In this document: in pieces, positions 1 to 64,000 of the stretch
Position numbering within the stretch: the first letter of the stretch is position 1
How the letters are laid out: the number at the start of each line of letters is the position of its first letter
Source of the DNA: Octopus vulgaris
Taxonomy: Eukaryota
Assembly: GCA_951406725.2 (NCBI GenBank)
Contig: OX597832.1
Coordinates: forward strand, 31,248,001-31,312,000
Reading direction: 5' to 3'
Length of the DNA stretch: 64,000 nucleotides
Position numbers and translations under genes: made by a program
The notes under the pieces: model-generated
The model's database searches: none
Seen by the model: only the letters and a program-made list of their open reading frames with translations
What the model was told of the DNA's origin: nothing

Positions 1-25
1 TAAAAGGTGGCATAACTTTATTATT

Positions 26-49
26 GTAGTAGTAGTAGTAGTAGTAGTG

Positions 50-101
<52 letters not shown>

Positions 102-140
102 CAGTAGTAGCAGCAGCAGCAGCAGTAGTAGTAGTAGTGG
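26..140. repeat. (TAG)n/(CAG)n microsatellite
   Basis: Direct reading; similar TA/CA/GA/TAG arrays occur throughout the window. Confidence 0.95.
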
Positions 141-973
141 CTGCATGCATTATGAATATGGATTTTATTAACCTATTTCTTCCTCTGCTGAATCGTGGTT
201 GATGTCGGTACTTAAACACCTTCTCACTGCGGCCATTGTTATTCTAGCGTAATAGGCGTTGCTGTTGTTGTTGTTGCTCTTGTACCTTTTGGTGCTCAGG
301 GCGGGCCATTGCCCGAATTTACTTGTTGTTTGTTTCTCTTTTTGCTGTTTTGTTTTTGTTCTTCTCGTCATTGTCTTTTTCTTTTGTTATTGTTTTTGAT
401 CCAGCTTTGGAATTACTGCTGCTGCTGCGGCTACTGCTGCTGCCGGTGTTGCTCTTAGTGGTCTGGCACCGACTGCTTTTTCAGTTACCTTACTTGTTGC
501 TATTGTTGCTGTTGTTGCATTTGTTGTTGCTACTGCTACTGCTGCTGCTGCTGTTGTTGTTGTTAGTGGTCTGCCACTACAAATTGTTGTTGTTGGTGGT
601 GGTGATGGTGGTGCAATAATTGCTACAAAAGCTGATGAATATAAATTAACCTGCACATGACCCCCCTTCCCCTCTAAACCTCCCGTAACACACCCTCCAC
701 CACCCCGCCCCATTATTACATAAATTACGAATGCCCAAACAAATGATTTGCTGACCAAGGTCACACCTATCGCATCACGATAAACATCCGAGAATAAAAG
801 TAACAGCAGTTGTGGTAGTGGTGGTCGGTTCAGAGAATCATGCAGTTGTCACATTAAGCTCTTCATTCTGAATCGGCTATCAGTCGACGTAGTAATTCAT
901 TATAAAAATCAATTACAAAAACACACCTTCAGATCTCACCCCCATGAAATTTATGCTTTGTGTATATACATAC

Positions 974-1019
<46 letters not shown>

Positions 1020-1046
1020 ATGTATATACATATATTACATACATAC

Positions 1047-1079
<33 letters not shown>

Positions 1080-1419
1080 CATACATACATATATGTGTGC
1101 GTGTGTATAGGTCTTTTGGCCCAAACAGGAAAAATAAAGCTCAAAATATGAGCATATGTATATTTTTTACTTATATTTCGCAGAGGCAACAGAGTGGATC
1201 AAAGACCGACATTTTCGAGCTTTAGTTTTGGTTAGTGCCAACACACGAAACTCTCGACCATCGAGTCACTCTGAACATATATACTCATATTTTGAGTTTT
1301 ATTTTCCTATTTGGATCGGCACACACACACACACACACACACATGATGGTCTTACATCTACAACAATAACAACAACAATAATATCAATAATGTTAAATGT
1401 TTTGTAAGGAAAAGTTTAA

Positions 1420-2225
1420 TCAATGAGTCGAAGAGGAGAGAACAAGATTTGTTAATGGGAATGTGTGGTTAATTTGAAAGGGATACACAGAATATGAAGG
1501 ATAAAAAAGCATGGCGGATGTGTCTCAAGCGAAGCAGTTTGAAGCGTATCACTGGAGGCGTTATTATTGCAGCAGAAGACCGACCAAAGTTCTTGCGATC
1601 AATTTGGTGAAGAATAGCATCTACAGATCTTCTGACACCCAGAAATACAAAATCTGAGAAAAGAATATTGAGAATGTAACCCGTTTGGTGAGTGGGTGTG
1701 AGAGCCTTGCACAAACGGAATACAAAGGCTGCTGTGATAAAGTCTGTTTGTATCTAAATTGGCTTTTATGCTTTAAATACCAATACGAAGTAAGAGAGAA
1801 TTGGTCCGAGCATGTGCCTAGTAAATAAAGTATTACAAAGGAATGGGAAAGCAACGTTATTCTGGGATTGAGATTTTCTGGCAGAGAGAATAATTGAGCA
1901 TCGTTGACGTGATTTGATTGAATAAGGAAGACAAATACAATTAAATCATTGACGAAGCCATACCAAATGAGAGTGAGAGTGAAGGAGGTTGGAAAAATAG
2001 CACCAAGTGCTTCGAGCTGAAAGTGGAGACAGCAAGACTGTTGGAATGTGAGTGGGTAATGTGAAAGTGGTACTAGGTGTAAACGGGGCATTAGGGTCAA
2101 TCCCATTGAAACTTCAGGACTTCTTAAATCGGCTGGGAATATCAAGTAAGATTGGTGCCTTACAAAAATCAGCCTTGCTAGGGTCCTGCGAACATTTTAA
2201 GGAAAGTACGATCCGTCAGAGGTCC
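1420..2225 (+). mobile_element. Decayed R4/Dong-clade non-LTR retrotransposon, 3' fragment (REL endonuclease region), followed by (TAA)n
   Basis: Broken frames give GGVIIAAED, ILW-D-like and terminal QKSALLG...ILRKV motifs typical of R4-clade ORF ends; (TAA)n at 2283-2312. Confidence 0.7.
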
Positions 2226-2281
2226 TTGTGAATTGGTAGAGGATTAGGTCGATGCATTTTCAATCTACACTGCATGACAAA

Positions 2282-2315
<34 letters not shown>

Positions 2316-2389
2316 AGGAAATTGAAATAGAATGGCCGGTAGAGCTCCTGTAGAAAGTTTGTCTTTTAAGGACAGCAAGAATTACCAGG

Positions 2390-3560
2390 AGGATTCTAAG
2401 CATTTAAGAAACTACTGAAGCCTTGTGGATACCAAAGGTTGCATGTAGTAACCCGCTTTTCACATAAATCCTACCAAGAATAAGACCGAACCTGGGCCAA
2501 ACCAAAAATAATTCTAAGTTGAATGCCAGAAACATAGTCTCGGCAATAAACTCGTACGCAGTTGCAGTGGTTTGGTATGGAGCTGGAATTCTGAAGTGGA
2601 CAGAGGGTGAGCCAAGGGAATTGGACAGGAAGACAAGAAAGCTTCTAACCATGTATAAAGCCCTGCGTCCACATGCAGACACTGATCACATGAAGAGAGC
2701 AAATGCAGGAAGGAAACCGGATAAGTGTGGAAAATTGTGTGCATATCGAACTTGGGATGTTGATGAGGTGTCCAAGACAAAGTGGGGACCATAGTTGGTG
2801 GTACTTGGGACATGAAGGGATATTGGAAGCAGGAAAAAAGAAAATAACAAAACAAAAAGTACAAGAAGGACATGAAGAAACACTATGCAACAAGGAACTA
2901 CATAATCAATTCTTTGTAGCTACAACTGAAGTTTCTGGTAAGCATTGGGGGTGGGGGTGGGGTTGAAGAAACGAAACTTGAAGCACCAAGCTTTGGCCAC
3001 AAATGAGTGGACAGAACCATTGCCAATATTGCGAACGAATAGCCTTAAATTTCCCAAAACCACTTTAAGTTGTGGCGGCACAATGGGTTAGCGAAATTTC
3101 CACATTGGAAGCTGTGTGAAAAGTGGGGTCCAGAGAGAGGCAATACGTGGTTTGAGCACAAACCAAAAAAGTTGTGAAGTCGGAGACTTGAAAAATCCAG
3201 AGGGATTTTCCCTTCCAAATAGACCAGGGGCTTGGGCACAACAAGTCGAACCTAGTGATGGTGGGCAAGGTGAACCAGATGTGCCCTTTATTTGATGTCG
3301 CGTGCTCCTTTGGCCCATGAAGAGTCAGGAAGGAAAGCGGGAAAATAGATAAATACAACCCTCTTAGATACGAGATAGCTCGACTGTGGGAAATTGAGGT
3401 GAAGATAATGTCGATTATTGTTGGGTTCTTGGGGACAGTATCAGAAGGCATCAAGAGGAATATAAAGGTAATTGGAATAGAGTGCCCAGTAGAACTGTTA
3501 GAAAAGGTTTGCCTCTTTGGCACGGCCAAAATAATCAGGAAAGCATTAGATAGCTGAAGA
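2390..3560 (+). mobile_element. Decayed R4/Dong-clade non-LTR retrotransposon (post-RT region plus endonuclease)
   Basis: KLNARNIVSAINSYAVAVVWYGAGILKWT..ELDRKTRKLLTMY; later KIDKYNPLRYEIARLW, IIVGFLGTV and KVCLFGTAKIIRKALDS*. Confidence 0.8.
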
Positions 3561-4500
3561 GAACGGATAGCATGGCACCGTAGGCTGCAGGTAGCAAGTC
3601 TGCTACATTCACAAGACTCCAGGAGTTCCAACAAAACCTGAGCTAAAAGAAAAACAAAATAATACAAACGATTTGACAGCCAACAAGTCGTTTGGAGCGA
3701 TTACGTCATAAATGCGCGATTCACTCGTCGAGGATCCGAAACAATTAGGAGCGTTTGAACGATTGCCATTTGCATTCAAAACGGTTGCTGTGTGTAAATG
3801 CATTTATATATACACACACATGCATAAACACACACATACTTACATAAATGCATATATACATGCATGCATACAAACATGCATGCATACATATATATATATA
3901 TATATACATACATATATATATATATACATACTTACATATATATGTGTATATATATATATATATACACGCACACATGCATATGCAGACAGATACACACGCA
4001 CCGCCCTAACGTCCTCTCTACATATATTTACACGAAGAGAAAGAGTGAGAGAGGGAGTAAAGTGAGAGAGAAGGAGACAGCCAAAGAGTGGGGGGGGGGG
4101 GGGGTAGAAAAAAACGAGAAAAAAATGAAAGCAATAAAGGCATTTTTCATTCGCTCTCCTCCATCCTCTCCATCCTCGCTTGGACCACATTGATAATTCA
4201 TTGAAACAAATTATTGGTAAAGGTTACAGAGACCATCGAGGGATTCCTCTTAGCATCCGTGTGCTCTTCCTTCTACCAGCGCCATCGCTACCACCATCAC
4301 TACCACTCACACACGCACACACACACATACACACGCATGCATGTGCTTCTCTGCATTTATGATCTGATGCCTCATCAACACACTTTCATCACCACCACAC
4401 AACAACCACCGCTGCTGGCCTCGCTACCACAGCCCCACCCTATATATATATATATACACACACACATATATATATACATACATATATATGTATGTATGTA

Positions 4501-4560
<60 letters not shown>

Positions 4561-4857
4561 CATACATGACATGTGTGTGTGTGGATATATATATACATTA
4601 TTCAAAACAGCTTCATTCGATCCGATGCAACTGAGACATTTCATAAGTTCGTCTCAGGAACCTAGCTCGTGTTTTATGTAATATATGTAACTTTTACGGA
4701 ATGTGTTGAGTGGCTCTTTCGTGTATCCACTCGTATATATATATATATATATATATATATACTCGTATATATATATATATAGTCTTATATATATATATAT
4801 ACATATGTGTGTATGTATATATATATATATACACACACACATATATATATATATATG

Positions 4858-5345
4858 TATAAGTTCCCGCCGTTTTTTTTAATTTAAATTTTTAAAAGGT
4901 TTAATAAAAAAGAATAGCAACTACTTAATCAATAATGTATTCACCCTTGTTGTTTACAACTTCTTCCCAACATTCAACAAGATTTTCAATACCTCGTTGG
5001 TAGAAATCACCCGATTTCGACTCGAAAAATTGGTCTAACCAATCTCTCAATTCTGCATCAGTATTGAACGAAACTCCGCGCATAGCATTTGAAAAAGATC
5101 GAAAGAGGTGGGAATCCATTGGTGCCAAATCAAGAAAGTGCGGCGGGTGTAGCAGCACTTCCTAGCCATGCGTTTGAATGGCTTCTTTGTCATATTGGCG
5201 GTGTGAGGGCGGGCGTTGTCGTGCAGCAGAAAAACTCCATGATGCCGATTAGGTCTTTTCTCTTGACTAGCCGTTTTGAGTCGTTCCATCTGCTGAACGG
5301 TTCCGTTCAAGCAATTCGTAATGGATAATCCCTTTTTACGCGGAT
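4858..5345 (-). mobile_element. Mariner (DD34D) transposase C-terminal fragment
   Basis: VFLLHDNARPHTANMTK and (frameshifted) LLHPPHFLDLAPMDSHLFRS...FYQRGIENLVECWEEVVNNKGEYI. Confidence 0.9.
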
Positions 5346-5589
5346 GAAGATCTTGTTTCACGCGAACACTTCTGGGACATAATGGACAGGAGACTTCATA
5401 AAAGGAACAAGAAAGCAGCCTCAAAGCCAGATCTTTTGAGATTACAGCATGAAACTTGGCAAGAAATTCCGCGAGAGAACAATGATAATAAAGGTGTCTA
5501 TTTACTTCTGTCATGTGTGTGTGTATGTGTGTGCGCGTATATACATATATAAATATATACATACAAACATACACACACACACAAACACA

Positions 5590-6879
5590 AAGGCAAGTAA
5601 AAAATTATCCGCGTTTATCGCCAAACCACGACTTTCTTTAGCTTTTCCCCTTCGCTGCCTTTTCTCTTCTCGCTAAAACATGGTACTTTTGTGGTTACGT
5701 AACTGAGATTTGAGCTTAAACACTTCGGTTTTCTTGTATTATAGAATAAATATGGTCCCTCTGCTTGTGGTGTGTACCAAGAACAACAGAGAGCAGTGGA
5801 TCCTATTTCTTTGGCCTGGTTGGGGGGTGACAGGGGCTGGAATTCGTCCCAGGCTTTCTGAACAATACGGGGACAAAGTTCTGTCGGATCGAAGTATTAG
5901 CGGAGAAGTTCAACAATGGCCGGACAAGCGAGTGTGAAGCCTGAAGAGTGAGCAAGGCCGCCCATCAACTTTCACCACTGACTTAGAGATTCGACCAGCT
6001 TTACCGATGCTCCTGGCGAAGCGACGAGCGAGCATCGATGAAGTGGAACGACCTCTGCAAGTCAGTCATGGATCTGCATACGAAATCATCCATAAGTTTT
6101 ACTTCTGTGAAGTCTGTGCGAAAAGTGCCAAGAGAGCTTACCGAAGCGTGTAAGCGCAAACGTGTGTAGATCGGTCAACGCCCACTTGACCGCTGCAACG
6201 AGAAAGCGAAGATTTTCCGAAGAGAATAGTCATAAGAAATGAAACCTGGGTCCGTGACTTTGAGCCAGAATCCAAAAGGTAGAGTATGGAGTGGGAATAT
6301 TCGGAATCGTTTGTAAAAAAGAAATCCCAGACTCAACTTTCCGCAGAAAAAGTGATACTAACTAGTTTTTTTCTTTTAGCGGCAGTGGGGATCAAAAAGG
6401 CCTATTCCTGGAAAAAGGGGTCACCAGTCAGTAGTGTAGGCTACAGTGAAATGCTGGCCACAAACTGAAACCAGCAATTCGCACCAAACACCGAAGTCTG
6501 TTGATAAAGGTGTTATTGCCCACACGCAGCCGCCCAAAATGTCGAAACAATTGAAATGCTGGGTTTCAAGATGCCGGAACACCTTGCATCGAATCCAGAT
6601 CCGGCCCCTTCGGACTATCACCTCTTTGGAGCGTTTCAATCATCTTTTTCGAGGTCGCCAATTTGCTACAGACGGAAAGGAGCAGAAAGTAGTGCCTAAA
6701 TGGCTGCACGACCAGCCGAAACCTTCTTCTCCAGTGGAAGAAGAAGCAAGCTTTTGGACCGCTGAAATACATCGAAAAGCAAGGAGGCCATTTCGGAAAA
6801 TGAGGGAATTGTTCAACCCCGGATTTTCTTTTAATAAATTACAGAAACAAGATTGCGTATAATTTTTGATGAACCTTCA
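5590..6879 (+). mobile_element. Near-full-length decayed mariner element with imperfect TIRs
   Basis: Motifs RLSEQYGDKVLS, IRNETWVRDFEPESKR*SMEW and PDPAPSDYHLFG. Left end aaggcaagtaaaaaattatccgc resembles the reverse complement of right end gcgtataatttttgatgaacctt; ~1.3 kb. Confidence 0.85.
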
Positions 6880-7804
6880 CACATACGCATACACACACAC
6901 ATATATATATATACATACTAGTGTGTGTGTCTATTTATCACCCAACATCTACCACCGACAACACTATTGAAAAAGTCGGGATATATATATATATTATGCG
7001 TGCCTATGTATTTATACATACATACATACATATATATATATACATACATACATATATATATATATGTATATATAACTATACAAGCATTGCATTTACTTGT
7101 TGGACACCTACGTGCATCATAATTGAACAGTAAGAAAAAAGGAGAGAAAAAATGAACAAAAAAAACCAAATAGAAATCTATCGAACGCCTGGAAATTGAT
7201 ACGTATTCAGTAAGTGGTTTTGTTATCTGAAAGATCGAACTCACTTTAAATACATTCAATAACCGAACAGGAGAGTGAAAAACAAAGAAAAACAATTCAT
7301 ACACACAATCCTCGTTCCTCCCATACATATATATATATATATGTATGTATGTATGTATATAAAGTGGCCATTACTGCTATCCAGCTGTGTGTATTGTTGC
7401 TACACACCAGCATCGTCCAGGATACCCACAGCTAAGAACTTGGTACACGTAGCTTTGTAGTTCGCAGTGGACTTATTTATTGCTTGCTGTTCGGCCTTCG
7501 TTTCAACGACTGATCGTCAGGATGTGTTAGACAAGTGTGAACACGTTTGGTGTTTCAGAAATCAGTTATAGATATAGATTAACTGTTCTCTCTCTCACAC
7601 TATCTGCGTCACATTGATACATAACTTTGAAATATATATTACATGTGTGAGTGTGTGTGTATGTATATACATTAATATATACATCTATATATATATATAC
7701 ATATGTATATATATATATACATACAGGAGTTACAGCATGGCGCAATTTTATCGTCTGAAGGATTAAATAGACATTTTATTCTTAACGATACTGCGACTGG
7801 TTCC

Positions 7805-7835
<31 letters not shown>

Positions 7836-8131
7836 CATTTAGGAGACCAAAAGTGTACGTACGCCACAAAAAAGGACAGGTCATTCGGAGCTTTCCTTTC
7901 GTCGGTCGAGTTCCAGATCGTCGTTACAAGTTTCGGCCGGTTACACTCGAGATTGTTCATTTGGTATACACTCGCTTGCTTTCTCCCAAGTGCTATTAGC
8001 TTCGATTTTCTCGTGGCCGACCAGATTGGAGCAGCTCCGAATGACCCGTCCTTTTTATGTATCATCTAACTGTCCGGGTGTTTTGTTGTCGCCTGTTATG
8101 TTCTTGTTTTGTTTATATATATAACTACTTT

Positions 8132-8191
8132 AGAGATGAACCACCATTTCACAACTCGGTCAACTGAGTTGTGGAATGGTGGTTCGTCTCT
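8132..8191. repeat. 60-nt inverted repeat (28-bp stem, 4-nt loop)
   Basis: agagatgaaccaccatttcacaactcgg-tcaa-ctgagttgtggaatggtggttcgtctct; 25 Watson-Crick pairs plus 3 G-U pairs. Confidence 0.9.
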
Positions 8192-8327
8192 TAATAAATT
8201 ATATACATATATATTACGAAATTCGGTCTAATATGTATTATACTGAATTTTACCTGTAAGGTTGGAATAATAATTTATTCCCTAATATTATATATATGCA
8301 CATATGTGTACACACACATACATATAT

Positions 8328-8692
8328 ACTCTTTTACTTGTTTCAATCATTTGACTGCGGCCATGCTGGAGCACCGCCTTTAGTCGAGCAAATCGACCCC
8401 GGGACTTATTCTTTGTAAGCCCAGTACTTATTCTATTGGTCTCCTTTGCCGAACCGCTAAGTGACGGAGACGTAAATACACCAGCATCGGTTGTCAAGCA
8501 ATGCTAGGGGGACAAACACACATATATACGACAGGCTTCTTTCAGTTTCCGTCTACGAAATCCACTCACAAGGCATTGGTCGGTCCGGGGCTATAGCAGA
8601 AGACACTTTCCCAAGATGCCACGCAGTGGGACTGAACCCGGAACCATGTGGTTGGTTAGCAAGCTACTTACCACACAGCCACTCCTGCGCCT
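8328..8692 (-). mobile_element. tRNA-derived SINE (family A; octopus-type)
   Basis: Minus-strand 5' end ggcgcaggagtggctgtgtggtaag...ggttcagtccc with A/B-box-like motifs; near-identical copies at 10552-10912 and 50752-51112. Confidence 0.85.
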
Positions 8693-8747
8693 ATATATAT
8701 ATATATATATCTATATATATATATATACACACGCGCGCACACACTCA

Positions 8748-9780
8748 TAGGGTGTCCCCGAAAAAGTGTATACTGTCATTGAACGATTAAGTCAGTATTA
8801 AATAAAATCATTCTGGAAATTTACTAGAATCTGCCGACAGAATTTTATTTTGCTATGAACGCCAGTTTTCAAACTGATGACCACAACGCAAAGTAAAGAA
8901 ATCGTAAACTCCAAGAAACATTTCGTCCGATATTCTGCGCATTCTTATTCAACTGTTGCCGGGTTTTTTTTTAAGCATCCCCGTAAAAGAGGGTCTAATT
9001 GCTTGATGTCTGGAGAACACACCGGATATTGTACTAAACTTTTCGTTCAATCCACCTATATGACGAAATCTAATCAAGACAGGTTTTTAACCTTACTAAG
9101 GTAGCATGGGGATACCCCATGTAGCTAGAAATAAATCATACATCCTAAATCTTTTCTTGAATGCTTGGTATGACAGATTGCCGCAGCAAGTTCAAGTGAT
9201 TGGGAGCCAGTCACAGAACTGTGGGAAAAGAATGGTCCATTAATCTTTTTGATGGTAAACCGCCCCTACTGCAGCTCATTGTAAATTAACATGATTTCTC
9301 CATAATATGCAGGTTCTCAGATCCCCAGCAGACGCAATTGGGGCGATTAACTGAGCCATTTAATTCAGATGTAAGCCTCGTCACGCCAAATAATCTTTGT
9401 TGGAAAGTTTACCCTGCCAAGTTCCACTCGCAAAACCGTTTGGTCTGAATCATCTTCATTGAGAACATCGACTATTTTTGGAATGAAACTTGTGCCAATA
9501 ACAGCGCTTCTTAAGGCGGCGAGCTGGCAGAACTGTTAGCACGCCGGGCGAAATGCTCAGCGGTATTCCGTCTGACGCTACGCTCTGAATTCAAATTCCG
9601 CCGAGGTCGACTTTGCCTTTCATCCTTTCGGGGGTCGATAAATTAAGTACCAGTTACGCTCTGGGGTCAATGTAATCGACTAATCCGTTTGTCTGTCCCC
9701 TCTGTGGACAGTAAAAACAAAAAATAACAGCGCTTCAAAATGCTGGACGCTTAATTTTGAAATTCCTATTTGAAGGAGTT
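8748..9780 (-). mobile_element. Decayed Tc1/mariner-superfamily transposase (DD37D/DD41D-like), interrupted by a SINE
   Basis: Minus-strand remnants WRDEA..LNGSVNRPNCVCWG and RWIE...YPVCSPDIKQLDPLLRGCLK, resembling FSDEAxFxLNGxVN and WPPRSPDLTPLDFFLWGYLK. Confidence 0.7.
9511..9722 (+). mobile_element. tRNA-derived SINE (family B) with 14-bp target-site duplication
   Basis: ggcggcgagctggcagaa...gaattcaaattcc...gcctttcatcctttcggggtcgataaattaagtaccag; direct repeat aataacagcgcttc at 9497-9510 and 9723-9736. Confidence 0.9.
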
Positions 9781-10135
9781 CCTAGACAGCTAACAGAGAA
9801 TTTGGTTATCCATCTCAACAGATGTTCTTAGAAACTCGTACTGATATGATGTCAGGTAGAAAATAATTGTCTCAGGTAAAAACCATGAAAATGGTAGAAG
9901 GAAGTCAAAAGGTGTCTTTTCTATAATTTCCAAGGTATTTACCAGTGACAAGTCATCAACCTATAAAGCTGTCATAATAACAGTCGGGACTTCCTTTCGG
10001 TCCCACGAGCGAGACTGTTTATATCGCAACTGTTAAGAATTTCGCTCAGTCGGAACTTTCTACCGTTCTCGTATTCTTGCTTTTCTCCTAAAGTCGTTTT
10101 CATACAAATATGTCGCAATCTCACTTGATACCTAT

Positions 10136-10348
10136 TTCTTTATTACCCACAAGGGGAAGGGGCTAAACAAGGACAGACATAGGTATTAAGTCGATTACAT
10201 CGACCCCAGTGCGTAACTGGTACTTAATTTATCGACCCCGAAAGGATGAAAGGTAAAGTCGACCTCGGCGGAATTTGAACTCAGAACGTAGCGGCGGACG
10301 AATACGGCTACGCATTTCGCCCGGCGCGCTAACGTTTCTGCCAGCTCG
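10136..10348 (-). mobile_element. SINE family B copy, inverted relative to 9511-9722
   Basis: Reverse complement of the same consensus (atcgaccccgaaaggatgaaagg...gaatttgaactcagaacgt...ctgccagctcg). Confidence 0.88.
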
Positions 10349-10381
10349 ATACCTGTTGTCTGCCTGTCTATGCTTTGGGTC

Positions 10382-10912
10382 AGGCGCAGGCGTGGCTGTG
10401 TGCTAACAAGCTTGCTTCCCAACCACATGCATACGGGTTCACTCCCACTGTGGCACAATGGGCGTCTTCTACTATATAGCCCAAGGCTGACCAAAGCATG
10501 TGAGTAGATTTGGTAGACAGAAACTGAAAGTAGCCCATCGTATATATATAGTTTTACTCGTTTCAGTCATTTGACTGCGGCCAGGCTGGAGCACCGCACC
10601 GCCTTTTAGTCGAACAAACTGACCTCAGGACTTTGTAAGCCTAGTACTTATTCTATCGGTCTAATTTGCCGAACCGCAATAATACGGGGACGTAAACACA
10701 CCAGCATCGGTTGTCAAGCGGTGGTGGGTAGGGGGACAAATAGACACGAATACATAAGATGGGCTTCTTTCAGTTTCCGTCTACCAAATCCACTCACAAG
10801 GACTGGAGGCTATAGTAAAAGACATTTGCCCAAGGTGCCACACAGTGGAACTGAACCCGGAACCATGTGATTGGGAAACAAGCTTCTTACCACTCAGTCA
10901 CTCCTGCGCCCA
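10382..10912. mobile_element. Two SINE family A copies in opposite orientation (+ 10382-10545; - 10552-10912)
   Basis: ggcgcaggcgtggctgtg...gaaactgaaagtagcccatcg on +, then the reverse-oriented copy ending cactcctgcgcc. Confidence 0.85.
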
Positions 10913-11789
10913 TTATATATATATTATGGATGGCTGCAAACTCGTGTTGCCATCGTATGATCGAAAGTCCCACGCGTGCAACGGCTACGACCAGCCATTT
11001 TCGTGATAGGTCTTACTTTGTTTTCCAAGCGATGCACAGGCATCGCTTGGAGAAAGGATTTGCACAAATCCAATCTCATTCTCTGAACATGGACCAACAC
11101 AGACTCTAAAAGAACTCGCGTTCATCATCGAATGTTGTCAGTGCCACAGGTCTCCTCTCAAAGCTTTTGAGATGTTGTGATAACATGGTGGCCTCCCACT
11201 CCCATTGCACCAACCCAGGATTTTCCATGTCCCCGCGCATACATACACTCGTGTACACAGTTGGATAGTCGCTGACTGCTGGAGCCATTCCGTTCTTTAT
11301 ATATATATATCTCTGAGAGAGTCTTTGTCTCCCAATCACCACTTGACAATCGGTATTGGTGCGTTTCATTTCACGTTTTAGTTCCACTCCCACTGCGCGC
11401 ACCAATCTTATGTCTGAACATAAAGTCCTCAGGCCGATTTGTTCAACTAAAACCTTACTGCATAGCTGCAGTCAAATAAGCAAAAAACATATTCATGTGT
11501 GGCCCACTGGTTAAGGGTGTTACACTCACTATCGCGAGACGTGGGGTCGATTCTCAGTGCGAGCGGTCAAAATACTTCATCTCACCTTGAAACCCGATAC
11601 AACGGCTAGCGTTGACTTTGGTGGGGGGGAAGTGAGCTAATAATATACGATACAAACATTTGATGTTTGTTAGTAACAAATTGCAGAATTGTCGTTCTCG
11701 GACTCAAGAGACATATACGAGGATGCCATTTTGTTTAGGACAGGTATAATTACCAACACAGGAACATGTATCATACATCAAAACGAAGC

Positions 11790-12105
11790 TGGTCCTCTGT
11801 GGATCACATCCCTACTCCTCAACATAGTCACCATTTCTCTCAATAGCAATGTTTCACCTTCAAATGAGAGCATGTATCCCTGCTCCGTATAATTCTGTCG
11901 ACTGTTCTTTGAACCACTTCTTCGTCACTGGAATAATTTAGCGCCTTCAGACTATCATCTCTTCGGCCCCATGAAAGAGGCAAACCTTATTCCAGTGATG
12001 AGGAAGTGAAAACTGTAGTGAAGAAGTGGCTCAAAGAATAGTACTCAAAATTTTACGGGGCAGGGATATATGCTCATTCGAAACATTGCTATTGAGAGAA
12101 TAGCA
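11790..12105 (+). mobile_element. Mariner transposase C-terminal fragment
   Basis: NLAPSDYHLFGPMKE...YSSDEEVKTVVKKWLKE motifs. Confidence 0.8.
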
Positions 12106-14080
12106 ATGTAAATTACGTCCTGGGTTCAAATTGCACCGAGGTCGACCTTGTCTTTCATCCTTTCTGGATCCATAAAATACCAATGGAACATTGGGTTCGT
12201 AATCGATTTACTTCTCGCCCCGAAATTGCTGGCATTGTGCCAAGATTCGAAATCAATATTTATTCTTAATCGATTCCGTGCATATGATGCTTCTTCAGTT
12301 TGGTTACGACCCACGACATTCTGATTTCAAATCCAGCCGAGGTGGATTTCACTTTTTTGACACTTGATTGGGGAAGTACCGATGCAGTGTAGAGCACAGC
12401 AGGAATTACTGAGCGTCTGAAGGGAGGCCTCGAGGGATCTGTGCCGGGTCTTGGGTGTGCTGAAGACCGGCGGTGACACAGGCGCACAATCGGTGGGGGG
12501 AAAAAACAACCACTAGCCTTCTATTATTATATATATAAAAAAGATCTTTAGTTTGCAGCCGACAGACGTGGCCAAACGCTGGCAGAAACAAGATTTAAGA
12601 TGAAGATTCTGGAAAGAGGAATTGCGATTTTGTGTCGACTCAAGAATTTCCCCTCCAGCATGGCCTACAATACTTTTTGTAAGGAAAACAACAAAACCTT
12701 AGCTTCGATTTCATTTCTCCGTCATAACTGTATCATGTGGGTGGGGTAACTTCAAACCCAAGTTAAGAATTTTCTAAGAGCATTTGGAACCAAACACCCT
12801 AGAGTTGTTCCTCCACCGTTTGTCTCAGAAGTGTTCTGTTACCACGGGACATTGAACTAGAGCACATTTTGATCTGGACCCCATTGTGGCACCCACTTCT
12901 ACTTTAGATCGAACATGTCAAAAGTTTACTGTTTCAGCCATCTTTATACCACCACCAGGACACGAATTCCCTTATCTGCTTGCTTGTTACCCTATCCAAG
13001 AGGCCATGTGCTGTATTGTACGAGTACGAAACAATGGCGTTATATATATCACATGTGGAGCGTTGGATGGGTCTGGTTACCAAACACCGAAATCAAATCC
13101 TGCTGCAGTGAACTTCTTGGAGCAAGTTTCTGAGAACCCTAACTATTGAAAGGGATTGATTTTATTAAAATGTCTTACCCCCACCATAAAATCGACTCAG
13201 TAACCCATCAACTTCTTCCTCCTTAGACACCTGGTTGATTTTAAGGCGAAGTATCAAGTGCTAAAAAACAAAAGCCTACTTTTAAAAGTATGGCAGTAAG
13301 ATATAGGTATTAGTTGCCACTCCTACACATTTGATCAGCATCAATCAATCCAGGTCGGTTGTAGACCTTAACAAGGCTTAATGTTAACCATTGGGCACCA
13401 CAAAGGGATATCTTTGCCAACATGTAGCTAAATAAATGGCTTTTGATTCCCCCACCCTTAACAAGATCTCTTCTGCTGAATGGCTCTCAGTATGCACCCC
13501 GCCCACCCATTCTCTTTTTTACTTGTGGTGGCAAAGAGCATTTCTCTCTCAAAATCATATCAAAGCCAAAAACAATGCTCAGAGAAATTAAGCTACATGT
13601 GGTCCATGGAGCGCAGCAAGTTTTAATGTGCCATATCTAAACATTCAGATCCTCTGATCTTCTACAGAGTGTCATGGATGTTAACAGGTTTCAGGTGTTG
13701 CCAACCAGTAATGATATAAAATATTAGACTTCTAGGTATACTGTGAACCTCAGATCTAATTCCAGGAGACATGGAAAAGATAATCATTGTGGGGAGGGGG
13801 GAAGGCTTTTCCTTGACCACCAAATGTAAATTTAAATTTGTCAAAGCCTGTCTAAATTTGGGATATTGTCTAAAACCAAGTTTGTAATTAATTCCAGATA
13901 ACAGCAGACTTCCACTAGTCTTGGAGTCACCAGTTCTTGTATTTAAAATATCTTGAATGTGAAAACGGTTCATTTGCAACACACGGAAACACACGTCTCC
14001 CCAAGTCTTATGAAAAAAAAAAAAAGTTTCTTGGTTGTGTAATTTTAAATCTAACATTGAATAAATTTTCTCTAAAAAAA

Positions 14081-17000
14081 TTTATTCAATATCAAGAATT
14101 AAAATGGTTTTTGCCATCCTTCAAAAAGAAGGTAACTTGAAACGAAAATTCTCATGTTTATAACAGTAATTCACTTCACTGTTCAATTATTCCTTGTAAA
14201 AAAAAAAAAAAACCCAGATGTTTTTTGTGGGGGGTGGGGAAGGTTCTTGAAAGGGAAAAGATAAAATACCTGGCCGCCAAGTTAAACTGTCAGGATGCTG
14301 CGCCTCACCATTCTAGGTTTTTCACTTGTTTGTACTAACTACACACAGCTGTTGGATGTACAACTATTTCTAAGCCTGCAATCTTATAAACCTCTTTTCA
14401 TATAATTTGCCTCATTGTTGAAAGTACCTGCTCTGGTCATTTAACAAAAATTGGAATACTCCACTTCTGATCTTTTAACTTTTTTCCTTTTTTTGAGTAT
14501 CACAGTATGGTCATTGACATCCCAGAGATAGAAGTATGTTAAATGTGTAAGGAAAGATATATATAGACAAATGTGTGTGTTTGTTGTGTGTGTAACATCT
14601 AATGCTAATAATATTTTAGGTTTTAGCCCACTAATTAAAGCACTTGCCAAACAAATGCAACTAAGGAAAAGTTCTATTTGGATGGAAAATGGCTTGAAAA
14701 TGGTAAGATTCTAAATAATAATAATAATAATAATGAAGCAAGAAGTTGATGAATAAAGAGTAAAAAAAAAAAAAAAAAACTTAAGTCATAGGAAAAAAGT
14801 GTAGCTGAGGAAAGAATGGAACTTTGTTTCCCTAATAGAGGGCACCGTGAATGAGGAAGCACCAATCAGATTCAAGAAGAGGATTCAACATGTGTAAGTC
14901 TTCCAAATACACAACTCGTCAGCTTTACTCTTTAAGCAGGGAATTTGTCATATTAAAGGATTACTGCTTTAATCTCTGGGAACAAAACCATAATTAAGTT
15001 TAAGGGTCATTTAGAAATGGAAAGTGACCCAAAGGAAAGAAACATTGTAATGATTTACAAGCTCAAAGTTGGCGCTTCCCCATTTGATGGCATGGGGAAA
15101 AAAAGGTGGAGTAGAAGCAACAACAGTAGTAGTAGTAGTAATAGTAGTAGCAGCAGCAGCAGCAACAGTAGTAGAGAAGTAGAAAAAAATCGAGTGATTT
15201 TGCTGTAACTTTTGAAAATTGGTCAGATCATGGAAGAGTAGTAGTAGTAGTAATAAAATAACGGAATGAAGTGGAACAGGTAGTGGTAGTAGTAGTAGTA
15301 GGTAGAGTTCAGCGGTTGATGGATGAATGAAGAAAAGTTGAGAACAGTTTTTGCAGCAGGAGGAAGAAGATGAAGCTGAAAGAGAGTATGGTTTTATAGG
15401 CACAGACGGAGGAGAAGACAGAGAGAAGCACTTGAAAGAAGTTTTAATAGCACAAGAAAAAAAAAAAAATAATAATAATAAAAAATAAATGATACAATAG
15501 CAATCAGGTCACAGAAGTAAACAGTAATAGTAGTAGTAGTGGTAGTAGTAGTAGTAGTAGTCATAATAGACAAGAGTAAAAAGTACAGTTGTTGCTGGCT
15601 AGCAATAGTAGTAGTAGTAGTAGTAGTAGGTAGAAGTTTAAATGAAAAGTGAACACAAATGATAGAAAAAATGAAATGGTGAAAAAGAAAAAAAGGAAAA
15701 AAATAAGCAAGTATATAGAATTAAGACACTGTATATATGTGTATATATGTGTATATATATATATATATAGAACAGTAAAAGGTGTGCTTAAAACTAGTTC
15801 AGAGAAATTGTGGTTAAAAGAACGTATAGTAATTAATAATAATAGAGGTAAGATAGAGTTTCAGTGGAAGAGGGAGGGGGCGGCGACAGGGCAGGAAGGA
15901 CCTTTTTTTTTGGCGTTTTCGCATATTTTTTTTTAAAGCTTTTTGTTGTTGTTGTTGCAAGTATTTTTTTTTTCCAAAGAAAGCTGAAACACGGATTACT
16001 TTTAAAAGAAGGGGCAGAGGAGAAAATGGGAGAGAAAAGGGGGTCTTTTTTTTTTTCATTTTTTTATGTTGCTAAAGCAAAAATATAATAATATTAATAA
16101 TAATAATGAAGTAATATATGTATGTAAACACCTCCAATTAAGTTGTGTGCTTGGCAAATGGAACACCACTCAACAGTTAATTACAAAACCATATACTTTA
16201 ATAATTTCACTTTTACATTTTATACATTTTTATGGGAACTGTAGTGTTTTTTTTTTATTTTCAAATATTTTTTTTTTGTCATCCAATGTTGTTTGGGAAA
16301 AGATTTCAGCTGGTTCTTTCAAAATATGTCTTTTTTTTTTTTAAAGAACTGAAAAACCTCTAGGCAGTGCAAGAAGAAAAAAGTGATTATTATTATTATT
16401 ATTAAGGTAAGATTGAAGAAAGGAAAAAGAAAATGCTAAAAAAAAAAAAACAAAAATCAAAAGAACCCCAGTGAATTTTACGTATAAATTAAACTCACGG
16501 CTATTAATATATATATAAATAAATATAAATATATATATATATATAAAAGAAAAACTACCATATTTTTTGTTCCCATGGGATAAAAAAACAAAAAAAACAA
16601 AAAACAAACCAACCAAACAACCCCGAACCATCCAGCACCCACAGGTTCTAAATGCAGACATCCCCCAGTCTAATCCAAGAGCTCAACCTCATGCAAGAAT
16701 GGCCAACAGAGGTGGAAAGAAAGAAAGAAAGAACTCAAAATGCTAAAAACGTAAGAGTGGTGGTGGTGGTGGGGAACTAGGATTCTTGAAAATAGAAGAA
16801 GTGAATGGTTGCCGATCAATTGTAGAGGGGGGGGGACTGGATTCATGGATTTATATTTGAAGATAGGATGTTGAAGAGACACCAAAGATCAGTCTGCAGA
16901 TGGGGTGGGGGTATTTAATTGTAATAATCCTCCCTCCCACCCCGATTAAAGTCTGCAATGAGAGAGTGCAAGTGTGTGGTGTGTGTGTGTGTAGAGGTGG

Positions 17001-17429
17001 TGTTGAAGCCAGAAGAATGACAAGAAATGGTGTTAAAAATGAAACCCACCCCCTCACCCATTTGTCATGTTGAGATATAAAAAAAGATTTTTTTTTTTTA
17101 GAATCAAACACACACACAACAATAATAATTAACTAGAAAATATGAATTCACTTTCTAAAATGGGAAAAAGTTTGCCAAGAAGAAGAAAGCGTGAGGAGTA
17201 GAGAATAGAAAGAAAGAGAAGACCTTTGAGAGAAAACGAAGGACAAAGAGAAGCCGAGAAAGAAGACAAAGTCATTTACTAAAAGAGGAAGAAGGAAAAT
17301 AAAGAGAGAGAGAGAGGACAAAACATGAGCGAGAGAGAGAGAGAGGAGAGAGAGAACTTAAAACCATGATGAGCTGCCAAAAATTGAAAGAAAAAAAGCA
17401 AAAAAAAGGATGAAATCAGCAGCAGCAGC

Positions 17430-17463
<34 letters not shown>

Positions 17464-17645
17464 AGAGTTGATAAAATTAAATTTAAAGATAAAATAGTAA
17501 TTTTAGCAAAGTTAGAATTTTGCTCTTGTTTTTAATAGACTAATAATAATAATAATAATAATAAAGAAATGTAAATAATGAGGTTGTCTTTCTAAGCTGG
17601 GGTTTTTAATCTGTTGGATATCATCTTTAAATCAGGTTTATCTAC

Positions 17646-17685
<40 letters not shown>

Positions 17686-17998
17686 TAGATAGAGAAAGGG
17701 GTGCGTCCTGTGTGGAGCGAGGGGGAGGGAGAGAATAATAAACAGCAGCCATCTGTTTCACCTGAGGTCGGTGGAGGAGAAGAAGCAGCCGTCGTCATCA
17801 TCAGAGAGAGAAGTCAAAATGTGACAGAGTTTGACAAATGGAGGAGGAGGAGGAGTGGTGGAGGGTAAGAGTGCATTTTAAGATGATTAAAAACGAACAT
17901 TTTGTCCCTGTTTTAAAACCCGTTCCCAATTTAAAAGGTAATTCCGCTCCTTCTGCATAAATAGAAACAGTGTGTGTGTGTGTGTATATATATATAGT

Positions 17999-18036
<38 letters not shown>

Positions 18037-21000
18037 CACGATATACGTACATAAAGCAATCTTAGTCATCTTGACTAAAGATTGAGAATGCAAGAAGGGA
18101 AAAGACAAGGAAAACATTGGAGGGTGAAGGCAGCATTTGCGTCCTAGGTTTTTTCTTTTTTGAAAATTCTTTAGTCAATGTTAATCTCAATCAACACTGA
18201 CTCCCACAGAAAGAGAGGGATGCGGGTGTGCGGAGCAACAGGGAGGGAGGGCTGGGTGTGGGGGTTGGGGGTATGCCAAGTGAAGAAGCTAAGAGAAGCT
18301 GAAGGAAGGAAGGAGAGATAGATTTCAGAAATGTACCGAGTCACCACGAGCGACAGAGGCCACTTGGAACCCAGTGGTAAATGGTAGGATGTGGAATGGT
18401 AGAAAGCCTATCTTTTCAGTCAGATATGGCCAATGGTGGTAACAATATCGAATAGAATCACACACACTTTCGCAATCAAACTTCTCCATTTCCCTCACTT
18501 TTCCACAATCAATCTTTCACTCAAATATTCAATCTTTTTTTAATGTATACAGATATATATATATTTAGATTATTTTTTTAAAAAGATTTTCAAGTTTTTT
18601 TTTTATACATATAAGTTTCCATTTTAAAATTTTTTGGTTAAATTCTTTCTTTTAAAATCTTCTACAAGATAGACTCTCAAATTGCAAAAATATATATATA
18701 TATATTATTATATTTTAATATTTATACAAACCCCAACAAGGTCTGTGGTTTCAAATACTTGATAATGCAAAAATAGGATGAAGTATAAAATTACAACTAG
18801 GGCTGCCAAACTGGGGAAGCAGAACCAATGGGGTTTGAAAATTCTCTCTCTTTCTTTCTCACTCTCTCTCTCTTTCTCTCTCAAACTATGATAAGCTAAC
18901 AAGGGGAAGAACTTCAAAGACCCACAAAGTTTGAGACTTGGCTGTGAATATAACTGTGCACAAGATTTGAAACAAGTTTCCGTTGCCATCCTCACCGCTG
19001 CGAGTCCCAACAGACCTCAAGTTTGCAAATCGCACACAACAGACGACCTAAAAAATAACCATCAATATTTTCTTCTACGTCAACCTAGCTTGGGATAAAG
19101 CCCTACCAGCACCAAACAAAAGCCAATACATTGAGCATCAAAGTGGTGGTCAGTAGATGGAGAGGATTATAAAGCACAAAGAAAAATCACCACATGATGG
19201 CAGCATCCTTTTACATCTTAATATCCACAAAGCCAATTTATTATATACATACATATGACATATACGCATACATACATATATGATAATGGGGAGTAAGAGA
19301 TAGCGAGAACTGAACCTAAAGCCAAGCTATTGACTACATCCAACAAAACTCTTCGTGTAATGGTAGACTTATCCTTGTTTGCTTTTTTTTAAAAGTGATG
19401 ACTGTTCCAAACATGTAAAGCAACAGCACTGTGTGTGGGAGTGGGTTTAGATGGCACAGTGCAAAGCGGAAGAGAGTGAAACTGCAAGGTTTAGGACCGA
19501 GGGAGGGAGAGGTGCAAGAATTGCAGGCAAGAAAATGTGGACAAACTAAAAGCAAATATTTGAAATCAGGTAAAAAAACAAAAGACATAAGCTGGGTCTA
19601 TTCTTCCCAAAAGTTAGTAACTCCACACGAAGCCATCAACATTCACTCCAAAGAAAGGGAAGGGGTATTGGGCAGGGGGGTGCCGAGCTGGAACACTAAA
19701 TCATCCTAACTGAAAATGGCAGGCCATTCTGATAAAGTGGTTTCGCCTCTTCTATAGCAACTAAGACACACAAAGGCCACAGTTAATATTGTCCAGGAGC
19801 AGGCCAGTCTGATAGAGAGAAGAGAAATTAGATGAAAACAACAAAAAAAAACAAAAGGGGAGGGGTGCAAACCCCAACCAGGGCATGGGACCCCACCCCG
19901 TAAAAAAAAAATTCCAACCTAAATCTTGAGGACTTACCTATGTAATATGTTAACAGAAGTTTAATTCTTGGAGGCAGCAAAACCTATTTAATTTTGTTGT
20001 TTTTATCAATCCTAGAGAAAAATAAAAAAATCCAAGTTCCTCTTTTATATTTTCAAAAACCTTGAAGGCCCTCACCAAACTAACTGCACACACAAGAACA
20101 GAGTGGCTCTCCACTTAACCAACCAAACTTGCCTAATTAATGATTAACCATTAACATCACCACCATCATCATCATTGTTGTTGTTGTTGTCTTAGGCCAT
20201 TCTCCTCCGCCATCTACCACTGAACAAGCTGTACTATCAAATTGGCTGGTTGACATCTTTTTATTAAAATATATTTTAAGACTTTTGAGGATTAATAATG
20301 GGATGAACACCAGAATAGGTCCTGTAAGTTTTGTTTGTTGTTTTTTTTTCTGAAAGTTTTTTTTTGTTTTTTTTCCGAGTGTTGTGTGAAAGGAAGAATT
20401 GAGAGAAAAAAAAGACAAAAGAAAAGTTCAAGTGTCACAAGGAGTTGGGGGGAGGGGGAGGTGCCATCAGCAGTGGGAGGGAGGGAGGGAGAAAGGGAAA
20501 TTAGAGACAGCAGGGCGCCGCTCACCCAAAACAGCCAGTTCACCATTCTTAGCTTTGTGTGCCGCAAACACTAAGTGTAAAGATAATTTAAGATTTTTAT
20601 ATATTTTTATGGGGGGAAAAAAAAAAGGAACAAATTAAAAAATCCCAGGAAGATAAAAAAATAAAATAAAAAATAGTGAGGGGAAAGAAAAAAAGACAAA
20701 AATCATTTTCACCCCCCACCCACCTTTGAATGAAAATTATATTTTTTTCCTTTTATTTTTCATCTGTTTGCCCAATATTCCTGTCTTTAGTGGTGGTCAT
20801 TATCCCATACCAGCGGTCACAAATGGAATTTTTCACATAGGGAAGGTCAGGGGGGAGAGAGGGGAGGGGGGAAATCTTTATGATTTTTCTGTAGCTTAAG
20901 AATTGATGAATATTTTTTTTCTTTTCTTCTCTTGTTTATAATATTTTCTTTTTGGAGGGGAGGGGGCAAATCCTTGGATTCAACAAGGCACTTATCAGCT

Positions 21001-21279
21001 AGATTAATTTCACAGCAAAGTGGAAAACTTTTAAGTGAGCAAGCAAACAAATGAGAGGACAGGTCTGTGGTATGAAAATGGCGTGTGTGTGTGTGTACGT
21101 GTATGTGTGTGTGTGTGTGTGTAGAGCACTGGCAAATGTGTTTGTTTGCAAGTGCTGCTCCTGGTGGCTCTTCTTGGTCATGTTTCTGCTGTAGTGCAGT
21201 GGCACAATACTGGGCTCAACAGCTGCTGGGTGATGGCACCACTGCTCCATCTGCCGCTCGCAACAACACCCTCATAGCT
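14081..21279 (-). other. Putative long 3' UTR of PTB (end uncertain; several AATAAA candidates)
   Basis: Follows the stop codon, is U/C-rich on the minus strand and has no recognisable SINE. Minus-strand AATAAA at 20752-20757, 20260-20265, 19237-19242, 16254-16259 and 14081-14086. Confidence 0.45.
20985..20991 (-). promoter_or_regulatory. miR-124 7mer-m8 seed match (GTGCCTT) in the proximal 3' UTR
   Basis: Plus-strand aaggcac is complementary on the mRNA strand to miR-124 seed nt 2-8 (AAGGCAC); ~290 nt after the stop codon. Confidence 0.45.
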
Positions 21280-21348
21280 TCAAATTGTTGACTTGGAAAA
21301 TGAAACACGCAAATGATTGCTTTCACTCAAAGGATAGTTGTGGAGGCA
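21280..21348 (-). CDS. PTBP1: PTB terminal coding exon ([22 protein letters not shown])
   Basis: tttgcag|TGC CTC CAC...ATT TGA; C-terminus matches the PTB family end [11 protein letters not shown]. Confidence 0.97.
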   Translation of the reverse strand, partial: CLHNYPLSESNHLRVSFSKSTI

Positions 21349-24300
21349 CTGCAAAGAGAGAGAGAAAGAGAGGAAGAAAAAAAAGAAGAGCATTCGGTTA
21401 GGATTTCCAGAATTAACCCAAGGATTAGGCTTTTTTTTTTTTAAATGGGACGTTGACAAAAGCTTGAGGGGGGGAGGGAAGAAAGGGGGGAAAAAAGAAA
21501 AGGGAGCTTTGCATTCAGTGACCAACTCAGTGTATTTGATGGCAGACAAAATACATGGCACTACTTGGATGCACGATTTCAGCAGGTGAAAAAAAAAAAT
21601 GTACAACCAGGGATAAGATTAACTTATAGGAGTTCCAACTCTGCATGTAGGTACCCAGGGTGGTTTTCTTTTAATTTTTCTTTTGGGGTGGGGGGTGTCT
21701 TCAATGCTATCAAAGAAAGTAGCTTAGACAGTTACCAGGATTGTTAAAGGTTTCTTGCTCAACTTAGGGAATTCTATTCTACATAAGCACCAGCTACATG
21801 TTGCATCCCTAAGGATTTTGAAGAGCAAGAATATAGTGTACCACATCAGTCATGAGCGCCATGGTTAGAAGGGGTAAGAATAGCACAAGGTACAGACAGG
21901 GCAAAGCATGAATCAGGTTAAGGAGAAACAAATACTTACAATAAGAGCTTTCACAGCTTCTTCAATGGATCCCATTTGGATGAGGGCCATTTTCCTGTCT
22001 TTCCTAGAAGGAAAAAAAAAAAAAGGAAAAAATTTTATAAATACTTTTCTCAAAAACTATAAATACAGACAATGAGTTTTAACTCCTCCACTTAATCCTA
22101 TAACATTGATATTACGCTTAATTGTTTGGAATTATCTCTCAGTTTCAAGATCTTAAAATAACATTGTAGGGCAGGTGGGAAAGACTAGATCTGGCCAGTT
22201 TGAATGTAAGAACAGGTTAAATATTTTGGCCAATCAAAAGTACTGGTAGACGAAGCACTAAATCATCACCATTCATTGTCCATTCCACCCTCCAACTCCC
22301 ATGCAAAGGATGGGCCAGACAGTTCGACAGGATCTGGGTGGGCTGAGGGGCTGCCTCAATTTCCAGTGCCAGCCAGGGAATGGGTCCTTTGTGGCTGGAC
22401 ACCCTTCCTAATGCCAACCAATTTACAGTTTGTACTGAACGGGCATCTTTTTCTGCTGCTGGCACCAACGAAATCACTAAGTAACTTGCAACAAAAAAAC
22501 CAAAAAAAAAAACCATTCAACGAAGGAGAGGAGGGGGTGCGTTTGTGTCAGGGTAAAGTATTGTGGACAAACAAGCGCAGGCATATTGCTACAGGAAAGA
22601 TAGCAGAGCTGCCCAGCATTATATAAAGGCGAGTGGGGTGACTTCCGAAACAGTCTACATGGGTCCATCATTAAATACCATTATTTATTAACAGCAAACA
22701 CTGAAGTGAAATAACTCTAAATAATTAGTAAATATATTAGTGTGTAGAGTAACAGCAGCCATATTAATAAGTGAAAGGACAACATGGGAGCCATGATGCA
22801 GTCACATGATGAGGGGTGGCCAAACCTTAAATCACACACTCGTCTACACTGAGCATTGAAACCTTTGGTAAGATAAGAATTTTGGTCATTGGCAAAAGCA
22901 GTCAAGAGAGATTAGGTCTTACGCCTGCTTTTCCATGCCAGCATGGGTTAGATAGCATTGGCTCACAGCCTGATGCCTTTCCTCTCACTAACCACATTTT
23001 TAAGTAAGAAAGATGTTACTCCACATGGCATTGAAAGCATGAAGCAGATGATGGACAGTTTCTAGTGAAGAGCACTGACCACCTTACCAAACTGGACACT
23101 CAGTTCCTATTGATCCAATCAACTGAGCACTCCAGACATGCCCCACCCACCCCAACCAAATGTAGTTCTCAAAAAAGGACAGCACAACTACATGAAGTGT
23201 GGCAATTACAGGTACAACACATTTCGGCCAGTCGAGTGGACAGGAGCAATGTGAGGAATTGAACCCACGGTCTTAAAATTGCGAGCTAAACACAGCAACT
23301 ACAGTCACATGCCAATGGAATCAGATACAGGCACAAACACACACATAGAAAGATCCTTCAGTTTCTGCCCACGAAATCCCCACTGGCAAGGCTTTGGTTG
23401 GCCCAGAACTATTAGAGACGACATTTGGCCAAGGTGCAGTGCAGTGGGAGTGAACCTGGAAGCAGGGGATTGGGAAATGAACGTCTTAAACCACCCCTGG
23501 CCCAGCCTTCATAAATAAAGAGAGAGGAAACAAAATACTTACGGAAAGAATTTGAACCCTTTTACAGTGCCATATTCAGCAAACATATCTTTGAGCTGTT
23601 CTTCAGGAACATTAGATCTGAAGAGGGTAAAATGAGAGGGATTCAAGGAATGGAAGAAAACATGAGCAGAAGTGAAATATTCAGGAAGATTTGGAGCCGG
23701 AAGAAAGTGGGTCCGGGGATACTCACGGAATGTTAGATAAATGCAAAACTGCTGAGGGGGGGAATATATTCTGACAGTTCTTTGAGCCAGGTCGCTTGAA
23801 TCTGTGGAGTGGGGAATTTGTGTAGTCTCTTGTTAAGCCGGAATCCTGCAACGAGAACCAAGCAATAGCAGAATGATACAAGAAAAAACAAAACCGATTA
23901 ATTTCAAATTTCAAGTGAAATCCATCAATGCCAACGGATAGATATTTGCTACCTGCTGGCCTTCCTTGGGCATCTGGACCACTGTGTGTTTGGAGGGAGC
24001 CACCCTGATCTGTTTGCCATACAAAGTCAGCTTATCCAGGTAAGTTTTGGCTGAAACAGAGAGAAAGAGAGAAAATGAAACATTAGAGGCGTTTTGTGTG
24101 TGTGTGGGGGGTCAGGGTCGGAAAGGATTTAAGTTGATAAATTACAACCGGAACAGCCAAAGAGTGAGGGGGGGGACGGAGGAGAGAACTTACCTAATTG
24201 AGCATGGTGAGGCTCCGCCATTTGTACCAGTGCATTATCCTTCTTGTTGAAAAGGATTTTCACGCGTTGCACATCACCGTACACACCTAGTAAAATAAAA

Positions 24301-25891
24301 AGCACAACATGTACTGAGACTGGAGTAAAAACCGATGAACCGAACTAGATTTGTCGAGGACTGGGTCTTAGGAAGACACTAGCCAAAACCCTGTCTTCGA
24401 AACACCTTAACATGGAACTCACACCCCACCCTGCACCATACCGTAGTGGTTTGGCCTTAACAAGGAAGGACAAGTTTGTTTTTGTGCCAACAGGGGCCAG
24501 TCTCTTTCTTTAAAAGTGGCCCAAATTAGGATTCAAGGAGCCTGCATTGCTTTATTAGGATATACAGGTGTGTGTGTGTAGCTGTTTCCATGTCAACATG
24601 GATTGAATCAGAATATTGTGTAAAATAAGTACAACATGTGGTGAACGCCCAAGAACAATATGTGAAAATGGAAAGTGCCAGAATAAGTTTTGAATACAAC
24701 AATAATCAATGCTGTTCTAAAGAGGTTCTGCATAATTTCTGATTAAAAATGCCCAATGGTCGAGCTTTGGGAATGGAAATTGGATGAGCCATTAGCGAAA
24801 CCAAAACTGTGTGTGTGTGTTACATAAAATCTGTGCTTTCTGAAGAGCATGCGTATTTTGAGCAGAGTGGACCATATGATACCAGACTAAAATACCTGAC
24901 TGAACCTCCTGACACAGCCAGGGTCTCCACCACCACTTACCTGAGGAGGGGAAGAAGGGAGAGAGAGAGAGAGAGAGAAAGAGAAAAAAAAAAAAAAGTA
25001 ATCTTTTGAGTGTAACTTTATGTATGAAAAACCCACGCAGCCCTTGGAAGAAGTAACCATCATACTTTATTAAAACGGTTCTTTAGGCTATGTTGGAAAA
25101 TAATCAAACACTGAACACCTCACCTGTTGTCAGGAGAGAGGAAGAGAAAGAGAGAAAGATGAAAAGGGGGAGGGGAGGGGTCAGAAAATTAATTAATTAA
25201 AAAAAAAAAAAAGAAGAAAGAAAACTAAAAACAATTAAAAAAAATATATAAATAAAGCATGATGGAAGTAATTGGTTTCAAGACTGGTTATTAATTTAGA
25301 AGAAGCTGAAGTGAGTGATCTTGGAGAAGGTTTGGTTAAGTTAGTTGGCACTAAAAGAAATAGAGCTGGACACAATAGAGACTCAGTCAGGTAGCAGCAG
25401 TGGCAGCGGCAGCAGCAGCACATCTCTTGGTGTTAAAAGAGAGAACATTAAATGAAATGTCACTTAGCTTTTCTAAGTTTTTCTATATAAATTGTCAAAT
25501 GAAATAAAAGAGTGCTTAAAAACATACCAAAAAGGGTAAAAAGAACGTCGGGCGTGACCATCTAGAGTCATAGGAACAGGAATATAGCAGAGCGGAAGAT
25601 AGGGTGAGATCAGTGTCCGAGCGAGCGATAGATAGTCCATGTGGAGGAACACCAGCGAAGTAAGTTGGGACGGAAAAAAAAAAAAGAAAAAAAAAGAAAA
25701 AAAAAAGAGAAAATAGGAACAAATCAGTGTTGTTGATACATGATTGTGTAAAATGGAAGATAAACTCTGAAAAAGAGCAAAGAACAACAATATCAATGAA
25801 AGTAATACAGTGTGGTACAGGCAGCAGTGGCTGGTCAAGGGTGGTTAGTTGGGCAGCTAGTGTAGCAGTAGCATCAGTATAGGAGGAGGAG

Positions 25892-25922
<31 letters not shown>

Positions 25923-27455
25923 TGGGTAATTAGTGGGGGGAAGGGGGAGAGAGAGAGAGAGAGAGAGGGAAAAAAAAAAGACATGCTAATGAGGAAGCAT
26001 GCATAACGAAGTATTGAAGGAGAGGAGAGGGAGCATTTGGTTGAAATTTTGGGGAAAAAAAAAAAAAGAGAGAGAGAGGGGGGTGGGGAAAAGGTATTCT
26101 AAAAGAGCCAAGTGTTATTTGTAAGGAATTGTGAGGTTTTGTGAGAGATGGTCAGATGTGGACAGAGCTAGCTGATGTAGAAGAGACTGGGTCAAGAAAC
26201 CACAGCGATAATGGTCAGAGGTTTGGGTGGCTCCAGCAGACAAAGACAAAGAATTGGTGGACCAAAGCAGGAGGAAATTGTTGAGAAGTGGAAGAATTGT
26301 TTCTCATGAGATGATGCATTGAAGAAAAATGAGAAATCCTGCCCCACCCCCTAACCATTAGGTGATATGTCGGAGGAGGAGGAGGAGCTTTTTCTACAGA
26401 CAGTGTTTGGAAGACACAAGAAGTTTGCAGTTAGCACCATATCCAAAACCAATCTTGATCCATCATGAGTTTGTTAGGCAGAGGAGCACATGGATTGGGG
26501 TGGGGAGGAGGAGATAAAAGAAAAAGTCTTCACAACAAAAATATTTTTTTTTGGTAGTAAAAGTTCTGCGAAGGAACCAGAGAAAGAGACAAATTCTAAA
26601 AATCTAAAAAAAAAAAATGAAAGAAGAAAAAAAAAGATTCCTGGTCAAACAGCAAAACACTTGTGGGCAGCCATTTTGTGGGAAGTTGTCCACTCAAATG
26701 ATGCAGTGAGATTAGAGAATGGAAAGGAGATGGCGCAGGCAGATAGGTCGCAGAATGTAGAGGCCTGCGAATGTAGAGGTGGTGGTAGACCTTAATACCC
26801 CAGTCTTTCTGTCCAGATAAACGTTTTTTTATTTTTTATTTTTTCTTTCTTCTGTATAGATGTCAGGGTATAAACTAGACAATATACGTATCAAATAAAT
26901 AAAGGGCACATACCTCTTCATCCAGATTGGAAACCAAGAGCACACAGTTACCAGCTTGAGATTGTAAGGGCATACTGAGCCGTGCAGCACCCATACCTGC
27001 AGCAGTCAAACCAAAGCCAGACATCGGTACAGCTGATAGAACAAAAAAAGCAACACAATTAATTTGACTACATTAGTCCCTGCTTCAGTGAAGAACCCAC
27101 ACCTTGAGTTTAGTTGTAACCGCAGCAGCAGCCGTTGTCGTTTAACACTCTGTTGTCACTTCACACTATTATTATTATTAGTAGTATTAGTATTAATCAT
27201 TTAGAACTTTGCTAACAGTGATGATGAAGCAGGGCTGTTCCTAATAAAATGTTTGCAATAAGCTTTACAGTTTACAAAGATAATTTTATTTAAATATAAA
27301 TAATTGTGGATTGATTTTAAATTTCTAAATTGGAATTGTAAAGTCTTGGTTTTAAATGCAAAAATGAATCTAAAAAAAATACATGAAAGTAGGTTAGTAT
27401 TGAGAGAGAGAGAGGGAGAGAGATCGATACATAAAATGAAACATGCAAGAATATT

Positions 27456-27493
<38 letters not shown>

Positions 27494-29079
27494 AAATGGG
27501 GGAAAGTGGCAGTTAAGTAGGAGGACCCCACAAAGATGCCCCTCATTAAACGGTGGTTCAGAGATGTGTTACAAATGTTGCTGCTGTGAAGTCTGGTTTC
27601 AGATGAAGAATTTACGAAACTGCTAATTACTACAATGCTTACTTATCGCCTACCAATTTGCCTGTAAACAGTGCAGTGAACGACAATGTTCACCGATGTT
27701 AACATGAAACAATGGTTCACGGGGTCAAGAAGACAAAGTTAACATCACTGGACAACCAGAATGTCAAAAAGGGGTCGGGAAACACACACACCATTTTACA
27801 TTAACCTGTTAGCAGCATTTCAAACTGGACACATCTAAACCCTGTCCAAACTGGCCCCTCACACCTATCCTTACAACATTCTAAAAATCTCATTATTCAC
27901 ATCTCAAAGCTACAAAATACTGCATGAATAATTCAAAGCAATGTGAATAAACAAACAGAACATTTAACAAGGTAAGCTGAATATCAAAAGGGTTAAAGGT
28001 AATTTGAAATTAACCAATTTAGCCCCAAATTGGTAAAAATATCACCAAGAGAAAACAGAAGAACTATTTTTCCACTCTCTGTTGTGAATCCCCATGGCAA
28101 CGACCGTGTTTGAGGGCACAAAAGACACGGGTGGAGTGGAGGCATCCCAGTTTCAGCAGGGCATATACAGAGTGCCAGGGACAAAAATTAGCTTATATGC
28201 TGTCCAGCTTTGAGGAGCCAGGGTAATTTTGAGGTGTGGGGTAGGGTGCTTCTTATAGGCCAGTCAACATGGGTGACCTCTTAGGAGAGCATCTTTCATT
28301 TGTCTAATCCATACTAGCACGGGAGAATGGACTTGGAATGAAGTGACTTGCATTATACAAGAGACAAAAACCATATTCTACAGAAAGGAGACATCAATTC
28401 AACCCAAAACACATATCCAGATACCCCAGAAAAACTATTACACAATGCTATAGGTACAGGGGTGACTGTGGTGGTGGTAGTACCCTGAGCAAACGTCTTC
28501 TACTCTAGCCTTGGTCTAACCAAAGTCAGATGGAAACTGAAAGAAGCCTGTCATATGTAGTAGATTGTGTGTGTGAGAGTCTGTGTTTGTCCACCATGAC
28601 AACTGGCGTTGATGTGTCGACATCTCCGTAACAGTGGTTTAGCAACAGAGACCGATGTTGTAAGGGGTCAATGGGTTCAATCAAAATTTCTCCAAGGCAG
28701 TGCTTCACCATGGCCATAGTCTAATGCTGATGTATGTGAAAACATATGCATGAGTGTAGAGGTTTATTAAATAAAGATCATAGGTGAGGGTCACCAATCG
28801 CTGGTCCCTGTAGACCCAGAGTAAAAGAGATCTCCCTCAAACCACACTTCATCTCAAAATGGCAATCATATTGGAGTTCTAAATGTTTACACGGGATGGT
28901 CATGGTTGGAATGATTTTGATCAATGGTCTGCTTGTTCAGTGTTGACAAAGCAAAGATCAGGGACAAAACAGCAGTTTTATTAACATATAACAGGACGGA
29001 CAGACAGACTCACAATCAACAGAGATCAACAAGATTAGTAACGAAGCCTCAACAAGAAAGAAAGAGAAAGGAGAGAGAG

Positions 29080-29111
<32 letters not shown>

Positions 29112-30113
29112 AAGAGCCTTTGTAGACAATAAAATGCCTTTCAGATTAATTGACATTAGTCAAATCAGTCTCCTCGTTAGTTGGATGCTGAAGTTAATTA
29201 GAAGACCGGTCAGTTCTGATAAACAAACACTACACGACTAACGACTAAACAGTATAGAAAACTCACAGCAGCAGTTGTTAGTAGAGAGAGAGAGAGAGAG
29301 ATGAAATGAGAAAGAAGAGAATGGAGAGTATGGTTAGAGACAAACAGCAGAACATGCAGAGAGAGGAGGGATTAGAAACATTACAGGTAGAGTTGAAAAA
29401 AAAAAAAAAAGGTGGGGGGGATAAGGCTACCAAAAGAGTTGGAAGAGAGACTTACCTGGCGGACCCACTCCGGGAGCTACAAGCAAGAGAAATGCAAAGA
29501 ATCAGGCTAGAGCCTCAGAAGGAACGGTTTTTATGAGGATTAAAGACATGTCAAAGTTTAGAAGGGTGGGCGGGGAAGAAGAAGAAAAAGATTACCTGTA
29601 AGTAAGTCAAGAAAATGTAACAAGGTACACCAAGATTTTGCAAGACCAAGGACCAAGGCATGCAAGAGAGAAAAACCATGAGAAGAGGACCAAGCAAAAG
29701 AGAAAAGATTTTTTTTTACCAAACCCAGAACAGATGACTGATGGGGTTTAAGATCCAGCAGAGAAAAATGTGATTAATTCTTTTAAATTAGAACAAACAC
29801 AGAGAAGATGGCTGAGAGTTTGAAAATAGGCATTTAGAAAGATTTAGCAAAATTCTACCTCCCATCACCTTGGTTGAAGTGAACTAGCAAAGATATAGCC
29901 AGGACAGTTTGTCAGAGGAGCAAGCAAAGCTAAATCCATGCCATAAAGTTTAACCAGGGTAGTAGTGCTTTTTAGATTATTTTACACACCAGAAGTCCTA
30001 AGAGAAAAAGGATCGTTAGACATTAAATGCAAATAGCACGCAAAAGAGAAAATGGATTTTTTTTTTTTTAAAAACAGATGTTGCATTATATGAAATGCAG
30101 TAGGGCTGGGGGA

Positions 30114-30154
<41 letters not shown>

Positions 30155-33100
30155 ATAGACCAAACACAAAAGAGATATTAGAAGCATGCATGTTCAAAAC
30201 TACCACCCTGGCTTATCAAAATTAAAAATGCTACACTACCAGAAGTGCAGATCTGCATATCAGCACCAATATACTGCTGACTGGGGTCAGAAAGCAGCGT
30301 AGCTCCGGGTGCGGCACCAAATGTGGTTAGTGGGGCAGTTCCTAGGCCAGGCACAGCTGCAATTGTCGACGACAACACACCAGGGGAACCTTAACACATT
30401 CGTAAACAAGGAGCATGCGATTAATCCAACGCTTTAACAACACCAACTGGACTCTTGCATACGTTCCATCTAGAGTTGAGTTCACGAGAAACTCTTAATC
30501 GAAAAACATCTGACGACCAACGAGTTTTATCTGATATGCTAAACGCACACCTGTACAGAATATGTAGAATTTATAAAAGTATTTCACTGTTAAAACTTGA
30601 GATTACTCATAATTAGTAGCTTAGATGGAACATACGCTAAAATAAATATAAAAATTAATAATAAAAATAACGATAAAAAGAATGAAATCTTAAATTAAGA
30701 GCCTGGCCAACTTTGCCCAAAAATGGATTTCATTAGACAAGATATTTCATGCAACATGGACTGGCCAAAAATTTGTGTCTGTGTAGCACTAAAGTTGGTT
30801 AAATTGATTTCTTCGACAGGGTCAGATGAGGAAGAACATGGATGGGAAGGAAGGTAGGGTAGTCGAGGAAGAATAAAAGCAGGTGAGCAGAGCAACCAAG
30901 CATTGGAGGTGGGAGGGTTTCCTGCCTTCCAGTGCGAAGGCGAGTCCAAGGCCAAAAACATTAGGTGCACAAATGAGATAAGATGGATGACGATGATGGT
31001 AAGAGCAAGAAGCACAACAGAAAGAGATGGAAAAAACAGACAATCATATCCGTGGGAAGAAACTCGAGTTCAGAACATTTCTCTCTTGCTCGCACACCAA
31101 ACACATTCAGAGTGTCTCAAGAAATGGTTAATTCATGGCAGAAACAGAATTAGAAAAAGAAAGAAATTCATGAGTTGATTGGAAAATCGCTTTTCAGTAC
31201 ATTTCACAAGTGTGTGTGTGCATGTGTGTTGTAGTATGCGTGTACACACACGTATATATAAAAAAATGGAAGAACACAAAAAGAAACAATACAAGGTAGA
31301 AATATATCAGACGTTTGTCTAAAACTGAGTAATAACAGCGAACCGTCAGCTTGGAATGAATGTTAGGTGTATATACGTGTGTGTATATACGTGTGTGTAT
31401 ACACACATACAGAGATGAAATGGAAAAGAAAAAAACAAAACCAAAAGTAAAGATATGATTTGTGTTGATATTAGTACGAAGAAAGTGCTTCACAGAAGTC
31501 ACAAAACACTGAGCTTAACAATGGCTTTAATTGTCTTTAAATTAGTGTAATTAAAGCAATGAAGGGTAAAATGTAAAGTAGAAATCATTTCTAATAACGA
31601 CAGTCTTGCAACTGTTTACATATTTCCGGTTTTATACTCTTCTCATAACATGCACAAGAATAAGGACTGATGGATTCGATGGAAGTGTACTTACCAAAAG
31701 TCAAAGCCTGATCCACGGAAGCGTCACCAGCAGGGAGGCTGGGATTGGTGTAGTCTCGGCTCTTCTCATTATTGTACTTTACATTAAGACTCGTCATTTT
31801 TGAATAATCAATTCTCATCGTACAGCACCCATTGTAAATATTCTGACCATCCAAAGTCTACAAGAGAGAAACCAAACCATTGGAGTAGGGGCCAGTAAAC
31901 TTCTATCACTGACCTCACCCATCCCACCAGTAGGGGCCAGTAAACTTCTATCACTGACCTCACCCCCCCCACCAGTAGGGGCCAGTAAACTTCTATCACT
32001 GACCTCACCCACCCCACCAGTGGCCATCATACAAATTTCTGAATGAAAATTACAAAATGTTTGACATGCCAGATCAGGTTAGTTTAAATGCTAAAGGGGG
32101 TGCCACATAAGAAGCACCCGGTTCATTTTGGGCATTAGGGAGGGTATCAAGCCATATAAACCCTGCCAGAGTCTGGTGTAGCTCTCCAGCACCTCTCAAA
32201 CTGTCCAAGCCATCCATGCCAGCATGGAAAAGATGTTGGATGATGAAGAGGATGGTACTTGGAATTTGGTGAATATGGGTTGATTGCATCGAGGTTTTGG
32301 ATGGAAATTATTGAATTTTTAGCCTTAAATTCTTCATGCTCTTCTAAATTTATATCCACACTATCTTCACAGCGTTTAAAACTTAACATTTTTTTCTGGG
32401 ACCTTAAATAGCCAAAGTGACCCTCAACAGTATTAACTACTTTGCCAACCCTGCATTAGATCAATGGCCATGCTAGAACTAGTTTTTTTTTTTTTGGGGG
32501 GGGGGGGCATCAGCTGACATTTCTGCTTAGAAGAGAAAATACAGGAATCCAGATTTCACTTAGCCCTTAATTATAGCTGACTTCTACTAGCACAGGTCAG
32601 ACACACACACTTCTGCTTATAAAATCCACTTGCAACATTTCATAGACAGCTCAGAGCTTTAAAACCATTTGTTCAAGGTGCTTGCAAAGTGGGACAATCC
32701 GAACCACAAAGTTGAAAAACAAACTCCTTCACCACTCTGCTATGACTGCAGCTTTTCTAAGCAGCCACTAACCTAAGTACGAACAAGGATTCAAAATAAC
32801 TGCCAACATGAACTACAGGGGGTAAACCCTTCACAGATGTGAAAAACTGTACTTACCATTCGGGCACTTCTTGCACTGACTGGGTCGCTAAACTGTATGA
32901 CGGCCTGATAGGTATCTATGAAGAAAAGAGTTGGAAGCCCAGTTAGCCTCGTCAGAAGCAGGTTTTGCAGGAGATACATTATCTAAGACTTATTTGATTT
33001 TGAATTTGGTGGGGGATTACTAAAACAACATCGTCAGGAGTCTGAATGCAACTTTACAAAAAAAATGTCTCATGCAAAATTATGTCGGTAGCCACACTTC

Positions 33101-36100
33101 CTTTCAAATTTGCTTAACTGTGAGGGGAAGAAAAAAACCCTCCATTTTAAATTGAACGGTGTATCATGCTGGCTGTTTTGCAATTAAAAAGAGTGGCGAC
33201 ATTTTGAGGAGAAGTGGCACCAATAGAGAGTGTGTACACTTTGATGGGATTTGTTGTCAGAGAAGCAAGGGTTAAGTCTTTAACATTGTAAGAGTGCTCC
33301 TGCCACCCATTTCTTTAGGAAACAAACTTCAAAGAAATATACTCACTATTTTTTGTGAATGTAATAATCTTCTGAATCGTCCCAAATTTGCAAAATATCT
33401 GAAAAAAACAGACCAGAAGTGGTGGTCACATGATTGATTAATTCAAAGACATCAATGAATCTTGATTACATCAAAGCCGTAATTATAAATCTCGTTATCA
33501 TCTTTACCTGATACAGAATGTCTATGTTGATTTGGAACACCATGTTATCTATAATAACTCTCAGAATGGTCTTGTTCATTTCCTCTGGACTTCCCATGAT
33601 GGCCTGTGCAGCCTGCAAAGCTGCTTGAGTATTTGTGTTCTGGAAAACAACAACAGCAACATTGGAGGACAAGATATACAAACAAAATGGAAAATATCAC
33701 AAGAGAGTGGAACAAATGTCAGAAAGAACCCCAACACATTCACTCGTTGTGTGCATCAGAGAAGAAGTCAGGTCAACAGAAAACCTTACCTGTACCACAG
33801 AATCACACATTTTGGCAGTTGACTATCAGAGAATGCAGCTGACCATAAAAGCCAGTTCTAGAAACATGAGTCACCATAGAACAGGAGGAGGTTAGAGAAA
33901 TTTTAATTCATGATAAAAGTAAACCCTTGCCGAACATTAGAGTGAACGTATGTGGCCTAAAGGTTAAGGGGATATTGGATCAATCCTCCTCTGACTGGAC
34001 CGTATATAATGCCCTTGGGCAAGTCATTTCACTCTACATTGGCTGCAGCCTGTTTATCTGAAAATGAGCGCCAACAGCAGGAGCTGTGTGACCCAACCCT
34101 GCAATAGACTGGCATCCCATTCAACATCCTCACTTGTTTTACTGCTACAAACAGGGACAAGCACCAACCCAAAGGAGTTTCTGGGCAGAACACATTCCTG
34201 ACACCAGGACAGTCATTCTCAACCACTTTTTCTTTTGATGACTCATTTTACTCTGGTGGATCCCCTAACCAATCTTACTTCAAAGATGTCCCTTCCAAAA
34301 GTCTGTAGAAACACACCCAAAGCAACATTTTTTCATGGAGCCAATTTGCCATTTTTTCTTGTACGGACCCCAGTTGAGAAATGAAATTTAATTTAGAGGT
34401 TTACAGGTGAGAGAAAACATACTACAGCAGCAGCAGTAGTAGTAGTAGTAGTAGTAGTAAGTAAGAAAACAGTAGTGAACCCACTTGATAAGGATGTGCT
34501 ACGTCTATCTTCAACTCCTTGTGGTTGGAAAACTGGACATAGACATCTTTGTTGCGTACTCTAGGTTTGTCGTTTGTGTAATATAACACCATTGATTCTG
34601 CTTGTCTCTCGTCTGAGAATTCCATGAAAGCCTACAGACAAAAACAAAAGGCAAAGATTAAGTTTGCAACCAAGATGATGATGATGATGATAATGCATTT
34701 CACAGAACATTCAAAGGGATGAAGGCCAAGCAAAGTGGAAAACTCTACTCGAGTGTGAATTGCAAAGAAATTAAAAGGTGAATGCATACCTGATTCTTTT
34801 GCTTCAGGAGTAGAAAATTGGTTATGCGGCCAAAAGGTATGCCAAGAGGAATAACATCTTGGTCAGATGCCTCTATTGGGAGACCACGCAGATGAACAAC
34901 TTTAGACACTGTAGCTGCCTGGCTCTGCTCCAGTTTTACCTACAAGTTTAAAAAGAAGAAAAAAAAAACATTTTATTTCATATTTCTATGGAAAATATTA
35001 ACAAAACAAATGTTTTACTTATTAACAACTCTTTATTCACCCAAGATTATCATCAGCAATGAAATGGACTGATGGTCTGATGCGATTAATTACACAAACA
35101 GAATGCAAGAAATAAACACCCTGCCAGCCACAGTTACACTGCCAAGGGAGGGAGGGGAGGGGGAGTGAGAGAGAGGGAGAGCGAAATAATTCATCCAAGA
35201 ATGAGTGTAGAAAGTGAACAGTTCTCAACAGTGTATAAATGAACATCACTAAATATTGATAGGAAATATTTGTATGTACTAAAACACCACAATTCCAGAG
35301 TTATCACACAAACACGGTATGGTCCCAATATACAAAAAAGAGGAATTCCTAACATTAATAACGAGAATATAATTCCAGTTTGCAACGGCAACAAAACAGA
35401 CAAGATGTGTATTTGGGACACGGGCACCTACACTTAACGTTTGTATCTATACGCTACAATTTCTCATCACCGTCTGGCCTCTCCTAACAACTTCAGCATC
35501 CACACTTGCACACAACTAGTTTCACTTGATATTCGAAGCAGAAACACATGGCCAGACACAAAGAAGCACCAAGTTGCCAGCTAACATCACCACCACCACC
35601 ACACGCGACTAATCAGGGAGGGACTTCAATATTCCAAGTTACAAGCACACTGGGGGAATACATATAAAGAGTAACATGCAAAAGTTCACAAAACTCCTTA
35701 CCTTTTTGGCATCATTGTTCATATCTGCACTATCCACGTGGTGGGGGCTCATCCCGGTCCCGTTCGTAACCATTGGGCTGTGGGACATAAGTTCTTCCGA
35801 TCCTCTCTGTAATAAAATAGGCAGCAATGTCACAAATCAACAAAAACTGTATTATTATCCAACAATTTTTCCTTTTTTTGGTGGGGATTGTGTTAATTCT
35901 GTATTCATTGACAGAAAACTCAGTACTCACACAGAATTGAAAAGCAATTGATTTGCCCGGTAAGACTTGCTCAAACAATTGAGAGGTTATTCATTATAAA
36001 TGTCGGCATCCACCCCTGCCTTCCGCCCCACAAGCCGACTGCATTTCTTAGAACAAACACCAACTGCACACACCACACTGAATTCCAATGTTATAAGTAA

Positions 36101-39100
36101 GTACTGACTGACCAGTCGAGAATTCCGAGAAGTATAAAAGATAAAACAAAAAAACAAACCAAAACAAAGCCTAACTCTTGCCCCGTTAACAATTAATGAA
36201 TGAAGCCAAGTGTCTGATTAAGTTGTGCTAAATAAAATAGAACCAGCAAGTGGCTTATTAATAGTGCATTGGTGCATGGAGGGAGACGGAACAGCCATAA
36301 TTATGTTAACCATTTAAGCGCCATCTTCAATTTAAATGGTTGCAATACAAGCCCCGTACCCACTGGCACTGAAGAGGGTGGTGAGGAAGAGAGAGAGAGT
36401 AAAAGGTAGCTATTAGATACAGCTGCAGACATAACTCTCACCCTTTGTGGTGGTGGTGGTGGTGGTGACTACTACATTACTGCCAGTTGCTAATATACCA
36501 TAAATTTAGCAACGACACTGCTACAGATTATGGTTTTTAAATCAGAAAATTGCCAGATGATGGGAGAGTAAGTTTTAATACTAGATTGCAGAGAGAATTG
36601 TAAACACTGAGGAGTGTGTTTGTGTGTGTGCATGGGAAGCCAGTAACTGGCAAACACGTTTAACAGAAAGTACTCATGAATCATTGAACCTGAGTACATA
36701 AGACAGAGACATAAAGAGCTCACTCAAATAACAAGACCTGTGTTGTGTGTATAGACATTTATATACACAAAGACATTCAATACAAACCACCCTAAATGAA
36801 GTCCAGTTTTGAAATGTCAATACATAAAAATATCTCTCACACACACACCTACGTTCCCAAAACTTGAGTAGGTCATCACCAACAATACAACACCATACAA
36901 TTTAAATGATTTCTTCGTTCAGTCATATTGATAATTATTGAAAAACTGACTAACGATCCACAATTCACACGCAGTAAATGAAACACTTCTTACCTAATAT
37001 CTCTGATTACATACTTCCATAATGCCTAATGGCCTAACAGTAGTAGTAGTAATACTAAATATAGCTTTTACTACCATCACCACCACCACCACGTGTGGTG
37101 TGTGTATATGTTTTATGTGTATATATATTATATATCAGCAACAACAGTGCAGTTCTGTCTTCTTCTCCGCTAAACACTTTGGACCCAATACGTGAGTCAT
37201 ATTGAATGAGTCAGTCAGAAGAAGGGAACTTTTTTTCCCCCTCCTTCTCTTTTATACACAAGGAATAATAATGTAGTTGTAACAACAGCCAGTAGTTTGG
37301 CCTGACATTTGAACAAGCCCAGACTGTGTATTATTGAGAGAGGTTGATGTAGAGTGCTTTAATGCAAGCTGTCAGATCATGAAAGGGGAAAGTTGTAAGC
37401 CAGAGGAGGAGGAGGAACAAGGCAGGCAGCATGGATGGAGAGACAGAGCCAGTGAGGAGGAGGAGTAGCAGCACAGCCAGCCAGAGCTATCAGTTCAAAC
37501 AGATCCCTTTTGCTGATAATTCCAGTCAAGTTTGATGAGGAAAGGGGGGGGGGTACGGAACACTTACATTATGGCTTTCATTAAAAGTGCCAGGATGTGA
37601 AAAAAAAATTTGGATATTAGAAGAGAAAAATGAAAGTATTTAAGAAGCGGAAGAGGTGAAGCACTGACACCACCCATCTTCAATCTTTAAAAGCTTTCTG
37701 TAAATAAACAAAACATGGGAACAGATTGCTAAAGCCGATAATTCTAACAACATAATCATGTCAGTATGTTAAAATAGTGACTGGGGGCTTTTACGAAATC
37801 TTAAATCCATCATCGAGGGAACTCCAATTGATGGGGAAAGTCAACAGCGGTTTTCCTTTGCCTTTTAAACCTCTACAAAAAACAATTCTCTGAAACACTG
37901 TGGTTCTTCAATTCGTATCATTTAATCATCCACCCACACACCCTGAAGCGTGTAATTCACCCACCCCAGAAATTGAGGTGCAGGCATGGCTGTGTGGTAA
38001 GAAGTCTGCTTCCTAACCGCATGGTCCCAGGCTCAGTCCCACTGTGTGGAAACTCAGGCAAGTGCCTTCTACCACAGCCTAAGACTAACCAAAGACTTGT
38101 AAGTGGATTCAGTCGGTAGACGGAAACTAAAAGAAGCCTGCCATGTGTCTTCTTTTTTCCGTACTTGTTCCACCATCACTGCTTGCAGCCAAAGAGTGTG
38201 ATAGACTAGCAGGTTTAAAATTCTTCAAAGTGGTGCCCCAGCATGGCCACAATCTAATGACAAACTAGACAAAAATACACCACTCCTTGCTGTAGACCAA
38301 ATCAAATTTTAAAAAACATTGCAAAGCAGAATCGATGTCAACTACTTTGGATTAAAATTTTACATTAAACCATTTAAAAGTGAAGGGAAAATGTCTTGGT
38401 CAGTGGTCAGTGAAGGGGATGGTATTTTTGGCTCCTGCCATGACCCTTCTTCACTCCCAAGAAAGGCTCAGAGAGCACACTGAACCAGCTATTGTTCATC
38501 TCTGCTGAGGTGGGAGTGGGGGTGGCCCCTATTAATTGATGTGTGAATACTACCAGGTCTTGCCTGACTTCACCCACTGAATTTATACAACAACAACAAC
38601 AAAAGTAATTGAACAGAAAACACACATTCCACCACCACCCCCCCCCATGGCCGCCACCTCGCTCTATCAGCTGTTACAATTGTTACTCAGTGTTGTTGCT
38701 AATGAATGTGGGCCACATGAAACCAAAGGTGACAGCTGCTTCTGCAACTTAACACATCTCATTCCCAACAACAACAACAACAACAACACACAAGCTTTTC
38801 CAAACAAACATCAAAGGATGAATACAGTTTCTGAAAATATGATACATCTCTCCCCCACCCCAGGGACAGATTCATGAACAATTCCAGTGAGGGGAGGGGA
38901 GGAAATTTACAATTATTTCACAGTAAATAAAATATTTAACATGTTTATATAACTACAGAATATGGACAGTGGTAGGATGGATGCAGTAGACATCAGAGCT
39001 TCCCCCCGCCCCGCAATAATGTTAGCTGGACAGAATCACTCCACACATGACTAACCCACCTGAACCAAGTCAGTGGTTAACCTTCACCTATTGCCGAAGC

Positions 39101-40797
39101 AGACAGGTGGAAGGACAGGGCACTGGCAGTAGGATTATCTCCCTTGTATGCACTGTACTCCAGTGACATGAGTACACCCCCCCCAGTCCCACTGCTTAAG
39201 ACAATATTTGGATTAAAGTACAACAAATGCCATCAGTAAGATTCTTGCCACGGAACCACCTGGTGAACAAACCAAGGGGTTACAAGGTCCTCTAAAACAC
39301 ACATTATAGTAATGTAGTTCCTAAATTGACAACAGTCAAGAACATTCCATTTTTGAAAAGGATCTGAGATCAGTTCCAACCAACAGCAACTACATACGGC
39401 TCCCTGTATTGCTTCTGGGACTCTGCTGAACTTGCCAGATATAACTTCTTTTTTTTTTCAGTGGTCGTGACTGTATACACTTACATAGGGCAGAGCAGAC
39501 CATAGACATACAAGCATCACCACCAGGTCCCATACAACTGGCTCCCAGAAATGGGTAAATTTGCTCCTGCCAACACTAATATTTCTACTCTGTACAAACA
39601 TTCTTATTGTTACCTTCCAGTTATTATTATGGCAATGAGGCGGCAGAAACACTAAAATGTCATGGGTTCCCCTTGACCACAGAGTTCAAATTCTGCCAAG
39701 GTCAGCAACCTTGACCTTCCTCATCAAGGGTTTGGACGTTGATGGTCCCTTCCCCTGATAGCAACTGCAGGACCATTGTTTAAATTAGAAACCCAATAGT
39801 AAAGGTTTCAAACTCTGGTGCCAGACCAGCAAATTAAGGGGTAGTGATGCCCAGTACATAACTGGTACCAGGGTCAGTATTGACTCTGAAAGGATGAAAG
39901 CCAGTTCCAAGAAAGGTCATTGAGCACTTTGACGCACAACTGCCAGCTGTGTAGTGTGGTATAAATTATTAAAAACTAGCAAGACAATCCATCCATTGAC
40001 TTTCTCCTGGATCAGTTGGATCAATACGTTAGTATGGAAGCCCAATGGCAGCAGCAGCAGCAGTGACCTAAACCAGTCATCAATACATACAGCTATGATG
40101 ACTCAATAGAAACATAGACCAGGGGATGATGCTTAAAAAACAACCCTGAAAAGAAAGGAAGGGGGTCTTCATAGTAGGGACCTGTCCACACCAGCACCAC
40201 CATCAAAATCCCATACATGTTGGTCAGCCTGGCAGCTAATTAGTCTATGCAGTAATTAGAATCTTCAAACTTTTACATATGGAAAATTTTTTCATTACAA
40301 AAAGGAATAAAAAAAAAAAAAAAAAAAAAATTCTTTTTACAAGTTTCTGCCAGTGGACCCACACACAAAACATGATACCACCCCTGGTTCCATGGTATAA
40401 ACTTCCTGTTTATAAAATGGTGATCAAAATTTATAACTTTCTCTCAATTTTGGCATCAACATCTGGGGCAGAAATCGACCACCCCTTTATTCTTTTTGTG
40501 AAATAAAGGGTTACACCACTATTAAACATGTATACACAAACGGACTCTCACTCTTAACGAGTGATCAACCCAAGTCTTGTGACATAGAAGAAATTTTGCC
40601 CAAGGTGCAGCAGAGCAGAACCGAACCTGGTACCACGTGGTTGGGGAGCAAACTTAACCACAGCCATGTTTGTCTGTAATAAGGTGGGACTATTATATAT
40701 TTACAGACCCCCACCCCCGGGGCATTTAAAATAAATTTGAGGGAATCGAAACCACTTGGCGGGCTCTGGCTACATACAGACAGCAACATAGACTGGT

Positions 40798-40845
<48 letters not shown>

Positions 40846-43115
40846 CACACGGGTGAACAATAAAAAGGCTTCCCAGAGCCAGTGAAAGCAGAAAAAAGAT
40901 ATCTGAAAGGAGAAGCAGGGGAAGAAGAGGAGGTGGCGGCGGTGGTTATTATGGAAAAGGAGGGGAAAAAAAGGCCAAACAAAAGAAGCAGAAAGGGAAG
41001 TAAGATAGAAGAGGAGTAAGGGAGAGGAAAGTCTTAAGCACCATGTGCTGCTTGTGTTGGGGTTTTATTGTGGTGTTCAGGGAGGAACCACAAAGGAACA
41101 ACAAGATCAGAGAATGGCTGGGAAGGGAAGGTAAGGGAGCAAGCATTTAACAGAACAGGTTTCTATACACACACACACACACACACACGGTGAGGGGCAA
41201 GCATATAAGATTATAAACACACACACAAGGAGGACCCATATTCAGAGAGAAGGTTCCAAGTGTGGTTATGTGACATTTATGCCCTTCCCATAATTAGTGG
41301 GTCATGAAAGGGCAGTAGCCAAGGATGGTAGCAGGACAACGAAAACATCCATCGCAGTCACATTAAAGAAATAAAAAAAAAAAACTTTGTAAAACAAACA
41401 CAGCAAAACATTTTATGTGAGAGAAACCTCGTGGGTAGGAAATTATTTTACACTTCTATACATACATCTAACTATACATAATACACAAAATCACAGTGGT
41501 GAGAGAAGTCTCTCTATGAAAAACAGTGGATCTCGAAGCACCTAAAACTATAAATAATAGCATGTAAACCGTTTTGGATAGAAAAATCGAAGGCCACTTA
41601 AGAGAAGTAGTATACGAATGACAAATCTATACACAGAACCAAACAGGTGACATACAATATATATATATATATACACACATATATGTGTGTGTATATAAAC
41701 GTATTTATAGAGAGAGAGACACACGTATTTATATAGAAAATGCTGATTTATATCTGGTAGAAAAACTCACCTTCCTACTGACAGGGAAAATTTGTTCAGT
41801 GGCAAACTGTAATGGTAATATTATCTCACTGGGTGGTGGTGGTGGACCCGGGGCTGGAAGGGTGGGCAGAGGCTGTACAGGAGGTACATGTAGTGGAGCT
41901 TGGTTGTAAGTCGGATACCAGCATAAATACATCTCAGGACCGTTGCGAGATGGGTGGGGTGTACAACAATTTCTTGTTCCAAGAATTTATATTTTGTGTA
42001 TATATATATATATATATATATATTTGTGTGGGGGGAGGGTGTCAATAAATCCGGCGTGGTGGTGCAGGTGGCGGCGGCGATGATGATGCCGTTCCAATCA
42101 TCGTAAATTCCAGTTGTGATAACGCTAATATTGGTGGTGTAGTCATTGACAGGTGCCCGATATACGGGCGGGCGAACTAGTGCCACCAGAGGCGCTGTTG
42201 TGTACAGACAGCAACTGGAGGCTCGGTTCTAGAGAGAGAGAGAGAGAACACTGGCTGACTGTAATATGTATGTGTGTGAGTGTGTGACAGAGAGAGAGAG
42301 ACACACACAGAGAATGAGTGTTAGAAGAGGAGCGTGTATGTGTATGTGAGTGCGTATCTCTCTTGTCACCAGATCTGTCCCAGTATGAAGAAAAAAAAAA
42401 CAAAATAAAAAAAAATAAATATATGAACCACCACCAAACCACACAAGCCTTATTTTTCTCACACAGGCAAATCTCGTTAGTTTTAGTTTAGTGAACAGCA
42501 GCGGTGGTGGTGGTGGTGGTATTGGTGGTGTTGACGAGGGGGGAAGAGAGAGAGAGAGAGAGAGATCGAGAGAGAAAAAGCTGGAATCAACTTCTACCAC
42601 TGGCTACGATATTGAACAGCAGCAGCTGTAACATTTCTGCTGCTGGTGGTGGTGACGACGGCACAATAATACAATTGCTACATTTTGCATGGTAAAAGCC
42701 CAACTTTCCCTCTCTCTCTCTCTTTCTTCTTTTCCCCCTCCTCTTTCCAAGCAGAGAGGCTGCTAACACCACCACCACCACCGCCGTCGCCACCGCACTA
42801 TAGATTTTTAAGTGCTCTCCTCTCCTATTGAAAAAATAGTGACAATGGGTTTTAAAGCTTGAAAACAAGACAGAACCCGTCGTGGAAAAGTTTAGGTTGG
42901 GTCGGTGAGAGGAGAGAGAGAGAGAGAAGCAACTGGTGGTGGTGGAGGGTAGGACTAAGTAATTGGTCAAGCATACCGAATGCCTGACAATAGCGAAATA
43001 TCAAAGGCCAACAAGCAGTCCTTTCATTTAGCATGCACCAGAACACTTCATATTTTAAATTATACATACATACACATACACTCACAAATACATACTCTAA
43101 ATATTAGATATACAT

Positions 43116-43158
<43 letters not shown>

Positions 43159-46100
43159 AGCGTTTCCAGTGAAATATGTAAAAGTTAACATTCAAGAAGC
43201 TGCACCTCTCTTCTCTTCTCTGCGCATTTATTTCGAGAGAGAAAAGGCGGTAAAATACGAGGGAGGTGGTGGAGAGGGGGGAAGGCAAACATAGGTAAAC
43301 AGAGGGAGGAGGAGGAGGAGGAGAGAGCGAAAGGTCCCATGTGGTGGAGCATTACCGAAGTGTCCACATTCCAGCTTAATATCACCATGAATAAATAAGT
43401 AGAACATGAAATGGGGAAAAAGAAAAACACAAAACAAAGAGATAGAAAGGTAAGAAGAGGGTGTGGGGGGCATGGAGGGAGTGTACAGTGGTGGCGGCGG
43501 TGTTGAGAATCAATTACAATTATTAAAAGAGGAAAAAAACAAAAAAACAAAAACAAAATTAATGATGTAAACCAGATAATGAAACAATACTAACAAACAG
43601 TAATAATGAGTGACAATGAAGAGGAAAGTAATTTAAAAAAGAAAAAAAAAAAAAAATGAACAAAATGAAAACGAAAGCTAATGAGGGGAGGAGGGGGGAC
43701 GACGACGACATGCCAGAACAAATATTATTAATTGCCAAAAGTAGATGCTAATGAAATAATTAACATAAGAAAAATTAAGGGGGGGGGGGAGGAGGTTAAT
43801 GAGCGATGAGGAAGTGTTTCACCAGCAACATTTATACAAAGCCAATATGGTTGCGGTGACAGAGTACAATGGGGGAGGGGGGCTAATGGGTCCCACCCCC
43901 CTTTGAGGAGTTCAATGGAAAGATAAAGGCAATCAACGTCAAAAAAAAAAAAAAAAAAAATCAAGAAAAGGGACCCAGGGAGAACCACGATAACAGAATT
44001 TCATAACAGTCGAAACTCCGTACCCCTGGCTGCGACGCTAAACCACAGATTTTCCATTCTTTCCCTTGGAATGTTCTGCTCAAAATTGCAGGTCATCATT
44101 TTGGTTAGAGACACATCACACCCTGCCATTTAAAACTCCCCAAATACCATTTTTCTTTTAAGTTTATTAGTTTCATTCAATGGACCGTGGCCAAGCCTTG
44201 GGCGTAGAACAAACTCAGTGGTAGCATATAAGCTTGTGACCCCATAGGGGCCATCAAGCCAAGCAGATTTTATCTGGAACATAGAGATATGGAGGGACCC
44301 CCCCCCCCCGACATACACGTAAAGCATAAAAGTGGTCATTTACTCCAAGATCCGTTTGGATCCAGTAAAATCTCTTATCAAACAAGATCTACCAAATCTT
44401 TTTCAAACAATATCTATGACAACACCACACTAAGAGTTCTGTCCAGTAAACTTGTAGTCAAAAACGTTCCATTATGACCACCCCGATCTATCTCTCATCT
44501 AGACAATATATTGAGGGCTTATACTATCAACTATTCAATTCTGAAGAAAGGTCTGCCTTCAGTTATAATTATCACGTGAAGTTCCTTTTGCCGACCAGGT
44601 AGATGTATAATCACAACAGTTCCACCCGTGACCATCTCGGGTATACTACAACCCTTTAACTAAGAGATCGAGATACCGCACATGTATTAAAAAGAAAAAA
44701 GGCCGTGTTGGGATGGAAGTTAAAAAAGACCACAAAGAACAGCAGAGGGGGTGGGGTAGGGCCTCCCCCCCCCCGGCCCTCGCCAACTACCAAAACTGAG
44801 CAACCATCATATTCCATCCAGTAGCTCACAAAATGCTGCCAATTACAATATCCCAGTCATCTTATGACATTTAAGACAAATTAATCCGTGTAAAGCTCGC
44901 TTTTCTAAGCTCCCCCTCCCCCCACCGCCACCGTCGACGGCAGAGCAGCACCACTCAGACATTTTAACATAATTTCGAAAAATGTGTTGACATTTAGCAA
45001 TGTTATTTGCCATAAAGAAGAGAAGGCAAGCAATTAACATAGAATCTAGCAAACAGCGATATAAAATATTAAAGAGAGAGAGAGAGAGAGAGAATGAGAG
45101 CAGGAGGAAATGACTTTTTGCTAAAACATCTCTCATACAAACTCTATTGGGACATTTTTACACAGAACAGAAATAATACAACTTTTAACAGAGCAATCAC
45201 GAATATATTATCACACCTCCATGTTTTAGAGAGAGAGAGAGAGAGAGAGAGAGAATGTCAGGGGAAAATGCCATTGTAGTTAGTGTACTTTCTGCTGGCT
45301 ATTTCCATTCAGAGTTCAAATCCCACACAGGCCTTAGTTTAGCTTTCATCCCTTCAGGGTCGATAAAATAAAGTACCACAAGTATTCAGGTACATGGTTA
45401 TTGACTAGCAACCCCCATCACCAATTTCAGGCCTTACATCCTATTCTTATAGTCTCAGAAGTATTTCTCTTTAAAACCTTGTGAAATAGGTTTCCAGATT
45501 ATTTCAGAATAACAATAGAAAGTCCTTTATACAAATATTGTATAGTATTAAAAAAAAAACCCTTAAAAAGTGTGGGTTGGTCCTTAACTTACACTGACAA
45601 TAAAATACAGAAAAGAAAATGTTTTGGAATGTTAAAAACAAAGGATAAAGCACTCCTATAGAAGTTTTGGTGAAGCTGATAAGGATTTAGAAAGACATGA
45701 CAGGATATTGGTACTTGAAGGAACAATGGAGAACTGTTGGCAAGGTCTGTTTCCACTTGGACACCAAAGTGGAGTGGCAGTGAATGAGGATGGATGTGGT
45801 TTCGTTATAATCTTGGATGTTTATCTAAAAACCAGCCCTCATCCTAACACACACATTTACAAAGATTAGACCTCACAACAAGCTCACATTCGTTACTTGA
45901 CCATGGGTTAAGAGCCACATCACTACCTTAAAATGTAATACCTCCCCCTCATGAAGGGACAGCCGGACTCTTATGTAACCTCCCTCCGCCCTCAACCAAC
46001 AATTCTGAAAGTCACACACACAACTTGATGGGGGTGACCCAATCACTACCTCCTCCTAACACCTTGTCAGTAATAGCAACAGATTTATTCCAAGGGTGTC

Positions 46101-47069
46101 GTCACCCAGCAGGATGACACTACTAATGCGGCACAAGAGTGGCACTGACTATATGGCTCCCTACCTGCTTTTCCCAAGACTGTTGTTGCCAAATATGACA
46201 AAATCTGATAGACACATTACTAGTTTCCAGTCTAGGAGTCACCTACTTTGGGATATTAAAATGCAAAATGTAAAAGCACGTATTGCACAATGAAAGCCAC
46301 AATTCTATATTTACTTCAAGACTATTTTCCATTTAAAATAAATCTCAAATCAGATTCCTTGGAATGTCTTAGAAAGTGGGCCTCCATGAAAAGTTTGGAA
46401 ACTACCAGCAGGAACAACACAAGCCTTATTAATTATTAAATAATTAAACAGAAAGTGTTTTCTGAATATCAATCAAGTTTGCTTTTAAGCGGTTATTGAT
46501 GGGAAACAGCCATACTTCCCCAAATGCTAACAACCAACAGCCATACACACACAATAAATATATAAATATAGTGAGAGGGAGACAGAGAAAGAGAATAAAT
46601 GTTGTATTGCCCTATCTTAATGTCGCCACTATCTGCTTTGAAGAGAGAAAGTCTACCGAGAAAGCTGTAAACATCATGAAGACCTATTGTTCTCGATAAT
46701 AAAAAGAGGTTGTCAATATTTAGTTAGCAGCACATGGTCGCCCAGACTAGCTACTACTACTACTACCACCACCATGTCCATTAACTTATTTGACCAACGT
46801 TTTATCTAGAAGCATACAATGGCCACAAGAACAAAGAACATCTTTATTTACCTTATATATATATAGCACATACACACACTGTGTCCGTCTGACAATTGAT
46901 AGACCTCTAAATGTAAGCAGAGCAGTAATCCGACACACACACAGCTCAGGCACTATTGAAAGTTTATGACGACCAAGTATTTAATATTTTTTAATAAAAT
47001 AAACGTAAAATAAAACACGAGACAATAATAAAAATTGCCTTTACCTTTGTTCCAGACGACAGGAAATCC
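21280..47069 (-). CDS. PTBP1: Polypyrimidine tract-binding protein (PTBP1/PTBP2/hephaestus ortholog), multi-exon gene span from exon 2 to the stop codon; ~560 aa, 4 RRMs
   Basis: Hand-spliced exons join in phase with GT-AG boundaries and give hallmark PTB motifs: [113 protein letters not shown]. Exon 1 (expected MDG) was not located. Confidence 0.97.
21940..22003 (-). CDS. PTBP1: PTB exon ([22 protein letters not shown])
   Basis: ttctag|G AAA GAC...ATT|gtaagt; 64 nt. Confidence 0.96.
23543..23617 (-). CDS. PTBP1: PTB exon ([24 protein letters not shown])
   Basis: cttcag|A TCT...TTT CC|gtaagt; 75 nt. Confidence 0.95.
23727..23845 (-). CDS. PTBP1: PTB exon ([40 protein letters not shown])
   Basis: ttgcag|GAT...ATT CC|gtgagt; 119 nt; RRM4 start. 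Confidence 0.97.
23953..24050 (-). CDS. PTBP1: PTB exon ([33 protein letters not shown])
   Basis: tttcag|CC AAA...CAG|gtagca; 98 nt. Confidence 0.95.
24194..24286 (-). CDS. PTBP1: PTB exon ([31 protein letters not shown])
   Basis: ttactag|GT GTG TAC...TTA G|gtaagt; 93 nt. Confidence 0.97.
24935..24997 (-). promoter_or_regulatory. Candidate recursive-splice / zero-length exon site (junction 24941|24940)
   Basis: Minus strand: a pure pyrimidine tract of >50 nt ending ...cccttcttcccctcctCAG|GTAAGT. Confidence 0.6.
25118..25180 (-). promoter_or_regulatory. Second candidate recursive-splice / zero-length exon site (junction 25124|25123)
   Basis: Minus strand: ctttctctctttctcttcctctctcctgacaaCAG|GTGAGG. 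Confidence 0.5.
25528..25561 (-). CDS. PTBP1: 34-nt PTB exon ([12 protein letters not shown]), equivalent to vertebrate PTBP1 exon 11 / PTBP2 exon 10
   Basis: gactctag|ATGGTCACGCCCGACGTTCTTTTTACCCTTTTTG|gtatgt. Needed to keep frame between the flanking exons; same length and position as the vertebrate NMD-switch exon. Confidence 0.95.
26914..27032 (-). CDS. PTBP1: PTB exon, end of linker and RRM3 start (AVPMSGFG...[11 protein letters not shown])
   Basis: ttctatcag|CT GTA...GAG|gtatgt; 119 nt. Confidence 0.94.
29456..29476 (-). CDS. PTBP1: 21-nt frame-preserving microexon in the PTB linker (APGVGPP)
   Basis: tttgcatttctcttgcttgtag|CTCCCGGAGTGGGTCCGCCAG|gtaagt; phase 1-1; consensus donor. Confidence 0.75.
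30240..30389 (-). CDS. PTBP1: PTB RRM2-RRM3 linker exon ([17 protein letters not shown]...); donor uncertain
   Basis: Phase-1 entry after gttaag|GT TCC CCT GGT, with an Ala/Pro/Gly-rich linker like PTB 'PGIISAS'. Several in-frame phase-1 donor candidates (exon ends 30282, 30267, 30240, 30207, 30204). Confidence 0.7.
31695..31857 (-). CDS. PTBP1: PTB exon 9 ([20 protein letters not shown]...DQALTF)
   Basis: cttgtag|ACT TTG GAT...TTT G|gtaagt; 163 nt; RRM2 C-terminal part. Confidence 0.96.
31884..32021. repeat. 45-bp minisatellite, 3 copies, just upstream of the exon 9 acceptor
   Basis: Unit agtaggggccagtaaacttctatcactgacctcacccatcccacc starting at 31884, 31929 and 31974. Confidence 0.95.
32857..32915 (-). 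CDS. PTBP1: PTB exon 8 ([20 protein letters not shown])
   Basis: ttcatag|AT ACC...ATG|gtaagt; 59 nt. Confidence 0.93.
33347..33398 (-). CDS. PTBP1: PTB exon 7 ([17 protein letters not shown])
   Basis: tttcag|ATA...AAT A|gtgagt; 52 nt. Confidence 0.94.
33508..33639 (-). CDS. PTBP1: PTB exon 6 ([12 protein letters not shown]...[20 protein letters not shown])
   Basis: ttccag|AAC...CAG|gtaaag; 132 nt; RRM2 start. Confidence 0.94.
33790..33838 (-). other. Candidate 49-nt poison cassette exon between PTB exons 5 and 6
   Basis: ttttatggtcag|CTG CAT...GTG TGA...ACAG|gtaagg; in-frame TGA at 33805-33803; CTAAC branch-like motif near 33892. Confidence 0.4.
34485..34631 (-). CDS. PTBP1: PTB exon 5, RRM1 end (AFMEF...[17 protein letters not shown])
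   Basis: tgtag|GCT TTC ATG...CAA|gtgggt; 147 nt. Confidence 0.93.
34790..34939 (-). CDS. PTBP1: PTB exon 4, RRM1 start (VKLEQ...[10 protein letters not shown]...LLLKQKNQ)
   Basis: cttgtag|GTA...CAG|gtatgc; 150 nt. Confidence 0.95.
35702..35806 (-). CDS. PTBP1: PTB exon 3 ([12 protein letters not shown]...DAKK)
   Basis: ttacag|AGA GGA TCG...AAG|gtaagg; 105 nt; NLS/PKA-site region. Confidence 0.93.
37975..38270 (+). mobile_element. Degenerate SINE family A copy (intronic)
   Basis: gcaggcatggctgtgtggtaagaagt...cagtcccactg...gtagacggaaact...ccagcatggccac. Confidence 0.75.
41771..41932 (-). CDS. PTBP1: Probable alternative first coding exon of PTB ([54 protein letters not shown])
   Basis: ATG at 41932 opens 54 codons ending at a strong phase-0 donor AAG|gtgagt. 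It splices in frame to RGSEEL and restores the K-R-G-S motif. Confidence 0.7.
47045..47069 (-). CDS. PTBP1: PTB exon 2 (25 nt; xDFLSSGTK)
   Basis: ttttttccag|GGATTTCCTGTCGTCTGGAACAAAG|gtaaag. Phase 2 in, phase 0 out, ending GTK like vertebrate PTBP1 exon 2, and joins RGSEEL. Confidence 0.85.
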
Positions 47070-48592
47070 CTGGAAAAAAAAAAAAAAGAAAATCATTAAT
47101 ATATTAATACATATATATATAAAAAAACTAGAAAGAACCCCCTCCCTTTTATAGTTAAAAGCGTTCAGAGTGGTTCAAGGGAGAGCACTCGGAAGAAACA
47201 TCAAGGGGAGCAAATCGGATAACATCCGAGAATGAGTTATTCCCCTTAGGAAAAAAAAAATAAAAGAAAATAAACAAGAGCATCTTATATAATCGATAAA
47301 AATATTCTAAAGAAGGCGATATAAATCAAGTCTTAAAAAGAAAATGACAAAAAATCCCGAAACAACTTTCGAAGTTCATATTTTTAAAGATTACAAAAAA
47401 ATAAATAAATAAATAAAAAAAGGTGGCACGCGAAGTACCGTAACATTTATCTCCCCTACAATGTAGACAAAGCAACATCTTCTGGTATGTCCCCCCCTCC
47501 CTTACTTTGCCCTACATTTTTTTTATACAGAAAGAAATCCAGACAGACAGACCTTCCAGTTAATCACACCTGCTTCAAATACATATACACTACCACCACC
47601 ACCACCTCACTGCTTCTAAAATATACTTTCTGGTAAAGCTCAATTAAAGGGGAATTGTATACGCCACCAAAATTGACAGGGGACATCCCAAACAGGACCA
47701 CAATCCTTTTATGAAAGAAATTTAGTAAAACCCAATAGCTTTGATTCAACAATCCACAATGTAAGTATCTAACGAGTCAACTACGTCGTATTGAAACTTA
47801 ACAGGTACAGAGCGACGAAGCAATAAAAAAGTGACACGCTACATAACTATAAATACATATTATACACGCTATACACAGCCCGAAAGAATATATTATGCAC
47901 AAACAATTACAGATACACACACACACACAGTAGTTCAGGAACAAATTATACACCCAGCCCTCATGAACCATACAAACTGGGGGGACTCGTCATTTGAAAG
48001 GACACGATTACAGTTTTGTAATTTTAAACAGCAAAACACCCTTTCTCACTGCCACAAGATTAAAACAAATCTAATAATGACATTCCGACCATTACTAAAC
48101 AGGAGTGGACAAGGTAAAGGGGAAGGAAAGAGAGGGAGAGAGATAAGGGCAGGGTCACCAGAAGGGAAAACAACAGAAAAGGAAATCGTTCTTTACTTTC
48201 AAGGTGAGGCAATCAGGTAGGAGTTGTGTGTGTGTCTGTATAAAACACAGTAGACAGTGTGGTGGTGGTGGAGCGGGGTGCAGCACCTGTCAACGATCGA
48301 TTGTGCCGTGCCCCCCTTCTCTCTCCCTCACACACAGCTATGTGTTAATGTATAAATGTAAAATCAATTGAGTACACAGGAAGACTTGAACGCTTATTAC
48401 CACGACACACCACAAACGACAATACAGGTACGCAAGGGGCTGGGCGCGCGCGCGCGCACACACACACACATAAGTCACTAAGCGCAGACATTAATTGCGA
48501 GAAGGTAAAGAGCTTTTTTTTTTATTTATTACGTAAGCCCTGTGAAGCTGTCACTGATCAAGCAGTGCTTAACACACACACACACGCACACA

Positions 48593-48635
<43 letters not shown>

Positions 48636-48803
48636 GAATGTCCAGTAAACAATGCAACATGTTAAAACAAGTTTACATTTATTTTCAGAAAGTTGGTCAC
48701 AATTCCGTGCCTTTCAATAAAGAACAACAAAAATCAATACGGCTCCACAAAAACATTATTATGAGAAACTTGAGTAACCAGAGGAGAGACGTGTGTTTAC
48801 AAA

Positions 48804-48855
<52 letters not shown>

Positions 48856-50078
48856 ATCGAATCGAGCAGAAATGTAGAGCGTGTCAAATGGGCGCTTTTG
48901 TCTCCGGGATGGTCCAGTAATTTCGGATTGTTATTAACGGCAGATGTTCCTACAACAGATGTTCGATCGTGGAACAACTAGGCACACATACACATCACCA
49001 TTTGCCACAGAAATTCCCAATACGGACAAGTACGGTAGTGACAAGTACAGGCGTGGTAATAATGGCAGCAGAGACGTAGCAACACAGTCAGAGAGGAATG
49101 GTAGTAGTAGTAGTAGTAGTGTGGTGAACAAAACAGATGTTACCAAATCCATAGTTTTATATGTCTACATGCCATGGAGAGTGCAGAGTGAGAGAGACAG
49201 CTTCTATACCAGAACCGTTCATCACACACGCAGACACGCCAACTTACAGACGAGTAGTTCGTGTCACTTGAAACCATCGACTACCTTCCAGCTTATTAAA
49301 GTACACAGCAGACACAGGAGGGGGAGCAGCAGCTTTTTAGGTTCTCAAATGTTACCAATGTCATAAAGAAAAAAAAAAAAAAAGATGTCTTGCGATGTCA
49401 CATTGCTTGCAACAATGCCCCCCCTCCTCCCGCCACCCCATACAAACCTTAAAGTGCAGGGTGGGTCCTGAAGTTGTGTGTGAGAGAGGAACCAAGGAAA
49501 ATAGATTCTTTTTTTTTCTTGTTAGAATACCAAGAAAACGCCACAAAAAAGTTCAAAACCATTCCTCAACTAACCAATATATTTGTATGAGAAGGAACTG
49601 TTCTGAGTGTAAGTTATTCGAATGGACAGGTAGGAACAAGAAACGATAGCACGGAGAATGTGGAGAGAGAAAAGGAGAAAGTTGGGAAATGGGGAGAGAG
49701 ATTTCATGCGAAATTATATACTTTAAAAAACAGTCAACTGCATTTGCCAAGAGCTGATTGGCCAACTTGAACAACCACACAACCAATCGGAATTAACCTC
49801 TAAGCTAGGCAATGAGTTGATTCAATATCTAATTTCTTGCTCCCCTCTCACCAAAATTGCTGCTGCAACATCTGTCAAGTCTCAACACACACACACGTTT
49901 ACAGCAAGCACTGTTACCCAAGCCAACTTACCAACCCTGCTAGGGAGGGCTTGTAACAGTGAAAATCTAACTCTTAATTATTGTGTTTATCTCGAAACTG
50001 AAGTAATTTTATATCCAGCCAAAGGCTATTAAAATAATTTGTGGAATTGGAAGTACGCAAGAGAGGGAAAGAGAACGG

Positions 50079-50118
<40 letters not shown>

Positions 50119-50589
50119 AAGAAATGATTTGAAGGGTGCAAGTTTCTCGCCCAGATTCTGTTATTGAGAAGGTTGACAGCACAATAAAATGCCTTTCACC
50201 CAGATTCTGTTAGCAAGAAGGTTGATGACATTCTTCAAGAGAAGATATAGTAAAAGAAATAATCTAAGACTTCGGTTACAATTGGCTTCATTAAACTCTT
50301 TTGGTGGTTGACATATCTCTAATGAAATAATTGAAACAGTTAAGCCATGTGTTTCAATAAATTTTGAAAAAAATCAAGAATTTGGTCGCTCTCAGTTGAT
50401 AAGTACTTAGAGCAAACATATTTAATACTGGAACTTTCTCCTTGGCAGAACCAGCAGCTGACTGAGGGAATGCAGCCTACACAGAGTGCCTCCTCAACAA
50501 AGGAATGTTAGATGAAAGTTATTTACTGATGCCTGAAACCCAACGAAAAGGCTTTCATACCACAGAAAACAAGTGATGAAATTAACACC

Positions 50590-51112
50590 AATGCCAGTTG
50601 GTAAGAAATCTGCTTCCCAACCAAATGGCCCAGGGTTCAATCCCATTGTATGATTGATACCCCCAGGCAAGGGTTTTCTACTACAGCCTCAAGCTGACTA
50701 AAGCCTTACGAGTGGATTTGATAGGTGGAAACGCGCGCGCACACACATATATACTCTTTACTCTTGTTTCAGTCATGTGACTGTGGCCATGCTGGAGCAC
50801 ATCGACCCCAGGACCCATTCCTTGCAAGCCTAGTACTCATTCCATTGGTCTCTTTTGCCGAACTGCTAAGTAACGGGGATGTAAAAACACCAGCACTGGT
50901 TGTCAAGCGATGTTGGGGGACAAACACAAACGCACACATATACATACGACGGGCTTCTTTCAGATTCCGTCTATCAAATCCACTCACAAGGCTTTGGTCA
51001 GCCCGAGGCTATAGCAGAAGACACTTGCCTAAGGTGCCACGCAGCAGGACCGAACCCAGAACCATGTGGTCAGCAAGCAAGCTACCTACCACACAGCCAC
51101 TCCTACGCCTAT
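50590..51112. mobile_element. Inverted pair of SINE family A copies (+ ~50590-50730; - 50752-51112) upstream of PTB exon 2
   Basis: tggtaagaaatctgcttcccaacc...gtggatttgataggtggaaac, followed by a reverse-oriented full copy ending cacacagccactcctacgcc. Confidence 0.8.
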
Positions 51113-54100
51113 GTTCCACTTGTCTTCAAAAGACCAGAGTTACAGGATAGTCTTTTTGGTTTTTTTTAGCAAGGAATAACATTGTTTTTTCTTCTCTTTT
51201 GCTTAACAGTCTCACGTGAAGGCACCAATTTTAAAAACCACTAAAATCATTGGAAGGTTCGAGGCTACAGCACAGGTAACAATGCACAAAGTATCATACA
51301 GTGAAATAAGAACTTGAAATCACTTGGTTACAAAGCAAAACTGTAACCACGTAGCCACGCCTGTATTTTATATCAAATTAATTTCAAGAGAATTTAGTAA
51401 AATAACCGATAAATTTAAATAAAAATCAACACGAGAAAATGATACTTTAAAGTTGTAACTGCAGATATTATGGCACCAGTCCTCCACTTAAGTATTAATA
51501 TCTCCATACAAATTAAAAAACAACCCAGGACAATGGGTCCATGCAGATGAATGTAAATGCACTTGACTTAATTACACAACTGTTGTAGGCTTTCCAGCTT
51601 TAAGTATCAATAACTGTATGTCAACCAATCAGCGAGTTATGGCCAAAACAGAACTTTACAAGAACTTTCTCCAAGTGGGTTGCTATTAGGCAGCTTGTGG
51701 ATTTAAAACAAAAAAGGTCATTGTTTACAGAATGCAATAAACTTTTAAGTGTTGTTATTAAACTAAATTATCTGCAGAAGCTTCTAGACTGAGGCAGAAT
51801 CAATGATAGATGCGCTGGCCAAATAAATTCTAAGCCATGGTTGTTTTTCTCTATTATACATCATTGGAAGATAGAGCAAGAAATTCGAAGAAATAAAGGA
51901 GAGAATCTTTCTTGTAGCATCCTGTATTGAAGACATTGAACAGGAACTGACACAAGGATAGCAATGAGGGGCATAGTAGTGCCCCCCCCCCACCGTAGAT
52001 TACTTCTAACTAGAAGGATGAAAGGCAGTTGACCTGTCACTTAGAAAGGATGTTTAAGGCTATATAAATACATCTGCTGACCCCCATACAAGGAGGAGTT
52101 AAATAGCAGCCTTACAGAACTCATTATGATCCCTGAAATTGTGAACAGGTCCATAGATTACTGTACCCACAAAGTATAGTTGTGAAATGTTTTTAAACAA
52201 AATATAAAACTTTACTATTAAACAAGAAGATGGTTAAATAAAGAAAAAAACACCTTGTAAACCCACAAGTGTCTTTGAAATTTACAAATCGTTTCAATAA
52301 AGATAAGGACCCCACCATTGTGAGGAATATGGAGTAACTGGATCTGGTTTATATTTCAATTCGAAAGGAAGAGACAAAAGGGGTTTGACCTTGTTGATGG
52401 GGGGGGGGGGGTCTATGGTCAGATTAATACTGGTTGCTTTGAGAGCATTGGTACAGGAATGAGATTTTAGAAGACTAATGTTTAACCAACAATAGAATCA
52501 TTAATGCGTAACGAGGATGAGAGGTTGCTGTAGGCCTTGGCAGCAGCAGCAGAATAGGCAGACGAAGTAGTAGTAGTAATACAAGTAGATATGAACCCTC
52601 AACAAAGCAGCTAAACAGTAAGATACTGAAGAAAACAAAAAGCCTTAATAACTCACAAAGAGCCTAACTCGAAAACCTTAGCCTCCACCCCCGATCTCTG
52701 CTGCTGAAATTAGGGTGCATCTGATGTCCTTGTATCTTTTATGCTATCAAACATAAAAATAAAGGGACTTATTGATTTCAATAGAAAAGGTTTCATCAAG
52801 TAAACTCCCTGCCCAATTAATTAAAGTGCATAGAATCAACCCCTGAGTAGGAGGAGGAATTTTAAATTTGAGGGGAAAATTATTTTGTCACACCTTTAGC
52901 ACCGTTTCTGTCAAACCCAATTTTACTTGCACGTTTTGAAGTCAACCCAAGAATAAAGTCAAACACACATCATATAGTAGGGTCCTTGTGATAGTGAAGA
53001 GACACCTCTTGACCATCTGGACATGTTGTACCCACAGCAAAGCAACACAACTGGCTGAACTGACCAAAACTCTCACCTTCACAGCAGCTAGACTTCATTG
53101 TGCTGGTAACAGAGAATGTGTTAGGAACTAAAAGAAATTGGTCATAAAACCAGGCTGTATATGGTCACAACTGGTCCAATCACCAACGCCAGTGTTGACA
53201 ATGGTGATCTTTGAAAATACATCAAAAGAAACAGTTTCCTCAGACAAACAGATTTTGTAGTTTATGGAGAACTTTTCACTTAACTATTCTGTCACTTCCA
53301 ATAAGCTCTAAATTTGGGAGAGTTGGTAGAACCTCGACACAAATAGCTCTCTGGTTATCATTTTGGTTCTATACACTCTTAGTTCAATTCCTGCTACAGT
53401 TAATTTAGTATATATCCCCCTTTCAAGGTTATAGCAACAGTCCTGGGCCGAGATCTCTTCCTGGAAGAATTAGGGTGCAGTCAGACCTGAGGGATGACAG
53501 TTTTCACCCAGTTCAAAACAAACTTTATGCCACAAAACTATCAGGAAGTCAATGAAGGGTACCGTGGCAAAGCAAGGCCAATTTGGAAATGGCTTACACA
53601 GTTTTAGAAAAGGGGAGTAATAATTAAGTGAATCAATTACTGTATTTGATAATTACTCTTTTGACAGACCCCTGCAACACACACACACACAGTGCGGGGC
53701 TGAATACGACCAAGGTAGTCATTCTATTCAGAATGTTTCTGCCACTCCATGGTCTAATAATAAATGTTATATATTTTTAACTTACAGGTAAATCAGAGAG
53801 ATGTTTGAACCTGTCACCCCCGACCAACCATTACCATTGCAATATGACAGCCACCAGTCTCAGTTCCTCTACCACTATAGATAGAGACTTGCATGTCATT
53901 TCCGGCAAATTACGCTCACCTACTTCCATTTGAATCTTCCCTCTCTCTGTCCACCGCCAGCAACTGTAACTAAACAATTACAGTAATTATATACAACACT
54001 CATTCTCTTTCAACGTCAAGGGAAATTAAGTAACAATCGGTTAGAAACTAAAAATAAGTTCTCAAACAAAATTTCTTCAACGACCAGCAGCAAGAAGGAA

Positions 54101-55924
54101 ATGATCTCATTAGCTATATATTTAAACCATGTTGGTCTCTAAGGACACACAGTTTGCTAGCAGATAGTACCGACTTGAAATGTCATTTGATAAAACCAGT
54201 GTCTTTGATGAAGTTGGAGGGAGAGAGAGAGAGAGAGAGATAAGGGTGGGGGGGGATAAACATGTTGAATAAAAGACAAAATCAATGAATTGTAATACAT
54301 TTCCGTAACAGATACGCATTTCATTTGCAGACAGCTATCTTGGGATCGTACCATATAAGGAATTTTGCAGTGATTTGCAGGAAACGATGAAAAATCTTAA
54401 TGCTGCTAGATGCTTTTGCCCTCGGCCTGGAAAGTCGTTTCAACTGATGCCTTCACTGGAAAGTCAAGAAGAAGAAGAACAAACGTGCAGCAAAAGGTCG
54501 CTGTCAGTTCTACAATTATTCAACATCTCAGCTGCCACCGCCGCCGCCGTGCAAGCAGTTCCTCGGGGCAATTCGGCTGCTGCTGCTTTTCTCAATCTTT
54601 TATTCAACTTGAAAAAAAAAAATCTGTATATTTATCACTGTGTGCTTTTGGAGAAAGAAAGATTTAGCAATTCTTATGCAAATAGAAAAGACCCTCACCC
54701 ACCGCAACACAGAAAGCTGAATGCAAATAAGTTGAAGATATCCTGCTCTTTCTCTTCTTAAACTTTATAATATAAACCTGAGGTATTTATATATAAAAAT
54801 ATATACAGAAATTATATATCTGTACTATTTACGTTGTACACTAACAGATGTTCTGTCTCATGCACAGATGGCGCTGATTAAGATGAAGGAAATTAAGCAA
54901 AAAGGAACCAGCTACTGCCACATTAGAATATGAAAATGATTCCACAGAAATCACGCCACCTGGTGGTAGTAGTGCAAAGTTTGCTGTAGTATAACAGCAG
55001 CAGCAGTGTACACACACACACACATTATTCCTACACAAGCGAAGTCTTGCAACTCCAAAAAGCTATCTCTGTAGGAGGGCAGTCATTTACCAAGCTACGC
55101 CAGAACCGAGCTGACGAATGGGGAAGTATAACGAAAGAGCAGATTATATTTTTACAATTTATGAAATCTAAATAGAAGACACAAGAAGAAAGACTTGTTT
55201 CTTCATTCTGAAATATGGAAAGACAACATTTTTCTCTATATCCGAAAAGATAACTAAAAGAGAGTAAAGCAACAGACGCAGTTTTGAAAATGCTGCCACT
55301 GACCAGCACAGTTCTGGATTTCAGTGCAAATACTAAATTTGTCCGCCTCTCTCTTCAGCCAGCCAGATTTATCAATAGCCAAGCTGATTAAGGATTATTC
55401 ATCAGCAAGCTATTGACTAATGATACTGCAGCTTGTTAAAGGAGAATAACTGGACTAGTGATTAAGTGACACGCCAGACTCGAGATTGGTGACGGTGGAA
55501 TTAACGAGAGAGAGAGAGAGAGAGAGGATTAGATGACAACATATTTTGTCAATAATTCAGTTGCTACACAACTGTGGGTAATCACCTAGAACAGGTATGA
55601 ATCACAAACGAGAAGCTTGGCACTGCTTAAGCAGCCAACCATTGCATTTACACAGACATGCACACGTGAACACAGCAACATGCAAGGGTATTAATTCTTA
55701 ATAGAATAAAATCGTGTTCCAGGTAACTATTACACAACTATTAAACAGTTATTACCAAACTTGAAGTTTAACACTCCTTGTCTGTGGCACAAAAGAACAC
55801 CTAGCACTTGCTTTGCAAAGGGCTTGGCAGCTGGGAGAGCATCCAGCTAGAAAAATAACTCAAACATTTTTTTTTCTTTTATTCTTATTTAGAATTTTGC
55901 TTCCTGGTCATGCAGATGCAGTCT

Positions 55925-56140
55925 TGGCGGTGAGCTGGCAGAATCGTTAGCACACCGGACGAAATGCTTAGCAGTATTTCATATGCCGTTACGTTCTGAG
56001 TTCAAATTCTACTGAAGTCAGACTTTGCCTTTCATCCTTTCGGGGTCGATAAATTAAGTACCAGTTAAGCACTGGGGTCGATATAATTGACTTAATTCGT
56101 TTGTCCTCTCTGTATTAAGCCCCTTGTAAAGAAATAGGTA
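55925..56140 (+). mobile_element. SINE family B copy
   Basis: ggcggtgagctggcagaatcgttagc...gcctttcatcctttcggggtcgataaattaagtaccag. Confidence 0.85.
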
Positions 56141-57589
56141 GTCTTGGATCAACCAAAGCTGTATGAGTTGGTATGGTAGATGGAAACTGAAAGAAACTTC
56201 TTGTCGTGCATGTACATGTCTATGGGTCATCTAATGGGGTGTAAATGAGTGTAACACCATCATAAAAGAGAGGTTGTTTGTCTGGGTCTCCTGCAAATGT
56301 CTACGAATGGGAAAATACCTTGTTTGAAAACAAGTGTTAGGAATGGGAAGGACATCCAAATCCTGTCCCATTTGTGCAAACCATGCCAGCTTAGGAAATG
56401 AATGCTAAATGATGGAAAACGATGAACACAACACTTATTTAGCAACAACATTAAAAGTAAATGTACCCTTGTTACCTTTAGGCCCGCTCCATGCTATTAT
56501 AAAATGGACATTAAGTGGACAGAGAATTACTTAAGATTCCATTTTATGGCTGGATACTCTCTGCCTTCTTGCCAGAAGGGATCTTTTTATTGTGAAGTGC
56601 AGAGTGGTAAGACAATGATCACTTGGTATGTAAATATGAGCCGATTCAGAAGAGGCAGAATGGACAACTGCACACACACACACTCGATAGACGTTCATGC
56701 AGTCTCTGTTAACCAATTCCACTAGCAAAGAATTGGTCAGTTCAGGGCAACTAATTTAATATCAACCATTTTGATATTACTACCACTGTCCTACTCAATG
56801 AAATAAGTGTCTTTACATTTACCAATTTACGTAGATATGCGCACGCGTGTGTGTGTGTGTGTGTGTGTGCAAAATACCCCCAAAACTACTGACATATGAG
56901 GTTATAATGACTGACTGATTAAGTGTAATTACTGACAAATCACACAAAGAAACAGGTTAAGTCTTGTAACTCAATAAGCTGTGAATGGTTGCTGCCTCAT
57001 TTAGCATGTCCTCTACATGCTTAAAATTGGCCAAATTTGGGACTAAAACAACAAAGAAGCTTCGTTAGTGAACCGGAATATGAAACCAATTGGAATTACT
57101 GACAGAATCTACCTAGAAATAAACCCTTGTTAGCAGGACACACACTAAACTACAATGTTACTTGCAAAAGCAAACCTCAAAACTCCACCCAAAAAATGCA
57201 GCTTAACACAACCACCCACCTCCACGAAGTTAACATTATGGTAATGATTCGTTTTTCCTTTCTCCTCTGGCATTCCAAGCATTTCTTATAGGCTGCATCA
57301 ATTACATGCTCTCCAAATAGCAGTGGTGGTCAGTTGAATGTGGTACCAATCTCCAGCTGTGTTTGGAATAGCAACAAACAAGACCAACACAATGGTTAAC
57401 TCTTGTAACAGGATGATCTCTCTCAAACGGATGGCATTTTACAAGTGTGAAGATTCTTCTGGACTCTTCAAAGATTCTAGGTTATATTATTTCACACTTA
57501 TTTCTCTGAACAAGTGTCAAATGACAAGGAACTGTGTATATAAAACTCAGAGGAAACAAGCACTGCACAGCTTTTTGTTCTCTTTATCA

Positions 57590-57870
57590 TCGTGATAGTT
57601 GCCAGAGCGGCTATCTAGTCTCTGTGCTGGTGGCATGTGTAAAAGATTCGAGCGAGGTCGTTGGCAGTACTGCCTGAATGGCCACCGTGCTGGTGGCACA
57701 TAAAAGCACCCAGTACACTCTTGGAGTGGTTGGCGTGAGGAAGGGCATCCAGCTTTAGAAACTCTGCCAGATTAGATTGGAGCCTGGCGAAGCCATCTGG
57801 TTTGCCAGCCCTCAGTCATTCATCCAACCCATGCTAGCATGGAAAGTGGACGTTAAACGATTATGATTCA
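57590..57870 (+). mobile_element. SINE/RTE-tail-type repeat (family C)
   Basis: gtggttggcgtgaggaagggcatccagc...ccaacccatgctagcatggaaagtggacgttaaacg; degenerate relatives at ~32100-32245, 56340-56420 and 61595-61730. Confidence 0.7.
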
Positions 57871-60800
57871 AAACCAACCAGTTTAATGGGCATCGTGTGC
57901 CTTTTACATGGCACTGGCTAGTGCTACTAATTAACTTGCAAGACAACCCACTCAACTGAGGGGGTGGGGAGAGGAGAAAACAGAACTGAGAGGTAGGTGG
58001 CTTCATGTCTCATGAGGAGAGGCGTAAGTGAAATATTGCAGAGTGGGGTGGAACCTGAAGTAACAGGGTTTTCAGACTAACTTCTTAAGCACAGCCGTAC
58101 CCGCACTGGATACTACACACACAATATATGGACTACAATCACTCAAGCCAATAAACACCGGATAATATTCGTAAAAATACTTAACTGCTCTGCATCAGAT
58201 AAAATGCCAAAAAGGTTTCATAGATTCTATAATGGTGAACAATTTTAATCTCATCTGGTAACTAAGTCATTATATTCACATCATTTTCACCGTTTCTCTC
58301 AAAATTTAAAACATGCCAACAAATTTGCAGCAGCTGCTAATATGCACTATGTCGATGCAGTTGCATAAATCAGTAAAAATCAATACACACACACACACAC
58401 GGTAGTAGTATATAACAGATTTTTAAATTACAAAATTATGGTGTTGGGAATAGCACCACCACCACCACCAACCAGTGGGTGATGGTGTGTACTGGCAGAG
58501 AACAGCTGATGAAATTAACCCATCACAATTGGTGTACTGAGAAAAACATGGCCTGAAATGCAATCTTACAGGGCAATCCTGGTATTTCTATGTGAGCAGG
58601 TTCAGTGCCCCCCCCCCCCCCATAGTATCTTACTTGTTACAGTCATTGGACGGCAGCCTTACTGGTTGAATAGTCTAGTCAAACAAACTGACCAAAGAAT
58701 TTATTCTATCAATATCATTTGTCGAACCACTAGGTTACAGAGATGTAAACACACCAACAGTGGTTGTCTAGTGGTAGACAGAGAGACACGTGCACATACA
58801 ACAGCCTCCCATACAGTTTCCATCTACGGAACTCCCTCAAGGCTTTGATCAGTCGAGGGCTATCGTAGAAAACACACACTCGAGGTTGAACCTGAAACTA
58901 CAAGGTTACTCATACAACCCTAAGTGCACTCGTTTAGGGTTCGAAGTCCTTGGCTGCTGTATGATTGTTATGAGACCAAAGCTACCAAGACATGTTCAGG
59001 GGTCATGTGGAAGTGACCGAAAACAAACTACATTCAAGCAATCAGTATTTTTAAGAGACCAATGGAAAAACCCTCATTTATCTGAGAACGAAAGACCTGT
59101 CTCTACAGTCATGCAGATAGATTGTCAAAAAGGATGGGTGTTCAGCCAGTAAAAGTGGGTGAGTACCCCAGACATAAGCACTCTTATTCTAATTCCCAAG
59201 CAGAGCTGTCAGCACTGCCCACCCGATGTTTTTTTACATTTTCCATCCACCCACGCATTCACAAGGCCTGGGTTGACTCTGGGCTATGCTAAAGACACAT
59301 GTCATAGTGCTGTGTATTTGAACCCAAATCTCAGAGTTGCAAAGCTAACTTCTAAACCACCCTGCCACACCAGTAATTGCCTATTAGGCCTTAAAAACAC
59401 CAAGAATTAGCAAGACAAACATGAACATCACAAAGGAGTAATTTTAATCTAAAAATACCGTCCAAATCTTGAATCACACAGGAGTTGAGGGCTAAACACT
59501 GGGTTGAGGATGGTGTGACACTGCCCCATGGTCTGCAGTTATGTAATTCCACATCAACCCAATAATCTGTGTACCCCCTCCCACCACTATTTGTAAAAGA
59601 AGACCAGGAGGAACATTTAGCTGTCATGCCTAGCAATTTGCACCACTATTAAGTAGCATCTATGGACCCCAAGGTATCATGTCATGGTACAAGATGCTGG
59701 AACCAGGGCTTGCTACTAAAATATTCTGACGCAAACATATCCAAGGTACAGAATTAGTGCTGTTTTAGTGAGAGAGAGAGAGAAGAGCTGATGTGTAACA
59801 ATTCGCACTTACACAAATCATGTCAGCTGCTACACGCTTGTTCACTTTGACCATTTTTCTGTGCTGTATCCTAATAGACTTCTAAGCTCAGGCAGTCTTA
59901 TGCAAAGAAGCTGGGCTTCCATGTAATTTCCATCAACCAATTCTATTGATGAGGCTAAAGAAGACAAACAGAACCCGAGTCCCCATAGCTGCCAAAGCAA
60001 CTCCTACCACAACCATCTATGCCCCCCACCCCCCACCTTTTTATTGAATTAGATATATTCACATCCAGGTGAATTTATTAATAAAGGATTCCACAACAAT
60101 AACTGCTGCAGCTACAAATGGGTGTCTTCATGAAAGAATTTATATATTCTCACAACTTTTACTAGAATTAATTGTAGATTACAAAACAAGGACACACACA
60201 CACACAAATTCCTCAATAAAATGATTCCACCTAACAATTGCCCATTACAGACTTAATATTCAAGATTTTTAAATCAAGAGGAATGGAACCGATAAAAGTT
60301 CCACTTACATGCTAACCATTATACAACACATCAAAGCAGTTTTAATTCCCTGTAATTATCACCAACACTTTCCGGCAACGAATAATTACTATGGTTTAGA
60401 TATATTTTTATGCTTGCTGCTAACTCTCTGCAAACCAACAATTTGCTGTAAATTGCCGTGTTAATCTGGGCTGGAATTATAACGAGCATTTTGAATGCGA
60501 AAAGGAGCACATTTACTTTTTGTTTTTTCCAAGATATATTGGACACGGACCAGAAGGTTCCACCATTTCCGAGATGATAGATTAATGCAATAGCAACTTG
60601 ATGATGTAGTGGCTTGCATGCACAAGTGATTATTACTGTATGAACTAAGAAGACAAATATGTCTCCCACCGAAGCTAAGCATCAAAGCACCTTCAAAACT
60701 GCTTCATAAAAAAGCTGTACACCTGTAAGAACCACAAAATCAACTAATTATACACCTATAAGGTGTGCCTACATACAACAGAACACCTGTCCTGACCACC

Positions 60801-61849
60801 CAACCCTAAACACAATCATTTAAATATACAGACACATGCAAACTGTATTCATTTCATACCAGCACTATTACATGCTCCTAACAAAATGTGGCAACACACA
60901 CAATTTATGAAACTACAGCAAAATCAGTGAAGGAATGAACAGTTTGTAACAAAAGCCTGTGAGAATCAAATAACTTTATAAGACCCTACCAAGGTGTGAA
61001 GTGCCTTTACCTTAGGACAAAAGACGCAACAATAGACATGAAAGCGGGATATGGTATTGACCCAAATCCCCATTCGACCTGGGGCAGGGGAGGAGAGAGA
61101 GAGAGAGAGGCAAAACATGATTCTTTAAGTATTAATAAATACATGCATTTACAAAGATGGTGATGTGAAATTAGCCATCACCAAACAAATAAATCAGGTA
61201 GAGGTTTTAATGTTAATTAGTTTGCTACAGTAAACGATTATTTAGTTTGTTCATCAATCAAATTGCTTGATTTATAAACACATCATCGAAAGACTATTAG
61301 ACACATTCAAACATTTGATTAATTTTAAAATATTGGTACAATTCACATCACTTCTGCAGTCTTAATAGCGTTACATGTTTAACAAAGAAACCTGAAAAGC
61401 GAAATTGCCAAAAAATGCCCAAGAGTTTTATATTGCATGCACAATATAGGGTTAATTAAGAAGTTCTTTTCCCCACACTGCACAGCACCTTGGGCAAATG
61501 TTGTCTATCATAGCCCAGGGTTGACCAAGGTCATGTGATTGGGTTTGGTGAAGGGAATCTGAAACTGTGTGTGGGTATAAATCCAACCATAATGTGTCTG
61601 GTTGGAATAAGGAAGGGCAGCCAACAGTAGAGACCATGTCTCTACAATGGGGCTTGGTGCAGTCCCCAGCTTTACCAGCTACTATCAAACTGTCCAACCC
61701 TTGCCAGCATGAAAAACGAATGTTAAATCGCATTTTTCGTTTCCTTTTCAACATCTGTTCTCATGCCGATATGGCCAGCTGGAGAGTTACTCAGGTGCCA
61801 TGTCAATAGCCGGATGCCCTTCCTAATGAAGGAATCTATTTTCTGCACA

Positions 61850-62720
61850 TTCCTAATGCTTACTCTGCCTGCACATCTGCCACATACAAACGACTGCTTT
61901 CTCTAAATCTTTCTGTGATACCACTGCATCTCCTCTGTCCATAGTTTGCACTGTGTACAGTGTATGTGGTTTCTACCAGCACCATCCCAGTATATCAAGA
62001 AGGGCTTTCTCACTCAGGGGACAAGTGGTTTGTCTCTGTTTTCCTACTTACTAGGGCTTTGGTCTTTGCTAACACTGAAGGCCCTTTAATTCCAGACCTT
62101 GCTTCTAGAAACAAAGTCATCAGCTTAGAGGAACTGCTGTTATGGCCTGGAGGACCAGAGTAAACAAAAAGGAGCTGAGAATTGATCCTTGGTGAAATAC
62201 GTGCACACAAAATTCCTTGCTATACTCGTTGCCAACTTACACTTCGCTGACCACATCCCTGTACATGGCTTGCACAACTCTCACCAACTACTCGTTTATC
62301 CCCAGCTCACGCATAGCCCACCAGATAAGGGAATAGGGGACCCTGTCAAAAGCCAAATACAGAGGTATTTGGGGATAAATACTTCTGCAGTTGCAGAACC
62401 TGGAAGATAGCATCAGTAGTACTTCTTTCTGGCACAAAACCTCATCGAAGCCAACCCGCTTCCTAATTAATTAATTGAGTTACGACCATTTCTGTAATTT
62501 CCATCACCTGGCCAAGCAATCGGATATCGCCATAATTGGGTATGGATCTTGTGGACAACCCGCAAGTCTACAGATGACCAGGCCAGATATTTTAAGTGGC
62601 CCAGTGTTGTTTCCTGATGAACCCCCTCCCCTCTTGGAGGCATTTTCCTGTCATCATATCTTTAGTTACCTTTTGATCTGCAGCACTCATTAAGTTGTAT
62701 TTTATGTATATGCCTAGCTC
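61850..62720 (-). mobile_element. Decayed RTE-like LINE reverse transcriptase fragment
   Basis: Minus strand: GFVPERSTTDAIF...AFDRVP..LIWWAMRELGINE*LVRVVQAMY...FHQGSILSSFLF, which are non-LTR RT motifs broken by stops and frameshifts. Confidence 0.8.
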
Positions 62721-64000
62721 CTGCTCCCCCTCAAATGCTTCAGTTGGGATGCCCCTAAAATCTGACTAAAGGATCCTTAAACTTAAAAAACCCTTTTCCA
62801 GACAGGTCTGTTTCTTGGAACTTTTCTAGCCTGGAGTTGCTAATCATTAATCTATGCTGAGGGCTACATTCTTCAGTAGGGAAGATCTTTGCATTTATAT
62901 GCAATCATGCATCTTACTTTCTGATGAGAATGTAGTTGACCGTGCGAGTGTGGCCACCACACACACACACACACATTTGGGTGTGTTTACATCTGGCAAA
63001 TCAATCGAAAGTTAATGGAAGACATAATACAACATCACAGCTGCATACAATTCTAATTCTTAAATTTTATTTTGAAGAGAAAACATGCAAGTCTGGTGGC
63101 TTCAGTGACCAAAGAGTTGTTGCTATATTGAGGTGCAAGGTTTCTATTTGAAATATAAGCAGTGGGAAATATAGCAGGGAGGGATGAGGGATAACCCATC
63201 AATATTGCAAGCCACAAGTGGCAACATCATCTCTACCCTAAAGATAATAAAAAAAAACCTTGCGGGTCCTGTGCCTTCTTTCCAAGATATCTAAAATAAG
63301 GTCCCTTTAACTGAGAAATATAAGAATGTCAGAAAGGGCATCATCCGGCCATTAACCTAACAAATAGCATCACAAAAGGGATGAAAAATGAAACAAATAT
63401 GTCCACTTTCCCACGCTGCAAGGGGGCAGACCAAACACTGTACATCCTGTAGCCAAACCCAACTCATTCCCCCCTATTTTATAAAAAAAAAACACCAACA
63501 CCCCAATAGCTGGACATCTTGCTGCATCAGATTGTAAACAAATACAATCATAAAGAGAGTGGTACTTTCTTTACGCAGTGAGTAAATGAGCCCAAGACAA
63601 CGAGAAGATCCAAACAGTCAAACACATGAACATATGAAAGGGCTTTAAACAGTTTTTGCCTATTAATACCACACACAAAAAATCAGGCAGCATCAGGTGA
63701 TAGCAATTTGCATGCTGAGGGAATAAATCTGAAACCATGTGATTGGTCAAGGGAAGTCCTGGACCACATGGCTATGGCTCTTCCCCACACATTAATGCTG
63801 GTACAAAAAAAAAAGACACCCTTCTATATAAATATATATATATATAAAAAATTCTGCCAACATCTTAGATAACAATCAAAGTTATACATGTGACTGCAAA
63901 CTAATCTTTAATTTACATCGATGAGATGGAACTATGGATTTCTGTTTATTACAAACCTCCTGTAACACTATCTGGGTTACCTTAGAAAACAATATAGTAA

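Follow-up and report, generated by a model that had tools for sequence, protein, structure and literature searches.

Two AG|GT sites beside the 34-nt switch exon of an Octopus vulgaris PTB gene: a possible nested poison/recursive exon

Why should two acceptors, each followed at once by a donor, lie in one short intron next to the NMD-switch exon of a PTB gene? The gene is located on the minus strand of the 64-kb stretch of Octopus vulgaris DNA analysed here (the window, to which all positions refer), and the original prediction was that two zero-length (AG|GT) sites in the intron 3' of the 34-nt switch exon might provide a recursive route by which PTB brings about skipping of that exon. We find this interpretation partly supported, and recast it as a nested poison/recursive exon that PTB would normally keep closed. 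The coordinates on which it was built all proved correct, i.e. those of the 34-nt exon (25561-25528), the two sites (A and B below), the donor at 24896|24895 and the intron, which is 1,241 nt long.

The RRM2 exon used as query showed 100% identity to PTB isoforms of O. vulgaris, O. sinensis and O. bimaculoides, human PTB RRM3-4 aligned with the octopus protein with an E value of 7e-87, and the RRM3 exon that was tested had a single match in the 2.8-Gb genome. The exons around the intron are listed here together with the conserved flank of the switch exon.

26914..27032, minus strand: upstream coding exon (end of the linker and start of RRM3), ends GAG|gtatgt, in agreement with annotated Octopus isoforms
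25528..25561, minus strand: the 34-nt exon of the NMD switch, which corresponds to PTBP1 exon 11 / PTBP2 exon 10; donor TTG|gtatgt
25498..25527, minus strand: conserved intronic stretch directly 3' of the switch-exon donor, common to two mollusc-like loci and partly to insect-like loci
24194..24286, minus strand: downstream coding exon, RRM3, with the premature stop of the skipped isoform inside

That the 34-nt exon is the PTB NMD switch was borne out. Skipping it shifts the frame and gives a stop after 8 codons, and in four skipped cDNAs among 56 intron-free records from other invertebrates (L049, L055, L068 and L071) the upstream exon is joined directly to the downstream exon with a stop at the same place; the search of other animals gave 80 loci, 24 of them genomic and 56 continuing into the downstream exon without an intron. 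By protein alignment the octopus exon has the position in RRM3 of the human PTB exon that we take to be number 11. Human PTBP1 exon 11 bears this number in PMC3856098, and the octopus exon shares with it and with PTBP2 exon 10 the position in RRM3, the length of 34 nt and an early stop upon skipping (PMC3856098). Conservation across loci extends from the switch exon through its donor to the first 25-30 bases of the intron, which argues that the PTB switch is old and that its conserved signals adjoin the exon. The conserved part of the autoregulation is this 34-nt exon.

Other features of the gene and its counterparts were observed as well. The octopus and two mollusc-like loci share intronic sequence on both sides of the switch exon (25498-25527 and about 25600-25670 in the window; L038:6170-6370; L050:3840-4060), with TAAGCAC-like words after the donor and GCTGG and ACACTGA upstream, and GCAC follows the donor in insect-like loci too; these shared words are candidate ancient regulatory elements. 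In both mollusc-like loci the switch exon is 31 nt long (L038:6309-6339; L050:4000-4030) and begins AG|GTCAC, and skipping it still shifts the frame. In annotated isoforms the RRM2-RRM3 linker is strongly alternatively spliced (window 29456-29476, 30240-30390 and 26996-27032) and the isoforms differ in a microexon of 21 nt, in a cassette that has two acceptors, and in whether the next exon starts at an acceptor 36 nt further in. Some 120 nt 5' of the microexon there is a cag|GTAATC with a modest tract (about 29596, minus strand), and in an isoform of a relative (proteins P0009, P0010 and P0151) the reading continues past the microexon donor, so that the linker is some 13 residues longer. Pyrimidine tracts are also dense in the intron 5' of the switch exon, where strong acceptors lie at 25766 and 26565 (minus strand), neither being followed by GT.

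Site B is cag|GTGAGG at 25124|25123 and site A is cag|GTAAGT at 24941|24940, both on the minus strand and 183 nt apart. If a strong acceptor is taken to be one whose tract has at least 79% pyrimidine over 24 nt, the 1,241-nt intron has just two internal ones, B and A, and GTRAG comes directly after each. Across the introns of the gene from 21000 to 36000, scanned except for one short part, there are seven strong internal acceptors, of which only A and B are followed by GTRAG, and in the whole window, on either strand, YAG|GTRAG preceded by a tract that is 80% pyrimidine or more occurs nowhere else.

Could the two sites nevertheless be accidents, i.e. microsatellite-like CT runs that end in CAG and donor-like hexamers, neither spliced nor bound? 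CT runs abound in octopus introns, and the minus strand of the window has 74 runs of at least 16 pyrimidines; two of 29 other genomic matches to the motif of site A (L010 and L023) resemble microsatellite accidents, the motifs are missing from 13 orthologous introns, and the locus was chosen in a genome scan for showing this very pattern. Against this, composition predicts 0.002 such sites in the intron where two were observed, control hexamers that are not donors occur about 10 times each genome-wide after such acceptors, and none of 20,000 intron shuffles in 6-nt blocks had two sites (8 in 10-nt and 126 in 20-nt blocks, longer blocks transporting motifs whole). We regard an accident as very unlikely, and sites A and B are confirmed as real and in excess of chance.

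The sites had been predicted to be two independent zero-length exons. It was overlooked that the CAG|GTAAGT of A, a perfect ordinary donor, lies 183 nt beyond acceptor B, and that the two together delimit a candidate exon of ordinary length in which each frame contains a stop. This is the simpler reading of the pair. The elements concerned are given below.

25124..25200, minus strand: acceptor B, with branch-point-like TTAAT (three times) and CTGAC (A near 25181), C-rich tract and CAG
24941..25123, minus strand: candidate 183-nt poison exon, starts GTGAGG, stops in three frames, ends CAG|GTAAGT
25104..25106, minus strand: TGA stop six codons inside the candidate exon when the 34-nt exon precedes
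25066..25071, minus strand: AATAAA hexamer of the candidate exon, which might be a poly(A) signal
24944..24998, minus strand: 54-nt pyrimidine run (T/CT/C) within the candidate exon, the tract that precedes acceptor A and a likely site for PTB
24935..24943, minus strand: site A, CAG|GTAAGT, which would give the 183-nt exon a perfect donor and, with its ratchet-point consensus, may also be an acceptor
24896..24940, minus strand: candidate 45-nt RS-exon, donor CAG|gtattt

At acceptor B, CTGAC lies at -58 and TTAAT at -66, -70 and -74, and there is no AG over 103 nt upstream; the donors that follow are a weak AAA|gtatga at +58 and site A at +183. Read in its three frames, the 183-nt segment meets its first stop at codon 12, codon 1 and codon 6, joining the upstream exon to it gives a stop after 11 codons, and five or more junctions follow 3' of it. 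Its last 56 nt are 96% pyrimidine, and CTCT and TCTT are abundant in both tracts.

With donor strengths taken as simple consensus-match counts rather than from a trained model, the zero-length reading of B fares poorly. Splicing to B would regenerate TTG|GTGAGG or GAG|GTGAGG, with 4 matches after the 34-nt exon and 5 after the upstream exon, vs 7 of 7 for CAG|GTAAGT, the exon's own donor at A, so that the 183 nt should mostly be kept and the mRNA directed to NMD; whether an RS-exon is included is described as settled in just this way, by which of the two donors, regenerated or downstream, wins (PMC8605326). Leaving B by the zero-length exit would then be a minor route, as in the nonsense exon of rat tropomyosin. 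GTGAGG is not an enriched follower of strong acceptors in the genome (2 matches vs 4 for the control GTGACG), while GTGAGT was found 18 times vs 10 for GTGACT (34 rows) and GTGAG 19 times vs 18 for GTGAC among the first 100 of 169 matches. The GTGAG after B must be either chance (roughly 1 in 100, as we estimate) or a selected zero-length exit.

The rat alpha-tropomyosin (Tpm1) nonsense pseudo-exon with its zero-length exon was reportedly described by Grellscheid and Smith in 2006. In the accounts of it in PMC2773006 and PMC5126111 it resembles the octopus segment in being an intronic, exon-like segment beside a regulated exon, with an acceptor directly followed by a donor, in that its inclusion is predicted to cause NMD, and in that the outcome can depend on which upstream exon has been joined. 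The Tpm1-type features found in the octopus are a bona fide acceptor (B) followed by a donor, CAG|GTAAGT at +183 and stops in all frames. Unlike Tpm1, both ends of the octopus segment are AG|GT (the 3' end being a tract plus CAG|GTAAGT) and the host gene encodes the regulator. We read the B-A pair as a candidate poison pseudo-exon of the tropomyosin type with a zero-length option.

B might also open an alternative last exon, whereby a PTB product ending in RRM3 would escape NMD. The acceptor is strong, the stop comes early (25104-25106), and AATAAA is found 52 nt into the segment with a GU/U-rich stretch after it; however, AATAAA is common locally (10 matches in 3.75 kb on both strands where 4.5 are expected), the truncated isoform was not seen among the proteins examined, and site A would be left unexplained. 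We consider such a last exon highly improbable.

Our preferred reading, which we put forward tentatively and from the sequence, is that A and B may be the two ends of one hidden 183-nt stop-containing exon that PTB normally silences. PTB competes with U2AF65 at pyrimidine tracts (PMC3856098), and high PTB should therefore close acceptors B and A; PTB on both tracts may in addition help to repress the 34-nt exon from downstream, PTB-repressed exons often needing sites on both sides (PMC3856098). When PTB is low the module would open, either through B as a poison exon or through A as a stepping stone that is neutral or favours inclusion, and the whole would represent a lineage-restricted addition to the conserved switch. 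The proposed recursive route to PTB-driven skipping is unlikely for the same reason, since PTB on the tracts should block the acceptors: the two steps would be shut exactly when skipping is wanted, and A would only preserve a choice made earlier. The GAG|GTAAGT that this route would regenerate, called perfect in the original prediction, is one base off consensus. CU repeats at PTB-repressed cryptic exons were reportedly noted by Ling et al. in 2016. PTB suppresses non-conserved cryptic exons that yield NMD targets (PMC7058386), and the octopus segment has in common with these the lack of conservation, the predicted induction of NMD and the flanking CU-rich tracts; it differs from them in lying inside the PTB gene itself and in its perfect donor, which suggests selection. 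Some points weigh against a PTB-silenced poison exon. Its opening at low PTB would make a positive feedback loop, unlike the autoregulation known for PTB, and the donor 45 nt beyond A fits an RS-exon pattern for which a poison exon has no need (such a donor has a background of 144 of 1,189 windows). Nor is the exon conserved in 13 orthologous introns or seen as peptide among 183 proteins (see below).

The second donor leads to the genomic class to which site A belongs. Site A is one of 49 matches to Y16-N-CAG|GTAAGT in the 2.8-Gb genome; with 16 alternative tails the same acceptor gave 200 matches, 49 of them with GTAAGT (binomial P 1e-16), roughly fivefold the average for each of the other 15 tails. 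A reversed-pattern control (1 match) was rejected as unfair because real acceptors inflate the forward count, and alternative hexamers were used. Site A and 29 others (L006-L034), the first 30 of the 49, were looked at in detail. A donor-like 9-mer at +30 to +90 was present at 15 of the 29 other sites vs 144 of 1,189 flank windows (P 4e-7), and 7 of these 15 downstream segments have stops in all frames and are therefore not ordinary coding exons. Three same-strand pairs of sites are less than 300 kb apart where 0.13 are expected. Since many of the other sites (the 15 of 29 with a second donor) look like true ratchet points, recursive splicing appears to be present in octopus, and the excess of motifs, the fly-type donors and the same-strand clustering together make it likely.

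That site A fits a ratchet point held up as far as its consensus, the usual distance of its donor and the selected genomic class are concerned. Fly ratchet points carry a cryptic RS-exon of about 50 nt (PMC8605326), and site A has the same Yn-N-CAG|GTAAGT with a weaker donor downstream, 45 nt away here and about 50 nt in flies, a second donor downstream also being the layout of the octopus class. The 45-nt segment had been predicted to be in frame, which is so after the 34-nt exon, where keeping it adds 15 residues inside RRM3, but not after the upstream exon. The octopus case is unlike Drosophila in its 1.2-kb intron, C-rich tract and in-frame RS-exon, and in that the donor regenerated at B is weaker than the one downstream (4-5 vs 7, compared with 5-6 vs 5 at A by the crude count). 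Because the long intron is lacking we do not class site A as a ratchet point, though its anatomy (consensus and downstream donor) fits.

Site A is also atypical of the genomic ratchet-like class in having a 54-nt C-rich tract, no branch-point match and a short intron. The C fraction of the last 16 bases of its tract, 0.625, is the highest of the 30 loci, the 15 loci with a downstream donor having at most 0.31, and its pyrimidine run of 54 nt compares with 16-24 nt in 26 of the 29 others. No branch-point match was found within 60 nt of site A, whereas 17 of the 29 others have one. A strong acceptor lying 50-300 nt upstream, as B does of A, is found at only 4 of the 29, and the segment downstream of site A is open in frame with 58% G+C.

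The inner tract abuts CAG, and A may therefore act as an acceptor as well. Its regenerated donor would then probably beat the donor at +45 (5-6 vs 5 consensus matches) and the choice made at the 34-nt exon would be preserved. TTG|GTAAGT, formed when the 34-nt exon is joined to A, is a native donor elsewhere in the PTB gene (31695), and together with the donor counts this suggests that use of A should mostly leave no trace. Could A, perhaps with B, be a true recursive stepping stone, with an upstream donor joined to 24940 and the GTAAGT then to 24286, and with the 45-nt RS-exon only defining the site? PTB would again close the site, and what the site would favour is inclusion of the 34-nt exon at low PTB, not its skipping at high PTB. 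The exact ratchet consensus, shared with 48 other sites and enriched with its GTAAGT as described, the donor at +45, and a TTG|GTAAGT that is better than the exon's own TTG|gtatgt all speak for this. Yet the intron measures only 1.2 kb, and fly recursive sites are mostly in introns of >10-40 kb (PMC6110457); the tract of A is atypical and has no branch-point match, B loses the donor competition with a GTGAGG of no enriched class, and the motifs are missing from the 13 orthologous introns. To us a stepping stone of this kind is doubtful.

Conservation was looked for in the 24 genomic loci, of which 13 gave whole introns and 9 partial introns that were scanned (2 were left out). YAG|GTRAG was present in none of the 13 complete orthologous introns of other invertebrates (24.5 kb), which are non-independent and come from about six lineages, with insect, crustacean and mollusc proteins as their closest matches, and no such site was seen in the 9 partial introns. 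In one mollusc-like intron (L038) a CAG|GTAATT follows a tract of 67% pyrimidine and has a donor 76 nt beyond it; we rejected this site as too weak for conservation. Peptide from the 45-nt or the site-B segment was absent from 183 proteins, including 36 of 58 Octopus cluster members (22 of the 37 members of the largest Octopus cluster being outside the comparison), and from further 17 and 10 protein hits. Annotations seldom include NMD isoforms, however. For the 96-aa frame across site A there was only one match among 1.84 billion representatives, and this was weak and unrelated. Other searches were negative: the genome holds no informative second copy of the 1,241-nt intron (four short weak matches), an Rfam scan of 24200-26500 gave no match, and RNA folding over 24860-25200 gave nothing unusual (z 0.41). 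Of at least 20 sequencing runs that contain the stretch, the 20 listed include none recorded as RNA, which speaks neither for nor against use of the junctions.

The orthologous introns bear on one further explanation, namely that the tracts, seldom spliced, act on the 34-nt exon from downstream as decoy acceptors or as silencers to which PTB binds, the donor behind each AG being a fail-safe through which an accidental splice does no harm. Strong internal acceptors occur in 6 of the 13 introns (8 sites) and none is followed by GT, the octopus sites are unused in the annotated isoforms examined, and PTB often needs sites flanking a repressed exon on both sides (PMC3856098). A decoy 3' site located 3' of a cassette exon is known from caspase-2 In100, which like the octopus intron has a branch point, a tract and CAG, and in which PTB is involved (PMC2082412). 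In100 however requires a U/C-rich domain after the CAG, and this is missing here, a donor standing in its place: B has the branch point, the 30-40 nt tract and the CAG, but the next 40 nt are about 55% pyrimidine at B and about 40% at A where In100 has >70% U/C over 20-60 nt after CAG. We rejected identity with an In100 element, and a perfect 9-base donor exceeds what a site that is never used would need. Silencers or decoys of this type are rather unlikely, as we judge it.

A similar recursive idea was tested at IL7R exon 6 and not upheld (PMC8051268), which shows that the motif alone is not proof. For vertebrate PTBP1 and PTBP2 the literature searched gave no description of an AG|GT module downstream of the switch exon; the downstream elements known for PTBP2 exon 10 are RBFOX sites (PMC8455679), and TGCATG is absent from the octopus 1,241-nt intron. 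The same search, with most subscription papers outside its scope, returned no zero-length or poison exon next to the switch exon of PTB and no recursive splicing in octopus or other cephalopods, and the consulted parts of PMC2773006 report enrichment of ratchet sites in insects and in sea urchin but do not mention molluscs.

A bolder and, in our view, improbable extension of the poison-exon reading would be two opposed NMD switches, with the 34-nt exon skipped at high PTB and the 183-nt exon opened at low PTB, both ends of the latter being recursive sites and its donor doubling as a ratchet acceptor, so that a single gene could be held within a band of expression or latched off, e.g. in neurons. 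If true, one octopus PTB gene would do the job that is split in vertebrates among PTBP1, PTBP2 and miR-124, by means of a two-switch module built from a genome-wide ratchet-point system. Should the module be unused, the locus is the well-known conserved NMD switch with PTB-type tracts nearby. If it is used, a splicing regulator would control itself through a nested poison/recursive exon in a short intron, which would provide a route to switch down a single PTB gene in a large invertebrate nervous system. Finally, and possibly of wider import, the excess of perfect ratchet motifs points to cephalopod recursive splicing, for which there are 49 candidate sites.

Follow-up and report, generated by a model that had tools for sequence, protein, structure and literature searches.

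A 34-nt exon of the octopus PTB gene as a probable counterpart of the autoregulated PTBP1 and PTBP2 exons

The PTB gene of Octopus vulgaris contains a 34-nt cassette exon that is very probably the counterpart of vertebrate PTBP1 exon 11 and PTBP2 exon 10 and of C. elegans ptb-1 exon 11, and that likely serves as a negative-feedback switch. Skipping of the exon brings an early stop into frame, and skipped messages occur in a snail, in annelids and in arthropods. Thus, octopus PTB likely limits its own level. Our analysis covers a 64,000-nt stretch of O. vulgaris DNA (the window), in which the gene lies on the minus strand (Table 1).

The octopus PTB gene and its 34-nt exon

Joining 15 coding exons, which begin at 35807 and end with the stop codon at 21282-21280, gave one open frame with four RRMs, only when the 34-nt exon was included. 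Exon map and protein comparison both identify the host gene as a four-RRM PTBP orthologue. The initial annotation had assigned it to a probable mollusc, and the peptide of exon g is indeed 100% identical to annotated Octopus PTB. At two diagnostic sites the gene has the O. vulgaris form, where O. bimaculoides or O. sinensis differ. The peptide of the exon downstream of the cassette matches PTBP1 and PTBP2 chains in the PDB. All Octopus matches among the 120 protein matches listed and the 9 of a second search resemble isoforms of one gene, and no second octopus PTB paralogue was found among them.

Table 1. Features of the octopus PTB gene in the window.
Feature	Position	Strand	Basis
Octopus PTBP gene span	21280..47069	-	coding sequence mapped between 47069-47046 and the stop (21282-21280)
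Alternative linker exons	near 30390-30240 and 29476-29456	-	annotated isoforms mapped to window
Upstream exon (end of linker and RRM3 beta strand 1; phase-0 donor)	26914..27032	-	exon map, isoform comparison
AG-exclusion zone upstream of cassette (203 nt, 74% pyrimidine)	25562..25764	-	AG scan of 14 mapped acceptors
Candidate distant branch point CACTGAT (A at 25724, offset -163)	25723..25729	-	sequence prediction
Second branch-like CACTGAT (A at 25610, offset -49)	25609..25615	-	sequence prediction
34-nt cassette exon (phase 0 / phase 1), in RRM3 just past first beta strand	25528..25561	-	exon map
Donor GTATGT and intronic CAC...TTTAT element	25503..25527	-	also present in PTB genes of vertebrates, insects, gastropods and others
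183-nt stretch between two polypyrimidine-CAG/GTRAG sites in the intron after the cassette, with in-frame stop inside	24941..25123	-	site scan
Downstream exon (93 nt), acceptor of skip junction	24194..24286	-	exon map, PDB peptide match
Premature TGA in skip frame	24260..24262	-	translation of 26914-to-24286 join

Sequence, length and coordinates of the cassette (25561-25528) agreed with the initial annotation on the minus strand. The exon is preceded by a TAG acceptor and followed by a GTATGT donor. It lies in RRM3 between phase-0 and phase-1 introns at vertebrate positions, and its site is that of PTBP1 exon 11 and PTBP2 exon 10. An internal U-rich tract had also been described. The exon is 71% pyrimidine, and it ranks highest of 13 exons in pyrimidine share both within the exon (0.71) and upstream of it (0.73); the tract in the exon is present largely because of its Leu/Phe codons.

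Joining 26914 to 24286 reproduced the skip-frame stop that had been proposed at 24262-24260, five junctions before the last exon. The TGA is 66 nt from the next junction and 422 nt from the last. By the usual rule, a message becomes an NMD target when its stop precedes a downstream junction by more than 50-55 nt. The octopus skip stop lies beyond this distance, so that its message would be a target if the rule holds in molluscs. In some invertebrates, distance to the poly(A) tail matters more for NMD than downstream junctions. Either rule would flag the octopus skip stop. No octopus or cephalopod skip product was found in the protein searches: 24 of 24 tabulated proteins include the exon, and none of the 9 other matches is of the skip type. 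Note that annotation sets would tend to leave out NMD forms. A cephalopod-like sequence (P0121) runs past the upstream exon into the intron and is not a skip product.

We rejected the idea that the stop at codon 9 is hard-wired. The Val codon concerned is purine-ended in 33 of 35 cassette-bearing sequences, compared to 22 of 54 others, but a neighbouring Val codon without a stop role is equally biased (31/35). Moreover, the rows are phylogenetically redundant and NMD is independent of that exact position.

Several other features of the gene were observed. The RRM2-RRM3 linker (30390-30240, 29476-29456, 27032-26914) is heavily alternatively spliced among annotated Octopus isoforms, which use a long exon of two lengths, a 21-nt microexon and two starts of the next exon. 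This parallels the splicing of vertebrate PTBP1 exon 9. Two alternative N-termini are encoded on separate upstream exons (41932-41771 and 47069-47046), one beginning with MYLCWYPTY; a 'MYVCY' start, similar to the octopus N-terminus, occurs in the PTBs of bivalves and other molluscs. A tandem acceptor at 23848-23845 accounts for annotated isoforms one Val apart (EGQQD and EGQQVD). Just upstream of exon g (31885-32020) are ~3 head-to-tail copies of a ~45-nt unit. Stop-to-stop frames at 5047-5604, 6440-6862, 2468-2794, 1621-2196 and 3065-3700 of the window resemble, by eye, decayed mariner/Tc1 transposase and LINE reverse transcriptase.

The exon and its skipping in other animals

Scanning metagenome contigs with the DNA of the downstream exon gave at least 117 loci. 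Among the loci listed, an acceptor AG stands at the octopus site in 47 cases, while 65 loci read through and 5 contained skip junctions. The initial annotation had proposed comparing exon-intron structure across bilaterian PTB genes. This comparison placed the cassette at the same boundaries, as a separate upstream exon, in 25 of the 47 genomic contigs listed, with a length of 34 nt in 23 and of 31 nt in 2. Both lengths are 3n+1, so that the cassette is always frame-shifting. The 31-nt version occurs in mollusc contigs (L022 and L035) and has one codon less, with the frame still shifted. The 25 contigs include vertebrate PTBP1-like, vertebrate PTBP2-like, termite-like, bee-like and mollusc sequences; many rows are redundant, three being termite-like and ~12 coming from one long-branch clade, which may be rotifer-like. 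The cassette was not found in the other 22 contigs, of which 17 had less than 300 nt of upstream sequence and the rest 396-2065 nt, so that it may lie farther upstream. An upstream phase-0 donor was present in 13 of 20 contigs examined, among them L002 and L037. A likeness of the octopus exon to PTBP2 exon 10 had been noted, and this held: the vertebrate PTBP2-like contigs L002 and L018 carry the PTBP2 peptide given there and agree with the octopus exon at 26 of 34 nt. For the insect-like contigs L011 and L013, identity to the octopus cassette is 30 of 34 nt.

The exact skip junction was present in five spliced contigs among the loci listed (L003, L007, L047, L069 and L116). In these contigs the upstream exon is joined straight to the downstream exon and adjacent junctions are spliced as well. 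All five stop eight residues past the junction (codon 9), as the octopus message would. Four differ from an included partner by a single 34-nt gap, with identities of 297/300 (L003/L019), 300/300 (L007/L030), 297/300 (L116/L017) and 272/287 (L047/L040); L069 had no close included partner. In a FastTree tree of 79 of 82 rows (L034, L068 and L107 were left out as too short), L003 grouped with the caenogastropod Littorina (support 100) and L047 and L069 with the annelids Owenia, Capitella and Paralvinella (support 88), while L007 and L116 fell within arthropods (support 99). Skip forms made up 1/3, 2/4, 1/6 and 1/2 of the loci in the tree groups that hold them. The remaining animal groups contained included forms only, with one or two loci each. 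An assembly artefact was rejected as the source of the skip contigs: in four lineages exactly 34 nt are missing, the edges coincide with the exon boundaries of the genomic copies, and microhomology does not exceed 1 nt. A processed pseudogene is conceivable, but it would still stem from a skipped mRNA. In the mainly open-access literature searched, we found no report of PTB exon skipping in molluscs, annelids or arthropods, and the available text of PMC10551640, PMC13247117 and PMC8797185 does not mention the 34-nt exon.

A divergent 'DHLF' peptide was encoded at 25 loci; four of these are in the tree, where they make up an arthropod clade of their own. As an internal control, none of the 25 'DHLF' loci is a skip form. 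The genomic copies L023 and L036 are missing both introns flanking the cassette. Lacking these introns, the arthropod 'TECDHLF' PTB (L023, L036 and L074) would therefore escape the loop. Our guess is that it is probably a copepod paralogue.

Some sequences could not be placed. The divergent PTB genes L068 and L089 have the upstream phase-0 intron and lack the downstream intron, a hint that the cassette may have arisen through gain of the second intron. L014, a long-branch PTB gene, has a 34-nt exon and a 153-nt AG-free zone, and lacks the CAC...TTTAT element described below. A pre-bilaterian origin is not supported, L014 being unplaced and L068 and L089 being unplaced with the upstream intron only. 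A scan of prokaryote genomes gave one chance match (L118). Among protein matches (P0043, P0018, P0028 and P0145), the errors of two moth gene models fall precisely on the edges of the cassette, and two ORFs continue from the upstream exon directly into intron-like sequence. These are indirect signs of shared intron positions.

Intronic layout around the exon

The 203-nt AG-free zone upstream of the cassette is the longest of the gene's 14 acceptors, followed by zones of 138, 111, 104, 103 and 103 nt; five other acceptors thus also have zones of more than 100 nt. Against the local AG frequency the length has P ~2e-4, while by rank the chance is only 1 in 14, in a gene with CT-rich introns. The candidate branch point at -163 sits near the 5' end of the zone together with a pyrimidine tract, the next 30 nt being 93% pyrimidine. 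Judged by sequence, the octopus cassette combines a long AG-exclusion zone with a candidate distant branch point and a U-rich tract. UCUU-type PTB motifs number 13 per 200 nt upstream of the cassette, compared to 18 at two other exons. Among the loci listed, 17 contigs could be measured, and in 15 of them the cassette had a longer AG-free zone than the next exon. Zones of 453 and 411 nt were measured in vertebrate-like contigs, of 472 nt in an arthropod and of 212-242 nt in molluscs.

Of 20 contigs, 17 had GTATGT as the cassette donor, two had GTACGT and one had GTATGA. Positions +7 to +46 after this donor were more alike across 10 lineages than shuffled sequences (z 4.4, 0/500), in contrast to the same interval after the next exon's donor (z 1.8). 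A CAC followed by a TTTAT-like word occurred in 8 of 10 lineages after the cassette and in 0 of 10 after the next exon. The strict CAC...TTTAT form was found at 7 of 21 cassette donors as opposed to 1 of 1152 other donor-like sites. Note that these counts are optimistic, since the motif was defined post hoc from the same sequences. The available text of the PTB papers compared does not mention the element; it may nevertheless be known, as Figure S3 of PMC1940037 could show the vertebrate flanks.

The 1.24-kb intron downstream of the octopus cassette contains two polypyrimidine-CAG/GTRAG sites (25123 and 24940), with no others on either strand of the window, where ~0.2-0.35 were expected. Such sites were absent from the corresponding intron in 20 of 20 other contigs scanned. 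Judged by sequence, the pair could represent a poison exon, decoys, or recursive or zero-length-exon sites. A precedent for zero-length exons exists in tropomyosin.

Feedback model, alternatives and known systems

In the proposed mechanism, PTB protein would repress the 34-nt exon; NMD is predicted to degrade the resulting message, which lacks the exon and stops prematurely. Splicing of the cassette would use the branch point at -163. PTB would bind the pyrimidine-rich stretch between this branch point and the exon, as well as the exon itself, and would thereby keep an exon that is short and has a non-consensus donor (GTATGT) from being recognised. The product of the 26914-to-24286 join would be the NMD substrate, and the loop would keep the PTB level steady without paralogue switching. 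The predicted octopus cis-layout counts for such a switch, as it appears to match the regulated human exons (PMC1431707), unlike ROD1 exon 10 (PMC1940037). By analogy, so does the loop proven experimentally in C. elegans (PMC4876481). Counted against the switch are the rank of the AG-free zone, only 1 of 14 in a CT-rich gene, and the UCUU counts, which are below those of two exons.

The octopus exon might instead be conserved but constitutive, like ROD1/PTBP3 exon 10, being retained through intron-position inertia and protein constraint, with an AG-free zone that results from T/CT-rich introns. We consider this unlikely. It would fit the lack of a cephalopod skip product in the protein searches and the AG-free zones of 103-138 nt at five other acceptors in the gene. 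ROD1 exon 10 provides a vertebrate precedent for persistence without regulation, having a conventional branch point 21 nt upstream and no EST evidence of skipping (PMC1940037). However, that branch point distinguishes ROD1 from the octopus exon with its long zone, distant branch candidate and shared downstream element, and another mollusc (L003) does skip. The skip contigs are silent on which protein causes skipping, and the main driver of an NMD switch could be other splicing factors than PTB, of tissue-specific kind, that work via the conserved element in the downstream intron. The CAC...TTTAT element is not a UCUU-type PTB site, and PTB-motif density is unexceptional. Yet PTB dependence has been demonstrated in nematode (PMC4876481) and human (PMC1940037), and PTB and other-factor modes can coexist; control mainly by other factors is very improbable.

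It is also quite improbable that skipping is regulated with a product that mostly escapes NMD to give a short RRM1-2 protein, or that control is exerted mainly via retention of a slow upstream intron or via the downstream CAG/GT sites. Skip forms assembled in 5 of 70 intron-free loci among those listed, an abundance that could mean weak NMD, and PMC5741048 mentions a possible truncated protein from skipping. On the other hand, the skip stop lies well before the last junction, and C. elegans skip forms are stabilised in smg-2 mutants, with PSI going from 77.6 to 65.2 (PMC4876481). Intron retention would be consistent with an annelid-like ORF (P0145) that is spliced up to the cassette and then continues into intron-like sequence. 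A role of the downstream sites would accord with their presence in the octopus intron, but not with their absence from that intron in all other contigs scanned.

Returning to the autoregulatory switch, the initial annotation had suggested that the feedback loop predates the protostome-deuterostome split. Orthology of the exon, the frameshift, the protostome skips and the C. elegans loop support this, and the loop is probably older than the split; skip transcripts in Spiralia and arthropods favour one ancient origin over convergence. The idea is not new, as it was already printed in 2016 from C. elegans (PMC4876481), so that a specialist would expect the exon in octopus. Added here are the spiralian and arthropod breadth with skip transcripts, the conserved cis-layout and one intronic element. 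The initial annotation had also named the neuronal PTBP1-to-PTBP2 switch, which such exons underlie in vertebrates; that switch needs two paralogues, and no second octopus PTB was among the matches listed. We tentatively propose, as a possibility suggested by sequence comparison, that the whole cis-code of the PTB switch (distant branch point, AG-free pyrimidine zone, GTAYGT donor, and CAC...TTTAT within ~30 nt of the donor) may have been kept across Bilateria. The element would then mark where a conserved co-regulator binds, one whose targets include human PTBP1 exon 11 and PTBP2 exon 10, and the switch would be active in Spiralia and arthropods, its loss being confined to cases in which a duplicate gene drops the introns. 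If functional, the element would point to an ancient regulator of PTBP1/2 exon choice, and it is the most useful lead. The octopus cassette offers a ready NMD reporter for cephalopod work, and it opens a way to study how PTB activity is reduced in a large brain outside the vertebrates, apparently with a single gene.

Among known systems, C. elegans ptb-1 exon 11 is, like the octopus exon, a 34-nt cassette in the third RRM of a protostome, and its skipping causes a frameshift and premature stop. It is self-repressed and NMD-coupled (Tomioka et al. 2016, PMC4876481), skip forms are absent in a ptb-1 mutant, and that paper describes its role, position and size as conserved with mammals. Skip junctions amount to 16% for ptb-1 (PMC5741048). 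In C. elegans, an ecdysozoan, RT-PCR on mutants served to test for sensitivity to NMD and for dependence on PTB-1, whereas for octopus, a spiralian, both are inferred. Branch point and intronic elements do not figure in the account of ptb-1 exon 11 in the available part of PMC4876481.

The vertebrate PTB loop is reviewed in PMC3856098. The regulated vertebrate exons have AG-exclusion zones of 381 and 438 nt and a verified branch point at -351 (PMC1940037, PMC1431707). PTBP1 exon 11 resembles the octopus exon in size, position and phase and in its long AG-exclusion zone, towards whose 5' end a branch-like motif and a U-rich tract are found; the vertebrate-like PTBP1 contig L037 is identical to the octopus cassette at 21 of 34 nt. 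The octopus zone is shorter (203 versus 381 nt), its branch candidate is closer (-163 versus the verified -351), and CACTGAT is a poorer match than UACUGAC. PTBP2 exon 10 is repressed in trans by its paralogue PTBP1 in the neuronal switch, while for octopus the listed matches point to one gene. The PTBP2-like contigs L002 and L018 have 9 of 12 residues in common with octopus in addition to the 26 of 34 nt, and L002 shares the GTATGT donor and has similar first 25 intron bases. ROD1/PTBP3 exon 10, which is unregulated (PMC1940037), differs in its conventional branch point from the octopus exon with its long AG-free zone.
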